This document shows, piece by piece, positions 1 through 64,000 of a stretch of 64,000 bases of DNA. Position numbers and translations under genes: made by a program. How positions within the stretch are numbered: the first letter of the stretch is position 1; each line of letters begins with the position of its first letter. Location of the stretch: NCBI GenBank assembly GCA_051294375.1, contig CM119265.1, forward strand, positions 11,471,818 to 11,535,817, in the 5' to 3' direction. Below the pieces are notes generated by a model. That model worked only from the letters and a program-made list of their open reading frames with translations. It made no database searches and was not told the DNA's origin. Source of the stretch: Paraspadella gotoi (lineage: Eukaryota > Animalia > Chaetognatha).

Positions 1-3000
1 CGCCATTGACGAGCACCAAAGGACGCGGCGTACGCCGGTTGCAACATCGCAAACATGCATTGCGACCGCCGTCCAGAGATGCTTATTTGCAATTGTTATT
101 TAACCGAGTCAAGCAGAAAAAGCAGCGATTTTATTAAAATTTGAATCATTCAGTCCCAACGCTCCCCTCAGATCGCGTACAGTTTGAATGTCTAGTCTTC
201 TCTCTCCTTTTCACTCCTCCTGCATATGTCATGTCCCCCCTCTCGAGCAATGCACTTCTCCTACCTCCTATACTTTTCGATGCTTTTTCGCTCGCGTGCG
301 TTGCGCGGGCAGCTGTCCTAGCGTCGATTGTTATCAACGCCGTCTCTCGGTCCGGAGGAGGCGCTGAACGTCTGGATTCGTTCCTTCTGGTCGTTGGCGA
401 GGGCGGCGAAATCGAGGCGTCCTGAGCCGACCACCGCCGCGACATCCTTCAAACGTTCATTTGCCTGAGATGTTGGACCCGGGAAAATCGCCGTCGTGTA
501 TTCGGAAATGCGCCGCCAGAAGTTCCGTCATAAGGAGATAACGCTGCCTGTTCTTTCTTGCGGCGGCCTTGGAGAAAAAATGAGAGTGTACGCCAATGCC
601 GCCGACGTTTTGCTCCAAAACGCCGGCCGATCGACATCAGAGCGATTGACTGTGGAGAGGCGTCGGCGCGGGAGGAGGAGCTTCTTTGCGCGGCGTCGAA
701 AGCGACGGTCCGTTCCGTCGTCACTCCACTCCGATTCCTATAGAGCTTGTAAAGTTAAATGAAAGTAGTACTACAATTTTTTTAAAATTTGACAATAAAT
801 TGGTTAAAAATAGAAAAAAACCTTAAACAATTATCATCATCATTGGCCTTAAATTTATGGTTTTTAAAAATTCTGCTTATCTAATTAAAACAAAGGGCCG
901 AACGATTTGACTAATAACGCGTTTCGATAACGAAATCCTATTAAAAACAAGTTTGGACAATGTCGGATCTGCCCACGATCATTATCGGTAATTAATAATT
1001 AATAATAATTAAATAATTAATTAATTAATTAATTAAATTAATTAATTAATTATTTAATTTAATTAATTATTTAATTATATTTAATAATTTTTTTATGTAT
1101 TGATTATTGATTGATTAATTAATTAATTATTGATTAATTAATTGACATAATTATTTATTTATTAATACTCTGCATTATAATTTAATATAAAAGAAAAAGA
1201 AGCATAATCAATTAGTGAAACAGGTTTTTTTGTTTTTTTCCATTTAAACTCATTTCCACTCAAAACGATTCCATGAAACTTTGTTTCCAGTAATCACACA
1301 CTTTTACCCAAATACAAAATTTCAAGTCAATCGCCCCATCCACTCATGATAATTGGTGTTCAAATAGTGAAATATATTTTTTTTTTTTTCCATTTAAACT
1401 CATTTCCACTCGACGATTCCATCGAAACTTCATATCAGCTCAATCACACACTTCCTACCCACACACAAAATTTCATTCATCATCCATCCAATCACGAGTA
1501 ATTGGTGTTTTTTGCTAAGGACGCACGGACGGACAAATTTTTTTTGCATAATTTTCATAATTCATGTTCTGACATGATTATAAGTATGCCCGACAAGATT
1601 GAGGGGGCGACGGGGGACCGACAAAGTGAATTATAGAGTCGGATCTGCCTGAAATTCGAAAATTCAAGATAATAATAAAAACATATCTTTAAATCTCCGT
1701 CGGCTTTATAATAAGATAAATTTCTAAAATGTATTTATTTTCATATTCTTTAAACAGTCACTTAACCATTATTTATTGAAGAAACTTCTAGTTTTTAACT
1801 GTTCCATCCAGCCGCCAAATCGGCAGTCGTGCCCTCGCGAAAACCGGCGTGGCCTTGAGTCGGGCATGTGATGAACCACGCCGCTGCCCCAGCCGCGGTG
1901 GAGAGAACTATGGGCTCATGAGTCCGGACAATCGTCAGTCGGGGCTCACCATTAAAGGGGGCCACTTTCTATTGTAAACCAAAGTTAATTATCTGGTAAT
2001 AAGCACGACAATTTTGAAAAGTTACAGAATTTTATATATATTCGCGATCGCGACCTGGTTGAAAGCATTGTTATTTTTCACCATGTTATTTAAAATGTAC
2101 AACTTACATTTACACGATTTGGGCCTAAATGCAGTTAACCATTAACAAGTATACATATTAAGGTAACATTGAGCAGTTTCTAAACAATACAATGAGAAAT
2201 AATTTGCTACATTTAAATATTTCAACGTAAATACTAAAAAAACGTATCAAATTTCTATGAAAACGAAATATTTGAGTTTTGTGCTTTTACTCCGCGTGTT
2301 ATTGATTTTATCCAATTTCCTTGCTCGCGCCAATGAGCTTTGAGGAGGAATATTTTTCCCTTGTCGCTGATCCGAATGAGACGACGTCTTCACTGAGCAG
2401 AAAAAATTAAATTTTTTTTTTTAAAAAATATGTCCGATTCTGGACCTCCACAAAAAAACGACGTAATAATTTTATATTAAGAAACCCTTCATTAAAAATT
2501 TAATATTAAATAATTTATATTCCCTAATTAATACTTACGAAAATTTAAAATTTTCATAATTTCAAAAAAAAAAAAAAAAACACGTGGCGAGGCGTGAAGT
2601 TGAGCAATTTCCATGGCAACCGTGGTTATGGAGCGGAGCTAATTGGCTGCTGCTGCTTACGCCGCTGGAGCAGCAGTTTACGCTGCCACTGATGAAAGTG
2701 ATATTGAGACACGATAACACGAGAGAAATTTGGTTTTGAACGAGCGATCCTGGATCACGCATTAGATGATTAGGCGGTGGAAAAATTCAAAAGCGACTCT
2801 TAGCGACGACGGAGCGCACGAGTAGGCGAAAACAGCGAAAACAAATACTGAACACCGAAAACCGGAAGTCCATTAAATAATACAATTCATGATGAAACCA
2901 CGAAACACTCACCTTTGTTCCCCCATGATTTGGAAAGTTTCAGCACACTGAACTATCCAGGATTGTCAAATAACTACATGTGAGTTAACGTCTCGTCTTC

Positions 3001-3002
3001 AG
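1..3002 (-). CDS. Putative 5' part of an unidentified spliced gene running off the left edge
   Basis: GC-rich exon-like blocks. ATG at 445 reads MSRRWSAQD...KSIG to a G|gtagg donor near 265, then joins in phase to an exon at about 1-81 (ASLDGGRNACLRCCNRR). Acceptor near 741 and a further exon-like block at 2913-3002 ending AAG|gtgagt. No recognisable domain. Confidence 0.3.
946..1650 (-). mobile_element. Helentron-associated non-autonomous element (HINE/DINE-1-like), family 1, partial
   Basis: Same ends as the copies at 18139, 45050 and 61566: AACAAG...GTCGGATCTGC subterminal repeat and a GGAC microsatellite. Terminal hairpin truncated. Confidence 0.65.
1805..1951 (-). mobile_element. Fragment of an LTR-element internal region beginning with a tRNA-Trp-type PBS
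   Basis: Minus strand reads TGGTGAGCCCCGAC, the same PBS start as the elements at 19275-19307 and 54243. GC-rich island in AT-rich DNA. No second LTR seen. Confidence 0.4.
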
Positions 3003-4103
3003 CTGCAAATTAAGCCTCTCCACTAAAAGTTAGTTGACCTATTTATGATGAGATCAATTTTTATCAAGCTAAGAAGAGTATAGTGAGCCGCTTGGCAAGA
3101 CCACAACTAATTGATGTATTTTGACAGTCGTCTTTTTGAGTAGAGCGCTAGAGCGAAGGGCACAGTTAAAGTTTGACATGAAATTCTTAAATGTAGTATT
3201 ATGGTCTTTACGGCTTTTGTTCATATCGAAGACCTTTACCAATTATTCATTGTTCCCGCAAAGGAAAGATACCTAGGTCGATAGAGGTTAACATAACTAA
3301 TAACATCTTTTTAATTTCTATTTGTATGGGATCAGGTGCAAAGATATTGTAAAATATAGCAATGAACGGACATTTTCTCGAGTAAGACGGTCGTTGAACA
3401 ATGCCTCAATATTGTACCAGGACCATTATGGCTTATAGCTTTTTTGCGATTAGAAAATGAGTTCAACAATTGCTTTGAGTAGGAAACTTGTAATAAATTT
3501 AAAAATCTATTCCTTAGGATTTACAGCTAAAGTATGAAAAAAGAGACAAATCAAAGAAAAACCGCTCGCGGAGTAATCGTTTTAAATGGCTCTTTAGAAT
3601 ACTACTAAAACACTATTTCTGGATTTATGTTGTTCCACCGACTTTAGATACTAAACATGTACTATCAAAAACCATTCGCTAGTGGCAAGATTAAAGCGCT
3701 ACTGGATGCAACTTTCGTCATGAACCAAAAAAGGCTGAAAAAAATTTTGACGCTCAGAATATTTTTCTTCCAACATGATATATGCTTTCAAAGCTAAAGG
3801 GGGATGGATGGACGGTCGGAGACGGACATGTGGAAGATGAACATTTTTTGCATTAATTTCTATTAATTCTATAATTCGATGTTCTGAGATGATATAAGTG
3901 ACCTTACCGACAGACCAACAAAGTGAATTAAGTGAAACGTTGTAAAGAATACTACTTTTCTTACAGATAATGTAAAAAATATGCAAATTAATAATCTAAT
4001 TTAATCAAAGTACAAGTTAAGAAACCAGTTCAATTTGTTATTTCAGCCACAATCATAGTACAATCATAAAAGTTGTTTTTTATTGTGATGAAAAATTAAG
4101 TTA

Positions 4104-5648
4104 TGGATGCAGCAATAGTTTCTAAACAACTCAATATGTTTTAATATCAAATTTGGTAGCGTTTCGATAGACAATTGCAAACATTATCTACATGCATAAT
4201 TTCATCATAATCCGACATCCGTTCAATAATAATCGCCAAAAAGCAATTCGCAACAAATCGCTCTTCAAACGCGATCAACTTGCCTTTAAAATCGAGCTGC
4301 GTTTTGATCAACAAGATTAGCTACTATGCGTAGTACTAAGCCTTAGACCGGCGCACAGTGAGATCCTGGCCTGAAATTTTCAGAAAAATCCCGTTCAGCT
4401 TAAAAAAATTTTTTATTATATATTAATCATTAAAAAATTATTTTTTTTAAAATTTATTTGAGGATATTAAAAATAATTAAAAACAACGATTTTTTTATAA
4501 TTTTTAAATAAATAAAACTAAAATTATTATTATAATAAAATATATATTTTATCAGATTATATAATAATAAATAATAATAATAATAAAATAATAATTAATA
4601 AATAAAAATAACATAATTTAATTAAAAAAATAAAATTAAAAAATAAAATTATTTATATTTTATTTATTATTATTATTTTATATATTATATTATTATTACT
4701 ATTATTATTATTAAAATAAAAAAATAAATTTGTAATTTATTATATTTAATATAATTATATATTATATTAAAATTAAAATTTTATTTTAATCTTTATATTT
4801 TTTAATCATACCATAAATAAAAAAATTTAGTCGTTTAGAAAAAAATTAGCTAATTTTATTATAAAATAATATTTTTTTATATATATATACTTTTTAAATA
4901 TATAATACTACCTTTCTTAGATTGAATAAAAAAATTTATTTTCAATACTATAATTATATTTATATAAATATTTTTATATATATATATTATATATACATAT
5001 ATATTATATATTTAAAATTATTTTTTCTAGCATTTGGGACTCACAAAGCAACACTGTGCGCGACGATTTTTGTTTTTAATAAGTTTTTATTGAACTTTTT
5101 TTTAAATTTTGCATTATATTAAGAAACGCTTTTGAATTAAGCTCGCGCTCTACCTGATTTGAATAGTAAATCAATACAGTTTCTGTCAATTGTGATCAAA
5201 ATTGAAAAAAATGAAGCGCTTGACTATGCAGTTTTCACCTAAAAAAACCAGTTCATTTGATTGCTTTATCAAGCAATTAAGATTGCAAGAATTTTAATTT
5301 TGCTTTTTTTCATCATGTAGAGAAGAAATAAGGTTTCGGGAAACTGTACTAATATGTATGATTTGGTCTTTTTTACTCAAGAGCCAGGATGTTCTCCTCG
5401 TAATGCCTTATGTCAATCATATCGTGGAACAATGATCTAAACAAAACATGAACAACAATGATAAAACACTCATTTATGCATTATCTCTAAATATCTTGGC
5501 ATATAAAAAATGGGGATGACATTTCGACAAGCGCCACCTCCATTCGGCTTCCCAAAGAGCCAAGCTTTACGAAAATCATATGCCCATATTGACAAATTTG
5601 TTTTGGCCTTGACTATGCATTTTGAATAGAAGTGAAATATAAGGAATC
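4104..5648 (+). mobile_element. hAT-like non-autonomous element, noisy copy of 37682-39157, cut by the N gap
   Basis: Colinear similarity to 37682-39120, including the AT-rich core. Confidence 0.6.
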
Positions 5649-7589
5649 NNNNNNNNNNNNNNNNNNNNNNNNNAAAACAATGAGTTGTTTAGAAACGATG
5701 CTCATCCCCATAACTTAATTTTTCATCACAATAAAAAACAACTTTTATGATTGTACTATGATTCGTGGCTGAAATACAAATTGAACTGGTTTCTTAACTT
5801 GTACTTTGATTAAATTAGATTATTAATTTGCATATTTTTTACATTATCTGTAAGAGAAGTAGTATTCTTTACAAGTTTCACTTAATTCACTTTGTTGGTC
5901 TGTCGGTAAGTCACTTATATCATCTCAGAACATCGAATTATAGAATTATAGAAAATTATGCAAAAAAATGTTCATCTGTCCACATGTCCGTCCATCCGAC
6001 CGCCCATCCATCCCCCTTTAGCTTTGAACGCCAATTACTCATGTGTGGATAGATGTTGACTTAAAATTTTTTGTGTGTGTAAAGAAATGGGTAATTAAGC
6101 AGGAAATAAAGTTTCAATGGAATCGCTCGAGTGGAAAAGAATTTAAATGTAAAAAACAAAAAACCTGTTTCATCACATTTCGGATGGTATCAGAACCAAG
6201 AATGGAATCGGATCCGCGACTCGGGTAAAATCTACCGAGGACTCGCCGATTGGATGAATCATCGTCGGGAATCAACCAATGAGAAGACGGGCTTCATGCC
6301 ATCGGGAAAACGAGCCCGTGTCGATGATCCAATTATATGCTATAAAATTTATAGCAAAATTTATAATAAATAACTGACCATTTTTGTACTGATCCATTTC
6401 TGTCTCAAGTTCTGACACCGTCTTGCTCTTGTTCATATTCTAAATAAAATCCACTTTGGTTTCATGTTGAAATCATTTGATTATGCTTTTTTTTCTTTTT
6501 ATATAAAATGTCAGCTATATTAATTATTCATTTATTAAATTAAGGGATGGGCTGAGTTGCTGCATTTGAGGGAGAGGCATCGTTTGCCCATTGCCTGCGC
6601 AAGGTGTCTCCGCCTGTCTGTTAGGCCAGGGATCACTCAATTAAAATTGTAGAAATCTTAATTTCCTTGTATCTTAATCAATTTTTCTCATATCTTTTAA
6701 GAGGTTTTCTATTTAAAAATGATCGAAAACTTTAAAATCTATATAATAAATGTCATAAAAATTTTAAAACAAAATTTTTCTTCGGTTAAAACTAGATTTC
6801 CAAGAAAAATTATTTTTTATATGTAGCTAAATTTCTACAAACTAAATTTTTATTAACTTTAAACTGATTCTTTACATAAGCTCAATTTCTACTTTTTTAT
6901 ATTTAATTCTTCCTTTGGTACAAGTACATACTTGGATTGTATCACTAATAAGTCTAAAATAAACTACTTTACGACATATTCCAGACTAGGTTTTTATGCT
7001 TTTATGAGGTTTTATGATTAATAAAAACTTATCGATTTTTTCAATGTTGACTTTTTACTTATGTAAATGTTTAATGAGTTTAATGAGTAGCAGAATTGAC
7101 TTTCTTGAGAAGTGAAATTCTAAAACCGAAAGAGTTGCAGCTCAAACCGTTGCGACCTACTTCTTGAAGAAAAAAAATATCTTAGGGCAAGAAAAAGAAG
7201 GTGGGGAGAATTCTAATGAGCGCGTTTTTTGAAAAATGTTTTTCGTTTCAAGTACAAAGGAATTATCCCAAAATGATCAAAATAATCAAATTTTATATGA
7301 AGGAAGGCAAATTTTGAAAAGATCTTTCATAGAATTGGAGTTCGTGACTTAAAGGTAATTCATGCCAAATTTCATGAGAAACCGCATTACCGTTTGGGCT
7401 GCAACTCTTCAAATAGGTTTCTTTTATTTTATATAGTACAAAAAAAATCGAAAAAACGATTGACGCCTTTGAAAAAATAGTAAAGTGAATACATTTTCGG
7501 AATCGTCAGGAGCTCTCCTTTCGAAATCCGAAAGCTAAGTTTTAGCCTAAATTATAATTTGAATTGAGTGATCCCGGACCTTAAGTGGA

Positions 7590-7925
7590 GATAGGGAAGT
7601 CAATGTGCGGGCGTGGTGGCGGCGGGGTATGATAAGCGAATGATAGCTTGGAGGGAAATCGATTCGTCCTCCATCATGGTTCAAAGAGGGCTTGAGGGCT
7701 TTGTTTGATGTATATTGCCTCTCTAATACCTCTTGAGAACCAGTTTGGGTCATGGAACAGCACGAGACAGTCTGATTCCCTGAACAGATGGCCTGTGCCT
7801 GCCGAATGTTCAGCAATTGCGGACAAATAGTGACCTCGGGCGTCACGGTAAGGTTTTTTGTGCTGTTGGAATCGATCTGTCAGAGACTTGCCTGTCTTGA
7901 AGCCAACAAGCCGAAACATGTCCGT
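7590..7925 (-). pseudogene. Penelope-like retroelement GIY-YIG endonuclease C-terminal fragment (frameshifted)
   Basis: TGKSLTDRFQQH...SAIAEHSAGTGH...NWFSRGIREAIYI, then KPSLNHDGGRIDFPPSY in another frame. This matches the typical Penelope endonuclease tail. Confidence 0.8.
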
Positions 7926-9741
7926 CTAGTGGAAATCCTGATTATTATTATTAGTAAGAAAGTAAATAAAATCGCCGGCCGAATTCTTTAAAAATTCCAA
8001 TGCCCGCTAAGAAATACTTTGCTCCCTCTGTTCAAACGCCGGTCGCAAAACGTTACCTTATTTGGAAGTATTTTTAGAATTGTTTACTTTCTCTCGCCGT
8101 ATAAAAATGAATGCCACTTTGTACAATTACCAATTCGATTCCATTCGCTTTTCTGATTTCAATAAATCGATTCATCTCATTTTGTTCTCCATTTTTATCT
8201 CGACCACCTCCACTGTCTCTTAATAAAAATTGTTGTATTAATTTCACAAATATTTTGATTTCTTTAAGGATAGTGATATAAAGTAGCAAAGAATGCATCA
8301 AATGTTTAAAGCTACGTCATCACTCTTTTCAAAGTCTAAATGTGTGCTCATCGTTTTGTGCATTTCACAGTGTTCATGGGAGTTATCAACTTCATCACAA
8401 ACTGGATGTCTTTCGTGATTCATAAATCAGAACTTCATAATTAAACTCTGCTTGAATTTTCATGTGTGGTTTACCAACGCTACCGTATATTTTGTTAAAT
8501 TATTATCAAATTTAATTTTGATATTTTTGCATTATTTAGCTTTACCTGGCCAAAAAGAAGTTACTGTGATGTGTACTTTTATTTTATAAAGTGGCCATTT
8601 TTAATTTAATTTTATTTGCTTTAATTTGATACTCATTTATTTGCTTTCTTTGGTGCGTGGCCGAGTGGAGATCCTGATTATTATTAATAGTAAGAAATTA
8701 AATAAAATCGCCAGCCGAATTCTTATAAAAATGTCAATGCCCGCTAGAAATATTTTGCTCCCTCTGTTCAAAACGCCGGTCCCCCGGGCAAAACGTTACT
8801 CTTATTTAAAGTATTTTTTTTTTTTGAAATGGGTAAATAACAAAATTGGTTAAGTTAAATTAGGGCTGCGCAATGCGTTCGAATCGAAGTTCTCGATCAA
8901 GATTCTTTTATATTTTACTTCTATTCAAAACTGCATAGTCAAGGCCCAATAAATTATATCAATATGGGTAGATTTCGAAAGCTTGCGTCTTGGGAAGCCA
9001 ACGGAGGTAGAGCGCGATCGAATTCCACATTTTATATGCCCAAAATGGTATTTAAATGAACTGGTCAGACCGTTTTTTCCTTTTCCCAAAAACCTGCTTA
9101 TCTTTTTTTAAAATAGAACAAATCATACATATCAGTATGGTGTTGATAGCTTATGTCTTCTCTACTAGATAAAAAAAAGAAAAGTTTAAATTCTTGCAAT
9201 CTGAATGCTTGATAAAGCAATCAAATGAACTGGTTTTTTAGGTGAAAACTGCATAGTCAAGCCTTCAATTTTTTTTGTTCTAAACATCGAAAGAAACTAT
9301 ATTGTTTTTACTATCTGTTTCAGGTAGAGCGCTGGGGTAAATTTAGAGAGATTATATTAAATTTAGAGCAATAGAAAGGATATCAAGGTTTTTTGCACGC
9401 TAAAAGCTTTTTTAAGCGCGTTCCGGTCTGTATTGAAAAATGGTTGACGTAGTTTTATCCAATGAGGACATCAATTAAAAATAAGCATTATCATGCGCGA
9501 TCCGGGCCAGATAAATCACACATATTTCAAACATGGCTTTACCGTATTTTTACGTTTTAGAACGCAGTCTGTATGAAAATGTTTTGAATTTCACGCCTGT
9601 GATATTGGGTTCTAGGCGTCGTTTGTCCCTTGTTAGTCTCTTTATCTTATCTCTTGAAGAGACATTAATATATTGTTATGTGAATAGTGAAAAAACCGCT
9701 TCAATAAAATCTTAAAAGCAATAGGATCGAGCCTACTTTTA

Positions 9742-9900
9742 ATGATAACCAAATATTGATGCGATGATAACCAATATTGATGCGATGATAACCAAATATT
9801 GATGCGAAGATAACCGAAGGATTGAATGCCCATGTAATAAGCCAAATGATGGATTGCAGAAGATGAATAGTCATTCATTGCTGCGAGATGATAATCATTG
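9742..9900. repeat. GATGCGATGATAACCAAAT minisatellite (22-23 bp unit), degenerate copy
   Basis: Same unit as 17211-17395, decaying rightwards. Confidence 0.8.
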
Positions 9901-10029
9901 ATTGCATGCCGACGATGACTAGTCCTTCGATGTTGATCGGAAGTGATTCAAATCCATCTCATAATTGATGCACATGATAGTCATTTCATGACGTCGTAAC
10001 ATGACTATTGAAAAGAAATATCATATTTT

Positions 10030-11370
10030 AAACAAAAGTATGCAAATACTGCCAAAAAAGTCATGCGATAACGTTTTTTCAAAGTATGCATACTTTTTCA
10101 ATGCATGCAACTTTTTTAAAGTAAAAATGCATACTTTTTTTAAAACTTTCTTTCAGAACTATGCATACTTTTTTCAAATGAGGTGCCATACTCTTTGACA
10201 GTATGTATCTTTTTTCAAAGTATGCATAACTTTTTCCAAAGTTCCAGTACTTTTCTTAGCTATGCATACTTTTTTTACAAATATCCGATACTTTTTCAAA
10301 GTATGCGATACTCCTCTGAAGAAAAAGTCCTCCAATGACATAATTCCTTCCAAAGTATGCGCATTACTTTTTAAAGTATGCGCATACCTTTGTGTTTACT
10401 TTTCTTGTTCAAAGTATTCCCATACTTTATTTACAGTTGGATGCCACTCCTTTTTTGATCAAACTCTTTCCTTGCAAAGTATCCTCTTATACTTTTTCCG
10501 AACAGTATGGCATCACTTCTTCCCGTGAAAGTATGCCAGAGTGAACTTTTTTTGAAAAATATGCCTAGCTTTTTGCAAAGTATGATATTTTTTCAAGAGT
10601 ATGCATACTATTTTATAAGTATGCCATACTTTTTTAAAAATAGTGCCATACTTTTTTTAAAGTACTGCATATCTTTGAAGTGATGCATACTTTTTTCAAG
10701 TTGCATACTTTTTTTCAAAGTATGCATTACTTTTTTCAAAGTAATGCATACTTTTTCCAAAGATTGCATATTTTTTTCAAAGTATGCATAACTTTTTTAA
10801 CTATAATATGCATACTGTGTCGCAGTAGTACATACTTTTTTCAAGATGTGATGCATACTTTGAAACTTTTAAAAATATGGCATACTTTTTTAACAAGTAG
10901 GCACTAGCGGTTTTTTTAGAAAGTAATGGCGCATATCTTTTTTCAAATGAGGTATGTGTCACCTACCGTTGTTTCAAAGTTATGGCGAGTACTTTTTTAC
11001 AATAGGTATGCATGGACTTTCTTTCAACGTATGCATTACTATAATTATTGACCCAAATACTGGTGCCATACTTAAGCGTGTTTACCTCAAGGATATGCAT
11101 ACTGTTTTTCAGTTGAGTGCATACTCTGGTGGAAGTATGGTATACTTTTTTCAAAGTATGCATACTTTTTTCAAAGTATAGCATACTTTTGTTGCAAAGT
11201 CATATGCCGGATACAATCTTATGAATGGTGGATGCGTCCTTATACTGGTTTTCAACTTGCATACGTGTTTTCAACTGCATACTTTTTTCAACTGCACCCC
11301 CCTTACCATGGTGTTTCTCAAGCGTGTGCAATCTTTTTCAACTGCAATGCTCAGGTTTTCAACTTGCAAA
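10030..11370. repeat. Degenerate satellite of about 21 bp built on the palindrome AAAGTATGCATACTTT
   Basis: Dozens of AAAGTATGCATACTTTTTTC-like units with many indels, grading into TTTCAACTGCATACT units. Confidence 0.85.
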
Positions 11371-12199
11371 AGTATCTATTTTCAAACTATAGAGAAGAGC
11401 GATACTTGTTAATAACTGATTTACGGCGCTAAATGTAGGTCTAGTCAGAATCGACATTGTTTGCTCAACTTGTTCATAATAAAATAAGGCCGGATTCAGA
11501 GTATTGACAAATTTTAAATATTAAACTATCGTCGACATTGCATTAGTGTTGTAATTAATTTTATTCATGTGCATCAATTTACTTACCATTACAATCATTA
11601 TCTTTTTAATTATAGTTTTATTTTGCCTATCATATTAAATCTTGTTATCATTAAAAATTAAAATGGATTTAAAAATGGAAAAATTAATCGTGAGTGACGA
11701 CTAAGGAATTCTAATCTTGAATTAACGATATTAAATTGAGTTAAATTTGAATAGTAGTTGCTGGTAAGATCAGTCAATATACTTTCAAGTGCTTTTACTT
11801 TCTTGTGGCTCTCTTGCTCTTTTCCTTTTATTCTGTTATAATTATGCTTAATGTTTTGTGATTAATTTTGTAAAGGATTCTTTTTCCGGCGCTTCGCTGT
11901 ATCTAGTTCTCGTTATGAGAAGCCCGGGGTGTCGCGGCATAATCGCTATTATCGGTTTCAAACTTAGCTACTACGGTATTCAAATCCTTATTGATCAAAC
12001 GAGTTCGATTTTAAGCCGAAAGTTGATCGATTTGGAAGCCGCGATTTTCGCGACTGTTTATTGCCATAACTTTTTTTTGAACGGATTATCCGAATATTTA
12101 TGAATTTGCATATTAGATAGTATTTTAAATTCCCTATCGATCGGTACCACAATTTATTAAAAAATAACTGGGCAATAGTTTAGAAACGATGCACCATCC

Positions 12200-12790
12200 C
12201 CAGTTAGAATGGGTAAGCACATTTTTTAAAGATTTGTTTTTCAATCTGTTTGTTAAAAAATTATAGGTAAGAAGTTAAAACACGGTATGGGTTAGTTTAG
12301 AAGGGAGAATTAAACAATTTAATCTCGTTACTCTGTTGGTTTTCCAGTCATGAACAAAATCTTCAGTTAAATAGAGGTAAAGAAATTCGAGCTATAATGA
12401 ATCTTACACTGAATTTGAAGAGTTGCAGCGAGACGACTGCAATAATATTGAATTAAAAATTTGATTAGTAATCTAAAAACATTTGTAAAAATGTAATTAG
12501 AGAGACATTTTGATAAACGTGTTCCAGTTAGAAAGAATATCAGGGTTAAAGTTTAAAAAAAGTTTCATTTTCAAGGATACAAGTTGAAATTTAAAAATGT
12601 CTATCTATTACATTTTTCTAATTCAGTAAATAAAAAATTCATAAAAAAATATCAGATGGATTGCCTTTTCGTTGACCTGCAACTCTTCAGATAGGTTCTC
12701 TTTATTTTATATTATAATTAAAACGATATAAAATGGGGTAGAATGCATCAAATGTTTAAGTGAATACATTTTCGGAATCGCCAGGAGCTC
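12200..12790. repeat. Interspersed repeat; inverted copy at about 28235-28860
   Basis: Colinear reverse-complement similarity, e.g. GAATACATTTTCGGAATCGCCAGGAGCTCAG. Confidence 0.65.
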
Positions 12791-13012
12791 AGACTTTTTC
12801 TGAATTGTACTCCTATTATGGCGCCTATTTGAGAAGTTGAATTGAATGACCCTTTTTCTTAAAGCGAGTACATTTTTGGAATCGCCAGGAGCTCAGCTTT
12901 TTAGCCTATTTTCAAGTTGATTTGAATGACCCTTTTTCTTAAGAGATTAAAGGATGAAGAAAAAAACGGCGAGAGTACAAAAAGAGAAAAGCTCAACAGT
13001 CAACAGTGATAC

Positions 13013-16000
13013 CAAGAGAGAGTTATAGAGCGCTTCCTCCGCCTCGTATGTGAGAGATGAACGACGTTTAACGCTATCAAGGTGATCCACTCGAGACTTG
13101 ACGCGGGGCAGCGTCATGGCCGACGAGAGGCGAGTGCAATAGGGCTTCAACGTTAAGGCCGCCTCCGGAAATTGCTCTTCCATGTTGATGTACTAGAAAA
13201 TAGAGGGAAACTGTTATATATGTATGTACCCCCCCTACAAACAAAATTCGATCACAACCCACCTTCAGAGTGTTCACCCCTTTGGCTTGGACAGAGAGCC
13301 ACACTGAACTGAAAAAGTCCTTGCCCCTTTTGTCGGCGCTGTCCAGAATTTGCGGGCAGCGGCGTGAAGAGGGCGGCTTCATCGCCAAGCCCCGCGCCTC
13401 CGTGGGAATTAGGGTAATGGGGTCGGAAGGAATATTGACTTCTTCAGAAAGAGGAGTGGCTGAAGAAAGAGTTGAGACTTGTATTTTTTTAAGAAAGCAG
13501 CCGATCAAAACCTCCCGGCTGCCAACTTACTTGCTCTCGTCGCGAGTCTGGTCGAAGTGGATTCCGCACCCTCGCCGACCGCATGAACGTGTCCCACGAC
13601 GGGTTCAAGCTCAAGCTCCGCCGTTCTCCCCAGTTCGGGCGTTGCCGTCTCCGGCACGACCTTGGCCACACTGGGCGAGGAGGGCCCTTTGGCCGTGGCA
13701 CTCTGCGGGTCTAGCTTCAAAGAGATCTCAGCGTTCTGTATCAAGTGAAGCTCTTCGCGACCCTCGGCCGCCAGTTGACGGACAAGAGGTAACGGCGCGC
13801 GAGTGCAGCCGTGAGAGAACGATCCGTCGCCGAAGGCAAAACAGGCTGAGATATTGATTGCGATGCAACAATGAATATCGAAATATACAAAACTGTTGTG
13901 TTTTGAAGAATTGACTAAATCTACTTAATCTTTAAATACCGGTATCGCCAGGCAAATTCGACTCGGCTTCCTCATCGGAGAAAAATACGAGACGGAAATC
14001 GATGCGATTTTCGTTTTCCTTGCCCGTCGTTCCATACACTGCCGGCGCCGATTTTTCACCCGACGCCGCTTTATGCACCGACGTCGTCTTTTCGCCTGGC
14101 GTCGCGTTTCCCCGTTCAAAACCAATGCGAACGGTGAGTCCATGCGGAAGCTTTCTCGGGTGCAGCAAGAGCCTGAGAAATGTGCGTCCGGTTTACAAGA
14201 AACGTAAAGCAGTGCGAGTTGCAAATAATACTACCCTCATTCGCAATTTAGTTACCTGTTGCATTCGGAGTCCATACAAAACCAATCCTTTCTCAGTCTG
14301 GAGTGGACTTTTTCCGGGTTCTGATCCAAGTAATCCAAAGCGTAATGTCGCGGGTACCACTTCTCCGACTTTTCCGTGACGTATTTGCGTTTTTCGTGGT
14401 TGACGTCGCCACACGATTGGTCAGACGCAGAACAGGCGGAAATTCCCGATTGGCTCTTTAACCAACAACGACGTTGGATTTTGTCGTTAAACTCGACGCT
14501 TTTGCAATCGAAGAAATCTTCTGAGTAGTGAGGCGCCGGGGCGGGCTTCGTTCGCTGTCAAGAAGAAGTAAAATTAAAAGTTTACACACGCAATAATAAT
14601 CAAGACTAATTAAATTTGAGACCGTGAAATACGTTTACGACACAATGAAAAATAACGTGGCGTTATTGTTCGTGCTGATTTTGTCCCTTTAAAATTGTTT
14701 CTGAGCCAAATTAATTGATTATTACTTTTGGTAATATGTGCGATATACACTACTGGACATTACTGTGTCTGACCATAACCTTGACCATCAACAAAAAAGC
14801 TAACTAGATGAAAAAATAAAAAAAGATGAAGCAAATAGTCTCGAAACGCTTACAAAATTTTAGACCATTGCTTTTATAAATGCAAAAAAAATATTAATAT
14901 TATTAAAACAAAACTTTAACGATAATCAAATAGTTAACCGAGACCAAGATGAATATTTTTTACCCATTATTTCCTCAATTTATATGAATCATATGTTTGT
15001 AATTAGTCAATTAATCTAAATAACAATATGACAAATTCATTTTCATTTTTTTTATGAATGGGAAGTTTTCTCTGCTTACTCCCCTTGTGTCTAATTATCT
15101 AATATTTTAGAGGTATTTCCAAAAACCTTATATATTACTATATTTTTCACTTTTTTTCTATTCTTTCAAACAAAAACAACATCATAAAAACATTTTAAAT
15201 TAATAAAAAAAAATTGATTGAATGATTTTGGAAAAAAAAATATTTTGAAACTTGAGAATAATGGATTTCGAGATAGGAAACAAATTTTTCAATTCTAAAA
15301 AAATCAGCCTCTAGCCTTTCAATTTTCTAGAGGCTGATTTTTTTATTTTTTTGATATTTTGATTTTCTATGCAAAACCATTATTCTCAATGAGCATAGGT
15401 CAGAGGAAATTTTTTTCCAACAATTTGAAAAAATTTCTACTTTTTTAATTAGGCTTTTTTGGGGGAAATAAAATCAATTATTATACGATGGGTACATCTG
15501 AAAGTGATATGTCTCTAAATGACAAAAAAAATTTCTTCAAGTTTTATTTTAAAATTTAAGTATTGTATCAATAGAAAAAAAGTGAGATACTCCCGCTTTG
15601 CCAAAATTTTTATTTAACAAAGATTTGTACTGCGTAATTTGAAAAAAGTTATTTTTTTAAATAACTTTTTAAAAAAAAGAGCTAGCAAATGGGTGTGGTA
15701 TCAAATTAAAGCCCTAATCATGGGACACCTTTCTAAAAAAGTTTTATTAAATTAAATCCATAAATCTTTACACAGCTTTTGTTTAAATCAGAGTTTAAAA
15801 GTATAACAGTATTTTGCTTTAAAAATTTCAATGAAGGCATATTAATTTTTTTTATTTTTTTTTGTAATTTGAAAAATGAAAGACTGAATTACATTTTGAT
15901 TATTATTAAATTTTCTTATTCCATAAAACTGCTTATATTTTTAAGTTAAGTAAAAAACAAGCAAAAATTTATGTTTTAGCTTGATAAAATGTTTTTTTAA

Positions 16001-19000
16001 ATATTAAAATGATAAATACAAAAATGTTTTCAGCTTGATATAAACAGTCTGGACATCTACCTTCTTGTCTGTGAAAAAAAATATGGAATTTTTCATTATC
16101 TGCAAACTAAAAGCTTGACACACTGCTTGTTTATCATAATAAAGTTTTAAAAATTATATAACTGGCAATATATTTGACAAAGCAAGACATCATTGTGTTG
16201 ATAATTTCTTTTAAATATAGCAAGGAATTTAATTCTATTATTTATCATCCATTTTAATTAAGAAAAAATATTTTCATAAATAGCCCATTAGAAAGGGTTC
16301 ATTGACTGACTTAATGATTAAATTTTTGAGATATCTTTACTGCCTCCATTTCACAAGATATAAAAGGTCATGGTTATCATGTCAGTAAGTCCAGATTATC
16401 TGTACCCTTTATACAACCTGCATTCTGAATTTTCTTTTTTTCCCTTTTAAATGTATTAAATAAAAAAATTATTTGAGAGAACAATCGGCGTGGAGGATGC
16501 CATTGGTAAACCTTAGGTACCCCACTTCCCGATCGAATTTTTAAATGAGGTTTTTTTTCCATCTGAGACATAACACTAACTATTGGTACTATTATTTTTT
16601 TTCTTTTTTTCTATTACAATTCTAGGAATAAATATGAATAAGTAACTTTTTAAAAAAATTTATCATCTTTCACCCTATATTCGGTCATATCTAAAAAACA
16701 AAAAAAGATTTTGCATTGATATTTTGGCTATTGACATAAGAAACTATAACATTTCAAAAAATAAAAAGAAATATAATAATATTGAACAGTGAATTTTTTT
16801 TATGCACGGAACAGTAACGTTACGCCATTTTTCATTGTGTCTTACCGAGACGCAAGGGCCGATTGGGCCGTTTTCGTCCACCTCGGCTTCATTTTCTTTG
16901 TACTTGAGAAAACAGAAAAGCATCCGGAAAAATCGAAACGTCTGAAAAAAAAGGAAAAAAATCTTAAATTTTAAAGTAGGGATCTCGCCAGATCTCTCTT
17001 TCTATCAAAGAAAATTAATGAAAAAATTCGGGAAAAAAAACGAATGATTGATACGATAACAAATTATTGATGTGAAAGTTATTGATTGATTGATGTAATA
17101 GTAATAGATCGAAAGATGTAATAGTAATTGATTGAATGATGTAATAGTAATTGATGATTGATGTAATAGTAATTGATTATTGAATATTGATGTAATAGTA
17201 ATTGATTATTGATGCGATGATAACCAAATGATTGATGCGATGATAACCAAATGATTGATGCGATGATAACCAAATGATTGATGTGATGATAACCAAATGA
17301 TTGATGTGATGATAACCAAATGATTGATGCGATGATAACCTAATGATTGATGCGATGATAACCAAATAATGGATGCGATGATAACCAAATGATGGATGCG
17401 ACGATAGTCATTCATAGATGCGATAATAATCATTCATCATAAATAAAAACAAACAAATGCGTGTATGAGTGAGACAGAGAGAGAGAAAGAGAAAAAAAGA
17501 TAGAGAGAAGCTGGACAGCCGCTGCAGAGCTTAACTCGTTTTTAGACGAATCAGATAGGGCTGCGCAATGCGCATCGTTCGAATCGAAGTTTCGATCAAG
17601 ATTTCTTTATATTTTACTTCTATTCAAAACTGCATAGTCAGGCACCAACAAATTATATCAATATGGGCAGATTTTGAAAGTGTGGCGTCTTGGGAAGCCA
17701 ACAGAGGTAGAGCACGATCGAAATTCCAATTTTATCATGTCCAAAAATGGTATTTAAATAAACTAGTCAGGCCGTTTTTTCTATTTTCCCAAAAAACCTG
17801 CTAGTTCTTTTGTAAAATAGAACAAATCATACATATCAGTACGGTTTCGGATAGCTTATTGTCTTCTCTACAAGATAAAAAAAAAAGTTTAAATTCTTGC
17901 AATCTTGAATGCTTGATAAAGCAATAAAATGAACTGGTTTTTTAGGTGAAAACTGCATAGTCAAGCCTTCATTTTTGGAATCGTCCGAGTAGAAATAAGT
18001 TTAAATGGAAAAAACAAAATACCTGTTTTACTAATTGATTATGCTTCTTTTTATATTAAATGTAAATAGACCTCCCAAAATTATCTCATATTTAAAAAGT
18101 TGTTGATTCTTGCAAAGTTTCTTATTCAACTTTTAGTGAAACAAGTTTGAGCAAACAATGTCGGATCTGCCAACGATCATTATCGGTTATTAAATATTTA
18201 ATAATTAATTAATAAATTCAAAATAATTAATTAATCAATTAACTTGATCCGAAATGTTTGTTTTGATTGATTAATTGACTGATTAATTATTTTTTTAATT
18301 TATACATTTTGCATTTACATTTAATATATCGTGGATTTCTTTTCTTCGTTGTGGTTGCGTATTGGAAGACGTTTTTAATGTTTTTCTACATACAAGCCTT
18401 CTTCAGCGTTAACAAACTGTTTTGTGAATTTTGAAATTATTTTTCTCCCTTTCACCATTTAATTTCTTTTCACAATCTAACTCAATCTGTCCTCATCTTC
18501 ACCTGTCCTCACATCTGACCACTATTCTTTTCTCATCTCATTGTTGGAAACTTTGCCCTCTCTCTCTATTTTTCTCTCTTTCTCTCTCTCTCTATTCACA
18601 CTTCCCTAACCACATACCAAATTTCATTCCAATCCATCCATCCAATCACAAGAAATTGGTGTTTTTTGTTAAGGTAGGATGGACGGATGGACGGACGGAC
18701 ATCATTTTTTTTGCATAATTTAACATAATTCTATGTTCTAACATGAAATAAGTTAATGCTCGACAAGATTGAGGGGGCGGACCGACGGACCGACAAAGTG
18801 AATTATAAAGTCGAGATCTGCTTATAAGCAGATCCAACTAAAATCCTAATATTGAAGAGGCTGGTTTTACAGGGCGTCACACCCGCAGCGGTGTCACCTC
18901 GTGGCGACAGCGAGACAGCATGTTTATGTAGTCAAGAGCTTTGGATCTGGTAGTAGGCCCATGCCTACAGGCGGGTTACCCGGTCCATCCCACTTTCTAC

Positions 19001-22000
19001 ATGACAACCTCAGGGCTCGAACCAGGGACGCACATTGGGATGGTGCATTAGTCCACTGAGCCACTGAGGCGCTGCGAAAGCAACAGCTTTAATCTATCTG
19101 TGGTGATAGGACCACCAGACAGCCGCCCCCAGGACTCTCACATATGAGAGTACGAAGTAGGGGGATGAAGCGCATGTCTCTCCGCTGAACCTCTCTTCAT
19201 TCTGGTGGCCTTGCTTTGAGTGGCAGCTGTGTAGGCTCAAACCACATCAAGGGCAGAGGAGTATTATCATGCCAGGGTTGTGTGTTCGTATCACGTCGGG
19301 CTCACCATTGAGGCTGGTTTTACAGGGTGCCACACCCGCAGCGGTGTCACCTCGTGGCGACAGCGAGACAGCATGTTCATGTAGTCCAGAGCTTTGGATC
19401 TGGCAGTAGGCCCATGCCTACAGGCGGGTTACCAGGTCCATCCCACTTTCTTCATGACAACCTCAGGGCTCGAACCAGGGACGCACATTGGGATGGTGCA
19501 TTAGTCCACTGAGCCACTGAGGCGCTGCGAAAGCAACAGCTTTAATCTATCTGTGGTGATAGGACCACCAGAATATTACCATAAAAAAATTTATGGATTT
19601 TCATCGCCACTTTACGTGGCGCACCACTTCCGGTTTAAGCTTTAATTTCAGGCCCTCATCGGCGTTTTAAAATTTGTAAAATTATTTTGTAAAAATTTTG
19701 TGCAAAAGAAGAGGGAGAGAGGATAGTAAGAGAGGGAGAGAGAAAGAGAGTGTAAAGGTTTTCCAACACAGAGTTGAGAAAAAGATAGTGGCCTGAGGTG
19801 ATGAGAGGCTGATGTTAAAATATTTTAATATTTTCTATGCCAGCGCGAAATCGAACGTTTGTAGTTTGAAATTTCGCCCGAAACTAATTGCTTAACATGA
19901 GTTCATGAGAGAAAAGTCATTTATTTAAGAAAAATTCCTCAGAAACTCGTAAAGACAGAGTTTCCTCCGGGCGAAACACATTCAATGAGTTTTAAAACGA
20001 AACTATCTTCATATCAAAAATCTCTCTCGGAATACGAGCCTATGAAAAATATGAGGGACCGAAAAACAGACCTTAGAATTGGCCAAACGACCATAAAAAG
20101 AGAGGCAAGGCGTGACATCTTTATCAGATAGATATAGTAAATTTTGAAAAGAAGTGAAAAAAGGTAAGCGAGAGAGCAGGTGATTAACTAATATATTTAT
20201 GCAATAGAGAGAAGGAAAATGAAATTTTAAAAATACATTAGTGAAGGATGGCTAAGTGATACACAATCAAGGGGGGCCAGCTTATTTTAAGCTCTATCCT
20301 ATTTCTTAAACTTTCCCTTTTTCATGCACTTAGCTATCCCTCTCATATGTTTTTCGGGTCGGGGGGTGGTCAGCCTACGCGCAGCCCTGTGAGGATTTTT
20401 TCAGTGATTTTTTAAAACAAATTCTTAAATTATATATTTTTTAATATTTATCAAATATTTTTTTATAATATTGATTAAATATTTTTTTAAATATTTTCTT
20501 TAGATGCTGGACAGTAAAAAACTACCTCATATTTATAGCTCCAGAGCTTTTATAATGCAGTAATCAGTATTTTTAAAATTATCTACTTACCTTGTTCATA
20601 TTACTTTTTGAATTTATTTAATAATAAATTATTGAATAAATAGCAACCATTTTGTTCTGGCTTAATAATTCAATCGCTCACAATTTCAAATAATACAATT
20701 TAAATATGAAATTAATTAGCATATTTTTATCAATTTTTATTTGTTTATTTCTTTATATTAATTAATACACTTATTTTATACAAATTAAAATTAAAATAAT
20801 TTATATCTATTTAAAATATTTTTTATATAATTTTTTTAATAAAATTTATTTTAAAATAAAAAAAATTATCTAAAAATTATAAAAGTGAGAAATGAGGACT
20901 CTATGGTGGATTAAAATCCACCAACCGTTCATCAGCGGCCATTGGTGCCGGAGGCAAGTCATTCGCCTCCCAACCCAAAGGTCCGGGGTTCTAGCCCGGT
21001 GGCCGCCTAGCAGTTAAGAGGGACGGGGCGCTTAACCCGCCTGTAACACTCATTTAAATTAAATGTTTTACAAATAAAAATTGAATTCAAAGTATAGTAT
21101 CATAATGGTAAGAACTTATCTTTAATATTGTTATCTCAGAAATACATTTAATAACACAGTTCCGCACAATATGTAAATGTAGGAGTACCATTGGGACACA
21201 CTGTAGTAAAACAGCGAGATGACGACGACGACGACAACAACGCTACGGTCAAAGAAGCAGAAACGAATTCATAATCTCGCCCAAGTCGGGCTTTCGCCCG
21301 TCTTGCGAGATAAAAAAAATACAGTAAAAGGATTCGAGAATAATTAATTATTTCGACTTAATTGTTAATTGTTACCTGCGCAGACGATGGATTCAACCGG
21401 AGGCTTCGACGATAGTGACTCATTGCACCTGTGAAATTCCCGTTTAAAGATCTGAAAAGTATTATTATATAACGGTGATTAACGGTGATCTCGCACTGAC
21501 TCAACGCGCTCAGAACTTACTTAAGATTCCCCAGCAGGAAATGGGTTAGGGCTTCGGATTCGTCGTACTTTAGAGCGACCTCTGCGACGGCTTGTGCAGA
21601 TTCCAGGTGACCCTAAGTGACAAAGTGGGACATTCTGGGTCATCTTAACCGAAAGAACATTTATTGCTTTTCAAACTCATTTGTCGCACCCTTCGATGAA
21701 GAAGCGAAGCCAGCGCCACAAGAGGGACGTCGCGGAAACGCGCCGGAGTCCTTCGCGCGGCTTTGACGACACAAACGTGGGCGTTGAAGGCGGAACCGGT
21801 TACGCGCCAGTAGGCAGAAGCCGCCATGAGGGCGATCCAGCGCCGAGAGCCTGAAGCGTCGGAGAGGGATCGATGAAGGGGCGACGCCATGCGCTGAACT
21901 GAGTCGGCGGCGCACGGAGGGTCGCAAAGACGGACGAGGACTTGGAGGAGACCGGGTTCTTCCAAGAAGGGCACGATTACTTTGTCCCTTTTAGAAGGGA

Positions 22001-25000
22001 AATTCATCATTAAGTTGGGTCGTGTGATAAAATAACGTACATAAAATAATCTTAGTTACATCATTAAGTAAGGAGAATTTATAATAACCCTCGCGCTCAC
22101 TTAAACAGAGGTACGTCAATGCCCTTCAAATCTTCCCGCATCCACGAAGGGTACGAGTAATCGTCGTCGTCATCGTCGCAATAAGGCAAACTGTTCGAAG
22201 GCTCCGACTCTGCGGAAAATATAGACGAGACGTCGAGGCCCTTGTCGGCTGGAGACAAGAAGGGCGTCGGGTAGGCGGCCCAATGACAGGGATACGTCTG
22301 CTAGAAAGAACGGTCGAGTAAGTCTTCAAAAATGAGAGAATATCATGCAAAAAGACGAGGGCCTCACCTTTAACGCCCGGTCGCACTCCGTCTCCAAAGG
22401 CCAGTCAGAATCATCGAGGAGAGGAGCAACGGATCGAATCCGCTCCACGTATAACGCCGGGTGCTGCGTGTTGGCGAAGTCTCCGTCGCGGAAGTGACTC
22501 AGATCCACGAAAAAATTGGAGATGTTGGAGGAAGAGGAGGGGCTTAGGGAGGAAGCGGCCAGTGTCTGGTTGAGCACTCGAAGCAAAGGCACATGCAGCG
22601 AGTTGAGCGTTTCCCATGAATGCGCCATCGCAGTGCGGTCGGGAACGGCGTTGTCGTGCCTGCTCGAGAGAGGGCCCCGCTTTCTTAATGAAACGACCGT
22701 TTGAAAAATTCCGGCCCTTTCGCGTCTTCTTTACCTGAACGTGCACCAAACAAAGGTTCCTTTGCCGTCGCCCGAGTCGACGACGACGCAATCGTCGACA
22801 CGATTCGCCAAGTCCATCTTCAACTTGTTTTCCTCCCATGCGATTCGTCGTTCTATCTTCCCATCGATCGCAGCCTGTTCGCTAACGAGCCTCTCATTCT
22901 GTTGCTGCCACTGCTCGTGTCGTTTCTGATATTCCTTGAGATCTTCGAGTGTCTTTTGCAACGACGCGTGCTGACTCTCCAGAGCGCGCTCGAGTTTCTT
23001 GTGGCAGAGCACCGCCCGCCATTTCGCGATCGCCGACTCGGGTTCCGACTGGAGAGCGATGGCATTCTCGTAGCAGATGGAAGATTTGTTGTAGTCACCA
23101 AGGACAGCGTAGATGTTGCCCAAAGTGTAATGATGAGTGGGGTGGCTCTAAAAGAAGAAAGGATTAAGTTATACTAGATGATCGAGATGCTTTAGGCCAA
23201 GGACAGCGAACAACCTTGGCGACGTCGAGGGCGGCGTGAAGCAAGATGGCGGCTTCTGAAGAGTAGCGGGCGCGGTGGAGGACGTTGGCGAGACTAAGTA
23301 GCGCCACGTCCTTGTGGCGGCGAGGTGAAAAATGAAGGGCGCGTCTCAAGCATTCGATCGCCTCTTCCGAATTGCCTGGCGAGATTGGAAAACGACGGTT
23401 CAAGAATAGTTGAATGAGACTTGATTTGTGGGAGTTCTCTTTTCTTCCCCCACCCTTTATTCTTTATCTACTCTTTGTTACCACTCTCAGTCTCTCGTTC
23501 AAAGATTAAGATTTGATTTGGTCTTTTCATGCCAATAACATAAAAGAAAACACAAATTATTTTTGGAAGTAACATAATATTTATTTTTATTTTTAAAATA
23601 AGCACTGATCTTCAGAGACTTCTGTCTCCATCAAAGGTGCACAACAGAAGTCTCTGAAGATCAGTGCATATTTTAAAAATAAAAATAAATATTATGTTAC
23701 TTCCAGAAATAATTTGTTTTTTCTTTTATGTTATTGGCATGAAAAGACCAAATCAAACTATTAACTACTAAATCTGCCAAAATCATGACTCTGAAACAAA
23801 TAAATAAAGATTAAGATATAAAATTTTAATTGAACTTCAATGCCGACCTTTCACGCGCCAAAAAAAGGCGGCCATGTTGTAAAGCACCCAGGACGTTTGA
23901 TTCTTGTTCAATGCCTTGTACACTCTGTGACCGTAGTCTTCAAGAGACTGTCCCCTTCCGACGACCTGATAAAGAATCTGGGGTTCCGGCGAGCTGGGCA
24001 CTTGGTTGCGAAGGGCGATGCCTTCGAGATGTTCGAAGGAGTGAATGCTGAAGTCGAGGGGAAGATCGACGCAGGACGGATGCTGAAACAAATAAATTAC
24101 TGAACCAATTAAAGAAAAAAATCTTAAAAGCAATTGCATAAGAAAAATCTGGATTGACGACAAATTTTGATACTAAAAAAATGAATTTTGAAAAAAAAAA
24201 AATTTATAAACAGAAAGAAAAAGAAGAAAAGAATAAATAAAGAATAGAAAGGAAAGAAACAATAGAAAAAAAAAGAATAGAAAGAAAGGAAAGAAAGAAT
24301 AGAAAGGAAAAAAAAAAAAAAAGAAAAGAAAGAATAGAAAGGAAAGAAAGAAGTTAATAGAAAGGAAAGAAAAGAATAGAAAGGGGAAAAAAGGAAAATT
24401 AATTTATAAACAGAAAGAAAAATTCTATTTTGCGATTGTCAATTTACAGTTAGTTTCTGAAAAAAAAAAAAAAACTTTTTCATTGTCAAAAGAATAAATA
24501 TAAAACAGTAAAATAACTTATTTCGAGTTTAATTTTTAGCAAGTGCTAGACTGGAGTAACATTATTGAAGGTACTTTTGTTTTACTTTAAGCACGCATAA
24601 ATGCGACCTCTCTAAACACTGTCAGCATTCCCAGACAAAAGACAAAGTGAAACTTGAATCAGACTGACGAAGTGAAGTAAAGACTAAAGTGAAATAAAAA
24701 CCCGATGTTACTATAGCAAAATGATAACATGCACGAATGCGATGCCTAATTTTACGAGTTCAATCCCAATTCAATTTTTTTTTTAAATAAAAACACAGAG
24801 AGAGAGAGAGAAAAAAAAAGAAAGAAATAAAATGGCAGCAGCAGAAGCAGCAGGAGAAAAGAGAGAAAAAGAGAGAGCCCCTGCAGAGCCAGCTGCAGAC
24901 TCAAAAGGCAGCAGCAAAAGCAGCAGGAGAAAATAAAGAAAAAGAATAAGCCCCTGCAGAGCCAGCTGCAGACTCGTTTTTTTTCTCTATGATTATAAAT

Positions 25001-28000
25001 CAGTGAATAGGAAAAAGAGAGAGGGAGAGAGACATGTAATTAAAAGAAAAAAGAGAGAGAGAAATATGAAAATAAAAGAGAGAAAATTTGTTTGTTTTGA
25101 TAAAACGTAAACAAAACATATTTAATAACTGTCCAGACTCAATTTTAAGCACATCAATGATGAGAAGATGTATATAAATTATCAGCTTCATAAACCCAAA
25201 TTTAATCATAAAAAAGGCAATCTATAATTTGGAACGACGACGACGACGCCACTTATGCGCAATAGTGTTACAATATCGTCGCAAACGCTTAGCGATTGCG
25301 ACGATAAAAACAGAAATTATTCAATATTCATCATTCAATAATGTATACTATTGGATATGGAGAGGGCGGTTCCCGCATGTTGACAAAGTCATTCAACTCC
25401 AGTCCAAGTTCCTCGAGAGACAAAATAGTTGAGACGTAGAGATCGAAATCCGGAAGAGGTTTTCCTAAAAAAAGCCAGTCTCAGTCATTACCGAACTTCG
25501 TGTCCTTCTGCCGGATCACGTGACCTTTTCCTCCAGATTCTCGTCGACGGCGACGGCGACGTCCTTCATTCTAAAATCTCAACGTCCGTTCCGGCTTTGC
25601 CTCTATCATCTTTCCTTTATCCCCCCTCGCTCTATCACGCTCTTACCCGGTTTTCCACTTCTTCCTTCTACCACTTGACCCCATCTACTTCACTACAGAA
25701 GGCTTCATATTATAAAATGTGGTACCCCTTTTTTGGGACCAGAACACGTTCTGAGAAAACTACTGAACCAAATTTATTGAAATTTGGAATGAACGATCCC
25801 TATGACATGTGAATACAAATAGAAACATCGAGGCAAATTTCAATAATTGACCCCTGAGCCGAGATATGGGCCCTCTGGGGGGTAACCCATTGGGGGAAAA
25901 AAATGGTCAAAAATTGTTTACAAATTTTTTAAATATTTTTGTTTTGAACAGTTGCAAAGACGTTTACTCTTCCACAAAAACCTATTTATTCCCTCAAAAA
26001 TGTTAGTTTACCTTAATTTTCATCTTCATGAACATCAGCTGTTCAAGTCAGATTTGGAATAATTTGGGAAAATTGGAAGTAAAACGATGAACCATGCATC
26101 TTCAAACAATGCTTAATTATTGAAAATGTATCAATTTTAGTTCTAAAATGTTTTTTTACATGTTTAAGACGTCAATGCACCTGATGCTACTAAAAAATAT
26201 TAAAATAAAAAAAAAATTTTTAGCCTTTTTTGGCCCCCCAGGGGTCCAGCCCCAAGACCCTATGTCTCATCTCGAACAAAATCTCGTACGTTTTTAAAAT
26301 CGGCTAACAAATAAATGATTTTTCGCTTAAAAAGTTTTTATTCGCATAAGAAAAATCTGGATTGACGAAAAATTTTGATACTAAAAAAAATAAAATTTGA
26401 GAAAAGAAAATTAATTTATAAACAGAAAGAAAAATTATATTTATAAATTATAAATAAAAGTTACAGGTTCTGAAAAAAAAAAAGAAAAAAAAATTTCATT
26501 GTCAAAAAATAATCTAATCAGCAGACGCAGCCCCTGAGAAAAAAAAATAAAAACCTGATGTTGCGTTAGCAAAATGATAACATGCGATGTCAAATTTTAC
26601 GAGTTCAATCCTAATTCAATTTTTTTTTAATAAAAACGCAGAGAGAGAGAGAGAGAGAAAAAAAAAGAAAGAAATCAAAAGGCAGCAGCAGAAGCAGCAG
26701 GAGAAAAGAGAGATAAAGAATAAGCCCCTGCAGAGCCAGCTGCAGACTCAAAAGTCAGCAGCAGAAAAAGAATAAGCCCCTGCAGAGCCAGCTGCAGACT
26801 CGTTTTTTTCCCTATGAATCAGTGACTCGGGAAAAGAGAGAGGGAGAGAGACATGTAATTAAAAGAGAAAAGAGAGAAAGAAATATAAAAATAAAAGAGA
26901 GAAAATTTGTTTGTTTTGATAAAACGTAAACAAAACATATTTAATAACTGTCCAGACTCAATTTTAAGCACATCGATGATGAGAAGCTATATATAAATTT
27001 TCAGCTTCATACACCCAAATTTAATCATAAAAAAAGCGATCTATAATTTGGAACGCCGACGACGCCACTTATGCGCAAAAGCGTTACAATATCGTCGCAA
27101 ACGCTTAGCGATTGCGACGATAAAAAATTAAATTTTTTATTTTAAAATCTATTTCCGTTTTTTGTTAAAGTTTTCGATCTTATAATTTATTATAATTTTT
27201 AGAACGAGAAAATTTTAGTATTTTTTGGCCCCCCAGGGGTCCACCCCCAGGGCCCTGTATCTCTTGTCAGGGGTTGAATATCAAAATTCGCCTCGATAGT
27301 TCTATTTATATCGTCATTAGGACTGTATATTAGAGTGGAGCACTCAAGAACAAAAAAATTATTTGAATGATCGAACAATGATATTTAGATGTGAGATAGT
27401 ATGATTAAATAGTACAAAAAATATTTTGTTTATATTATCTCGGGAACAGAATAGTAAAATATAATATATTTGTAGTAATATCCTTATAAAATAGTAAATT
27501 TTAAAAATAATTTTTATAAAACTTTTATTAAAGATTCAGATTCTTCATAAAAAGTTGAATCAAAAACATAAAACATGTTATCAAAAATTCTATCATCTTC
27601 AATGTTTAAAATAAAAAAAAGTGAAAATTCCTGACTTTTTTATTCTCTATAGTAAAAACTTATATATGTTAAAACGTTTTAGTCATTTTTTGTTATGGGT
27701 CTTAAACATCTAAAATATCATGCTAACATATTTTATAAAAAGTTCTTTAGTTTTTCTACAGGCGAATCCAAATCAGTTCTTAAAAATAAAAATAAATTAT
27801 TTTTGAAATTTGACGATTTTATAAGGATATTACTACATAAATAATAGAGTTCCCAGCCTCATCAAACTCTATACAAAGTTCTCACTCGGTCTGGTTTCCC
27901 ATTATTTTTGTCTTTCAACTCATTTTGAAACCCTGTACAAGCAAAAAAGGTTTTGGTTAATGAACCCAATTGAGCGTCAAAGTCATTGAGTAGTGATGCA

Positions 28001-30167
28001 AAAAAATTGTTTTAAAAATGAATGAATTTCATCAATTCAAGTGTTCTAACATGCTTTAATATAAAATTTTTACACTATTAACTGTTAAGAGAACTTAGCA
28101 GGCTGATTTTTCTAAGCTTGTCATATTAGATTAAAAAGAATATCTCATGATTATGGGGCGTGGCCTTAAGAATGAGGTCATTTAAGTCAACTGTTAAAAA
28201 ATATAGACAAATTAATGGTACAAAATTCAGAAAGCTGAGCTCCTGGCGATTCCGAAAATTGTATTCACTTTAAAACATTTTGGATGCATCTTACCCCATT
28301 TTATATCGGTTTTTTAATTTTATAAATATAAAATAAAAAGAAAACCTATCTGAATTAGTTGCAGCGGTCAAACGAAAAGGCCAATCCATCTGATAATTTT
28401 TCATGGAATTTTTTATTACTGAATTAGAAAAATGTAATAGCAGAGACCATTTTTTAAATTTCAACGTGTATCCCTGAAATAATGAAACGTTTTTTTATAC
28501 TTTAACCTGAATTCTTTCTAACTGAACGCGTTATCAAATGTCTCTCTATTACATTTTTACCCAAATGTTTTAAGATTGCTAAATCAAATTTTAATTTCAA
28601 TATTATTGCAGATCGTCTATGGCTGCAACCTCTTCAAATTCAGTGTAGATTCATTGTAGCTCGAAAATTTCTTTACCATCTATTTTAACTGAAGCATTTG
28701 TTTCATTGACTGGAAAACCAACAGAGTAACGAGATAATTGTATAATTCTCCCCCATTTCTAAACTAAACCCATACCTGTTTTTTAACTTCTTACTGAGAA
28801 TTTTTTTTAACAAAACAGATGAAAAAACAAATTCTTTTAAAAAATGTACTTACCCATTTAAACTTAACAATTTCTTATTTACCGATTTAAAAAAAAATTA
28901 TTTTAAAACACAATGTTGACATAAAATAAAAACTTTTTTTGTGTGATTACTGGTGGATTACGACTTGTATTTCTCGATGTATTAGCTCTAATACATCAAT
29001 GATTACGTATTTGTTTATGCTGAGATGACCTTTCCTCTTAACCGGAAGTGAGGTTTTACGTCAAATTATGTTAAAATTTTGACGAAATTAATTTTAAATG
29101 CAACAATAACAAAATGTTTAGTGCTTTTTAGGAATAAGATGGCATGTATTGGGATGATATTGAACTGGAAGAAGAGTGTTACAAAATTGTGTTCACAAAA
29201 TCTAATGAATTCTCCATAATAGACAACGCGATTATTCAATATTCATTCTATCTATGTCTTAACAACTATTAATTTCCAAGCTATTTTCGGTGAGTTAATG
29301 ATATTGGTGTGGTTTTTGTTAAATTAAATGGGATCATCATGGCCTTTCAAAGCCGTTATTAAGTTTGTCACATTCATTTGTCGTGGTTTATGCACATTTT
29401 TGAATTAAGTGAAATTATTTTTCTGACAGACAACGAATTTGTTTTTACTTTTCAAAATTTAAAATTGTACGTATTTGGTAATGTTCCTTTAAAACATTTG
29501 AACTTTTTTGACCCCGAACCCGACAAGACACAATGAAAATTTACTGTGAGCGGCCAGAAAACAATGTGTAAAAAACCACAACAAAACAAAGTATTATGTA
29601 GAATGAGACAATTATACCAATCAGGTAACTACTATGTTTAAGTGTTGTTTGGATATTTATTTTGACACTTCGGCAGAATTGTTTGGTCTGAAAAGTGACT
29701 TGACTGACATTTTTGCATTGGGGATTTGTATGTTGAAATATCTCCGAAATGAAGATATTCAATGATGTCATCAAAGAGAATGTTATTCCATCACCATGCT
29801 TACGATTCGTTTGCAGGCTTCTTTTTGTTAACTTGGTGGTTAAATTTTTGATATTTACATCATAAACAACTTTTGCCAATGTATGGATTGGAAGTTTAAA
29901 AAAGGTTTTCATTGCTCGCAAGTGCAGTTTTTCTATTTTCTCCCATTGGCTTTTGCTCGAGTTTATCCAAGTTGGACTAGAGTATTCAAAGATTGAAATG
30001 ACCAGACTGTTGTAGAGCTGAAGAACAGTTTTATAATTGTCATTAACTTTCTTTGCTATTTTATTGATTGCTAAGATTTTGCCCTTTGCTTTGTCTAATA
30101 AAGAATCAATGAATCTCGTCCATAAAAGTTTTTCATCTAAGACAATACCAAGCAATTTGAATTCTTT

Positions 30168-30204
<37 letters not shown>

Positions 30205-33200
30205 AAGAGAGGAGAGAGAGAAAGGTTTTCCAACAAAAAATTGAGAAAAGGACAGTGAGAAAAACCGCCTCATGGCTTTCACGTTGTGGCGCAAATCAAC
30301 GTTCCTACAAAAACTTAATTATTGTTGGATATAAGACATAAGATAAGGCATAAGATTTGGTGAGCCTCATAACACTTTTTTTTAATTTCATGTTTGCACA
30401 CTAGAGGAAGACTGAAGTCTTCAAAGTACTGTGCTATTTCGTTGTTGTCCATTAAAAACTTTCGTTTTCTCCAAAATTACAACAAAAGAGAGAAATAACA
30501 CAATGTTTTCAGCTCAACTAAATATATTGGGAGAAAATGTAGAAACTTTTTTATTCGCTGCAGTGTATAACAGCGTCGGATGGGAGGGCACTCAATTATT
30601 TAATTATTAATTAATTTATAATGATTTTTCTTTTTTTTAAAACGAAATTTCCAGTTTTTTACTGAAGATGAAATTGGATGACCATTAAGAAAAAGTTGTT
30701 TTACATAAAATATCAAATTAATCTTATGAAATTAAAATATAATAAACGTCCAGTACTTTTCTACAGAATGAGGAAAAAAATTCAAAAAATATTTATCTTA
30801 ATGAGAAATGGTACGCATTTTTTTGGTGTCACTCACGAATGGACACGTGGTACTATGTCTGAAATCAAACTTTAAATTATTTTTGGTATGACGTATATTT
30901 TCACTTTTTTTCTATTATTTATTATTTTATTTTTTGGAGGAGATCAGTGTTGACTTTTGGTAATAGAGGGAGCTTCTATAAAGCTCGAAAGGCTCGAAAG
31001 GCTACAAAGTACAAAATAAAAGATATAATAACCTAACCTTGATTTATATGCATAAATATATTGTTATCAATAGTTTTATATCAGTGTATTAAATTTTTTT
31101 TAAATTTTGCGTAAAATTAACTAAGAGAAATAGATTGGTTACTTTTTGTTGCATTTATAATCTATTTTATAATAATTAGAACAATAAAAACACTTATAGG
31201 CTGAAAACCTTACTTCCGGTTAAGGCCACGCCCCATTATAACAAGATATTTTTTTAAAATTAACAAAACAAAACTAGGAGAATAAGCTACTAGTGTTTTT
31301 TAGCTAATAATGGTGAAAAATCTTTATGTTACAGCATATTAAAACTCTTTCTTTAAAAATTATTATCATTTTTTGCCAAATTTTTTTGCATCAGTACTAG
31401 TTCACTTTGACGCTCTATTGGGTTTATTAGCAAAAACATTTTTTGGTCAAACAGGCTTTTAAAGTGAATTTAAGACAAGAAATAATGGGAAACCGGACCG
31501 AGTGAGAACTTAGTATGGGGTTTTTTTAGACTGGGGAACTCTAATAAATAATTGAATTTGCTATTCTGTTATACTAAAAAAATTTTTAAAAGGATTTAAA
31601 ATTCATTAATTATTATATGTCCGTAGGCAGCAAAAAAATAATGTTCAATCACTCAATCTTTTCATCACTCCACCCTACTGTATATGTAAAATTTCATAAA
31701 ATTCGATCGAGTACTTTGGTGGGAACAGATTCTGGTCACAAAAAAGGGGTACCACATTTTATAATATGAAGCCTTCTGTATACTGTACAAATGTTAAACA
31801 AACTCTCGTCGTAATCTGTCGATCTTATTAACCTTTTGTAAGTGTTTGCTTGAGGGGTATTGAAGGCGTGAAGAAATAGAGGGAAAATAATGGTATATTT
31901 CACGAAGAGTAGAAACGAGAGAATGTATCGCTAGATAAAATATACTGAGGGGCAGGAGGAGGAAAGAAGAAGAAGAGGAAGAGGAGAATTGGACGGCAGG
32001 CCAAATCCTCCTCTGCGTCCCCCTTCTTGACCAAGATGTAATGTCCAGGCCCCCAATGGCGTGGCATTACATCGTCATGCTTCCCTCTGGACTAAAAAAC
32101 AAAGACACAGAACTAAAAAAGTGAGAGAAGTCACAAACTAAAACTATTGGATTTCTATCAAAGCTACTATTTAAATGATTAAAAGTTTTTTTTTAATTTA
32201 TGTCATAGTCATTGACAAATTATGCCACTGCACCATGACTGATATTGATTCTTAAAAAAAGGGCAATGGTAAAGTCTGAGCCAAAAATGCAGCAAACTTC
32301 TGGCGCAACCATGGTCGTAAGTCTATTTCCATCAGTTTAGGGTAAGTATTTTTGCGTTTTCCAAAAGCTGGTTGCCTTCTTTGGTCTTGAGGCACACGTC
32401 GATGAGGGGGGATATAGATTTTTTCAGCGCAGGTTTGAGGGATCATGTATTCTTTCCAGGGTCCAGTTCTTTCATTTCTTGATTTTGTTTCCCATTTCTT
32501 GACCGGAGACTGATAAGAGCAGGCTTGATTTTTGGGTTGATTTTTGTTTAAGTTGATTCTTGCAAATGAAGTTTCTCCTTGGATTTTTCCAGCTGAAGTA
32601 TCTCCTGCTTGAGTTTTTACATCTTAAGCTTTGTCTTTGACAGTTTGTAAGTTGGTCTGCACTTGAGAATCAGTCTTGGCAACATTGGTTTGAGTTGAAA
32701 CTGAATCAGAAATGATGGTGGTTTGGGTAGTTTTTGAACAGGAGGTTGAGTAGGGTTGTTAAAGAGTTTATAATGATTTTTATCTGAATTGAGCCCTGAC
32801 CTTTATTTTTTAATAGCTCAAATATCTGAATTTAAAGTTTAATTGAATGACTCCAATAGTTCTGTTTTAAAGTCTCTAATTGGTTGAATTTTATACCTTG
32901 AATTTGAATATCTGGTCTCTCATTGGTTAATAATAACTAGTAGATGTTTTGATCTAATTCTTAAAATGTTAACTCTTCTCTCATTGGTTGTTATAATGTT
33001 GTCCTTGTATATAAAAGAAGAGTAAATTCTTAGTTTTTGGGAGATTCCTCTGAGACCATCAGGTATTAAATGATATTTGTGAAATTATTTGAATATGGTA
33101 ATTAATTTTAAGCTTTTATGTAGCTTTGAGCTGTTGCTGCGTCTTGGCTCTGTTGCTGCATCTTGATTCTACTGCTACTGTTGCTGCGTATCGGCTCTAT

Positions 33201-35144
33201 TGCTGCTGCTGCATTTTGGTTCTCTGTCATTCTGATGCACGTTTCTCAATGATTATTGGATATTGAATACTTAATAAAGTTATTATTCTATTTTTATCTT
33301 TTGATATATGGATTGAGTTAATATTAAGTCGAGATTAAGCACTGCTCAAACAATGTTCTCATCTGAAACTGAGAAACCCCCTAAGGAATCTTCTTCAAGG
33401 GTATTTTAGTCTGAGTTGATTTATTGCAACTAGCCTTGGGTTTTGAGGTCTGGGTTGAAGCATTGACTTGAGTTGAATAGGTTTGAGTTGAGGTGGAGAC
33501 AGTTTGGGTTTTTAAAGGAAGAGGGGACATATGTGTATTCTGCACCAAAGTAAGTAGATCCATTATATTCTTGTCCAGAATTCGTGGGTTTGCATTATTA
33601 GTATGCAATCTTTTAGAAAAAATCATCAGGTTTTCCAAGATGTCAATATATTCTCCTTTGAGGTCATCAGAACTGATTTGATCTTTAAAGTTTATTGCGG
33701 CCATTTTTTTGGATTATGTTCAAGATTTAGGGTAGAAAAGGTATTGGTTTTTCTGAACAGTTATTTTAATTTATCTTTTTTTTTTGTCTTTCAAGGGAGC
33801 TAACGTTTTCTTTTTCCTTTTTCTTAAGAGGTTAAAGTCCAATCTTAGCTTTCGCCATTTTTAGTTGGAGAGAGAGTTGAAGCGATCTTGTTTTTAGTTC
33901 CAGGTTCAAAGTTTGATGTTTAGATTTTGAAAATTCCAAGTTTTGATTGACGAAGAGTGAGAGAAAGGAGAAGTTATCATGTAATTAACATAAAGTAGGG
34001 GTTTTTTTATACAATTTCTTTGTAGTGATTTTAATAGTTATTTTGTAAAATATATCTTTTTTTTTGATGGGAGTTTGTAAATTTGGTTTATTTTTAAGTT
34101 TGTTTTTGGTTGTTAGTGAAGAAAAATATGTTTTTTTTTATAGAATTTCGCGGTTTTTTTTTTTTTTTTGCTGAGGTTTGCACAGAAAACTAATCCACGG
34201 GAGTAGGGTGTCGAGCCGCGAAGAGGGCGTCACTTGAGGGGTATTGAAGGCGTGAAGAAATAGAGGGAAAATAATGGTATATTTCGCGAAGAGTAGAAAC
34301 GAGAGAATGTATCACTAGACAAAATATACTGAGGGCAGGAGGAGAAAGAAGAAGAAGAGGAAGAGGAGAATTGGACGTCAGGCCAAATCCTCCTCTGGTT
34401 TGAAAATATAAACAATTGATATTTGTTTACAAACAATACAGTTAATTAGCCATCGTCGGGGTTTATGTGATTTATTATTTATCTCTGGTGGTTTATATTG
34501 TTTGTATTGAGTGGCTAAGCCGAGCTTACCTGAGAGGTCATTGTTATAACTATTGCTTACCGATGCTTGCCTTTTGCTTACCTCCAGTTCTTGATCTCTA
34601 AAGACTCATTAAATCCTGAATTAAAAAATTATCAAATTAAGCGCAATTTATCACCGGCGGCGACGCAGTCCTCGTCGGTGTTGTAGAACCTCGCCTCCAA
34701 TCCCGTGTCGTTGTTTTCGCCGGCCTCGATCTCAAATTTTCGGCGCAACAATTCCTGACATTCGACGTCGATTTTTAAAAAAAGATTTTGAAACGTCAAC
34801 GAATCTCAAGGCGTCTCCCTGACATCACCTACCTGCTTCAAAGTATCGAGAGAGTAGGCGCGTTCCTCTTGACGCAACATCGCCACCATGTCGTACGGAC
34901 GACGAAGATCGAAAGCGGAATCGTGCTAAAAAGAAATTTAAAATAGAACCTAATTCTGAACAAACATTTTTGGCAATTACTATTACAATTGCTGAAGCAT
35001 TGTACTTTCATATTATCAGTCTGGCACCTGCGGATGGACTCTCCCTTCCTCCGTGACGAACCAATGCGTCGTCGTCTCGCAAGACGATAGGATGGAGACG
35101 AAGACGACGATGAAAACGACAATCATCATAGACGTCTTCAGCAT
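13013..35144 (-). CDS. TTC17: Tetratricopeptide repeat protein 17 (signal peptide, TPR modules); 18 exons found, 3' end not found
   Basis: Phase-consistent GT-AG exons: 35144-35028, 34925-34833, 34754-34655, 25464-25349, 24082-23848, 23375-23215, 23147-22735, 22683-22368, 22300-22101, 21987-21690, 21612-21521, 21451-21376, 16941-16846, 14554-14256, 14172-13940, 13845-13531, 13459-13263, 13192-13013. Motifs TTHWFVTEEG, DTGLEARF..DEDC, SWVLYNMAAFFWRVKG, KDVALLSLANVLHRA, LGNIYAVLGDYN, QHASLQKTLEDLKEYQK and DVPLVALASLL match TTC17 as I recall it. Confidence 0.93.
17085..17420. repeat. Minisatellite: about 8 copies of 23-bp GATGCGATGATAACCAAATGATT preceded by GATGTAATAGTAATT units
   Basis: Head-to-tail units at 17211, 17234 and onward, with no spacers. 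Confidence 0.9.
18139..18843 (-). mobile_element. HINE family 1 copy
   Basis: AACAAGTTTGAGCAAACAATGTCGGATCTGC at one end; GATCTGCTTATAAGCAGATCC hairpin plus AAAA at the other. Confidence 0.7.
18925..19003 (-). ncRNA. Twister ribozyme, type P5 (3' LTR copy, family A)
   Basis: AUGUAG AAA GUGG GA UGG ACCGGG U^AA CCC GCC [UGUAGGC AUGG GCCUAC UA] CCAGA UCCAAAGC UCU UGA CUACAU. Confidence 0.7.
19275..19307 (-). promoter_or_regulatory. Extended primer-binding site complementary to the 3' 33 nt of tRNA-Trp including CCA
   Basis: The plus strand reads GGGTTGTGTGTTCGTATCACGTCGGGCTCACCA; animal tRNA-Trp ends AGGTTGCGTGTTC(A/G)AATCACGTCGGGGTCACCA. Confidence 0.85.
19377..19457 (-). ncRNA. Twister ribozyme, type P5 (5' LTR copy, family A)
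   Basis: UCAUGAAG AAA GUGG GA UGG ACCUGG U^AA CCC GCC U GUAGGC AUGG GCCUAC U G CCAGA UCCAAAGC UCUGG A CUACAUGA. T1 is UGG:CCA, T2 is GC:GC, P4 is CCAGA:UCUGG. Predicted cut between 19431 and 19430. Confidence 0.78.
19461..19522 (-). promoter_or_regulatory. tRNA-like Pol III internal promoter in the family A LTR (second copy at about 19008-19069)
   Basis: A box TGGCTCAGTGG, B box GGTTCGAGCCC, closing stem CCTCAG/CTGAGG, hairpin GCAC-CATCCCAAT-GTGC. Confidence 0.7.
20902..21047 (+). mobile_element. Truncated solo LTR (family C): hairpin, tRNA-like module and 5' half of a twister
   Basis: TGGTGGATT-AA-AATCCACCA hairpin. tRNA-like segment 20935-21006 (GCGGCCA/TGGCCGC stem, B box GGTTCTAGCCC). 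Then GAGG GA CGG GGCGCT TAA CCC GCC TGTA. ACTC occurs on both flanks. Confidence 0.6.
23512..23757. mobile_element. Foldback/MITE-like near-perfect inverted repeat in a TTC17 intron
   Basis: Arms of about 115 bp (TTTGATTTGGTCTTTTCATGCC...AGAGACTTCTGT) around a short loop. Confidence 0.8.
24133..25310 (-). mobile_element. HINE-like family 2 (other copies at about 26342-27126 and 36745-37537)
   Basis: Shared ATTGCATAAGAAAAATCTGG start, purine-rich microsatellites and terminal hairpin ATCGTCGCAAACGCTTAGCGATTGCGACGAT plus AAAAA. Subterminal ATCGTCGCAA repeat in the 36745 copy. Confidence 0.6.
27331..31679 (+). mobile_element. hAT-like element (TAGAGTGGAG...CTCCACCCTA termini) with nested insertions
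   Basis: Same termini and subterminal sequence as 40434-41062 and 49877-50765. Confidence 0.5.
29760..30167 (-). pseudogene. 5'-truncated non-LTR retrotransposon (LINE) RT C-terminal fragment
   Basis: FKLLGIVLDEKLLW...LQLYNSLVISIFEYSSPTW...IEKLHLRAMK is the typical post-RT region of LINE ORF2. Confidence 0.85.
31849..34397 (-). mobile_element. Non-autonomous LTR-type element with a decayed ORF
   Basis: Direct repeats of about 165 bp (31849-32015, 34233-34397), 5-bp TSD GTTTG, PPT AAGAAGGGGG before the 3' LTR and a degenerate PBS-like TGACGCCC...GGCTCGACACCC. Broken ORF at 33704-32252. Confidence 0.75.
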
Positions 35145-35391
35145 CCTCGTAGATAAATGATTCCGCGTCGCAAAACAGAGTTCGATTTGAGACAAGGTCT
35201 CAATTTCCAGAAAGCCTATCCCATTGTACGCTGTTCGTTTAACAGAGATTCTGATACGTTACGTAATTTATGCATTTTTAAACTTTAAATCGCTAAGAAA
35301 AAATAATAAAGAGTAAAATGCAAAGCAAAAATAATGGCCCTCTACCTCTAGCCTCTACTATGCGACCCTCGATTTAAGTAAAATACTAGTA

Positions 35392-38300
35392 CATGGTGAC
35401 AATTTTACAAGCGCCGGTAGAAATACGCTGTCATTTGCGAACGAGTGGTTATTTCATTGATTTTAAAAATTAGTTGAGTACAACCATTAAAGTCATTTAT
35501 GTGTTCAAATTTTATATTGATCAGTTAAGATATGCCTTGGCAATGAGTGGAGAAAGTTGGCTTGTAAAATCGGGTTTCATTTTCTAACTTACTTTTTTAG
35601 ATCAATTTTTTTCTTACTTTCAGTAAGTGTTCTGAAGAAATTTAAAATAAAATATAATACTATTATTATCTTCTGAAAGCCCTTTCAAATCTAAAGAGAA
35701 TGACATACTTGCAAATACTGTAGTATAAAATTTAACCGGCCAAGCTTTAATTTAATGAAGATACTCAAAAACAGAACATCTTTCCAAAAATGAATAGCTG
35801 GAGGGTAAATTAAGATTTTATCAACTTTGTTAATCTCTCAAACAACGAAAAGAAAGGATAATTACCATGAAGATTTTTATCAAATTGTGATTGGCTATCT
35901 TAAATCTCCTTTTTTCAGGCTCTTTCATGATACTTATATAATAATAATTTAGTTATAAATTTACTCAGGTTATATAATTTTAAAAAAAGATTTGAAATTT
36001 TAGATAATTAACTTTTGACTCTCTTAATTGAACCAAGGCTGGGCAGCTTAATTTTTATGAAAATTGCAAATTACTTGTTTCACTATTTTCTATTTTATAA
36101 TTTTATGAAGGATTTAGTATTTAATCTTATTATTTAAATCAAAATAATATTGCTTTCTTTCTTAAAAATGTTTATTTATCTAAATAATTCATTTGGGAAG
36201 GGGAAGTCAGTGTTGTCTCTGGAAATAGAGGGACACTCATTACAACACAAGGTTAGATTACTATCTGTCCTAGTTTTCATAATAGATTATCACACATCAT
36301 TTCTGTCTAGAAAGTCATTAATGAACAAATCATAAATCTAAGAGGCTGAACAGAAAGGGGTGGAATGATAATTGTTTGAGGGGTGACCAAAGTTTATATA
36401 TGATTTTTTTACCAATAGGGATAAGACTACCATGTAGAATTGTATGTTCTGATAGCGATACATTACCGCGGAAAGGTCTATAGGCACCTATGTCATGAAT
36501 ATAATTTTAAAGTTATATTTTTTCTTTATTCTACTTTTTAATTGTTTCTTTTTGAATATTTTTTTATCTTTTATTTTTATACACATGGGAAGGTCACTCA
36601 GTTGGGAACCTATACCCTTCATGGATTTCGGCTCTTTATGTAAGAGCTTTTGTAAGTATATCATTCTCTTCATTTTTTAAGGGCTTTCTGAGGATATTAA
36701 TATTGTTAATATCTTAATAAATACTTTGTTTAAAAATCTTAAAAGCATAAGGATCGTCGCAATTGCATAAGAAAAATCTGGATTGATGACAAATTTTGAT
36801 ACTAAAAAAAATCAATTTTGAAAAAAAAAAAAAATTTATAAACAGAAAGAAAAAGAGGAAAAGAATAAATAAAGAATAGAAAAAAAAGGAAAGAAAGAAT
36901 AGAAAAAGAAAAAATAGAAAGGAAAGAAAGAATAGAAAGGAAAGAAAGAATAGAAAGGAAAAAAAGAAAAGAAAGAATAGAAAGGAAAGAAAGAATAGAA
37001 AGGAAAGAAAGAATAGAAAGGGGAAAAAAAGAAAATTAATTTATAAACAGAAAGAAAAATTCTATTTTGCGATTGTCAATTTACAGTTTCTGAAAAAAAA
37101 AAGAAAAAAAAGAGAAAAAAAAAAGAAAAAAAAAACCTTTTTCATTGTCTAAGTATAAATATAAAACAGTAAAATAACTTATTTTCGAGTTTAATTTTTA
37201 GCAAGTGCTAAGACTGGAGTAACATTATTGAAGGTACTTTTGTTTTACTTTAGTTTGATCGAATGCGACCTCTCTAAACACTGTCAGCATTCCCAGATAA
37301 TTTTACGAGTTCAATCCAATTCAATTTTTTTTTTAATAAAAACACACAGAGAGAGAGAGAGAAAAGAAAGAAATCAAATGGCANNNNNNNNNNNNNNNNN
37401 NNNNNNNNNNNNNNNNNNNNNNNNNNNNNNNNNNNNNNNNNNNNNNNNNNNNNNNNNNNNNNNNNNNNNNNNNNNNNNNNNNNNNNNNNNNNNNNNNNNN
37501 NATCGTCGCAAACGCTTAGCGATTGCGACGATAAAAAATAGCTAAAAGTTGAAAACAAAAAGAATTTAAAAACAGCGAGTTGGAAAATGAAACCCGATTT
37601 TACAAGCCAACTTTCTCCACTCATTGCCAAGGCATATCTTAACTGATCAATATAAAATTTGAACACATAAATGACTTTAATTGGGGATGAGCATCGTTTC
37701 TAAACAACTGATTGTTTTATATCAAATTTGGTAGCGTTCGATAGACAATTGCAAACATTATCTACATGCATAATTTCATCATAATCCGACAATCCGTTCA
37801 AAAGTAATCGCCAAAAAGCAATCGCAAAAATCGCTCTTCAAACCGATCAACTTTCCTTTAAAATCGAGCTCGTTTTGATCCAACAAAGATTAGTACTATG
37901 CGTAGTACTAAGCTTTAGAACCGGCGCACAGTGAGATCCTGGGCCTGAATTTTTCAGAAAAATCCCGTTTAGTTAAAAATATTTTTTATTATATATTAAT
38001 TATAAAAATAATTTTTTAAAAATGTATTTAAATTTACAATAATTAAAACATAATTTTTTAGAATTTTAAATAAATAAAATAAAATTATTTTATAATAAAT
38101 ATATATTTATTATCAGAAAATTAAAATAATAATAATAATAAAATAATAAAAATAATAATTATAATTAAAAAAATAAAATTAAAAAATAAAATTTTGATAT
38201 TTTATTTATTATTATTATTTTATTATTATTGTTATTATTTTATTATTATTATTATTAAAATAAAAAATTAAAATTTTTTTGGATTTATTATATTTAATAT

Positions 38301-39259
38301 AATTATTATATTTTATTAAAATTAAAATTTTATTTTTATCTTATATTTTTTAATCATACCATGATAAAAAAACTTGCAGTTTAAAAAAATTAACTAATTT
38401 TATTATAAAATATATTTTTTAATACATATATACTTTTTAATATATAGTACTACCTTTCTTAGATTGAATAAAAAAAATTATTTTTAATATTATAATTATA
38501 TTATATAAATATTTTTATATATTATATAATAATATAAAAAATTTAAAAATTTATTTTTCTAGCATTTGGGACTCACAAGCAACACTGTGCAATGATTTTT
38601 GTTTTTAATGAGTTTTTTTTGGACTTTTTTTAAATTTTGCATTATATTGAGAAAACGCTTTTGAATTAAGCCCGCGCTCTACCTGATTTGAATAGTAAAA
38701 TCAATACAGTTTCTGTCAATTGTGTTCAAAATTGAAAAAAATGAAGGCTTGACTATGCAGTTTTTCACCTAAAAAAACCAGTTCATTTGATTGCTTTATC
38801 AAGCAATTAAGATTGCAAGAATTTTAATTTAGCTTTTTTTCATCATGTAGAGAAGACAATAAGGTTTCGGAAACTGTACTAATATGTATGATTTGGTCTT
38901 TTTTACTCAAGAGCCAGGAGGTTTTCTTGGAATAGGGAAAAAACGACCTGACCAGTCCATTTAAATACCATTTTTGGGCATGATAAAATGGGAATTTCGA
39001 TCGCCCTCTACCTCCATTGGCTTCCCAAGATGCCAAGCTTTCGAAATCTGCCCATATTGACATAATTTGTTTTGCCTTGACTATGCAGTTTTGAATAGAA
39101 GTGAAATATAAAGGAATCTTTGAATCGGAGCTTCGATTCGAACGATGCTCATCTCTACTTTAATATGTTCTTCTCAACTAATTTTTAAAATGAATGAAAT
39201 AACCACTGGTTTGCAAATGACAGCGTATTTCTACCGGCGCTTGTAAAATTGTCACCATG
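35392..39259. mobile_element. Tc1/mariner-type non-autonomous element with long TIRs and nested insertions
   Basis: TIR CATGGTGACAATTTTACAAGCGCCGGTAGAAATACGC at both ends, flanked by TA. A second copy starts at 61027. Confidence 0.8.
37682..39157 (+). mobile_element. hAT-like non-autonomous element
   Basis: TIRs TGGGGATGAGCATCGTT / AACGATGCTCATCTCTA with a 7-8 bp duplication (A)CTTTAAT. Related fragments at about 8861-9330 and 17557-17975. Confidence 0.7.
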
Positions 39260-39449
39260 TAATTATGGGCTATCGAAATTCGTCCCGATATACGCAAAGC
39301 AAAATCGACATATTGCGAATCGAATACAGTAGCTCATAAGCAGGTACACCTAAAAACAACCCTAAAAGCTTCGTCCGTATTCAGATCGTTTTAGCGGTCT
39401 AAACAACAACCACAACAACAACAACTTTACAACTCGTCGTCTTTCATCT

Positions 39450-42400
39450 TTAAATAGACCTCGTCGTCGTCGGTAGCAAGTGGGCGTCTAAAATGACGCC
39501 CTTTAGTTGGGGAGGCGTCATGGGTGTTGTGACGAGCGCCTCCAGGACGTTAGAAATCGGGGAAGAAGCAATTAAAAGTAAGGTGGAAGAGTCCTTCAAC
39601 GAAATCGCCGGCAAAAGATTCACGTGGGACACCGTCGACGACGCAACGACGACGGGCGACAGAGTTGGAGCTGGTACCTCAGTTGGACAAGCGCCACTTG
39701 GACTAACGAGCCTCGGGTCCGGGGGCGAAATGACGAACGGCGCCGTGGCGACGACGCCGTTGGTCTTGAAATGAGTTTGACTGTGATCCTCCAAGGCTTT
39801 TCGATCGATGGTACGGAATTGGCAGGGCTTACCCGACGACGCCGACCTCCACGAACAGCCGAAGACGACGTGGCAGGCGAGACCCTCGGTTCGGATGCGG
39901 GCGACAAGCGACTGGAGGCGCGCCTCCGACGACGCTCGAGTCGATCGACAATCGAAGTCGATGGCAGCGCTGAGGATGTCGTTGGTAAGAGAGAAGTCGT
40001 ACGAGTCGCTCGACGCGTGTCGCCACATGTGGGACTTGAGATGGAAAGAGAAAACATTAACTAATTCGAATTTTATTTCTCCCAGTTTTTTGCTAACTTG
40101 TTTTTAAAAGCGACTAAAATACAAATTGAAAAAAGCGCTTACTCCTGACGTTAAATTTGACAAAAAAAATTTCGCAATTTTTAAATATTTCGAAAAATAA
40201 TTACAGAAGGCTTTATGGCAACAGCCGGTTGCCTGTGATATCCATTGGGATGAGGCATCTCACTGTTGGCTTTGGGGGCTTCCGACCCTCAGTGACGCCT
40301 CAGTCACTGGCGCGGTTACAACGCAGAGGGAAGTCGTGAGGACTGTGGATGGAACACAACGCTTGGGATGGTGTGTTCCCCCTCTGAGCCAATGGGATTG
40401 TCTAAACAATGATGGACTTGACGAGGTGAATAATAGGGTGGAGTGATGAAAAGATTGAGCGATGGAACAATATTTTTTTGCTGCCTTTGTATACGTAATA
40501 AAAAATAATTAAACCTTTTTTCAAAAAAAATTTGCATAACAATATCATTAATTGAATTTTCTTTATAGTAATATCCTTATAAAATCATAAAATTTCAAAA
40601 TCATATTTTCTTAATTTTAAAAACAGTTTTGGATTCGCGGGAAAAAACTGAAAAACTTTTGTAAAATATGTTACATGATATTTTTAGGTTAAAGCTGCGA
40701 AAAATGATTTAAAAGTTTCATCATATAATAGTTTCTACTACAAAGTGTAAAAAAGTAGAGAATTTGACCTTTTTTTTCCATTTTTGACGCTGAAGACATT
40801 AAAATTTTTAATAACATATTTTATATTTTTGATCTAACTTTTTATGAAGAATCAGAATCTTTAACAAAAATTTTTAAAAAAATTATTTTGAAAATTTATG
40901 ATTTTATAAGAATATTACTATAAATATATTGTAATTAATGATACTGTTCCCAAAACAATATAAGCAAAATATTTTTTGTACTCCTTAATCATACTATCTA
41001 ACGTTTAAATATACTTGTTTGATCACTCTAATAAAATTTATGTTCCCCAGTGCTCCACTCTAGTGAATAATGAATATACCGCCACATATATAAAATGTAC
41101 CCCTTTTTTGTGACCAGAATCTGTTCCCACTACCCGATCGAATTTTATGAAATTTTACATACAGAGTCCTCATGACAATATAAATGGAACTATCGAGGCG
41201 AATTTTGATATTTAACCCCTGACAAGAGATAAAGGGCCCTGGGGGGCCAAAAAGGCTAAAAATTTTGTGTTTAATATTTTTTGGTAGCATCAGATGCATT
41301 GACGTCTTAAACATCATTGACGTCAAAAAAACATTATAAATTAATTATTCATTACTTACTTAAAATTATTGAAATTCATTTATACATTAAATGAAGCATT
41401 AACAGGGAATCCTTATGATATAAAATTATTATTCAAGACAGTCAACAATATGCCCAGGACAACATTTTTTCTAATTGGACGAATTACACAAAGAAAACTT
41501 AAGATTTACAAATAAAAAAAATCATTATTCAAAAATTTATTAACATTACTATAATTCAGATACGCCATTGATTATATCATTAATAGGTATTTCTTAGGAT
41601 GTAAAATTTTTTTTTAAATGCAATCACGAATACACCTAAAATGGTCTTTTTGTTAGATAAAAAATTAAACAGAATAGTAAATGAATTAAACACGAAATGT
41701 AACTTATATATAGAAAATGTCCAGTATTTCTCTCACTAATGATATACTTATGAATTACATATATTAAATATTTAAGGTATAGTAAAGATTTTTTTGGTGT
41801 CACTCGCGAACGGACAAGGGGTAGTACAAGACTGTTCATAAACAACTATTCAAATTTTGATCTGCAACTTTCACTACACCTTACTTCTCAGGGTACGCTA
41901 CGAAAAATGCCTATGCCCTGCCGACTTCAGGTACGCTACAACAAACGCCTATACCCCTGTGGTACACTACAACAAACATCTATGCCCCACAACTCGAGCT
42001 CGCTCTCTCTCTCCCACTATGGTAACAGTCTTGTCTGACACCTCTCAGGCTTGAGGAACCTGAGTGATGTCTTGGCCCGGGGATCCCGTGGCGGTATATT
42101 CAGTTATTCACACCACCTCACGTCCACAATCGTTCAGCCAATAACATTGGCTCAGAGGGGGAACGCACCATCCCAGGCGTTGCATTCCATCCACAGTCCT
42201 AACAACTTCCCTCTGCGTTGGCAAAGCGAGACTGTCCTAGGGTAACCGCGTGTCGGAAGCCCTCAAAGCCAACAGTGAGATGCCCCATCGGCCATCAATC
42301 CCAATGGGCATCACAGGCAACCCGGCTGTTGCCATAGTACGAGGCATTCTGTAAATAGATAAAAACGAAACTAAAATTAAGCAAAAAGCAAAGGTTTTTA

Positions 42401-45400
42401 AATTAGAATAATGATCTAGGTGTGGCGAATTTTAAATTCGCCTACCGTATAGCTTGGTAAAACTCAGCTCGTCCCATTGGCTTGGACTCGTTCACCAAAC
42501 GTGAGTTCTGTGTTAAATACCCTCACGGTCACGCTGGTTAAGTGTGATGGTGTCGCCATAAACACGCCAGTGACAAGGGGTGGTCACTAAGGTGGATTGA
42601 TGAGCGAATTAAGAATTGACTGTCGTATTTTCTTATACTTTGATAAGTGCTGATTAAGAAAATTCATTAAAAAAATTTAGAAAATTTAAGAAACGCATTT
42701 TTTATAATATAAATTATTGGTGTAAATACGATCTCTGATTTGAGAATCCGATGCTCCGATCGAAAAATTCAGACAAAATGAAATCTCCTTTCTCCGCGAG
42801 AACTGATCAACCAATCAGAGCGCGGCATTTCGCGTCACGAATGTTCTCTTAAATTCTCCGGCGGTCAAGCGAACAGCTGAGATCTTCCACGGAAGGTTTT
42901 TTTAATTTTTAGTTTTGACGAGATTTGGTAGTTGTTATTAATAATATTAGACGAAAATAAAGATAAAGAATTGATAAATAACACATTTAAACATTTTAAT
43001 AAATTGTAATTACTTTCTCTTTGCATTCATAAAAGACTAAAGTGTGTAGAGTTAAAGATTTTACTTCGTTTTTCAGTCTTTTAAATAATTTAGCAATTCT
43101 AAATGAATGATCATTGTACATACTTATATTTAACTTAGAAAGATCCCAAGATTCATTTTTACATCTATCTCAAATATTTAATGTATTGTTTAAAAAATAT
43201 TAAAAGGGGAAATAAATCTATTCCTCTCAACAGTTAATTTTTAGCCAATGGAAGATTGGTTTAACGGTTAAAACCAAAGGACGTTGGGCCAAAAATGTTT
43301 CTTTGTGCTTTTTGCTTTAACACCAATATTATTTTCAGATTTTTCAATTCTAAAGTCATATAATCTTTACAATAAAAATCCATAATTTTCTTTAATCAAA
43401 CACATTTTTCCCCCAAATCGCCTACTTTCTCTTTACTTCTCTTCTCTCAACCTAATTTCATCCAAACAGCGACAATGCTCTTAGGTCGTAGGTGTGGTTC
43501 TTCTCGGTGAAGGAAGGAAGGCCTGGGGGAGGGTTTTGTTTTGATTCATTTGATTTATTATGCTCATAATGAGGAAGGGGCTCGGAGAGAGACAGAGAGG
43601 GCCCAGGGCTTGGCGACGGATAGGTGTAGGGTTGGAAACGGTTGACGAGGTCGCCAACCAATGAGAAAGCTTTATTCATTGCTTTTTTATCACAAGTTGC
43701 CCTGAGGAAAGGTGGTCGATTCTCACTATTTTTGTAACTTTAAGGAAACTCTCCCACCTTTGTGATAATACTGTCAGATCAATCAACTTTTTGGTGCTAA
43801 ATGTCAATGCTGCACAAAATACCTATGTAACCTCTTTTCTTATATACTCTTTTACAAGGCTGTGTATAGGACGAAAATATGAGAAAATAAAGGTAGGAAA
43901 AAAGGTGAGGGATTGGGATGATGTAATAGAAGTGGAAAAGAAGTGAGACGAGCTTCCTCCTGATCCACTTTTATCAACGCCCGGTCTCATCGGCCCTCTT
44001 AATCTGTCTGGTCAATCGAAGGTCATTGCCAAAGCTAGGGAAAAGTGACCGTGGTGATTGACCGGCACAGAGAAAGAGGTGAGAGGAAGGGTTTAGAGAG
44101 AGAAAGATCGATCGTAAGTCACTTCAGCTGGTACTATTATTAACATAATTTATGAATGTTATTACTTTCTTAAATTATTATAAATTACTAGCTGAACTTT
44201 ATAACAATAAAAATCTGCCATTTTTTTAAAAGAAAAAACCGAATGAGTTTGTGAAAAGCTTTGAGCACATTGTAGTTCAGGTCAATGCAGACAGACCTGC
44301 AAAGCAACTTTGCAATTTTGTCTGCTGCTATTGATATTTTGACGCTGTTAATTTTTTTTGGTTTTAATTTAAGAAGTAGCAATTTAGATTTTAAGTCAGT
44401 CTAATTTTAAGCTTTGAACGAAAACTGATTACCAAAAAGTCTTGACTGCATAAAGCGTAATTTAAGCAAACTTTATCATTAAGAATTTCACTGAATTCTA
44501 AAGTTTTTTTCAAAATTTAAAAAAAAATTTTGATTGTGAAAGAAATAAAGGATATATCGTTAGTCAGGAGATAGTATAACGAGTATAACGTGGATAAAAG
44601 GTAGTATAACCACAGAGAAAGAGTGAGAAATATAAAATGAAAAAGAGAAAATTTAACCATGATGTGAAAAGGCCATCATTGATTACTGGTGAAGCTTCAA
44701 TTGCGGTAGAATCATGATTCAAAGGAATTAAAAACCTTGAATGATTTTCTGGTCTTAATTTTCTGTCACCAAGCTGAATTTTGTCCCACAACAAGTTTCT
44801 GGTTCTTTCTTGAACGCCAAAATTTAATTTTTACCAAAAAAAATATAATTTAAAATATTGTAATGTTATTAAAGAAATATGTGTAAGGTATAAGAAAAAT
44901 CGACAGTCAAAGGCTTCTGTCAAAAAATAAAGGTTTCAAGTCCACCTCAGTGGTCACTAAGGCGTAGTAAAATTTTTAAGTTTAACTTTAATTAAAAATC
45001 TAAAAGTGGGGAACGAACAACATTATACTTATGAACATTTATGTAATAAAACAAGTTTGAGCAAACAATGTCGGATCTGCCTACGATAATTAATTAATTG
45101 ATTAATTAATTAATTTAAATATGTAATAATTAATTTTAAATTTATATTCAACTTATCATCATCGATGTCCTTAAAATTGGGTTAGGACAGTTATTAAATA
45201 TGTTTTGTTTACATTTTATCAAAAACAAATATCCTCTATTTTATTTTATGTTCTCTTCTCTCTCTCTCTCTCTCTCTCTTTTTAGGCAATTGTGACGATC
45301 TTTATGCTTTTAAGATTTTTTTAACTTGCATCATTTTTTCACATTAATTAATTAATTAAAACATTTATTAGTAATCATTAATATTAAAGATTCAAGTAAA

Positions 45401-48400
45401 TGTGACTTATGTTTTTCCATCTAAACTCATTTCCACTGGCACAATTCCGTCAAAACTTTATATAATTATTATATATTAATAAATATTTAAAAGCTTCAGT
45501 GCAACAACCCAATGAACTAATTCAAAAAGTTACATTGAAAATCGATTTAGTAGTAAAAGGGAAAAAAAAACTTTTAAAGAGAACTAGAAGTTATAAAAAG
45601 TGTTCAATTTTGGCCGCCTTACTAGATATTAGGCCGGAACAGGTTGAAAACTAGAAGTTCTCTCTAAAAATAAAATAATGGTTAAGCGACTATTAAATAA
45701 TATGAAAATGAAAATAATTTTTAAAGTTTTGCTTATCAACTTTTTTTATAGATTTTGATAGAGCTTTAAAAGTTAGATAAAGGTTATTAATACAACTTTT
45801 TAAATTTTTTTTTGTTTTATTAATGAAAAAATTTAAAAAAATAAAATTCAGCCAATAATGATGATGATGATGATTTTTTAAGGTTTTTTCTATTTTTAAC
45901 CAATTTATTGTCAAAATTTGAAAAAATTATAGTACTAACTTTCATTTAACTTTTTAAGCTTTACAAGAACCCGTTCTTAAAAAAATCACACAATTCCGTC
46001 AAAACTTTATATCTAGCTTCTTCACACACTTTACTACCGCGCTCACAAAATTTCATCTCAATCTATTATGGGTTAAAATAAGTAAAAAGATTCAAGTAAA
46101 TGTGACTCATATTTTTTTCATTTAAACTCATTTCCACTCGTACGTTTCCACCGAAACTTTTTATCAAGCATCGTTACACATTTTTCTACCCACACAAAAA
46201 ATTTGAACTCAATCTATCCATCCAATTATGATTAATTAGAGTACTTATTGTTAAAATAATTAAAAATATTTTAGTAAATGCGACTTTATGTTTTTTTCCA
46301 CTTAAACTCATTTCCACTCACACGATTCCGTCGAAACTTTATATCCAGCTTTATCACACACTTTCCTATCCACACACAAAATTTCATTCCAATCCAACCA
46401 GCCAATCACGAGTTATTGGAGCTTTTTGCTAAGGTGGACGGATGGACGGATTGATTGACTGATTAATTATTGATTAATTAATTAATAATGATAAATTAAC
46501 TGATTAATTATTTGATTTTAATACATCCTGCATATACATTTAATATAAAAGGAAAAAGAATCATAATCAATTAGTGAAACAGGTTTTTTGTTTTTTTTCA
46601 TTTAAACTCATTTCCACTCAAAAGATTCCATCGAAACTTGGTTTCCTGTTCAATCACCACATTTTCTACTCACACACAAAATTCAATTTCGATTTATCTA
46701 TCCAATTTTTAATAAACATAATAATATGAGTAAATTTAAGTAAAAATACTTCAAGTAAATATGACTTTTGTTTTTTCCATTTAAACCAATTTCCACTCGC
46801 ACGATTCCCTCGAAACTTCATATCCTCTCAATCACACAGTTTCCTACCCACACACAAAAATTTCATACCAATCCATCCATCCAATCACAGAGTTTTTTGC
46901 TAAGGTGGGACGGACGGACAGACGGGACGGACATCGTTTTTTTGCATAATTAATCATAATTCGATGTTCAGACATGAATAAAGTTGTGCCCGACAATATT
47001 AAGGGGGCGGACCGAGCGGGACCCGACAAAGTGAATTATAGAGTCGGGATCTGCTGATAAATTTCACAATTTATGCAGTAGGCCATATTTATTTACTAAA
47101 CCAATAGTTACAATTTCAAAAAAGTTTTTTCTAAGATTTTTTTGCAGATTTGGATTCGTTATAAAAAGTTGATAATGAAGGAATTTTTCAAAAATAGTTA
47201 TGTATTTTTAAGTGGGTCAAAAATTAGAAAAAGCTATATTTTAAGCTGAAAATTAACTTTTTATATATTAAATATAGTTTTTTTAATTTTTAATCCACTT
47301 AATGAAAGAATTTTTAAAAATGATTTATATTTTCTTTTATCAACTTTTGACGAGGAATTCAAATCTGCAATCAAAATTAAGAAAAGCCTATTTTGAAATT
47401 TTTCGATTTCATAAGGATATATATGGCAGTGATTTTGATTTGAGTATTTTCAACAATGAAATTGAAACTTAAATAACTATTATTTCTTTTTTTCCCACTG
47501 ATAAATATGAAACACTCTTTATTTAAAAAAACGGTTGGCTATAGTTATCTTCTCCTTATGACATAGAACTCACTGGGTGAATTTCTATGCTTTCAAAATA
47601 CGGTAAGACATGATTTCTTTTACGACAATCATTCTAATTACGGTATCTGCCATAATTAAGATGAAACTAAAACGATTTTTCATGGTAAGGGGAACTTTTA
47701 AAGATTAAATTTCTCGTCAGATCTATCGCGTTTTTTAGATATACTACTGCTTAGGCAAAACAACGGCACGGTATATTTAAAACTTTTTTCTTTTTTTATC
47801 CACTACTTTTTTTTCTCTCTTGAACCTTCTCTTTGTCTCTTTCTTTTTCTCTCTGTATTTCTCTCCTCTTCTCCTACTTTTCTGTCTCATATTTCTCTGG
47901 GTCATCCCTTCTTTTCTTCCTTAACCTTTATTTCCCTTCCTCTCAATCTCTGTTTTTCCTCTCTCTGATTCTCTTTCCTCCCTGTTTCTTTATCTTTCTT
48001 TTCTCTCAATTGTTCTCGTTTCCCCCTCTCTCCCCATATATTAATTTCTTTCCACTCTTTCTTCCTCTCCCTTCAATTTTTTCACCCATTCTCTCTCTTC
48101 TCTCATCTTTTCTCATTCTCACTCATTTTTTGCATTCATTCATACTGGATGTATAAAAATCTTTAAAAAATGTAATGTAGAAAAAAATCTAGGTAATGTA
48201 TGATTTTAGCGGAAGTTTGGTTGCCAACAGATTTAAAAATCGACAGATTTTTGCGGAAATTTTTTCCCGCAAAAACCTGTCGATTGAGAGAAATTAATTT
48301 GCTGACGCTTCCCCTTTCAATAAAAGAAGGCGGTTTTTTTTAATTTGTCAACTTTAGTATGTTCTCAGCTATTAAAACTATAAAATAAGTCAAAAACCGA

Positions 48401-51400
48401 GTTTAAGTTCAAAATAAAATGCACCTCACAAATCCTCACTAATTAAAAGTAGGCTTAAAAATGTTTTCCAGCTAAAGTATTAAATATTTTGCCCTAATTT
48501 TTTAGGTACCAGAAGCACCAACAATAGGGAATATTTTGATTAGAATGTGGACATTTGAAGTATTTTTTTTAACAATTGTAAATAAAATGTAAAAATGTAA
48601 GTTTTTGACTAGTCAATTTAAAAATTAATTCATAGGCAAACAATAGATGATTAACATCAAATGAACCAACTCAGAGGTAAAGAAGATAAGAAAGGACCCG
48701 AAAGCCAGAGTAAAACATTTTCTTCAATGATCTTGGTATTCAAATCTCAAGACAAAAGTCAAAATGGACAAAAATGGACATGATTTTTTTATTAAAAGTA
48801 GCAAAAATGATATTGATCTTAATTAGAAAAAGCAGCAGAGGATTTCAATTAATCCGTAGTCTAGCCAACTTTGTCTTAGAGTTAAAATTTAATCACTTTT
48901 GTGTAATATTCTAACATTATTGAAAAAAGTGGTTTTTTGCTAAATTCCTAGATAGAAATCACTGCCATATATATAATATATATAATAGGGGTAGTCGCAC
49001 TTAATGGGTGGTGTCAAAAAATTAGAGCGAGTATATGCTCAAACGAATATTTAGACATTTTTAAGAATACTTTCAATGGACAAAAAAGTTTCTAAAATGG
49101 CTCTATACCCTAGTAATTAATTTTTTAATATTTATTTACAGATAAGAAAGCCAAATTTTTTAAAAAAATTTTAAATTTTAAAGACCACATTCAGATAGCT
49201 CATAAAAAGTTGTCTACACAAAGTATAATTCTTTTTTAAATATTTTTACGATAAGTGTGTCAAAAATAAAAAAAACTGTAAAAAATCATCATCATCATCA
49301 TCTTTCGATGATTTTATCAGTTTTTTTTATTTCACTTAGAAAACGTAAGAATTTTTAAAAGCTGTAATTATATGTCTTGTTTAACTTTTTATGCTTTATC
49401 AGAATCTATCAAAAAATTTAAGATTTAAAAAAAAAAAATTTTGCTCTATATAGTAATATAATATTTTTAATTAGGCTAGTACTCTCAGAAGAAAGCATTT
49501 TTGACAAAAAATATTTTAATACCCGTTAATCTAATGGTCATGATAGATTATTTTAACGATGTATACATTAGCATTTAAATTTAATCGGCTATGGCTACTA
49601 TATATAAATATAACAAAAATTAAAAAACATAAAATTAATTTTTTTTACAAATTAATGTTCACTGATGGTATGTTGTTCATAATTAACTTTTAAAATTTCC
49701 GTATGTAACTTTCACTACGCTCTATTATATAATGAGTAATGATCATTCGTTTAATTTTCTAAAAGTCAATTATGAACATGAACATGAATTTTCGTATGTA
49801 ACTTTCACTACGCCTTAGTGGTCACTGGTCACTGCAGGTCCTAAGCACCAGCTGCCTCACCCCGGGAATTACACATTAGAGTGGAACACTGGGGAACATA
49901 CATTTTATTTAAGTGAACAAACAATGATATTTAAACTTTAGATAGTATGATTAAGGAGTACAAAAAAAATTTTTCTTATATTGTTTGGGAAATAGTATCA
50001 TTAATTACAATACATTTAAAGTAATATCCTTATAAAATCATAAATTTTTATAATTATTTTTTTTAATTTTTATTAAAGATTCTGATTTTTCATAAAAAGT
50101 TAGATCAATAATATAAAATATGATATTAAAAATTTCAATGTCTTCAGCATCAAAAATGGGAAAAAGGTAAAAAATTCTCTACTTTTTTAATCTTTGTAGT
50201 AGAGACTATTATATGATGAAACGTTTTGGGCATTTTTCGCAGCTTTAACCTAAAAATATCTTGTAACATATTACAAAAGTTTTTCAGTTTTTTCTAGCGA
50301 ATACGAAACTGTTCTTAAAATTAAAAAAAATATGATTTTGAAATTTTATGATTTTTTTAGGATATTACTATAACAAGTTTGAGCAAACAATGTCGGATCT
50401 ACCCACGATCATTATCGGTAATTAATTAATTCATAATTAATTAATAATTAATTGATTCAAGTTAATTATTTAATTAATTAAGCAATGAATTAATTAATTT
50501 GACCCGAAATGTTTGTTTTGATTGATTAATTGACTGATTAATTAATTATTGAATAATTAAATGACTAATTGATTAATTAATACATCTTGCATTTACATTT
50601 AAAATAAAAAGAAAAAGAAGCATAATCAATTAGTGAAACAGGTTCTTTTTTTCCATTTAAATATACAAATTTTTTTTGAAAAAGGCTTAATTATTTTTTA
50701 TTACATATACAATGGCAGCAAAAAAACATTGTTCCATCGCTCAATCTTTTCATCACTCCACCCTATTACACATGTCTCCCCGTTGCCATATAGGTTCTTT
50801 TTTCATCCCCTTTCGCAAAAAAAAAAACAAACTAACAAATAAAAATAAACAATCGACATCGGACTCGGCCATCCGACTGTCATACTTTCAAACTAGGCAG
50901 ATGAATGTAGCTGTGCGCGCACAAGTTGCAAGCGTAGAACTCGTTATTTTGCCGTTGAAAAATTAGGTCGTTGACGTGACGTTTCATGTGCGACTTGAGT
51001 GATCGGATAGAGTTCGAGGTGAAACCGCAAATGTCGCAGCGAAAACGATCCTCCGCACAAACCTTCAAACAAACATGGATTAGTTTTTTAAGAAGCGGCG
51101 AGAAGCAGTGCAAAAATATACAATTACATATTCTATCTATTAATTTATCGAATCTAATAATTTAATAATCTAGTAATTTATCTAACCCTTACCCACCGAG
51201 ACGACGGGACTCACCTTATTTTCTCCGTCGTCTTCCGTTCTCTTGTGCGCCCGCGCGGCGTGCTCGAGCGCCACGTCTTTTCGGCGACTGACAAACTCAC
51301 AGAAGCTACAAGCGTGCGTCGTCGTAAATCGGCATTTGACGTTATCGTCCATCGCCTTGTGGCTTTCGAGTTGACGCTCGTCTTCGAAGCAGCGGGAACA

Positions 51401-52088
51401 GGCGAGGCAAGGCAGCAGGGACCGCGAAAGAAAATTTTCGAGTATCTCGTTGACTCCATTTAACTTGGTCTCACATCGATGATCTTCGAAGGACTCTAGG
51501 TCGGAGGAGATGAAGGCGCACGAATCGCAACGAAGAAAGGAAGAACCGTCGACGACGACGAGGCGCGGATTCGCTACTGAGCGAGAAGTCATCGGAAGCA
51601 AAGACGTCGACGCCGGCGAAGAAGCCGTGACCACGGTGCCACGGCGTCGCTTTTTGGCGGCGCCGACCTTCCCTTCGATATCGGAGCCGCCTGAGTCGCG
51701 TTGTGCTCCCTGGGACAAGAAACGGTCACCCTCAGACTTTGTCCTTTTTCGTAACTCGGTTATGACTTCGAGCAGCGAGGAAGAGATGCCCTTTTCCGGT
51801 GCGGAGGGGTCATCGGGAGGCGGAACGGTAGCGTGGATCGAGGGATCAGTGGCGTGATTATGATCTACATCGGGTTCCCTTTTCGAGGTGACCACAATCT
51901 CGGTGCAGCCAATGACGTCGAGAAACGAGAGATCTTAGATTTGGGATGAAAAGGGGAGGGAAAGTTTTAACGAGAGGCAGCTTTTGCTTCATTACCCAAA
52001 TTGACGGTTACGATGACGAAACCGCGAGAGTTACAGAAATAGTGATAAGAGATCACTAACCGTTGTTAATTTCGCCAACTTGCTGCAT
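39450..52088 (-). CDS. C2H2 zinc-finger protein (4 exons)
   Basis: Exons 52088-52061 (tentative), 51933-51215, 51062-50886 and 40034-39450 are in phase. Fingers include CSFCEF...HAARAH and CDICGF...HMKRH; CNLCAH..LK|SHMWRH is completed across the 10.8-kb intron. Confidence 0.85.
40214..41086 (-). mobile_element. Solo LTR of family B, ribozyme core deleted, interrupted by a hAT element
   Basis: Reverse complement of the 53984-54240 LTR: 40214-40430 plus the 5' end at 41071-41086. The GCGAGACCG...GGG segment is missing. Confidence 0.85.
40434..41062 (-). mobile_element. hAT-type MITE
   Basis: TIRs TAGGGTGGAG / CTCCACTCTA with 8-bp TSD GTGAATAA. Inverted sister copy at 49877-50765. Confidence 0.85.
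41878..42337 (+). mobile_element. 5'-truncated family B element (internal region plus 3' LTR; twister P3 deleted)
   Basis: Colinear with 54270-54721; reads TAACCGCG-TGTCGGAAGCCC across the deletion. Confidence 0.85.
42421..42584 (+). mobile_element. Family D LTR, left part (hairpin, tRNA-like module, 5' part of a twister); continues at 49823-49875
   Basis: TGT GGCGAATT-TTA-AATTCGCC start, then GCTGGT TAA GTGT GA TGG TGTCGCCA TAA ACAC GCC AGTGAC...GT. Confidence 0.7.
42585..44952. mobile_element. CACTA/EnSpm-like non-autonomous element 1
   Basis: Termini CACTAAGGTGGA / TCCACCTCAGTG, inverted subterminal TTGACTGTCG..TTTTCTTATAC, GT on both flanks. Confidence 0.7.
43915..44125. repeat. Interspersed repeat of about 230 bp, possibly a solo LTR; second copy at about 55020-55250
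   Basis: Shared AAAGAAGTGAGACGAGC...GGTCATTGCCAAAGCTAGGG...GGAAGGGTTTAGAGAGAGA. Confidence 0.6.
44955..49820. mobile_element. CACTA/EnSpm-like non-autonomous element 2 with a nested HINE
   Basis: Termini CACTAAGGCGTAGT / ACTACGCCTTAGTG, GT on both flanks, subterminal repeat CGTATGTAACTTTCACTACGC. Confidence 0.7.
45050..47059 (-). mobile_element. HINE family 1, long copy
   Basis: Colinear with 61566-63694; internal tandem TAAACTCATTTCCACT units. Confidence 0.7.
49823..49875 (+). mobile_element. Family D LTR, right part (3' part of the twister)
   Basis: GTCACT G CAG GTCCTAAGC ACCAGC. ACCAGC pairs with GCTGGT at 42533-42538; the segment ends in ...ACACA. Confidence 0.6.
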
Positions 52089-53291
52089 GCTTAGTCATCC
52101 TTAGTAAAATTAGAGAGATGGGGACACCTCAGGCGTCATGACGACCTTATGTACCAGAGTCAGTCTGAATTTCTTTATAAATGGATAAAAACAAAATTAG
52201 TTAAGATATTTTTTAATCGAATTCTAGCGCAACTGTTCATGTCTGATATTTTTTGCATTTTTGTTTTCATTATGTTTGTAGTAGGGAGACTACCGCGGAC
52301 TGCGGTTTACTGAACAGGACGCGTTTAATTGGTGATTGGAATGTAGAAAAAGTGCACAAATGACTAGCGTAGGTCGCAGAAAACACAAAAACTTTAGTAA
52401 AGATACTCGAAACATAAAAATGCTCATGAAGGGCGATTTAAAACTTAAAATAATGGCAGATCGGCTTTCTTCGGCGTAATAAGATATTTCCCAATGACAA
52501 GAGCTAAAAGTTGTATAGTGCATGTAACAGAAAAAGCATTTAAAAATTGAAAAATACCGAGGACAGAGGTCCGAGGTAAACACGAAAGGCTAGTCTAAAA
52601 ATGATTTTAATTAGATTGCTCCAAGGACACTTTTGCATTGTAATTTTTGCGAGTTAAAAATTTTACCATAATGTGCAGATCATTTTTATCTAATATCAAA
52701 GATTGGTAACAAAATAAGTCGGGCAAGGCCTTGGGCGAACATCAAGCAATTTTTGGTTTCTGCTGTTTTCCAATGTTAGAAAATAAAAAAAAGGATTCCA
52801 GACTATTTAATCAGGGGAATAATTAATAATTATGCAACAATAAGGCAACAAAACTCAGCTAGAGATTAGTAGTGAAAAAGCGTAAGTAAAATAAAGATTC
52901 GACGAGGGTGACGTAAACTAATTAAAAATCCGTATAAATTTTAAAACAAATCTCAAGATACAAATGTTTTTAATGACTGAAAATTAACAAGATAAAAAAA
53001 AGAAAAGCATTATTATTTTTAAAGAAGATAAAAAATAATTACAATAATATTAATAATAATACAACGAAAAATACGTTTTTTAACAATTCCAATTTCATTG
53101 TGCTTATTGATTAACCAAAATAGCTAAATTCTAACGGGATTTTCCAGTAAAATTAAATTAAAATTAAATCTAAGCAGACGGAATAATTTCTCCGCATCTT
53201 AAAATCATCAGCAAAGAATTACCCTCCCCCCCCCCGACCCCTCCTCTCTTGACAGAAACAGAAGGGTTGTGGTTGTAGTTATAGTTGCGGT

Positions 53292-56201
53292 TCATGGATC
53301 GGACTTGGAGGGCAGCGCCGCCTCCGCCTCCATTCCCCTCTCGACGTAACTGGAGCCGGATGCGCCTCCGTTTGCGGCGCCGGAAAAATCGTCGGCCGAC
53401 TGCGAGGGCCTCATGGAATTGGATACTTGACGCTTGAGCGATCCCCAGGTGCTGCCGACTGAGGCGCCCAAGGATTGAAAGGAGGGCGAGTTTCGCATCT
53501 CGCCCAACTTTCCCCGCAGGCTGGTTCCCGCGGTGGAAAGGGCCTCGCCCGTCTTTTGGCCCGCCGTCTTTAAGGTGGTCGAGGTTTTGACGTAGGCTTC
53601 CGACTCTTGGATGGTCTTGAGGGTGGTGTTGAGGTCGGACTTAATTTCGTCCAAATGGGTGATGCCCAGGCTTCGCTTCAGGTCGTTGGCGCGACGGAGT
53701 TTTGCTTGCAAAACCTATTAAGGTAAGAAAAAATGAAAGGCAGGAGGCATGAGAAAAAAGATGCCGCAACTTCCGTCAGCCAAATCCTTTCACCTGCCGC
53801 AGGGTGCGAATTTCATCGTCGACCTTGGCTAGCTCCTGTTCTAACTCCGCCTTCTCCTCCGGCGTTGGCACTGGCTGCGCGCCGTTCGTCAAATCGTCAG
53901 CGGATCCTCCTGGGGCGCTGCCTCCAGAGAATCCGCTGTCGGCTGAAGGACTCGCGCCTTGTTTTAAAAAAAAAATAATTTATTGTGGCGGTATATTCAC
54001 ACCGCCTCACGTCCACCGTCTTTCAAGCCCAAAATCCATTGGCACAGAGGGGAACACACCATCCCAAGCATAGTGTTCCATCCACAGTCCTAACGACTTC
54101 CTCTGCGTTGGCAAAGCGAGACCGGTCCTAGGGTAAACCGCGCCAGTGGACTGGAGGCGTCACTGAGGGTCGGAAGCCCCAAAGCCAACAGTGAGATGCC
54201 CCATCCCAATGGGCATCACAGGCACCCGGCTGTTGCCATAAGTGGTGAGCCCTACTATCGAACACGCCAACCTTCTCGAGGTACGCTACGACAAACGCCT
54301 ATGCCCTTCCGACTTCGGGTACGCTACGACAAACGCCTATGCCCCTGGGGTACGCTACAACAAACGCCTATGGCCCACAACTTGTTGCTCTTCTCTCTCT
54401 CCCACTATGGTAACAGTTTGTCAGACACATCTCAGGCTTGAGGAACCTGAGTGATGTCTTGGCCCGGGGATCCTGTGGCGTATATTCACACCGCCTCACG
54501 TCCACAGTTTTCAGCCAAATCCATTGGCTCAGAGGGGGAACACACATCCCAAGCGTAGTGTTTCATCCACAGTCCTAACGACTTCCCTCTGCGTTGCAAA
54601 GCGAGACCGTCCAGGGTAACCGCGCCAGTGACTGGAGGCGTCACTGAGGGTCGGAAGCCCCCAAGCCAACAGTGAGATGCCCCTCCCCAATGGCATCACA
54701 GGCAACCCGGCTGTTGCCATATTATATTATATTCAAAACTTAGAAAATCCGTTTCACTTCTTTTTTTTACTTTATGACGCATTGTGTGTATTAAAATAAA
54801 AAATTTGAATTGAAGATACTAAACCAGACCATGTCCTAGCCTATCAATATTTTGGTTAAAAGTCATATGGGTGCCCCCCTTTAAAACGCCCTACTTAGCA
54901 AAGTTAAAAAGAATTTGATATGGATAATATAAATCCGGAAAATCCTTCTGTCAAAAATTAAAATGTTGCTGCTGAAGAAGACGAAAATAATAATAATAAA
55001 AGTGAGGAGAAGGTGAAGAATTGTGACGATGTAAGAGAAGTAGAAAAGAAGTGAGACGAGCTCTCTCCTGATCCACTTTTATCATCGCCCGGACCAACTT
55101 GACCTTACGGTCGCCTCGGCCCTATTACTGTGTCCGGTCAATCTAAGGTCATTGCCAAAGCTAGGGCAAAGTGACCGTGTGGAATAGACCGGCTCGAAGA
55201 AAGAGGAGAGAGGAAGGGTTTAGAGAGAGAGACCGGTGGTAAGTCGCCTCACTGCATCTGAAATCTTCATTTTTTTCAGCTGTAAACAATAAAGCCCTTT
55301 GTTACAGCCATACATATTAAATTCAAGGGTATTGCCTATTCATAAATGTCAAGAAATGGAATCTCAGTACTCTATAGTAGACTGCAGCAATGGTTTTTAA
55401 CACAGTAGCAAAAATACAAAGAAATATTTTTTTTTATTTGATGCTGCAGTATATTGCATTATGCTATTAACTTGATATTTTATACATAGAGTCCCAACTA
55501 TATTAGTTATTTTTTTCCAAGCTTACAGTGTGAACTTTTAAAAAAATATTTTTTACAGCATCTTAAAATTCTTTTAATAATCAAGGATAGAAATAACTTC
55601 TCAAACTGCTGCAGCTTAATGGCCATAGGGTAATAAGATAACATGTCCCATAAATATTTCTAAATTGAGTTCTTCATTTGCTCTCTTTAGAATTTTCCTT
55701 TTAGCATATAAAGGTGCTTCCAGCACATATATTTTTGGTTTTGGACATGCTACAATTGTTGCTTACAGCACCCTTATATATGGCTCTAATCGACTGGGCT
55801 TTTTCTTAATAAACTTCTTAATTATATAACATAATACTAGAAAATGTTAACATATTTTAGTAGTGGTTTTATGCTGAAATCCGGCGGTGTAACAAATTCA
55901 ACCAACGTTTCATACTTTTCGGTACCGTTGAGTATTGTTCGAGTATGAAAAAAATAAAACCTATATCAGAGAGAGAAAACATCATTGATTATTTTGATGT
56001 ATTATAAAATAAAATTAAATAATTTTTTGCCATTGAAATCTAATGGTAAATTTTATTCTAAGTTTTGATTCACTACCCTGTATTCTTAACATTAGCGACG
56101 AATCTTAAAATCAAACCTGCTCCGCCGTAGAGGCTTCCCGCGACGACGCCGAAAGTTCCCGCGCTAGAGTCATCGTCCGCCGGTAATGAAGCCGACATCA
56201 T
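53292..56201 (-). CDS. TPD52: Tumor protein D52 family protein (3 exons)
   Basis: Exons 56201-56117, 53957-53794 and 53714-53292 are in phase. ELEQELAKVDDEIRTLRQVLQAK...LKRSLGI, AGQKTGEALS and EMRNSPSFQS are D52-family motifs. The symbol denotes the family, not a specific paralogue. Confidence 0.92.
54107..54189 (+). ncRNA. Twister ribozyme, type P5 (5' LTR copy, family B)
   Basis: P5 GUUGGC/GCCAAC encloses GCGA GA CCG (G)UCCUAGGG U^AA(A) CCGC GCC P3 GAGG GUCGGAAGC CCC. A few single-base insertions, possibly sequencing errors. Confidence 0.75.
54593..54670 (+). ncRNA. Twister ribozyme, type P5 (3' LTR copy, family B)
   Basis: GCGA GA CCG UCCAGGG U^AA CCGC GCC AGUGAC-UGGAGGC-GUCACU G AGG GUCGGAAGC CCC. 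T1 is CCG:CGG. Predicted cut between 54617 and 54618. Confidence 0.8.
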
Positions 56202-56310
56202 TTTTAAATCTGAATGCTTTTTATTTTTGTAAAATGGGAAATTTTTATTTTTTTTAACGGGCGAGATAATTATACAATAAAGACGCAATTAAACCCCCCC
56301 CCCTTCTCTG

Positions 56311-57147
56311 TCAACCCAACTTTCCGGGGGGAATTTTCCCCACCATTTCGTCGTAAAGTTCTGGGGGATCGAAATATTTTCGTGGACAATAGGCGACCGA
56401 TCCCTTAATGTCAACGTTTCCGTACAACCGAAAAATGCTTCTCTCACCCAATTCTGAAACGTGACTCGTACGAAAAGTTTCAAAATTGCCTCCAAAATTT
56501 CGAAAAGGAAAGTAGGCGCGGTAGACTCCTGTCTTACAGTTGCGTTCCACTAACCAGCAATGGTTCGAATTCAAAATAGGAACATAGAAGAATATGGCAA
56601 CCAAAAGGATACCAATTCGGTACGACTGGGAGTGAATTGGGATAAGCAATAATTCTTGGAGGATGAAAATAGTGAGTCCGAATTGAAAATAAAAGTGGGG
56701 AGATGAGACGATCTGAATACGGGAAAGTTTCATTATCGGTTTGAAGTCTCGATCCCTACTAATGAATCTCATCGCGTGGAGTTGGGCATCAGCCTTCAGC
56801 TCTTCGTGGTCGCGATAAGAAAACGTTCCCACACTTTTTATTCCCATCATCCGCAATTTGGCGCGGAAAATCTCCTTAGCGCGTAAAGTTATCTTTGGAG
56901 GTTCCGCGACCGGCTCCGGCGGAAGGAGATCTTTAAACGATTTCGGATACTTCTTTGATTTCGTACCGACATCCGATGAAGGCAAAAGCTCATCCTTCGA
57001 GAGTCTATCGAGAGAAGACGGAGTCGTGTTTGAATTGTGCGTCGACGAACGCATGAACCAGGACAAACCCACTGGCGGTAAGGCGTTATTTCTTATTCCG
57101 ATGGGGACACCCTTGAAATAACACGATAAACCTCGAGTTTTGAGCAT
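56311..57147 (-). CDS. Intronless 278-aa putative mitochondrial membrane protein, TMEM70/186/223-like
   Basis: Basic presequence-like N-terminus, two adjacent hydrophobic segments and a C-terminal ...YFDPPELYDEMVG resembling the TMEM70-type tail. The family call is tentative. Confidence 0.55.
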   Translation of the reverse strand: MLKTRGLSCYFKGVPIGIRNNALPPVGLSWFMRSSTHNSNTTPSSLDRLSKDELLPSSDVGTKSKKYPKSFKDLLPPEPVAEPPKITLRAKEIFRAKLRMMGIKSVGTFSYRDHEELKADAQLHAMRFISRDRDFKPIMKLSRIQIVSSPHFYFQFGLTIFILQELLLIPIHSQSYRIGILLVAIFFYVPILNSNHCWLVERNCKTGVYRAYFPFRNFGGNFETFRTSHVSELGERSIFRLYGNVDIKGSVAYCPRKYFDPPELYDEMVGKIPPGKLG

Positions 57148-57247
57148 TTTCTCGTCGGAAAATAAGTCATTATTTACGCCAAAAACTGGAAAACAAAAAC
57201 AAACTAATGTAGTAAATTAATTAATTAATTAATTTAATTAATTTCCG

Positions 57248-60200
57248 TCACGAAAAATAACTCTGAAGGTTCTCTCCCAAATGCTCTTCCATAGCATTAA
57301 TGAATCGCTGCACAGCTTTTTCCACCTCCTCGTCTTCGTCCTCCATCAGCTCGGCCAAAAACGGCGCCACTTCCGGCAGAAGAGTCAGGAACTCTTGCTT
57401 AACCTCGATGGCAAACGTTTGAAGGGCGGTGACCGCTCCTAGCCTCGCGGCAACATTTTCGCTCTTGGTCTTGAGGCAGATAGAGTAAGCGATCTTCTTC
57501 CACATCCCCATGTCGTCTAAGGCAGCGGTAAAGGCGGCGAGACAAGGCGCTAAGCGGGATGACACGAAAGCAGCGTGGCCTGCAACATCGCATAGCAGCG
57601 TCTCGTTGTCTAAGTGATGGATCAACGGCTCGCGAAGAGCGTCGAAATTCTCCTTAGCCACTGCGCCTAGTTTGTCGTGACGGAAAACTACGGTGAGCGT
57701 ATCGACGACCAGTTCTAGGAGCCTAACGTTTTTGCGGCGATCGGAGAAGACTTGAATCGAAGCGGCGGCCTCCAGGTCCTTGGAGGGTGAATCGTCAACG
57801 CCGACCGGGATCGTCGACGTAGGCGCCATCCGATTCACTAACAAAATTTCAATGACGTTCTTTGCCACGCGGCCGAAAAAGAGCGCGAAGAGAGACTTGA
57901 GACTCGAAGTGATCTTCAACGACACCGAGTAAAATGTGAGGATTCTGTCTTGAAAGGGCGCCGCGTCTTCCGTGGCCCAGTCGAACAAGCGATAGTAAAA
58001 TGGTCGAAAGGTGGCCTCCGACATCCGGAGCACCATGGCCAGCGAGGCGTCGATGATGGAAGCCTCGATCTCACTTACCCGCGGCTCTTCAATCGTGTCG
58101 AGCGACTTGGCCCGAAAGTCTAGCGCCATGATAAAAAAGTCGCTTAAGTCAGGCAAAGAACCGAGAAAATCCTCTTTCGATAACCCATCGATGTGCTGGC
58201 GCAAGAGGTCCATGGAAGCGACTATTGCACTCATGTAGCCACGCTCCAGCAAAGTTCGGTAGCTCTTGGTGGCGGTCGGTACCATAGTGCGCGGCGGCGT
58301 TTTGGCGTGCAAGATTTCCCGAATCTTCGCCAGACGCAGAGTCAATTGCGCTTTATAAGATCCGTCACCGATCGAAGATTCCTCGGCGGAAACGAGGGAC
58401 ACGGCGACGACAATGTCTGCCAGAAACGGAGACAGAAATTGAGGAAGGGTTTCGAGGATCTTGCCGAGAGCCGTCAGGGCGGACACGAGCAACAGATCGT
58501 TGGAATATTTGGCCGGGGCAGACTTTGGGTTCGTCGTTTCGGCGATGATGCGCGGCACGACAAGATTGAGAAGAGGAACCGTCTTCGCCTTCAGGCTGCA
58601 GAACAATTCTGCAAGAGTGAGGAACACCGAAGACCGGACGACGGCATCCATTGAGTCGCCCGGCTGTAGTAGCAAAGTAACGCGCTTAACGATGGGCAAA
58701 AAGGCATTCGGATGAGCGAAGCCAAAAATGCGAGAAAGAAGTTTGATACACAGTAGCGCCGCCTGCGTCGTGTGAGGAGAAAAAGGAGGAAGCTTTTGAG
58801 CATCGTCCTCGTCTTCGGTCAGAACGAAACGCATCAACACTGGAAGAAGATTCAACCAGGCATCCTCGTTTCCCTCAGTGTCAGATCCACCGATATTTTC
58901 CGCTTTGATATAACGCGCCAATCGCGCGGCCAGAAGATCCAACCCTTTTCTCCGGACGTTATGCGACTGGTGATCGAGAAGTTTGAAGACGACGACGAGG
59001 AAGTCGGACTCTTGAAGCGATTCGTTAACGGCATCCATGGCCTCGGTCGACTTTGACATCATTCCTTTCCAAAAGCGCGCCGCAGGGGCGTCGCTCTCGT
59101 CCTCGGAGCGCTCGCCGGCTAGCAGCAAGAAATCCACGAGCGAAGCCACGAGAGAGTACAACTTTCCTGCCACGTCCCGCCTGCTCGTCTCATCGAGTCT
59201 TGAGTCGCCGAGAAACGCGGCGAGGAGTTGATTGATAAAGAGAGAGACGCTGAAGAGGAGCAGACGAATTTGACGAGCGGAAAGGAGATGAAGGTTGAGA
59301 AAGTTAAAAGGATGAGAGGACGATTGATCGGAAGATTCACGCGACGCCGAGCGGATGAAATGCGGTGGAAAACTAGTCAAGAAAGAAATCAAACGTTGCA
59401 GAGTCTCGATGACGACCACGAATCCGAAGTCGCGGCAAAGATGAATCCAAAATTTAAAAAACTCTTGAAGCTTCTGCACTTCGCTTTTGGGAATATCTAG
59501 ATATCTTTCGTGAACAGAATCAGGACGATCCCTGTGCGAGACCGGGGCTGAGGGCTGAACGTGAGATTCCAAAACGATGGCGATCAAACACCAGAGGGAA
59601 GATTCTGGTCCCATTCGATCTATGAGATGTTTAAAAACCAAAGTCCTACGGTGGGCAGGCATGTGAAAGAAAGCTTCGACAAAGACGCGCAGCGCATGCG
59701 CGACGTTTTCGTTGATGCGCTCAATATGGTTGGAGGAACCGATTTCCATCGGTTTTTCGTCGATGCTATTGCTGGCGAGCAGGACGGGAGTAATGGAGTC
59801 GAGAGTCTGCTCCAGGATTTGCATCGTGAAGTTGTTGTCTTGACGAAGCAGATGTTCTCCAACGAAGGTGAAGATGGTCACGATGTTTGGGACGACCAAG
59901 CGGGGCGCGACCTCGGCGGCGGCGTTGATGAGGTAAAACGCGTTGCGATTGCTCTGCGCCGTCGCCGTCGGTGATTGAACGCAACGAACGATAACGTCAA
60001 TATTGAGTCGTTTGTCGTTGACGATAGAATTTAAAGCCTCTGGATCTTTGGCGCGAAGTCTAGAGACGACGCTTCCGAGCGCCGCCAGGCAGTGATCCCT
60101 AGTGAAGAAGAGACAAGAATCGTCATTGCCCAGACAGTAAGAGATAATCTTTAACAAAGAGGGGACCAGATGTTCCGTTTCCTTTATTTTATTTAGATTC

Positions 60201-60949
60201 GACTGGAGGTAATCGAGGATTTTTTCAACTCTTCCTCGGAAGGAAGCGTTTAGATCTTTCTCTTCAACTTGAGTCTTTCTCCGCTTCGTCTCCTTAACCG
60301 AAGCGAAGCTTTCCTTCATGGGAATCGTCCGACTTAATTCTGCAGAAACGAGGGCCGCGTCGATGGTCAGACGTGATAAAACTTCTTTGGACTTTGAAGC
60401 GAAGTCGATTTTGTTTGTAGCATTTGGTGACGTCATCACCGAGTCTTTTCCGACCTCTTCGACGACCTCGACGCAAATGGCGTCGATGAGAAAAGAAAAG
60501 AAGGCGGTGCGCGTCGCCGTTGGCAGCGAAGAGAACCATCGATCGTCGACGACCGAGAGTTCGGCGTATTCCTCGACCGCATCGACGAACTCACGATATT
60601 CGAGACAATCGGAAGTTAATAGCGGCGCCACCGACGCCGTGGCAAAGCGACGAAGCAACAGCAACGCCGTCTCGTCTTCTTCCTGGTCGTGGCCAACTTC
60701 ACGCCTACGCTTGGTCAGCCGCGTCAATGTCGCCGTCAATGGCCGAAAGACGGCCTCTCCTTCGACCTCGGAAAGCAAGAGCGCCAATTTTCTCGTCATC
60801 GTGGGGTCGTAGCTCGGATCCCCTATGCAAGCGACCATGTCTTGCAGCAGGGTGGAATTCGTCTTTGTTAAAAAAGAGAAAATCTGAGGCAGTTGGTGAG
60901 GATCGATGACGATTGCGTCACTTCGTTCGACGATGGCTTTGACAAGATT
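57248..60949 (-). CDS. HEATR1: HEAT repeat-containing protein 1 / U3 snoRNA-associated protein 10, terminal exon
   Basis: The open frame extends to an acceptor at 60950. Motifs IFTFVGEHLLRQDNNF, HMPAHRR, BP28CT-type MSEATFRPFYYRLFDWA and LLPEVAPFLAELMEDEDEEVE...LGENLQSYF. Upstream exons lie outside the window. Confidence 0.96.
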   Translation of the reverse strand, partial: NLVKAIVERSDAIVIDPHQLPQIFSFLTKTNSTLLQDMVACIGDPSYDPTMTRKLALLLSEVEGEAVFRPLTATLTRLTKRRREVGHDQEEDETALLLLRRFATASVAPLLTSDCLEYREFVDAVEEYAELSVVDDRWFSSLPTATRTAFFSFLIDAICVEVVEEVGKDSVMTSPNATNKIDFASKSKEVLSRLTIDAALVSAELSRTIPMKESFASVKETKRRKTQVEEKDLNASFRGRVEKILDYLQSNLNKIKETEHLVPSLLKIISYCLGNDDSCLFFTRDHCLAALGSVVSRLRAKDPEALNSIVNDKRLNIDVIVRCVQSPTATAQSNRNAFYLINAAAEVAPRLVVPNIVTIFTFVGEHLLRQDNNFTMQILEQTLDSITPVLLASNSIDEKPMEIGSSNHIERINENVAHALRVFVEAFFHMPAHRRTLVFKHLIDRMGPESSLWCLIAIVLESHVQPSAPVSHRDRPDSVHERYLDIPKSEVQKLQEFFKFWIHLCRDFGFVVVIETLQRLISFLTSFPPHFIRSASRESSDQSSSHPFNFLNLHLLSARQIRLLLFSVSLFINQLLAAFLGDSRLDETSRRDVAGKLYSLVASLVDFLLLAGERSEDESDAPAARFWKGMMSKSTEAMDAVNESLQESDFLVVVFKLLDHQSHNVRRKGLDLLAARLARYIKAENIGGSDTEGNEDAWLNLLPVLMRFVLTEDEDDAQKLPPFSPHTTQAALLCIKLLSRIFGFAHPNAFLPIVKRVTLLLQPGDSMDAVVRSSVFLTLAELFCSLKAKTVPLLNLVVPRIIAETTNPKSAPAKYSNDLLLVSALTALGKILETLPQFLSPFLADIVVAVSLVSAEESSIGDGSYKAQLTLRLAKIREILHAKTPPRTMVPTATKSYRTLLERGYMSAIVASMDLLRQHIDGLSKEDFLGSLPDLSDFFIMALDFRAKSLDTIEEPRVSEIEASIIDASLAMVLRMSEATFRPFYYRLFDWATEDAAPFQDRILTFYSVSLKITSSLKSLFALFFGRVAKNVIEILLVNRMAPTSTIPVGVDDSPSKDLEAAASIQVFSDRRKNVRLLELVVDTLTVVFRHDKLGAVAKENFDALREPLIHHLDNETLLCDVAGHAAFVSSRLAPCLAAFTAALDDMGMWKKIAYSICLKTKSENVAARLGAVTALQTFAIEVKQEFLTLLPEVAPFLAELMEDEDEEVEKAVQRFINAMEEHLGENLQSYFS

Positions 60950-61026
60950 CTGTTAGGGAAGAGAAAAAGATAATCAATTTTTAGATTTTTTTTCTCTCTT
61001 TTTTTTATTTAATTTTTAAAGAGATA

Positions 61027-64000
61027 CATGGTGACAATTTTACAAGCGCCGTAGAATGACGCTGTCATTTGCAAACCAGTGGTTATTTCATTGATTTTAA
61101 AAATTAGTTGAGTAGAACATTAAAGTCATTTATGTGTTCAAATTTTATATTGATCAGTTAAGATATGCCTTGGCAATTAGTGGAGAAAGTTGGCTTGTAA
61201 AATCGGGTTTCATTTTCTAACTACTTTTTTAGATTCAATTTTTTTTTCTTACTTTCAGTAAGTGTTCTGAAGAAATTTAAAATAAAATAATAATAATATT
61301 ATTATCTTCTGAAAGCCCTTTCAAATCTAAGAGAATGACATACTTGCAAATACTGTAGTATAAAATTTAACCGGCCAGCTTTAATTTAAATAGGATACTC
61401 AAAAACAGAACATCTTCTAAAAATCAATAGCTGGAGAGTAAATTATAGATTTTTATCAAATTGTGATTGGCTATCTGAAATCTCCTTTTTTCAGGCTCTT
61501 TCATGATACTTATATAAATAATAATATTTTATTGTTATAATAATTTAATCAGGTCATATATTTTAAAACAAGTTTGAGCAAACAATGTCGGATCTGCCTA
61601 CAATAATTAATTATTAATTAATCGATTAATTAATTAATTAATTTTAATATGTAATATATTAATTTTAAATTTATATTCAACTTATCATCATCGATGTCCT
61701 TAAAATTGGGTTAGGACAGTTATTAAATATGTTTTGTTTACATTTTATCAAAACAAACAAATATCCTCTATTTTATTTTATGTCTCCTTCTCTCTCTCTC
61801 TCACTCTCTCTCTCTCTCTCTCTTTTTATATGCAATTGCGACGATCTTTAGCTTTTAAGATTCTTTTAACTTGCATCATTTTTTCACATTAATTAATTAA
61901 TTAATTAATTCAAACATTTATTAGTAATCATTAATATTAAAGATTCAAGTAAATGTGACTTATGTTTTTTCCATCTAAACTCATTTCCACTGGCACAATT
62001 CGTCAAAACTTTATATATATTATATAATTAATAAATATTTAAAAGCTTCAGTGCAACAACCCAATGAACTAATTCAAAAAGTTCACATTGAAAATCGATT
62101 TAGTAGTAAAAGGAAAAAAAAAATTTTAAAGAGAACTAGAAGTTATAAAAAATGTTCAATTTTGGCCCGCCTTACTAGATATATTGCATGTGATAAACAT
62201 GTTATCGGAATAATAATTTTATCAATTTTATGTATTTGTATTTTAAGTATTTTTATTTTTATTTTAATTTTTTTATTTGCTAATTTTAATCTCGGACTCT
62301 CTTTCTCTCTCTCTCTTTGCAATTGCAACGATCCTTATGCTCATTTTTCTGCTCTCTCTCTCACATTTTTCTACCCCCACACAAAAAATTTGAACTCAAT
62401 CTATCCATCCAATTATGATTAATTAGAGTACTTATTGGTTAAAATAAGTAAACATATTTTAGTAAATGCGACTTATGTTTTTTCCACTTAAACTCATTTC
62501 CACTCACACGATTCCGTCGAAACTTTATATCCAGCTTTATCACACACTTTCCTACCCACATACAAAATTTCAATTTCAGCCAATCACAAGTTATTGGAGC
62601 TTTTTGCTAAGGTGGAACGGATGGACGGATTGATTGACTGATTAATTAATTATTTATTAATTAATTGACTAATTGATTAATTAACTGATTAATTATATGA
62701 TTTATTAATACATCCTGCATTTACATTTAATATAAAAATAAAAAAAGCATAATTAATTAGTGAAACAGGTTTTTTGTTTTTTTCCATTTAAACTCATTTC
62801 CACTCAAAAGATTCCATCGAGACTTGGTTTCCTGTTCAATCACACACTTTTCTACTCACATACAAAATTCCACATTAAGTGGTAAGTGCAGAACTTGATC
62901 AACTTGCAGAATTTTGTCAACTGGCATATTTGGTCAACTTGGCATAATTTGGTCAACTGGCATATTTTGTCAATTTGCATAATTTGGTCAATCAATCAAT
63001 CAATCAATCAATCAGAGAGAGTAGAGAGAGAGAGAAACATTTAAAAAATTCAAATAAATGTGTCTTTTGGTTTTCTAATTTGAACTCTTTTCCACTCCTA
63101 CGATTCCATCTAAAAATTTATATCCAGCTTTATCACATACTTTCCTACCCACACACAAAATTCAATTTCGATTTATCTATCCAATTTTAATAAACATTAT
63201 AATTATGAGTAAATATGACTTTTGTTTTTTCCATTTTAACTCATTTCCACTCGCACACGATTCCATCGAAACTTTAATATCCAGCTCAATCACACACTTT
63301 CCTACCATCATACAAAATTTCAAGTCAATTGCCCTATCCACTCATGAGCAATTGGCGTTCAAATAGTGAAATATATTTTTTGTTGTTTTTCTATTTAAAC
63401 CAATTTCCACTTGCATGATTCCATTGAAACTTCATATCCATCTCAATCACACAGTTTCCTACCCACACACAAAATTTCATACCAATCCAATCCATCCAAT
63501 CACGAGTAATTGGAGATTTTTGCTAAGGTGGGACGGACGCACGGAGGGACATCGTTTTTTTTTGCATAATTAATCATAATTCGATGTTCTGACATGATAT
63601 AAGTGTGTGCCCGACAATATTGAGGGGGCGGACCGACGGACCGACAAAGTGAATTATAGAGTCGGGATCTGCTGATAAGCAGATCCGACTAAAAAGATTT
63701 AAAATTTTAGATAATTAACTTTTGACTCTCTTTATTGAACCAAGGCTGGGCAGCTTAATTTTTATGTTAGAGCTTTCGTAAGTATATCATTCTCTTCATT
63801 TTTTTAAGGGGTTTCTGAGGATATTAATATTGTTAATATATTAATAAATACTTTGTTTAAAAAAGTTATAAAAGTTAAAAAAAAAAGATTTAAAAACAGT
63901 GAGTTGGAAAATGAAACCCGATTTTACAAGCCAACTTTCTCCACTCATTTCCAAGGCATATCTTAACTGATCAATATAAAATTTGAACACATAAATGACT
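61027..64000. mobile_element. Second copy of the Tc1/mariner-type element, in the HEATR1 intron
   Basis: TA followed by the CATGGTGACAATTTTACAAG left TIR; the right TIR begins near 63890. Confidence 0.75.
61566..63694 (-). mobile_element. HINE family 1, full-length copy
   Basis: Minus strand begins TTTTAGTCGGATCTGC..GCAGATCCCGACTCTATAA, has a GTCC microsatellite and ends GCAGATCCGAC..TTTGCTCAAACTTGTT. This is DINE-1/HINE architecture. Confidence 0.75.

Follow-up and report, generated by a model that had tools for sequence, protein, structure and literature searches.

A mini-LTR element of the chaetognath Paraspadella gotoi with twister-type ribozyme motifs in both LTRs: a candidate animal LTR retrozyme

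Animals carry mini-LTR elements (TRIMs) of the Helenus/TRIMp3 type, which have tRNA-like boxes in their LTRs and a 4-bp TSD and are mobilised by Gypsy elements, as described in the main text and supplement of Kojima (2024, PMC10886601). In plants, LTR retrozymes hold a hammerhead ribozyme in each LTR, and the removal of the R repeat by double cleavage was put forward as an argument for a circular template (Cervera 2016, Discussion of PMC4918200). The available text of a July 2026 preprint (10.64898/2026.07.22.740005) sets plant LTR retrozymes that carry type III hammerheads against animal non-LTR retrozymes with type I hammerheads, and places LTR forms mainly in plants. Twisters have been noted at the 5' ends of RTE elements in a 2020 review (PMC7761336), whose available text also refers to unpublished elements of insects that bear type III hammerheads; others may thus know of related cases. 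We analyzed a 64,000-nt stretch of P. gotoi DNA (the window), for which an earlier note had proposed a Gypsy-dependent, non-autonomous animal LTR element at 53984-54721 whose LTRs each hold a twister-type motif, and comparison of the sequence with the systems named here supports that proposal.

The element is almost certainly a TRIM. It occupies 738 nt of the plus strand and represents the complete copy of what we call family B, with a 5' LTR of 257 nt (53984-54240) and a 3' LTR of 248 nt (54474-54721), both with TGT...ATA ends; the start of the 5' LTR was fixed independently via the LTR-LTR alignment. A TTAT TSD flanks it on the same strand (53980-53983 and 54722-54725), the evidence for which is one insertion in an AT-rich site. 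The interior of 233 nt contains a 27-nt repeat in three copies (plus strand, starts 54280, 54318, and 54349; span 54280-54375), which is present also at 41892-41988. A weak polypurine tract, GGGGA (54466-54470, plus strand), lies 3 nt 5' of the 3' LTR, and an equal run is found at 42080 in the second copy of the family. The longest ATG-initiated ORF overlapping the element encodes 81 aa, and hence the element is non-coding, as had been claimed together with the length, the two LTRs of about 250 bp, and the TSD. The reverse orientation was rejected, because the minus strand has no PBS after an LTR. The two LTRs are identical at 238 of 260 aligned columns (91.5%) and differ by 7 substitutions versus 14 indel events; 13 of these indels are single-letter, 11 fall within homopolymers, and in 11 the 5' LTR has the additional letters. 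This excess of single-letter indels suggests sequencing error or slippage, and the 91.5% identity may therefore overstate the age of the element.

Directly behind the 5' LTR, which ends two letters upstream, lies a partly degenerate tRNA-Trp-type PBS (54243-54255, plus strand) that begins with TGGTGAGCCC (54243-54252) and was matched by eye to the PBS printed in PMC2582038 and to the tRNA-Trp end shown in Fig S2 of PMC10886601. The Trp-type assignment thus stands, but just 11 of the first 13 letters match honeybee tRNA-Trp. A third Trp-type primer site occurs at 1942-1951. Gypsy elements of the CsRn1 clade are characterized in the available text of PMC2582038 by ends that read TGT...AAA or TGT...ATA, a Trp PBS of the form TGGTGAG/CCCCG, and a TSD of 4 bp, and the element at 53984-54721 shows all three traits; common to both are the ends, a Trp PBS whose position 7 is G or C, and the TSD, whereas CsRn1-clade elements are autonomous and protein-coding and the element described here is not. 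On these sequence traits, a CsRn1-clade element is the likely helper of family B, which gives a name to the Gypsy partner that the earlier note had left nameless. No Gypsy ORF was found among the 27 ORFs of at least 120 aa in the window, 7 of which were Pfam-scanned, and the 167-nt direct repeats at 31849-34397 have neither a PBS nor TG/CA ends and gave no hint of a helper role.

Each LTR of the element contains one P5-permuted twister-type ribozyme motif, at 54107-54189 (copy 1) and 54593-54670 (copy 2), on the plus strand and thus, by sequence and structure, in the polarity of the PBS. Both were found by descriptor match and by a position-by-position parse, and the layout was compared with Table 1 of PMC8501958 and with the available text of PMC5408937. 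The two cores parse as GA, T1' CCG, UAA, P2, GC, P3, P4, and L4 UCGGAAGC. In copy 1, GA lies at 54120-21, T1' at 54122-24, the predicted cut at 54134/54135, the T2 GC at 54142-43, and L4 at 54170-77; in copy 2, GA lies at 54605-06, T1' at 54607-09, the predicted cut at 54617/54618, and L4 at 54651-58. The conserved letters of L1 (UAA, GA), L4 (U-NNN-AAGC), and T2 (GC) are all present in both LTRs, and both pseudoknots can form, T1 as CGG:CCG (3 bp) and T2 as GC:GC (2 bp), which agrees with the core previously claimed for each LTR. P2 forms three of four pairs, with the single C-A mismatch that had been reported; P4 has 3 pairs and P3 has 6-7 bp (7 bp in copy 2). The P5 closure described earlier for both LTRs is complete in the 5' LTR (6 bp), but in the 3' LTR, shorter by one G, it scores 4 bp. 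L1 of copy 1 is UAAA, with a third A, and that of copy 2 is UAA. P1 is vestigial in both cores, with 2-3 possible pairs and a very tight loop, and is absent from the constrained fold. The descriptor reproduced the proposed cut sites, with the predicted cut U at 54134 and 54617, so that the predicted monomer is 483 nt.

We consider it very probable that the family B motif is of twister descent, and, judging from its letters, the twister is probably active in the family. P1 is reported to be dispensable in the available text of PMC5408937. In published tests, mismatches and bulges in P1, P2, and P4 were tolerated and pseudoknot flaws were not, 2-7 A in L1 still gave activity, and approximately 94% of the natural twisters tested were active; given these results on P1, helices, and L1, the flaws in the family B cores are of the tolerated kinds. 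The twisters at the 5' ends of RTE/Perere-3 elements (PMC8501958) are likewise animal retroelement twisters with a short or variable P1 and tolerance of an extra A in L1. Those elements are, however, autonomous and non-LTR, with one ribozyme in the P1-type order, whereas 53984-54721 has two ribozymes per element in the P5-type order.

Three related families lie within the 64 kb. A second copy of family B (41884-42336, plus strand) retains most of the internal region and one LTR, with a ribozyme that lacks the T2-P3-P4 segment, and a third (40214-40428, minus strand) is a 5'-truncated LTR whose ribozyme lacks the P2'/GA/T1'/P1 segment; core segments are thus lost in two of the four family B LTRs. 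The sister family A is represented by a complete two-LTR element (18857-19572, minus strand) with a twister core in both LTRs and an uncertain TSD. Its LTRs measure 263-265 nt with 7 substitutions between them, its PBS agrees with the Trp type in 17 of 18 letters, and the predicted cut U residues at 19431 and 18978 give a predicted monomer of 453 nt. Family C is a fragment (20905-21050, plus strand) composed of a hairpin, a tRNA-like head with a 7-bp acceptor-type stem, and the twister layout's 5' half, which stops within P3. In family A, T1 is CCA:UGG versus CGG:CCG in family B, P4 is CCAGA:UCUGG versus GGG:CCC, and the letters of P3 and P5 differ too, yet all helices still pair, in a comparison that comprises two independent families only. 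MAFFT put families A and B out of register. In sets of 1000 shuffles, none attained the local similarity of A to the B 3' LTR or of A to C, whereas 2 and 11 attained that of A to the broken LTRs of the two other B copies, and 198 that of B to C.

The twister descriptor was written by hand from the published layout after the motif had been seen, and was relaxed to allow a bulged P2 after family A had been seen. In its strict form it matched the window twice, at U54134 and U54617, and matched 0 of 3000 shuffles of the element. The relaxed form gave four matches in the window, which are the LTRs of the two complete elements (families B and A), and two matches in total over 100 block-shuffled windows (0.02 per window). 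Shuffles of the 5' LTR were matched in 0 of 20,000 cases and the other LTR shuffle set in 1 of 20,000. The motif clearly exceeds what chance would give. The covariance-model check suggested in the earlier note failed: Rfam twister models matched neither the window (E<=1) nor families A, B, and C (E<=10). Rfam also gave no 5S or tRNA match on the window (E<=1) or the three families (E<=10) and no hammerhead match on the window (E<=1) or the element (E<=10). The cut-site motif recurs at 35733 and 61368, but these two occurrences were discarded, as they sit in an unrelated AT-rich repeat. Pattern scans of metagenome and viral contigs found 0 loci with the shared head motif, and the ribozyme-junction motif occurred at 23 metagenome and 0 viral loci; none of the 23 passes the strict descriptor, and they were therefore treated as chance.

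In folding calculations that left pseudoknots unscored, the MFE lay 9-15 kcal/mol below the twister-compatible nested fold, and the isolated cores, folded as single strands, were no better than shuffles (z -0.8 and -0.2). As a circle, the 483-nt family B monomer would be 59% paired (z -2.0; 3 of 60 shuffles equally stable) and the 453-nt family A monomer 66% paired (z -1.9; 1 of 60). More than 70% self-pairing is quoted for the RNAs of animal non-LTR retrozymes, and the family B circle falls below that. The modeled pairing of the predicted circles lends a circular route weak support.

Degenerate tRNA-type Pol III boxes lie in both LTRs of the element (plus strand). Those of the 5' LTR (A-like at 54040-54050, B-like at 54075-54083) sit within a stable hairpin domain (z -3.1), and those of the 3' LTR are found at 54525-54535 (A-like) and 54560-54568 (B-like). 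The box region of the 5' LTR resembles the head of family A. Box A of the 5' LTR is one letter off the pattern, which the remaining three family B LTRs pass; TRGCY is present in three of the four, and neither YGG nor GGTTC, the box B letters in most Helenus, in any. Family A agrees with the Helenus pattern, with TRGCY and YGG in a clear box A and GGTTC in an equally clear box B. ARAGORN returned 0 tRNA genes, and a sigma-70 promoter scan was set aside because the host is an animal. A run of four T residues, a possible Pol III stop, is located at 54508-54511 in the 3' LTR, upstream of the second ribozyme; neither the monomer of family A nor any of the other three LTRs of family B has it. From the sequence of the boxes, Pol III drive would be plausible on grounds of descent, and the case for it in family B itself is weak.

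With Helenus/TRIMp3, as presented in the main text and supplement of PMC10886601, the element shares a short non-coding two-LTR build, tRNA-type box-like sequences in the LTRs, a tRNA PBS, a 4-bp TSD, likely Gypsy dependence, the occurrence of several families per genome, and a size inside the Helenus range of 311-1263 bp. It differs in having a twister core after the boxes and, in family B, in the degenerate state of the boxes. The nearest Helenus families are the Trp-primed Helenus-2_SyJa and Helenus-2_SyUm of gall wasps, the only Trp-primed families found in that supplement. In the main text of PMC10886601, the terms 'twister' and 'self-cleav' have 0 uses and no ribozyme is reported in Helenus; the animal Helenus consensus LTRs in Data S1 parts 5-9 showed no twister by eye and none by six short motifs, a coarser search than a descriptor scan. 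In the LTRs of the two wasp families, however, a type III hammerhead could be recognized by eye directly after the tRNA boxes, with the core letters CUGAUGA and GAAAC, helices numbering three, and loops that complement each other, in a slot equivalent to that of the twister here.

On balance, we favor the reading that the element is a Helenus-like TRIM acting as an animal LTR retrozyme via a circular monomer, with a CsRn1-type Gypsy helper, and we hold the circular route itself with the same measured preference. Transcription would begin in the 5' LTR, probably at a tRNA-derived Pol III promoter approximately 100 nt upstream of the first cut. Both ribozymes are predicted to cut at U^A and to release a monomer with a 5'-OH, a 2',3'-cyclic phosphate, and no terminal repeat, which a host ligase may close, by analogy with plant retrozymes. 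The circle would rebuild one entire LTR directly before the PBS, and with the LTR whole beside the PBS, tRNA-Trp-primed reverse transcription would need no first strand transfer; a CsRn1-clade element would supply the reverse transcriptase and integrase.

The likeness to plant LTR retrozymes (PMC4918200) extends to a ribozyme at an equal place in each LTR, a PBS, a 4-bp TSD, a likely Gypsy helper, and a predicted monomer without an R repeat. The differences are the animal host, a twister instead of a type III hammerhead, a Trp instead of a Met primer, and the tRNA-type boxes; moreover, the predicted monomer has 483 nt versus about 600-800 nt in plants, and the circles of 53984-54721 are predicted ones. 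Animal non-LTR retrozymes, in the available texts of PMC7229834 and 10.64898/2026.07.22.740005, are likewise small and non-coding with a ribozyme-delimited monomer, but they consist of type I hammerhead repeats in tandem, have no LTR, PBS, or PPT, and are linked to Penelope-like elements. The element is outside the retrozymes as defined (hammerhead, Met primer), and we would class it as a TRIM of Helenus-like, CsRn1-type build that probably functions as an LTR retrozyme with a twister.

The alternative that survives best, although we regard it as unlikely, is that the twister does cut but serves just to trim RNA ends, or is a passenger in a SINE-like cassette that was captured with its tRNA head and twister, while mobility proceeds through linear RNA as in an ordinary Helenus and circles are absent or a by-product. 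Kojima proposes an origin of Helenus by insertion of a SINE into an LTR, with standard mobility (available text of PMC10886601), twisters trim the 5' ends of RTE/Perere-3 elements, and the start of P3 in family A resembles the Schistosoma mansoni twisters of Table 1 in PMC8501958, although the latter are listed in the P1 form and the permutation here is P5. The T run before the 3' ribozyme and the modest self-pairing of the monomer fit this alternative as well, but among the family B LTRs the run is confined to that one. Weighing against a linear route is the argument made for plants (PMC4918200): cutting by both identical LTR ribozymes leaves no R repeat for strand transfer.

A less likely alternative, to which we give little credence, is that the motif descends from a twister but is inactive in family B and the element is a decaying TRIM. 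The C-A mismatch affects the P2 pair beside the active site and recurs in all three of the family B copies that retain the segment, and the vestigial P1, the 3-bp P4, the deletions in two of the four LTRs, and the 14 LTR-LTR indel events could be read in the same way. Nevertheless, the complete copy has kept every catalytic and pseudoknot position in each of its LTRs, comparable flaws are tolerated in tested twisters, and the indels, nearly all single-letter and mostly in homopolymer runs, against 7 substitutions, resemble sequencing error or slippage. Finally, a chance likeness, for example of a decayed 5S rRNA- or tRNA-derived stretch (cf. Ajax, Cassandra, and hybrid SINEs), is highly improbable: although Rfam found no twister, the descriptor postdates the motif and its relaxation postdates family A, and family A has what we take to be a loose likeness to the 3' end of 5S rRNA, Rfam found no 5S or tRNA either, all four LTRs of the complete elements match versus 0.02 matches per shuffled window, and the pseudoknot letters differ between families yet still pair.

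The favored reading, an LTR retrozyme with a twister, had been put forward earlier as a combination without a known description. Neither an animal LTR retrozyme nor a twister in an LTR is described in the literature searched, which includes the available texts of PMC7229834, PMC6765202, PMC5680766, PMC11722881, and 10.1101/2022.07.19.500677; that literature takes in a minority of the subscription papers and neither Roth et al. 2014 nor Repbase or Dfam, and bioRxiv supplements (e.g., to 10.1101/2024.07.11.603121) could list such twisters. The claim of novelty thus holds, within that scope, for the combination of twister, LTR, and animal host, but the type of LTR element with Pol III boxes was already known as Helenus/TRIMp3 (PMC10886601). 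A broader proposal, which we advance tentatively and with slightly more doubt than confidence, is an animal class of LTR retrozymes that are Trp-primed, CsRn1-mobilized, and Pol III-driven, have an interchangeable LTR ribozyme, and yield small circular RNAs. Such a class would span the twister in at least three families here and the type III hammerhead in gall wasps.

A TPD52-family gene (Pfam E 1.4e-24; predicted gene structure) appears to harbor the element, in antisense, within an intron, with a likely splice acceptor predicted approximately 25 nt away. The neighboring HEATR1 protein gave 18 matches (28-38% identity), of which 15 are named; 14 of those are from animals, and the lone non-animal match scores lowest, which marks the host as an animal from a thinly sampled lineage. 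If the favored reading is true, an animal LTR element with twisters breaks both halves of the rule that opposes plant LTR, type III to animal non-LTR, type I retrozymes, and ribozyme classes would be swappable within one LTR slot. Our results also suggest that Rfam-based scans miss such ribozymes, and reverse transcription on a circle becomes testable with a named helper clade. Twisters, whose biological roles are mostly unknown, would gain a defined job, and elements of this kind would be natural tandem-twister generators of circles, from which animal genomes could give rise to viroid-like RNAs.

The complete two-LTR element of family A (18857-19572, reverse strand) is a sister of family B, the non-coding mini-LTR elements with a predicted twister core in each LTR. 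Its tRNA-like head has a loop, CCAUCCCA, with complementarity to the P2'/GA/T1' strand of the element's own twister core, and pairing between the two could block the ribozyme. The target-site duplication of this element is ambiguous, either ATAT or AATAT, and is offset from the LTR end. The family C fragment (20905-21050, forward strand) comprises a tRNA-like cloverleaf and half a twister, and has in common with family A a 3-nt P2 and a bulged partner strand.

At 54243-54278, the complementarity of family B to the 3' half of tRNA-Trp appears to extend well beyond 18 nt, as does that of family A. On the reverse strand, a further Trp-type primer site and the roughly 150 nt of GC-rich sequence after it (together 1800-1960) are probably a fragment of another Trp-primed LTR element. 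By eye, a type III hammerhead was apparent in the Trp-primed LTRs of two gall-wasp Helenus elements, Helenus-2_SyJa-LTR and Helenus-2_SyUm-LTR (PMC10886601, Data S1). These putative hammerheads, previously unreported, seem on the same inspection to lie directly 3' of the tRNA boxes, with complementary loops.

Elsewhere in the window, an element of about 2.5 kb (31849-34397) is bounded by 167-nt direct repeats that are 96% identical; its interior is coding-like and decayed, and no primer binding site was seen in the element. A MITE-like, near-perfect inverted repeat (114 nt, 97%; 23512-23757) yielded only plant miRNA matches in Rfam, all of them sub-threshold. On the reverse strand, an ORF (29541-30269) resembles the C-terminal portion of a non-LTR reverse transcriptase and had no match in a Pfam scan, and an uninterrupted HEATR1/UTP10 frame of 1234 codons (57248-60952) shows only 28-38% identity to its 18 best database relatives.

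An isolated 16-nt tip of a family B LTR (41071-41086, reverse strand) is separated from the truncated LTR at 40428 by some 640 nt, and its flanks have no duplication in common. The B copy at 40214-40428 (reverse strand), which shares its orientation with a neighbouring ORF (39450-40103, reverse strand), no longer has the catalytic G strand; the intact copy (53984-54721), by contrast, appears to lie antisense to its host gene. This difference, with one case of each, could reflect selection against the cutting of host RNA.

Follow-up and report, generated by a model that had tools for sequence, protein, structure and literature searches.

A short self-complementary linker in place of stem P1 in predicted circularly permuted twister ribozymes of small LTR elements from Paraspadella gotoi

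Twister is among the most widespread self-cleaving RNAs, and its biological roles are largely open. Does a twister ribozyme with a short palindrome in place of its P1 stem cleave by itself, or does it need a second copy with which to rebuild the helix? This question is raised by an 8-nt segment at 54126-54133 of a 64,000-nucleotide stretch of Paraspadella gotoi DNA (the window), located in the 5′ LTR of a small retroelement.

We first describe the elements that carry the segment and its relatives. The family B element is non-coding and about 735 bp long, with two LTRs of about 250 bp (5′ LTR, 53986..54242, starting with TG and ending with CA followed by TA; 3′ LTR, 54476..54722; both + strand) that are 91.5% identical, and an interior of about 233 bp. 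The family A element (18857..19572, - strand) has two 263-bp LTRs, 97.3% identical, and a 190-bp interior. In both families, the LTRs are direct repeats bounded by TG..CA, and a common PBS-like stretch starting with TGGTGAGCCC (54243..54268, + strand, in B; 19307-19282, - strand, in A) begins 2-4 nt past the 5′ LTR. This stretch presumably matches the 3′ end of a tRNA; ARAGORN predicted 0 tRNAs in the window. The purine tracts of the elements are weak, and the TTAT repeats flanking family B are set in AT-rich DNA. Family B is also represented by a 5′-truncated copy (41884..42339, + strand), which has a deletion of P3 and the beginning of P4, and by a solo LTR (40213..40430, - strand), in which a deletion takes P5a through the linker, the 5′ half of the ribozyme. 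The copies of families C and D are both broken. Altogether, the window has eight LTR copies or fragments, and in four of them the core is no longer whole.

Related contigs are abundant in two DNA runs from one study, X1 and X4, which were read as contigs and yielded 6232 and 6628 records, respectively; 2013 of the 6232 X1 records are at least 99% alike. Contig joints that step back by 482 were set aside, as they are due merely to the two LTR copies in the reference stretch. A metagenome pattern scan revealed twister features in none of the 117 loci listed, with an L4-like word alone in one, and two viral-contig scans returned 3 and 6 loci, none of which was twister-like by eye.

What kind of ribozyme surrounds the linker? 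Both LTRs of families A and B have the segment order P5a, AAA, P2′, L1′ (GANNG), linker, UAA, P2, GC, P3, P4, L4 (nUCnnAAGC) and P5b. As read from the sequence, this is a predicted twister fold of the circularly permuted type (type-P5), complete in all four LTRs. The type-P5 class was reportedly described by Roth et al. in 2014. By segment parse and descriptor match, the core in the family B 5′ LTR (54107..54189, + strand) consists, in this order, of P5a GUUGGC, AAA, P2′ GCGA, L1′ GACCG, the linker, UAAA, P2 CCGC, GC, the P3 hairpin, P4 GG/CC, L4 GUCGGAAGC and P5b GCCAAC, with the predicted cut at U54134/A54135. The core in the 3′ LTR (54593..54670, + strand) has its predicted cut at U54617/A54618, 483 nt past the first. 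In family A, the same parse and descriptor place the cores at 18925..19003 (3′ LTR) and 19378..19456 (5′ LTR), both on the - strand, with predicted cuts at U18978/A18977 and, 453 nt ahead of it, at U19431/A19430. Two further cores are partial. That of family C (21018..21046, + strand) comprises P2′ GAGG, L1′ GACGG, the linker GGCGCU, UAA, CCC, GC and the start of P3, where it ends and AT-rich DNA follows. That of family D (42537..42590, + strand) comprises P2′ GUGU, L1′ GAUGG, the linker UGUCGCCA, UAA, ACAC, GC and the P3 hairpin, with no recognisable P4/L4 downstream. The UAA(A) loop of the cleavage step adjoins P2 at 54134, 54617, 18978 (-), 19431 (-), 21033 and 42559.

The conserved positions were judged against Table 1 of PMC8501958, which, in the excerpts of that paper, gives the order UAA, P2, GC, P3, P4, GUCCCAAGC, P4, GUAAA, P2, GAGGG, P1. 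The L2 GC, the L4 nUCnnAAGC, the AAA before P2′ and the L1′ starting with GA are present in all four LTR copies of families A and B. A descriptor combining the conserved letters of this table with T1 complementarity matches only these four copies in the window, and produced no match in 400 simulated 64-kb sequences. The T1 pseudoknot between L4 and L1′ is CCA/UGG in A and CGG/CCG in B, as compared to CCC/GGG in the published Schistosoma twisters; the pairs differ and still pair, and the changes are thus compensatory. T2, between the GC of L4 and the GC of L2, is GC/GC in both A and B. Moreover, P2 covaries (CCC/GGG in A and C, ACAC/GUGU in D, CGC/GCG in B), with a length of 3-4 bp. P5 has 6-7 bp, while P4 has 4-5 bp in A and only 2 bp in B, and the P3 stem of A is unrelated in sequence to those of B and D.

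The Rfam models gave no such assignment. At the gathering score, the whole window contains no twister, hammerhead or tRNA match, and no match of these kinds was obtained at E<=10 on 53000-55500, 18700-19700, 18900-19040 or 54100-54195; the 96- and 141-nt cores remained unmatched by the twister models at E<=10. Other readings of the region were considered and rejected. The core letters misfit a hammerhead reading of CUGAGGG...GGAAG. The hairpin loops CAUCCCAA(G/U) at 54060-54069 and 54202-54210, and one in family A, do not serve as L4, since the T2 GC is absent or the order is wrong. A family B P4 of GUCGG/CCAAC was dropped, because L4 as GUCGGAAGC fits the published 9-mer and yields a complementary T1. 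In energy calculations, the nested twister fold lies 3-12 kcal/mol above the MFE and dimers of whole cores gain 7-8 kcal/mol, values that discriminate between no models.

The linker itself lies exactly where P1 would be. In the family B 5′ LTR, TCCTAGGG occupies 54126-54133, with the T1 strand (GACCG) on its 5′ side and the U/A cleavage step on its 3′ side. The next letters are T54134/A54135 (UAA...). On the other side, an extra G54125, private to this copy and absent from its sister copies, separates the linker from GACCG. By the parse of the core, this linker, UCCUAGGG on the + strand, pairs with itself at 4/4 centred positions (three Watson-Crick pairs and one G-U), and it recurs in the 5′-truncated copy (42235-42242, + strand). 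The corresponding linkers are ACCGGG in the family A 3′ LTR (18979-18984, - strand), ACCUGG in the family A 5′ LTR (19432-19437, - strand), GGCGCT (RNA GGCGCU) in family C (21027-21032, + strand), TGTCGCCA (RNA UGUCGCCA) in family D (42551-42558, + strand), and UCCAGGG, an interrupted palindrome, in the family B 3′ LTR (54610-54616, + strand). Thus, a linker of 6-8 nt occupies the P1 position in 4/4 families, and a normal P1 hairpin is kept in 0/4. In a 6-mer, a tetraloop leaves room for no more than one closing pair, which falls short of the stem P1 of a permuted twister. The initial annotation had placed a short self-complementary linker at 54126..54133 in place of P1, had quoted linkers for the four families and had called them too short for a stable hairpin. 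We confirm the sequence and the position, within a complete twister fold, find every quoted linker in the window, and agree about the hairpin.

How unusual is the self-complementarity? The statistics were scored on the same four families that prompted the hypothesis, which do not form an independent test set. Against 20000 draws each, the P values are 0.0016 for the homodimer energy summed over the linkers of the four families, 0.00045 for their centred pairing fraction and 0.02 for their Watson-Crick run length. By family, self-complementarity has P=0.023 (A), 0.020 (B), 0.021 (C) and 0.62 (D), and when the worst copy of each family is taken, P=0.057. The homodimer cofold energies are -8.1 (A), -11.0 (B), -8.3 (C) and -1.5 (D) kcal/mol. 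No self-complementarity was found in the control loops within the same ribozymes. The central tetramers CCGG, CUAG and GCGC are perfect palindromes in three of the four families (P=0.001). In one LTR of each complete element, the palindrome is broken (ACCUGG in A, UCCAGGG in B). At 54612, the U accounts for 82958 of 112668 (X1) and 117972 of 176891 (X4) of the summed contig depth, and the form without this central U makes up 26-33%. As the U is present in only part of the depth, the U-less family B linker is frequent.

Families A and C were compared around the linker. Upstream of it, 2 of 12 L2′-P2′-L1′ positions differ, and downstream 0 of 13, while the linkers themselves differ at 5 of 6 positions and are both still palindromic. 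This divergence with retained palindromy looks like the result of selection for pairing.

How, then, would these ribozymes cut? The best explanation, which we put forward tentatively, is that the linker is a closing loop and that the ribozyme cuts in cis without a partner, with pairing to a second copy as an option. The ribozyme alone would probably cut, and pairing of two copies would be possible and likely not required. The 8-nt UCCUAGGG would substitute for stem P1 in the type-P5 fold, and each LTR ribozyme would cut itself, in the family B 5′ copy between U54134 and A54135. Two cuts would be made in a transcript that runs through both LTRs, releasing an RNA of 483 nt (B) or 453 nt (A) with 5′-OH and cyclic-phosphate ends, which would likely be circularised by a cellular RNA ligase in the manner of retrozymes. 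The palindromy may be what is left of a P1 hairpin that collapsed, or may allow the P1 helix to be rebuilt by domain swapping, which may aid cleavage and is probably not obligatory.

This proposal builds on the published behaviour of P1. In the excerpts of PMC5408937, a twister without P1 cleaves at an “almost wild-type rate” and P1 is “dispensable”, and in those of PMC11662667, the length and stability of P1 are unrelated to cleavage among the natural type-P1 twisters tested; the P1-deletion data in these excerpts come from type P1 or two-strand constructs, in which P1 is open-ended, and not from a loop-closed permuted ribozyme. Because P1 is dispensable in published twisters, the 6-8-nt linker is most likely a simple closing loop, and it should be long enough to bridge both strands of the missing helix. 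In addition, the 5′ ribozyme would be transcribed about 480 nt ahead of its partner. Several points run counter to cis cleavage. A plain loop leaves the palindromy unexplained, for the tetramers as well as overall (P 0.0005-0.02), and the palindromy kept by the diverged linkers of A and C points the same way. A fast cis ribozyme would also re-cut the circular product. Finally, the silence of the Rfam twister models, the 2-bp P4 of family B and the loss of the normal P1 hairpin in every family are all at odds with it.

A different arrangement, which we regard as possible but rather unlikely, gates cleavage by dimerisation: the linkers of two copies would form an antiparallel P1 helix of 6-8 bp, each core would be domain-swapped, joining a 5′ half and a 3′ half from different copies, and efficient cleavage would need a two-LTR or multimeric transcript, leaving one-ribozyme circles and solo LTRs uncut. 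It would account for linker palindromy beyond chance next to control loops that show none, for 6-mers that cannot form a hairpin stem and for the favourable duplex energies of the A, B and C linkers. The swapped helices are all nested in a two-LTR chain, so the topology is allowed; a close precedent has been published, and gating would shield the circular RNA from re-cleavage. However, twister P1 is dispensable (excerpts of PMC5408937 and PMC11662667), and hence its loss alone does not inactivate the monomer. The broken palindrome in each complete element, the weak duplex of the D linker and the commonness of the U-less family B linker also speak against this arrangement, as does co-transcriptional folding, which would favour the cis fold, and the gain on whole-core cofolding is unspecific. 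Regarding dimer-dependent cleavage as initially annotated, the twister fold, the self-complementary linker and a layout like that of dimer-cutting hammerheads (excerpts of PMC7229834 and PMC6765202) stand, but the obligate dimer step is supported only in part. The stronger claim, that only two-LTR transcripts are cut and monomers are inactive, finds no support in view of the dispensable P1 of the published excerpts, the one broken palindrome per complete element and the 26-33% share of the U-less form.

Two further explanations deny the linker a catalytic role or the ribozymes their activity. The decay of the ribozymes into relics that no longer cut, with the palindromy as a leftover or an accident of choosing four short GC-rich strings, appears improbable to us. 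It would agree with the lack of an Rfam match, the partial loss of the core in half of the LTR copies or fragments, the worst-copy P value and family B LTRs that are merely 91.5% alike. Against this, four copies retain all the conserved twister positions and show compensatory T1 changes, near-identical contigs are numerous in what is a very abundant family, and the palindromy has a P value of about 0.001. Retroviral dimer-initiation loops are 6-nt palindromes, and the linker might similarly be an RNA dimerisation site unrelated to catalysis, for example for co-packaging in the particle of an autonomous LTR retrotransposon, with the twister scaffold displaying a 4-6-nt palindrome that pairs two element RNAs. 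We consider this the least probable of the readings. It draws on the same palindromy statistics and on the LTR-type organisation with a PBS-like site, by which the elements would depend on a partner's particle. Yet no autonomous partner is found among 7 of the 17 window ORFs of at least 130 aa, where a Pfam scan detected host genes only, and a link to packaging is absent. The palindrome, moreover, never departs from the P1 position, and this suggests that its role has to do with the ribozyme.

What would follow from either mode of cleavage? If the ribozymes simply cut in cis, they would be a modest extension of what is known, a natural counterpart of the engineered mini-twister. There is a smaller chance that they are the first twisters to work as a domain-swapped pair, with P1 restored by the palindromic linker solely when two copies meet. 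If so, retroelements with repeated ends would cut a two-ribozyme transcript and spare the one-ribozyme circular RNA, and an animal LTR-type “twister retrozyme” would have arrived at the trick that hammerheads use in newt satellites and Penelope-like elements. A natural twister with a palindrome regularly in place of P1, carried in repeated retroelement ends, would represent a second, independent “double ribozyme” case after the hammerheads, and would allow a direct study of how circular RNAs that contain ribozymes escape self-cutting.

How do these ribozymes compare with known systems, as far as excerpts of the cited papers describe them? Circular permutations of twister are described in PMC5408937. 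The present cores resemble type-P5 twisters in their segment order, their ends in P5, the UAA cleavage step, the L2 GC, the L4 ending in AAGC (T2), the 3-bp T1, the AAA before P2′ and the optional P3, and they differ in having 6-8 self-complementary nt as P1, an animal retroelement as host and no response from the Rfam models. Like the mini-twister (Kosutic et al. 2015, per PMC5408937 and PMC11662667), they have a twister core without the P1 helix; the mini-twister is engineered and open-ended, while the present copies are natural and have a short closed loop that connects the strands. The minimal type-I hammerheads of Penelope-like elements and amphibian retrozymes cut as dimers (PMC6765202, PMC7229834). 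The present ribozymes share with them a core-adjacent helix cut to 0-2 pairs around a palindromic tetramer (PMC7229834) and a location in repeated retroelement ends, with two copies per transcript (PMC6765202, PMC7229834). They belong, however, to another ribozyme class, and those hammerheads cannot do without their shortened helix III, in contrast to the reportedly dispensable P1 of twister; a need of the shortened helix for catalysis is thus not borne out by the literature excerpts, which concern open-ended P1 only.

A literature search, judged from its listed results, yielded no small animal LTR element that combines a PBS-like site with twisters in both LTRs. The nearest layout is that of the plant LTR retrozymes (PMC4918200, PMC9695139, PMC7229834), which are likewise non-coding, about 700 bp long and equipped with two LTRs, each with a self-cleaving ribozyme (here predicted); a PBS-like site past the 5′ LTR and a predicted unit-length RNA between two cuts are also shared. 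Theirs is a type-III hammerhead, in contrast to the twister in an animal host described here, where the Rfam hammerhead models have no match, and metazoan retrozymes are without LTRs and PBS (PMC7229834). Among twisters, the variants of Perere-3 (RTE) in Schistosoma mansoni (PMC8501958) likewise reside in an animal retroelement, and have very similar conserved loops and a similar P3 start (GC-CUGUAG...). Unlike the present ribozymes, they are of type P1, and each element, a LINE, has a single one at its 5′ end. The same source describes their P1 as weak or as formed in part by flanking sequence, which we count as a likeness to the P1-less families found here.

The linker site at 54126-54133 (TCCTAGGG) lies within the first of two direct repeats of family B, long terminal repeats (LTRs) of about 250 bp at 53986-54242 and 54476-54722 (forward strand) that are 91.5% identical. 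Each repeat opens with TG and closes with CA, TGGTGAGCCC... begins 2-4 bases downstream of the first repeat, and the interior of about 233 bp is non-coding. Therefore, the unit of about 735 bp is a miniature, non-autonomous LTR-type element. The same ten letters, TGGTGAGCCC, follow the first repeat of family A, which is otherwise unrelated to B; its element at 18857-19572 (reverse strand) is built in the same manner, its 263-bp LTRs sharing 97.3% identity and enclosing an interior of 190 bp. Family C is a truncated LTR at about 20900-21046, and family D is a degenerate LTR at about 42440-42600. Two damaged family B copies bear internal deletions that hit different parts of the ribozyme: the copy at 40213-40430 (reverse strand) has lost the 5′ half, including the linker, and the copy at 41884-42339 (forward strand) has lost P3 and the start of P4.

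The stretch common to A (19307-19282, reverse strand) and B (54243-54268, forward strand), TGGTGAGCCC...CGAACAC..., resembles a primer binding site, and at about 26-30 nt exceeds the usual 18 nt. It appears complementary to the 3′ half of a tRNA, CCA included, the tRNA identity being presumed. Candidate polypurine tracts are weak, and TTAT repeats on either side of B, a doubtful target duplication, sit in AT-rich sequence. Of the seven differences between the two family A LTRs (18857-19119 and 19310-19572), the 79-nt ribozyme core holds five (binomial P=0.029), distributed over P5a, the linker, P3, P4, and P5b. Upstream of the ribozyme, this LTR contains a tRNA-like block at 19070-19009 and again at about 19523-19462 (both reverse strand), in which CCUCAG/CUGAGG makes an acceptor-like stem and presumed box-A-like (TGGCTCAGTGG) and box-B-like (GGTTCGAGCCC) words occur. 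ARAGORN and Rfam made no tRNA call in this block, which might serve as an internal promoter of the pol III type.

The host genome is AT-rich, and two host genes were recognized on the reverse strand: a TPD52-family ORF (53292-53711) immediately upstream of family B's element, and an uninterrupted 1196-aa ORF with HEATR1/BP28CT domains (57248-60838). Direct repeats at 24775-25245 and 26622-27064, 89-94% alike, about 1.8 kb apart and with many GA/AG runs, may form a further small element with terminal repeats; this pair showed no ribozyme motif. A 103-bp direct repeat (31849-31951 and 34233-34335) is 97% identical over a distance of 2384 bp, and a tandem array at 17182-17434 comprises about 10 copies of a 23-bp unit. 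Dispersed repeats of about 150-300 bp (1227-1542, 18587-18696, 45386-46927, and 61939-63550) share the word CATTTAAACTCATTTCCACTC, often followed by GGACGG repeats, and probably represent a SINE or MITE-like family.

How does the fold around the linker compare with known ribozymes? We assigned it segment by segment against the published Schistosoma mansoni twisters, for which Table 1 of PMC8501958 gives the layout UAA, P2, GC, P3, P4, GUCCCAAGC, P4, GUAAA, P2, GAGGG, and P1. The family A core consists of P5a CAUGUAG, AAA, P2′ GUGG, L1′ GAUGG, linker ACCGGG, UAA, P2 CCC, GC, P3 CUGUAGGC-AUGG-GCCUACUA, P4 CCAG(A), L4 AUCCAAAGC, P4 UCUUG, and P5b CUACAUA. The family B core (54107-54189) consists of P5a GUUGGC, AAA, P2′ GCGA, L1′ GACCG, (G)UCCUAGGG, UAAA, P2 CCGC, GC, P3 CAGUGGAC-UGGAGGC-GUCACUG, P4 GG/CC, L4 GUCGGAAGC, and P5b GCCAAC; its weak point is P4, with two pairs only. 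The T1 pseudoknot has three L4/L1′ pairs, for which family A has CCA/UGG and family B CGG/CCG where the published twisters have CCC/GGG; all are Watson-Crick, with both sides changed. P2 covaries too: it reads CCC/GGG, with a bulged base, in A and C, ACAC/GUGU in D, and CGC/GCG in B, and the P3 stem sequence of A is unrelated to those of B and D. A descriptor composed solely of the published conserved twister letters and T1 complementarity matched exactly the four A and B LTR copies in the window, and found no match in 200 simulated windows, nor in 200 64-kb sequences simulated with the composition of the LTRs. From the layout, the covariation in T1 and P2, and the descriptor result, we conclude that both families, A and B, contain a complete twister fold with predicted cleavage activity. 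Because its ends fall in P5, the predicted fold is a type-P5 permutation.

Every core feature tested was present in A and B; P1 and an Rfam match were absent. Rfam returned nothing for the whole window at the gathering score, and no twister at E<=10, down to the 141-nt and 96-nt cores alone; the lack of P1 is the chief reason why the A and B folds are missed. When metagenome and viral contigs were searched for the motif, only chance matches appeared. Hairpin loops CAUCCCAA(G/U) occur twice in the B LTR (54060-54069 and 54202-54210, forward strand) and once in the A LTR (about 19033-19025, reverse strand); as candidates for L4 they have a similar word, but lack a usable GC for the T2 pseudoknot or are misplaced.

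The linker is defined objectively by L1′, fixed at five letters (GANNG), on one side and the U/A cleavage step on the other. Between them lie ACCGGG (A 3′ LTR), ACCUGG (A 5′ LTR), UCCUAGGG (B at 54126-54133 and 42235-42242), UCCAGGG (B 3′ LTR), GGCGCU (C), and UGUCGCCA (D), including all of the strings named in the initial annotation. As it stated, they are too short for a stable hairpin: around a tetraloop, no more than one pair can close in a 6-mer and no more than two in an 8-mer, and the linkers therefore make no normal P1. Their self-complementarity is real. Centred pairing amounts to 2/3 in A, 4/4 in B, 3/3 in C, and 3/4 in D, with homodimer energies of -8.1, -11.0, -8.3, and -1.5 kcal/mol, respectively. 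In a comparison with 20000 random sets of matched lengths, the energy gave P=0.0016, the centred pairs P=0.00045, and the Watson-Crick run length P=0.02, on the same four families from which the palindromy idea was formed. Three of the four families have a perfectly palindromic central tetramer (P=0.001); in these LTRs, 3.9% of all tetramers are palindromic. As controls, the P3 and L4 loops from these ribozymes show zero self-pairing except for the L4 of B (-2.7 kcal/mol). A and C differ at 2/12 positions in L2′-P2′-L1′ upstream of the linker and 0/13 downstream; their linkers differ at 5/6 positions, yet each is palindromic. With the worst copy per family, P=0.057, and family D contributes nothing (P=0.62).

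We also aligned contigs of four public runs to 53950-54760 (6232, 6628, 451, and 2 records from X1, X4, X9, and X10; X1 and X4 come from a single study, possibly including the source sample). The 3′ LTR copy is without the central U; at this position, 54612, a T insertion accounts for 82958/112668 (X1), 117972/176891 (X4), and 6445/13108 (X9) of the summed contig depth. Therefore, the UCCUAGGG form predominates and the U-less form is frequent. The palindrome-breaking minor variant TCCG has a depth of 364.6 versus 5682.7 for TCCT in run X4. Two others, A>C (54130) and G>A (54133), each reach 4-37% of a low local depth, and none of the minor variants is compensatory. Since the variant copies are mostly dead, this variation neither proves nor excludes selection.

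The initial annotation proposed that the linkers of the two LTR ribozymes pair, so that only two-LTR transcripts are cut and solo LTRs stay inactive. Such dimer cleavage, obligate or strongly promoting, is our second-ranked reading and seems rather unlikely. The linkers would form an antiparallel duplex, each end of which would connect one copy's L1′ with its partner's U/A step, and two domain-swapped cores would share one 6-8-bp P1; by our reasoning, all swapped helices would be nested in a two-LTR chain. This geometry is workable, the palindromy is otherwise unexplained, and none of the families keeps a normal P1 hairpin. The P1-deletion data known from the literature all concern an open-ended P1, never a permuted ribozyme with a short closing loop. 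A circular product would also need protection from re-cleavage. The precedent of dimer-cutting hammerheads is genuine and the linkers have the same shape, but the analogy breaks at its key step, helix III versus P1. Helix III is indispensable for the hammerhead. In contrast, a survey of natural type-P1 twisters (PMC11662667) found P1 length, stability, and defects to be without effect on cleavage.

We therefore place ahead of it, tentatively and at slightly less than an even chance, a cis-competent ribozyme with optional pairing. Besides the reported dispensability of P1, a 6-8-nt loop could bridge the gap left by the helix, and some 480 nt would separate completion of the 5′ ribozyme from transcription of its partner, such that a fast twister would have cut before the partner exists. 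That the copies are dead relics is improbable, and an RNA dimerisation site independent of catalysis appears less probable still.

The predicted cleavage after U54134 and U54617 would free a 483-nt RNA from family B, and that after U19431 and U18978 (reverse strand) a 453-nt RNA from family A, provided that transcription starts upstream of the 5′ ribozyme. By analogy with retrozymes, a cellular ligase would circularise these RNAs.

Our literature search found no paper on twisters in LTRs or on twisters acting as dimers. A 2020 review lists only truncated twisters at RTE 5′ ends (PMC7761336). Families A and B are predicted from their sequences to work as type-P5 twisters do and, by analogy, as retrozymes do. 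Their P1 stub resembles the helix-III stub of dimeric hammerheads, and they share the architecture of LTR retrozymes while differing in ribozyme class.
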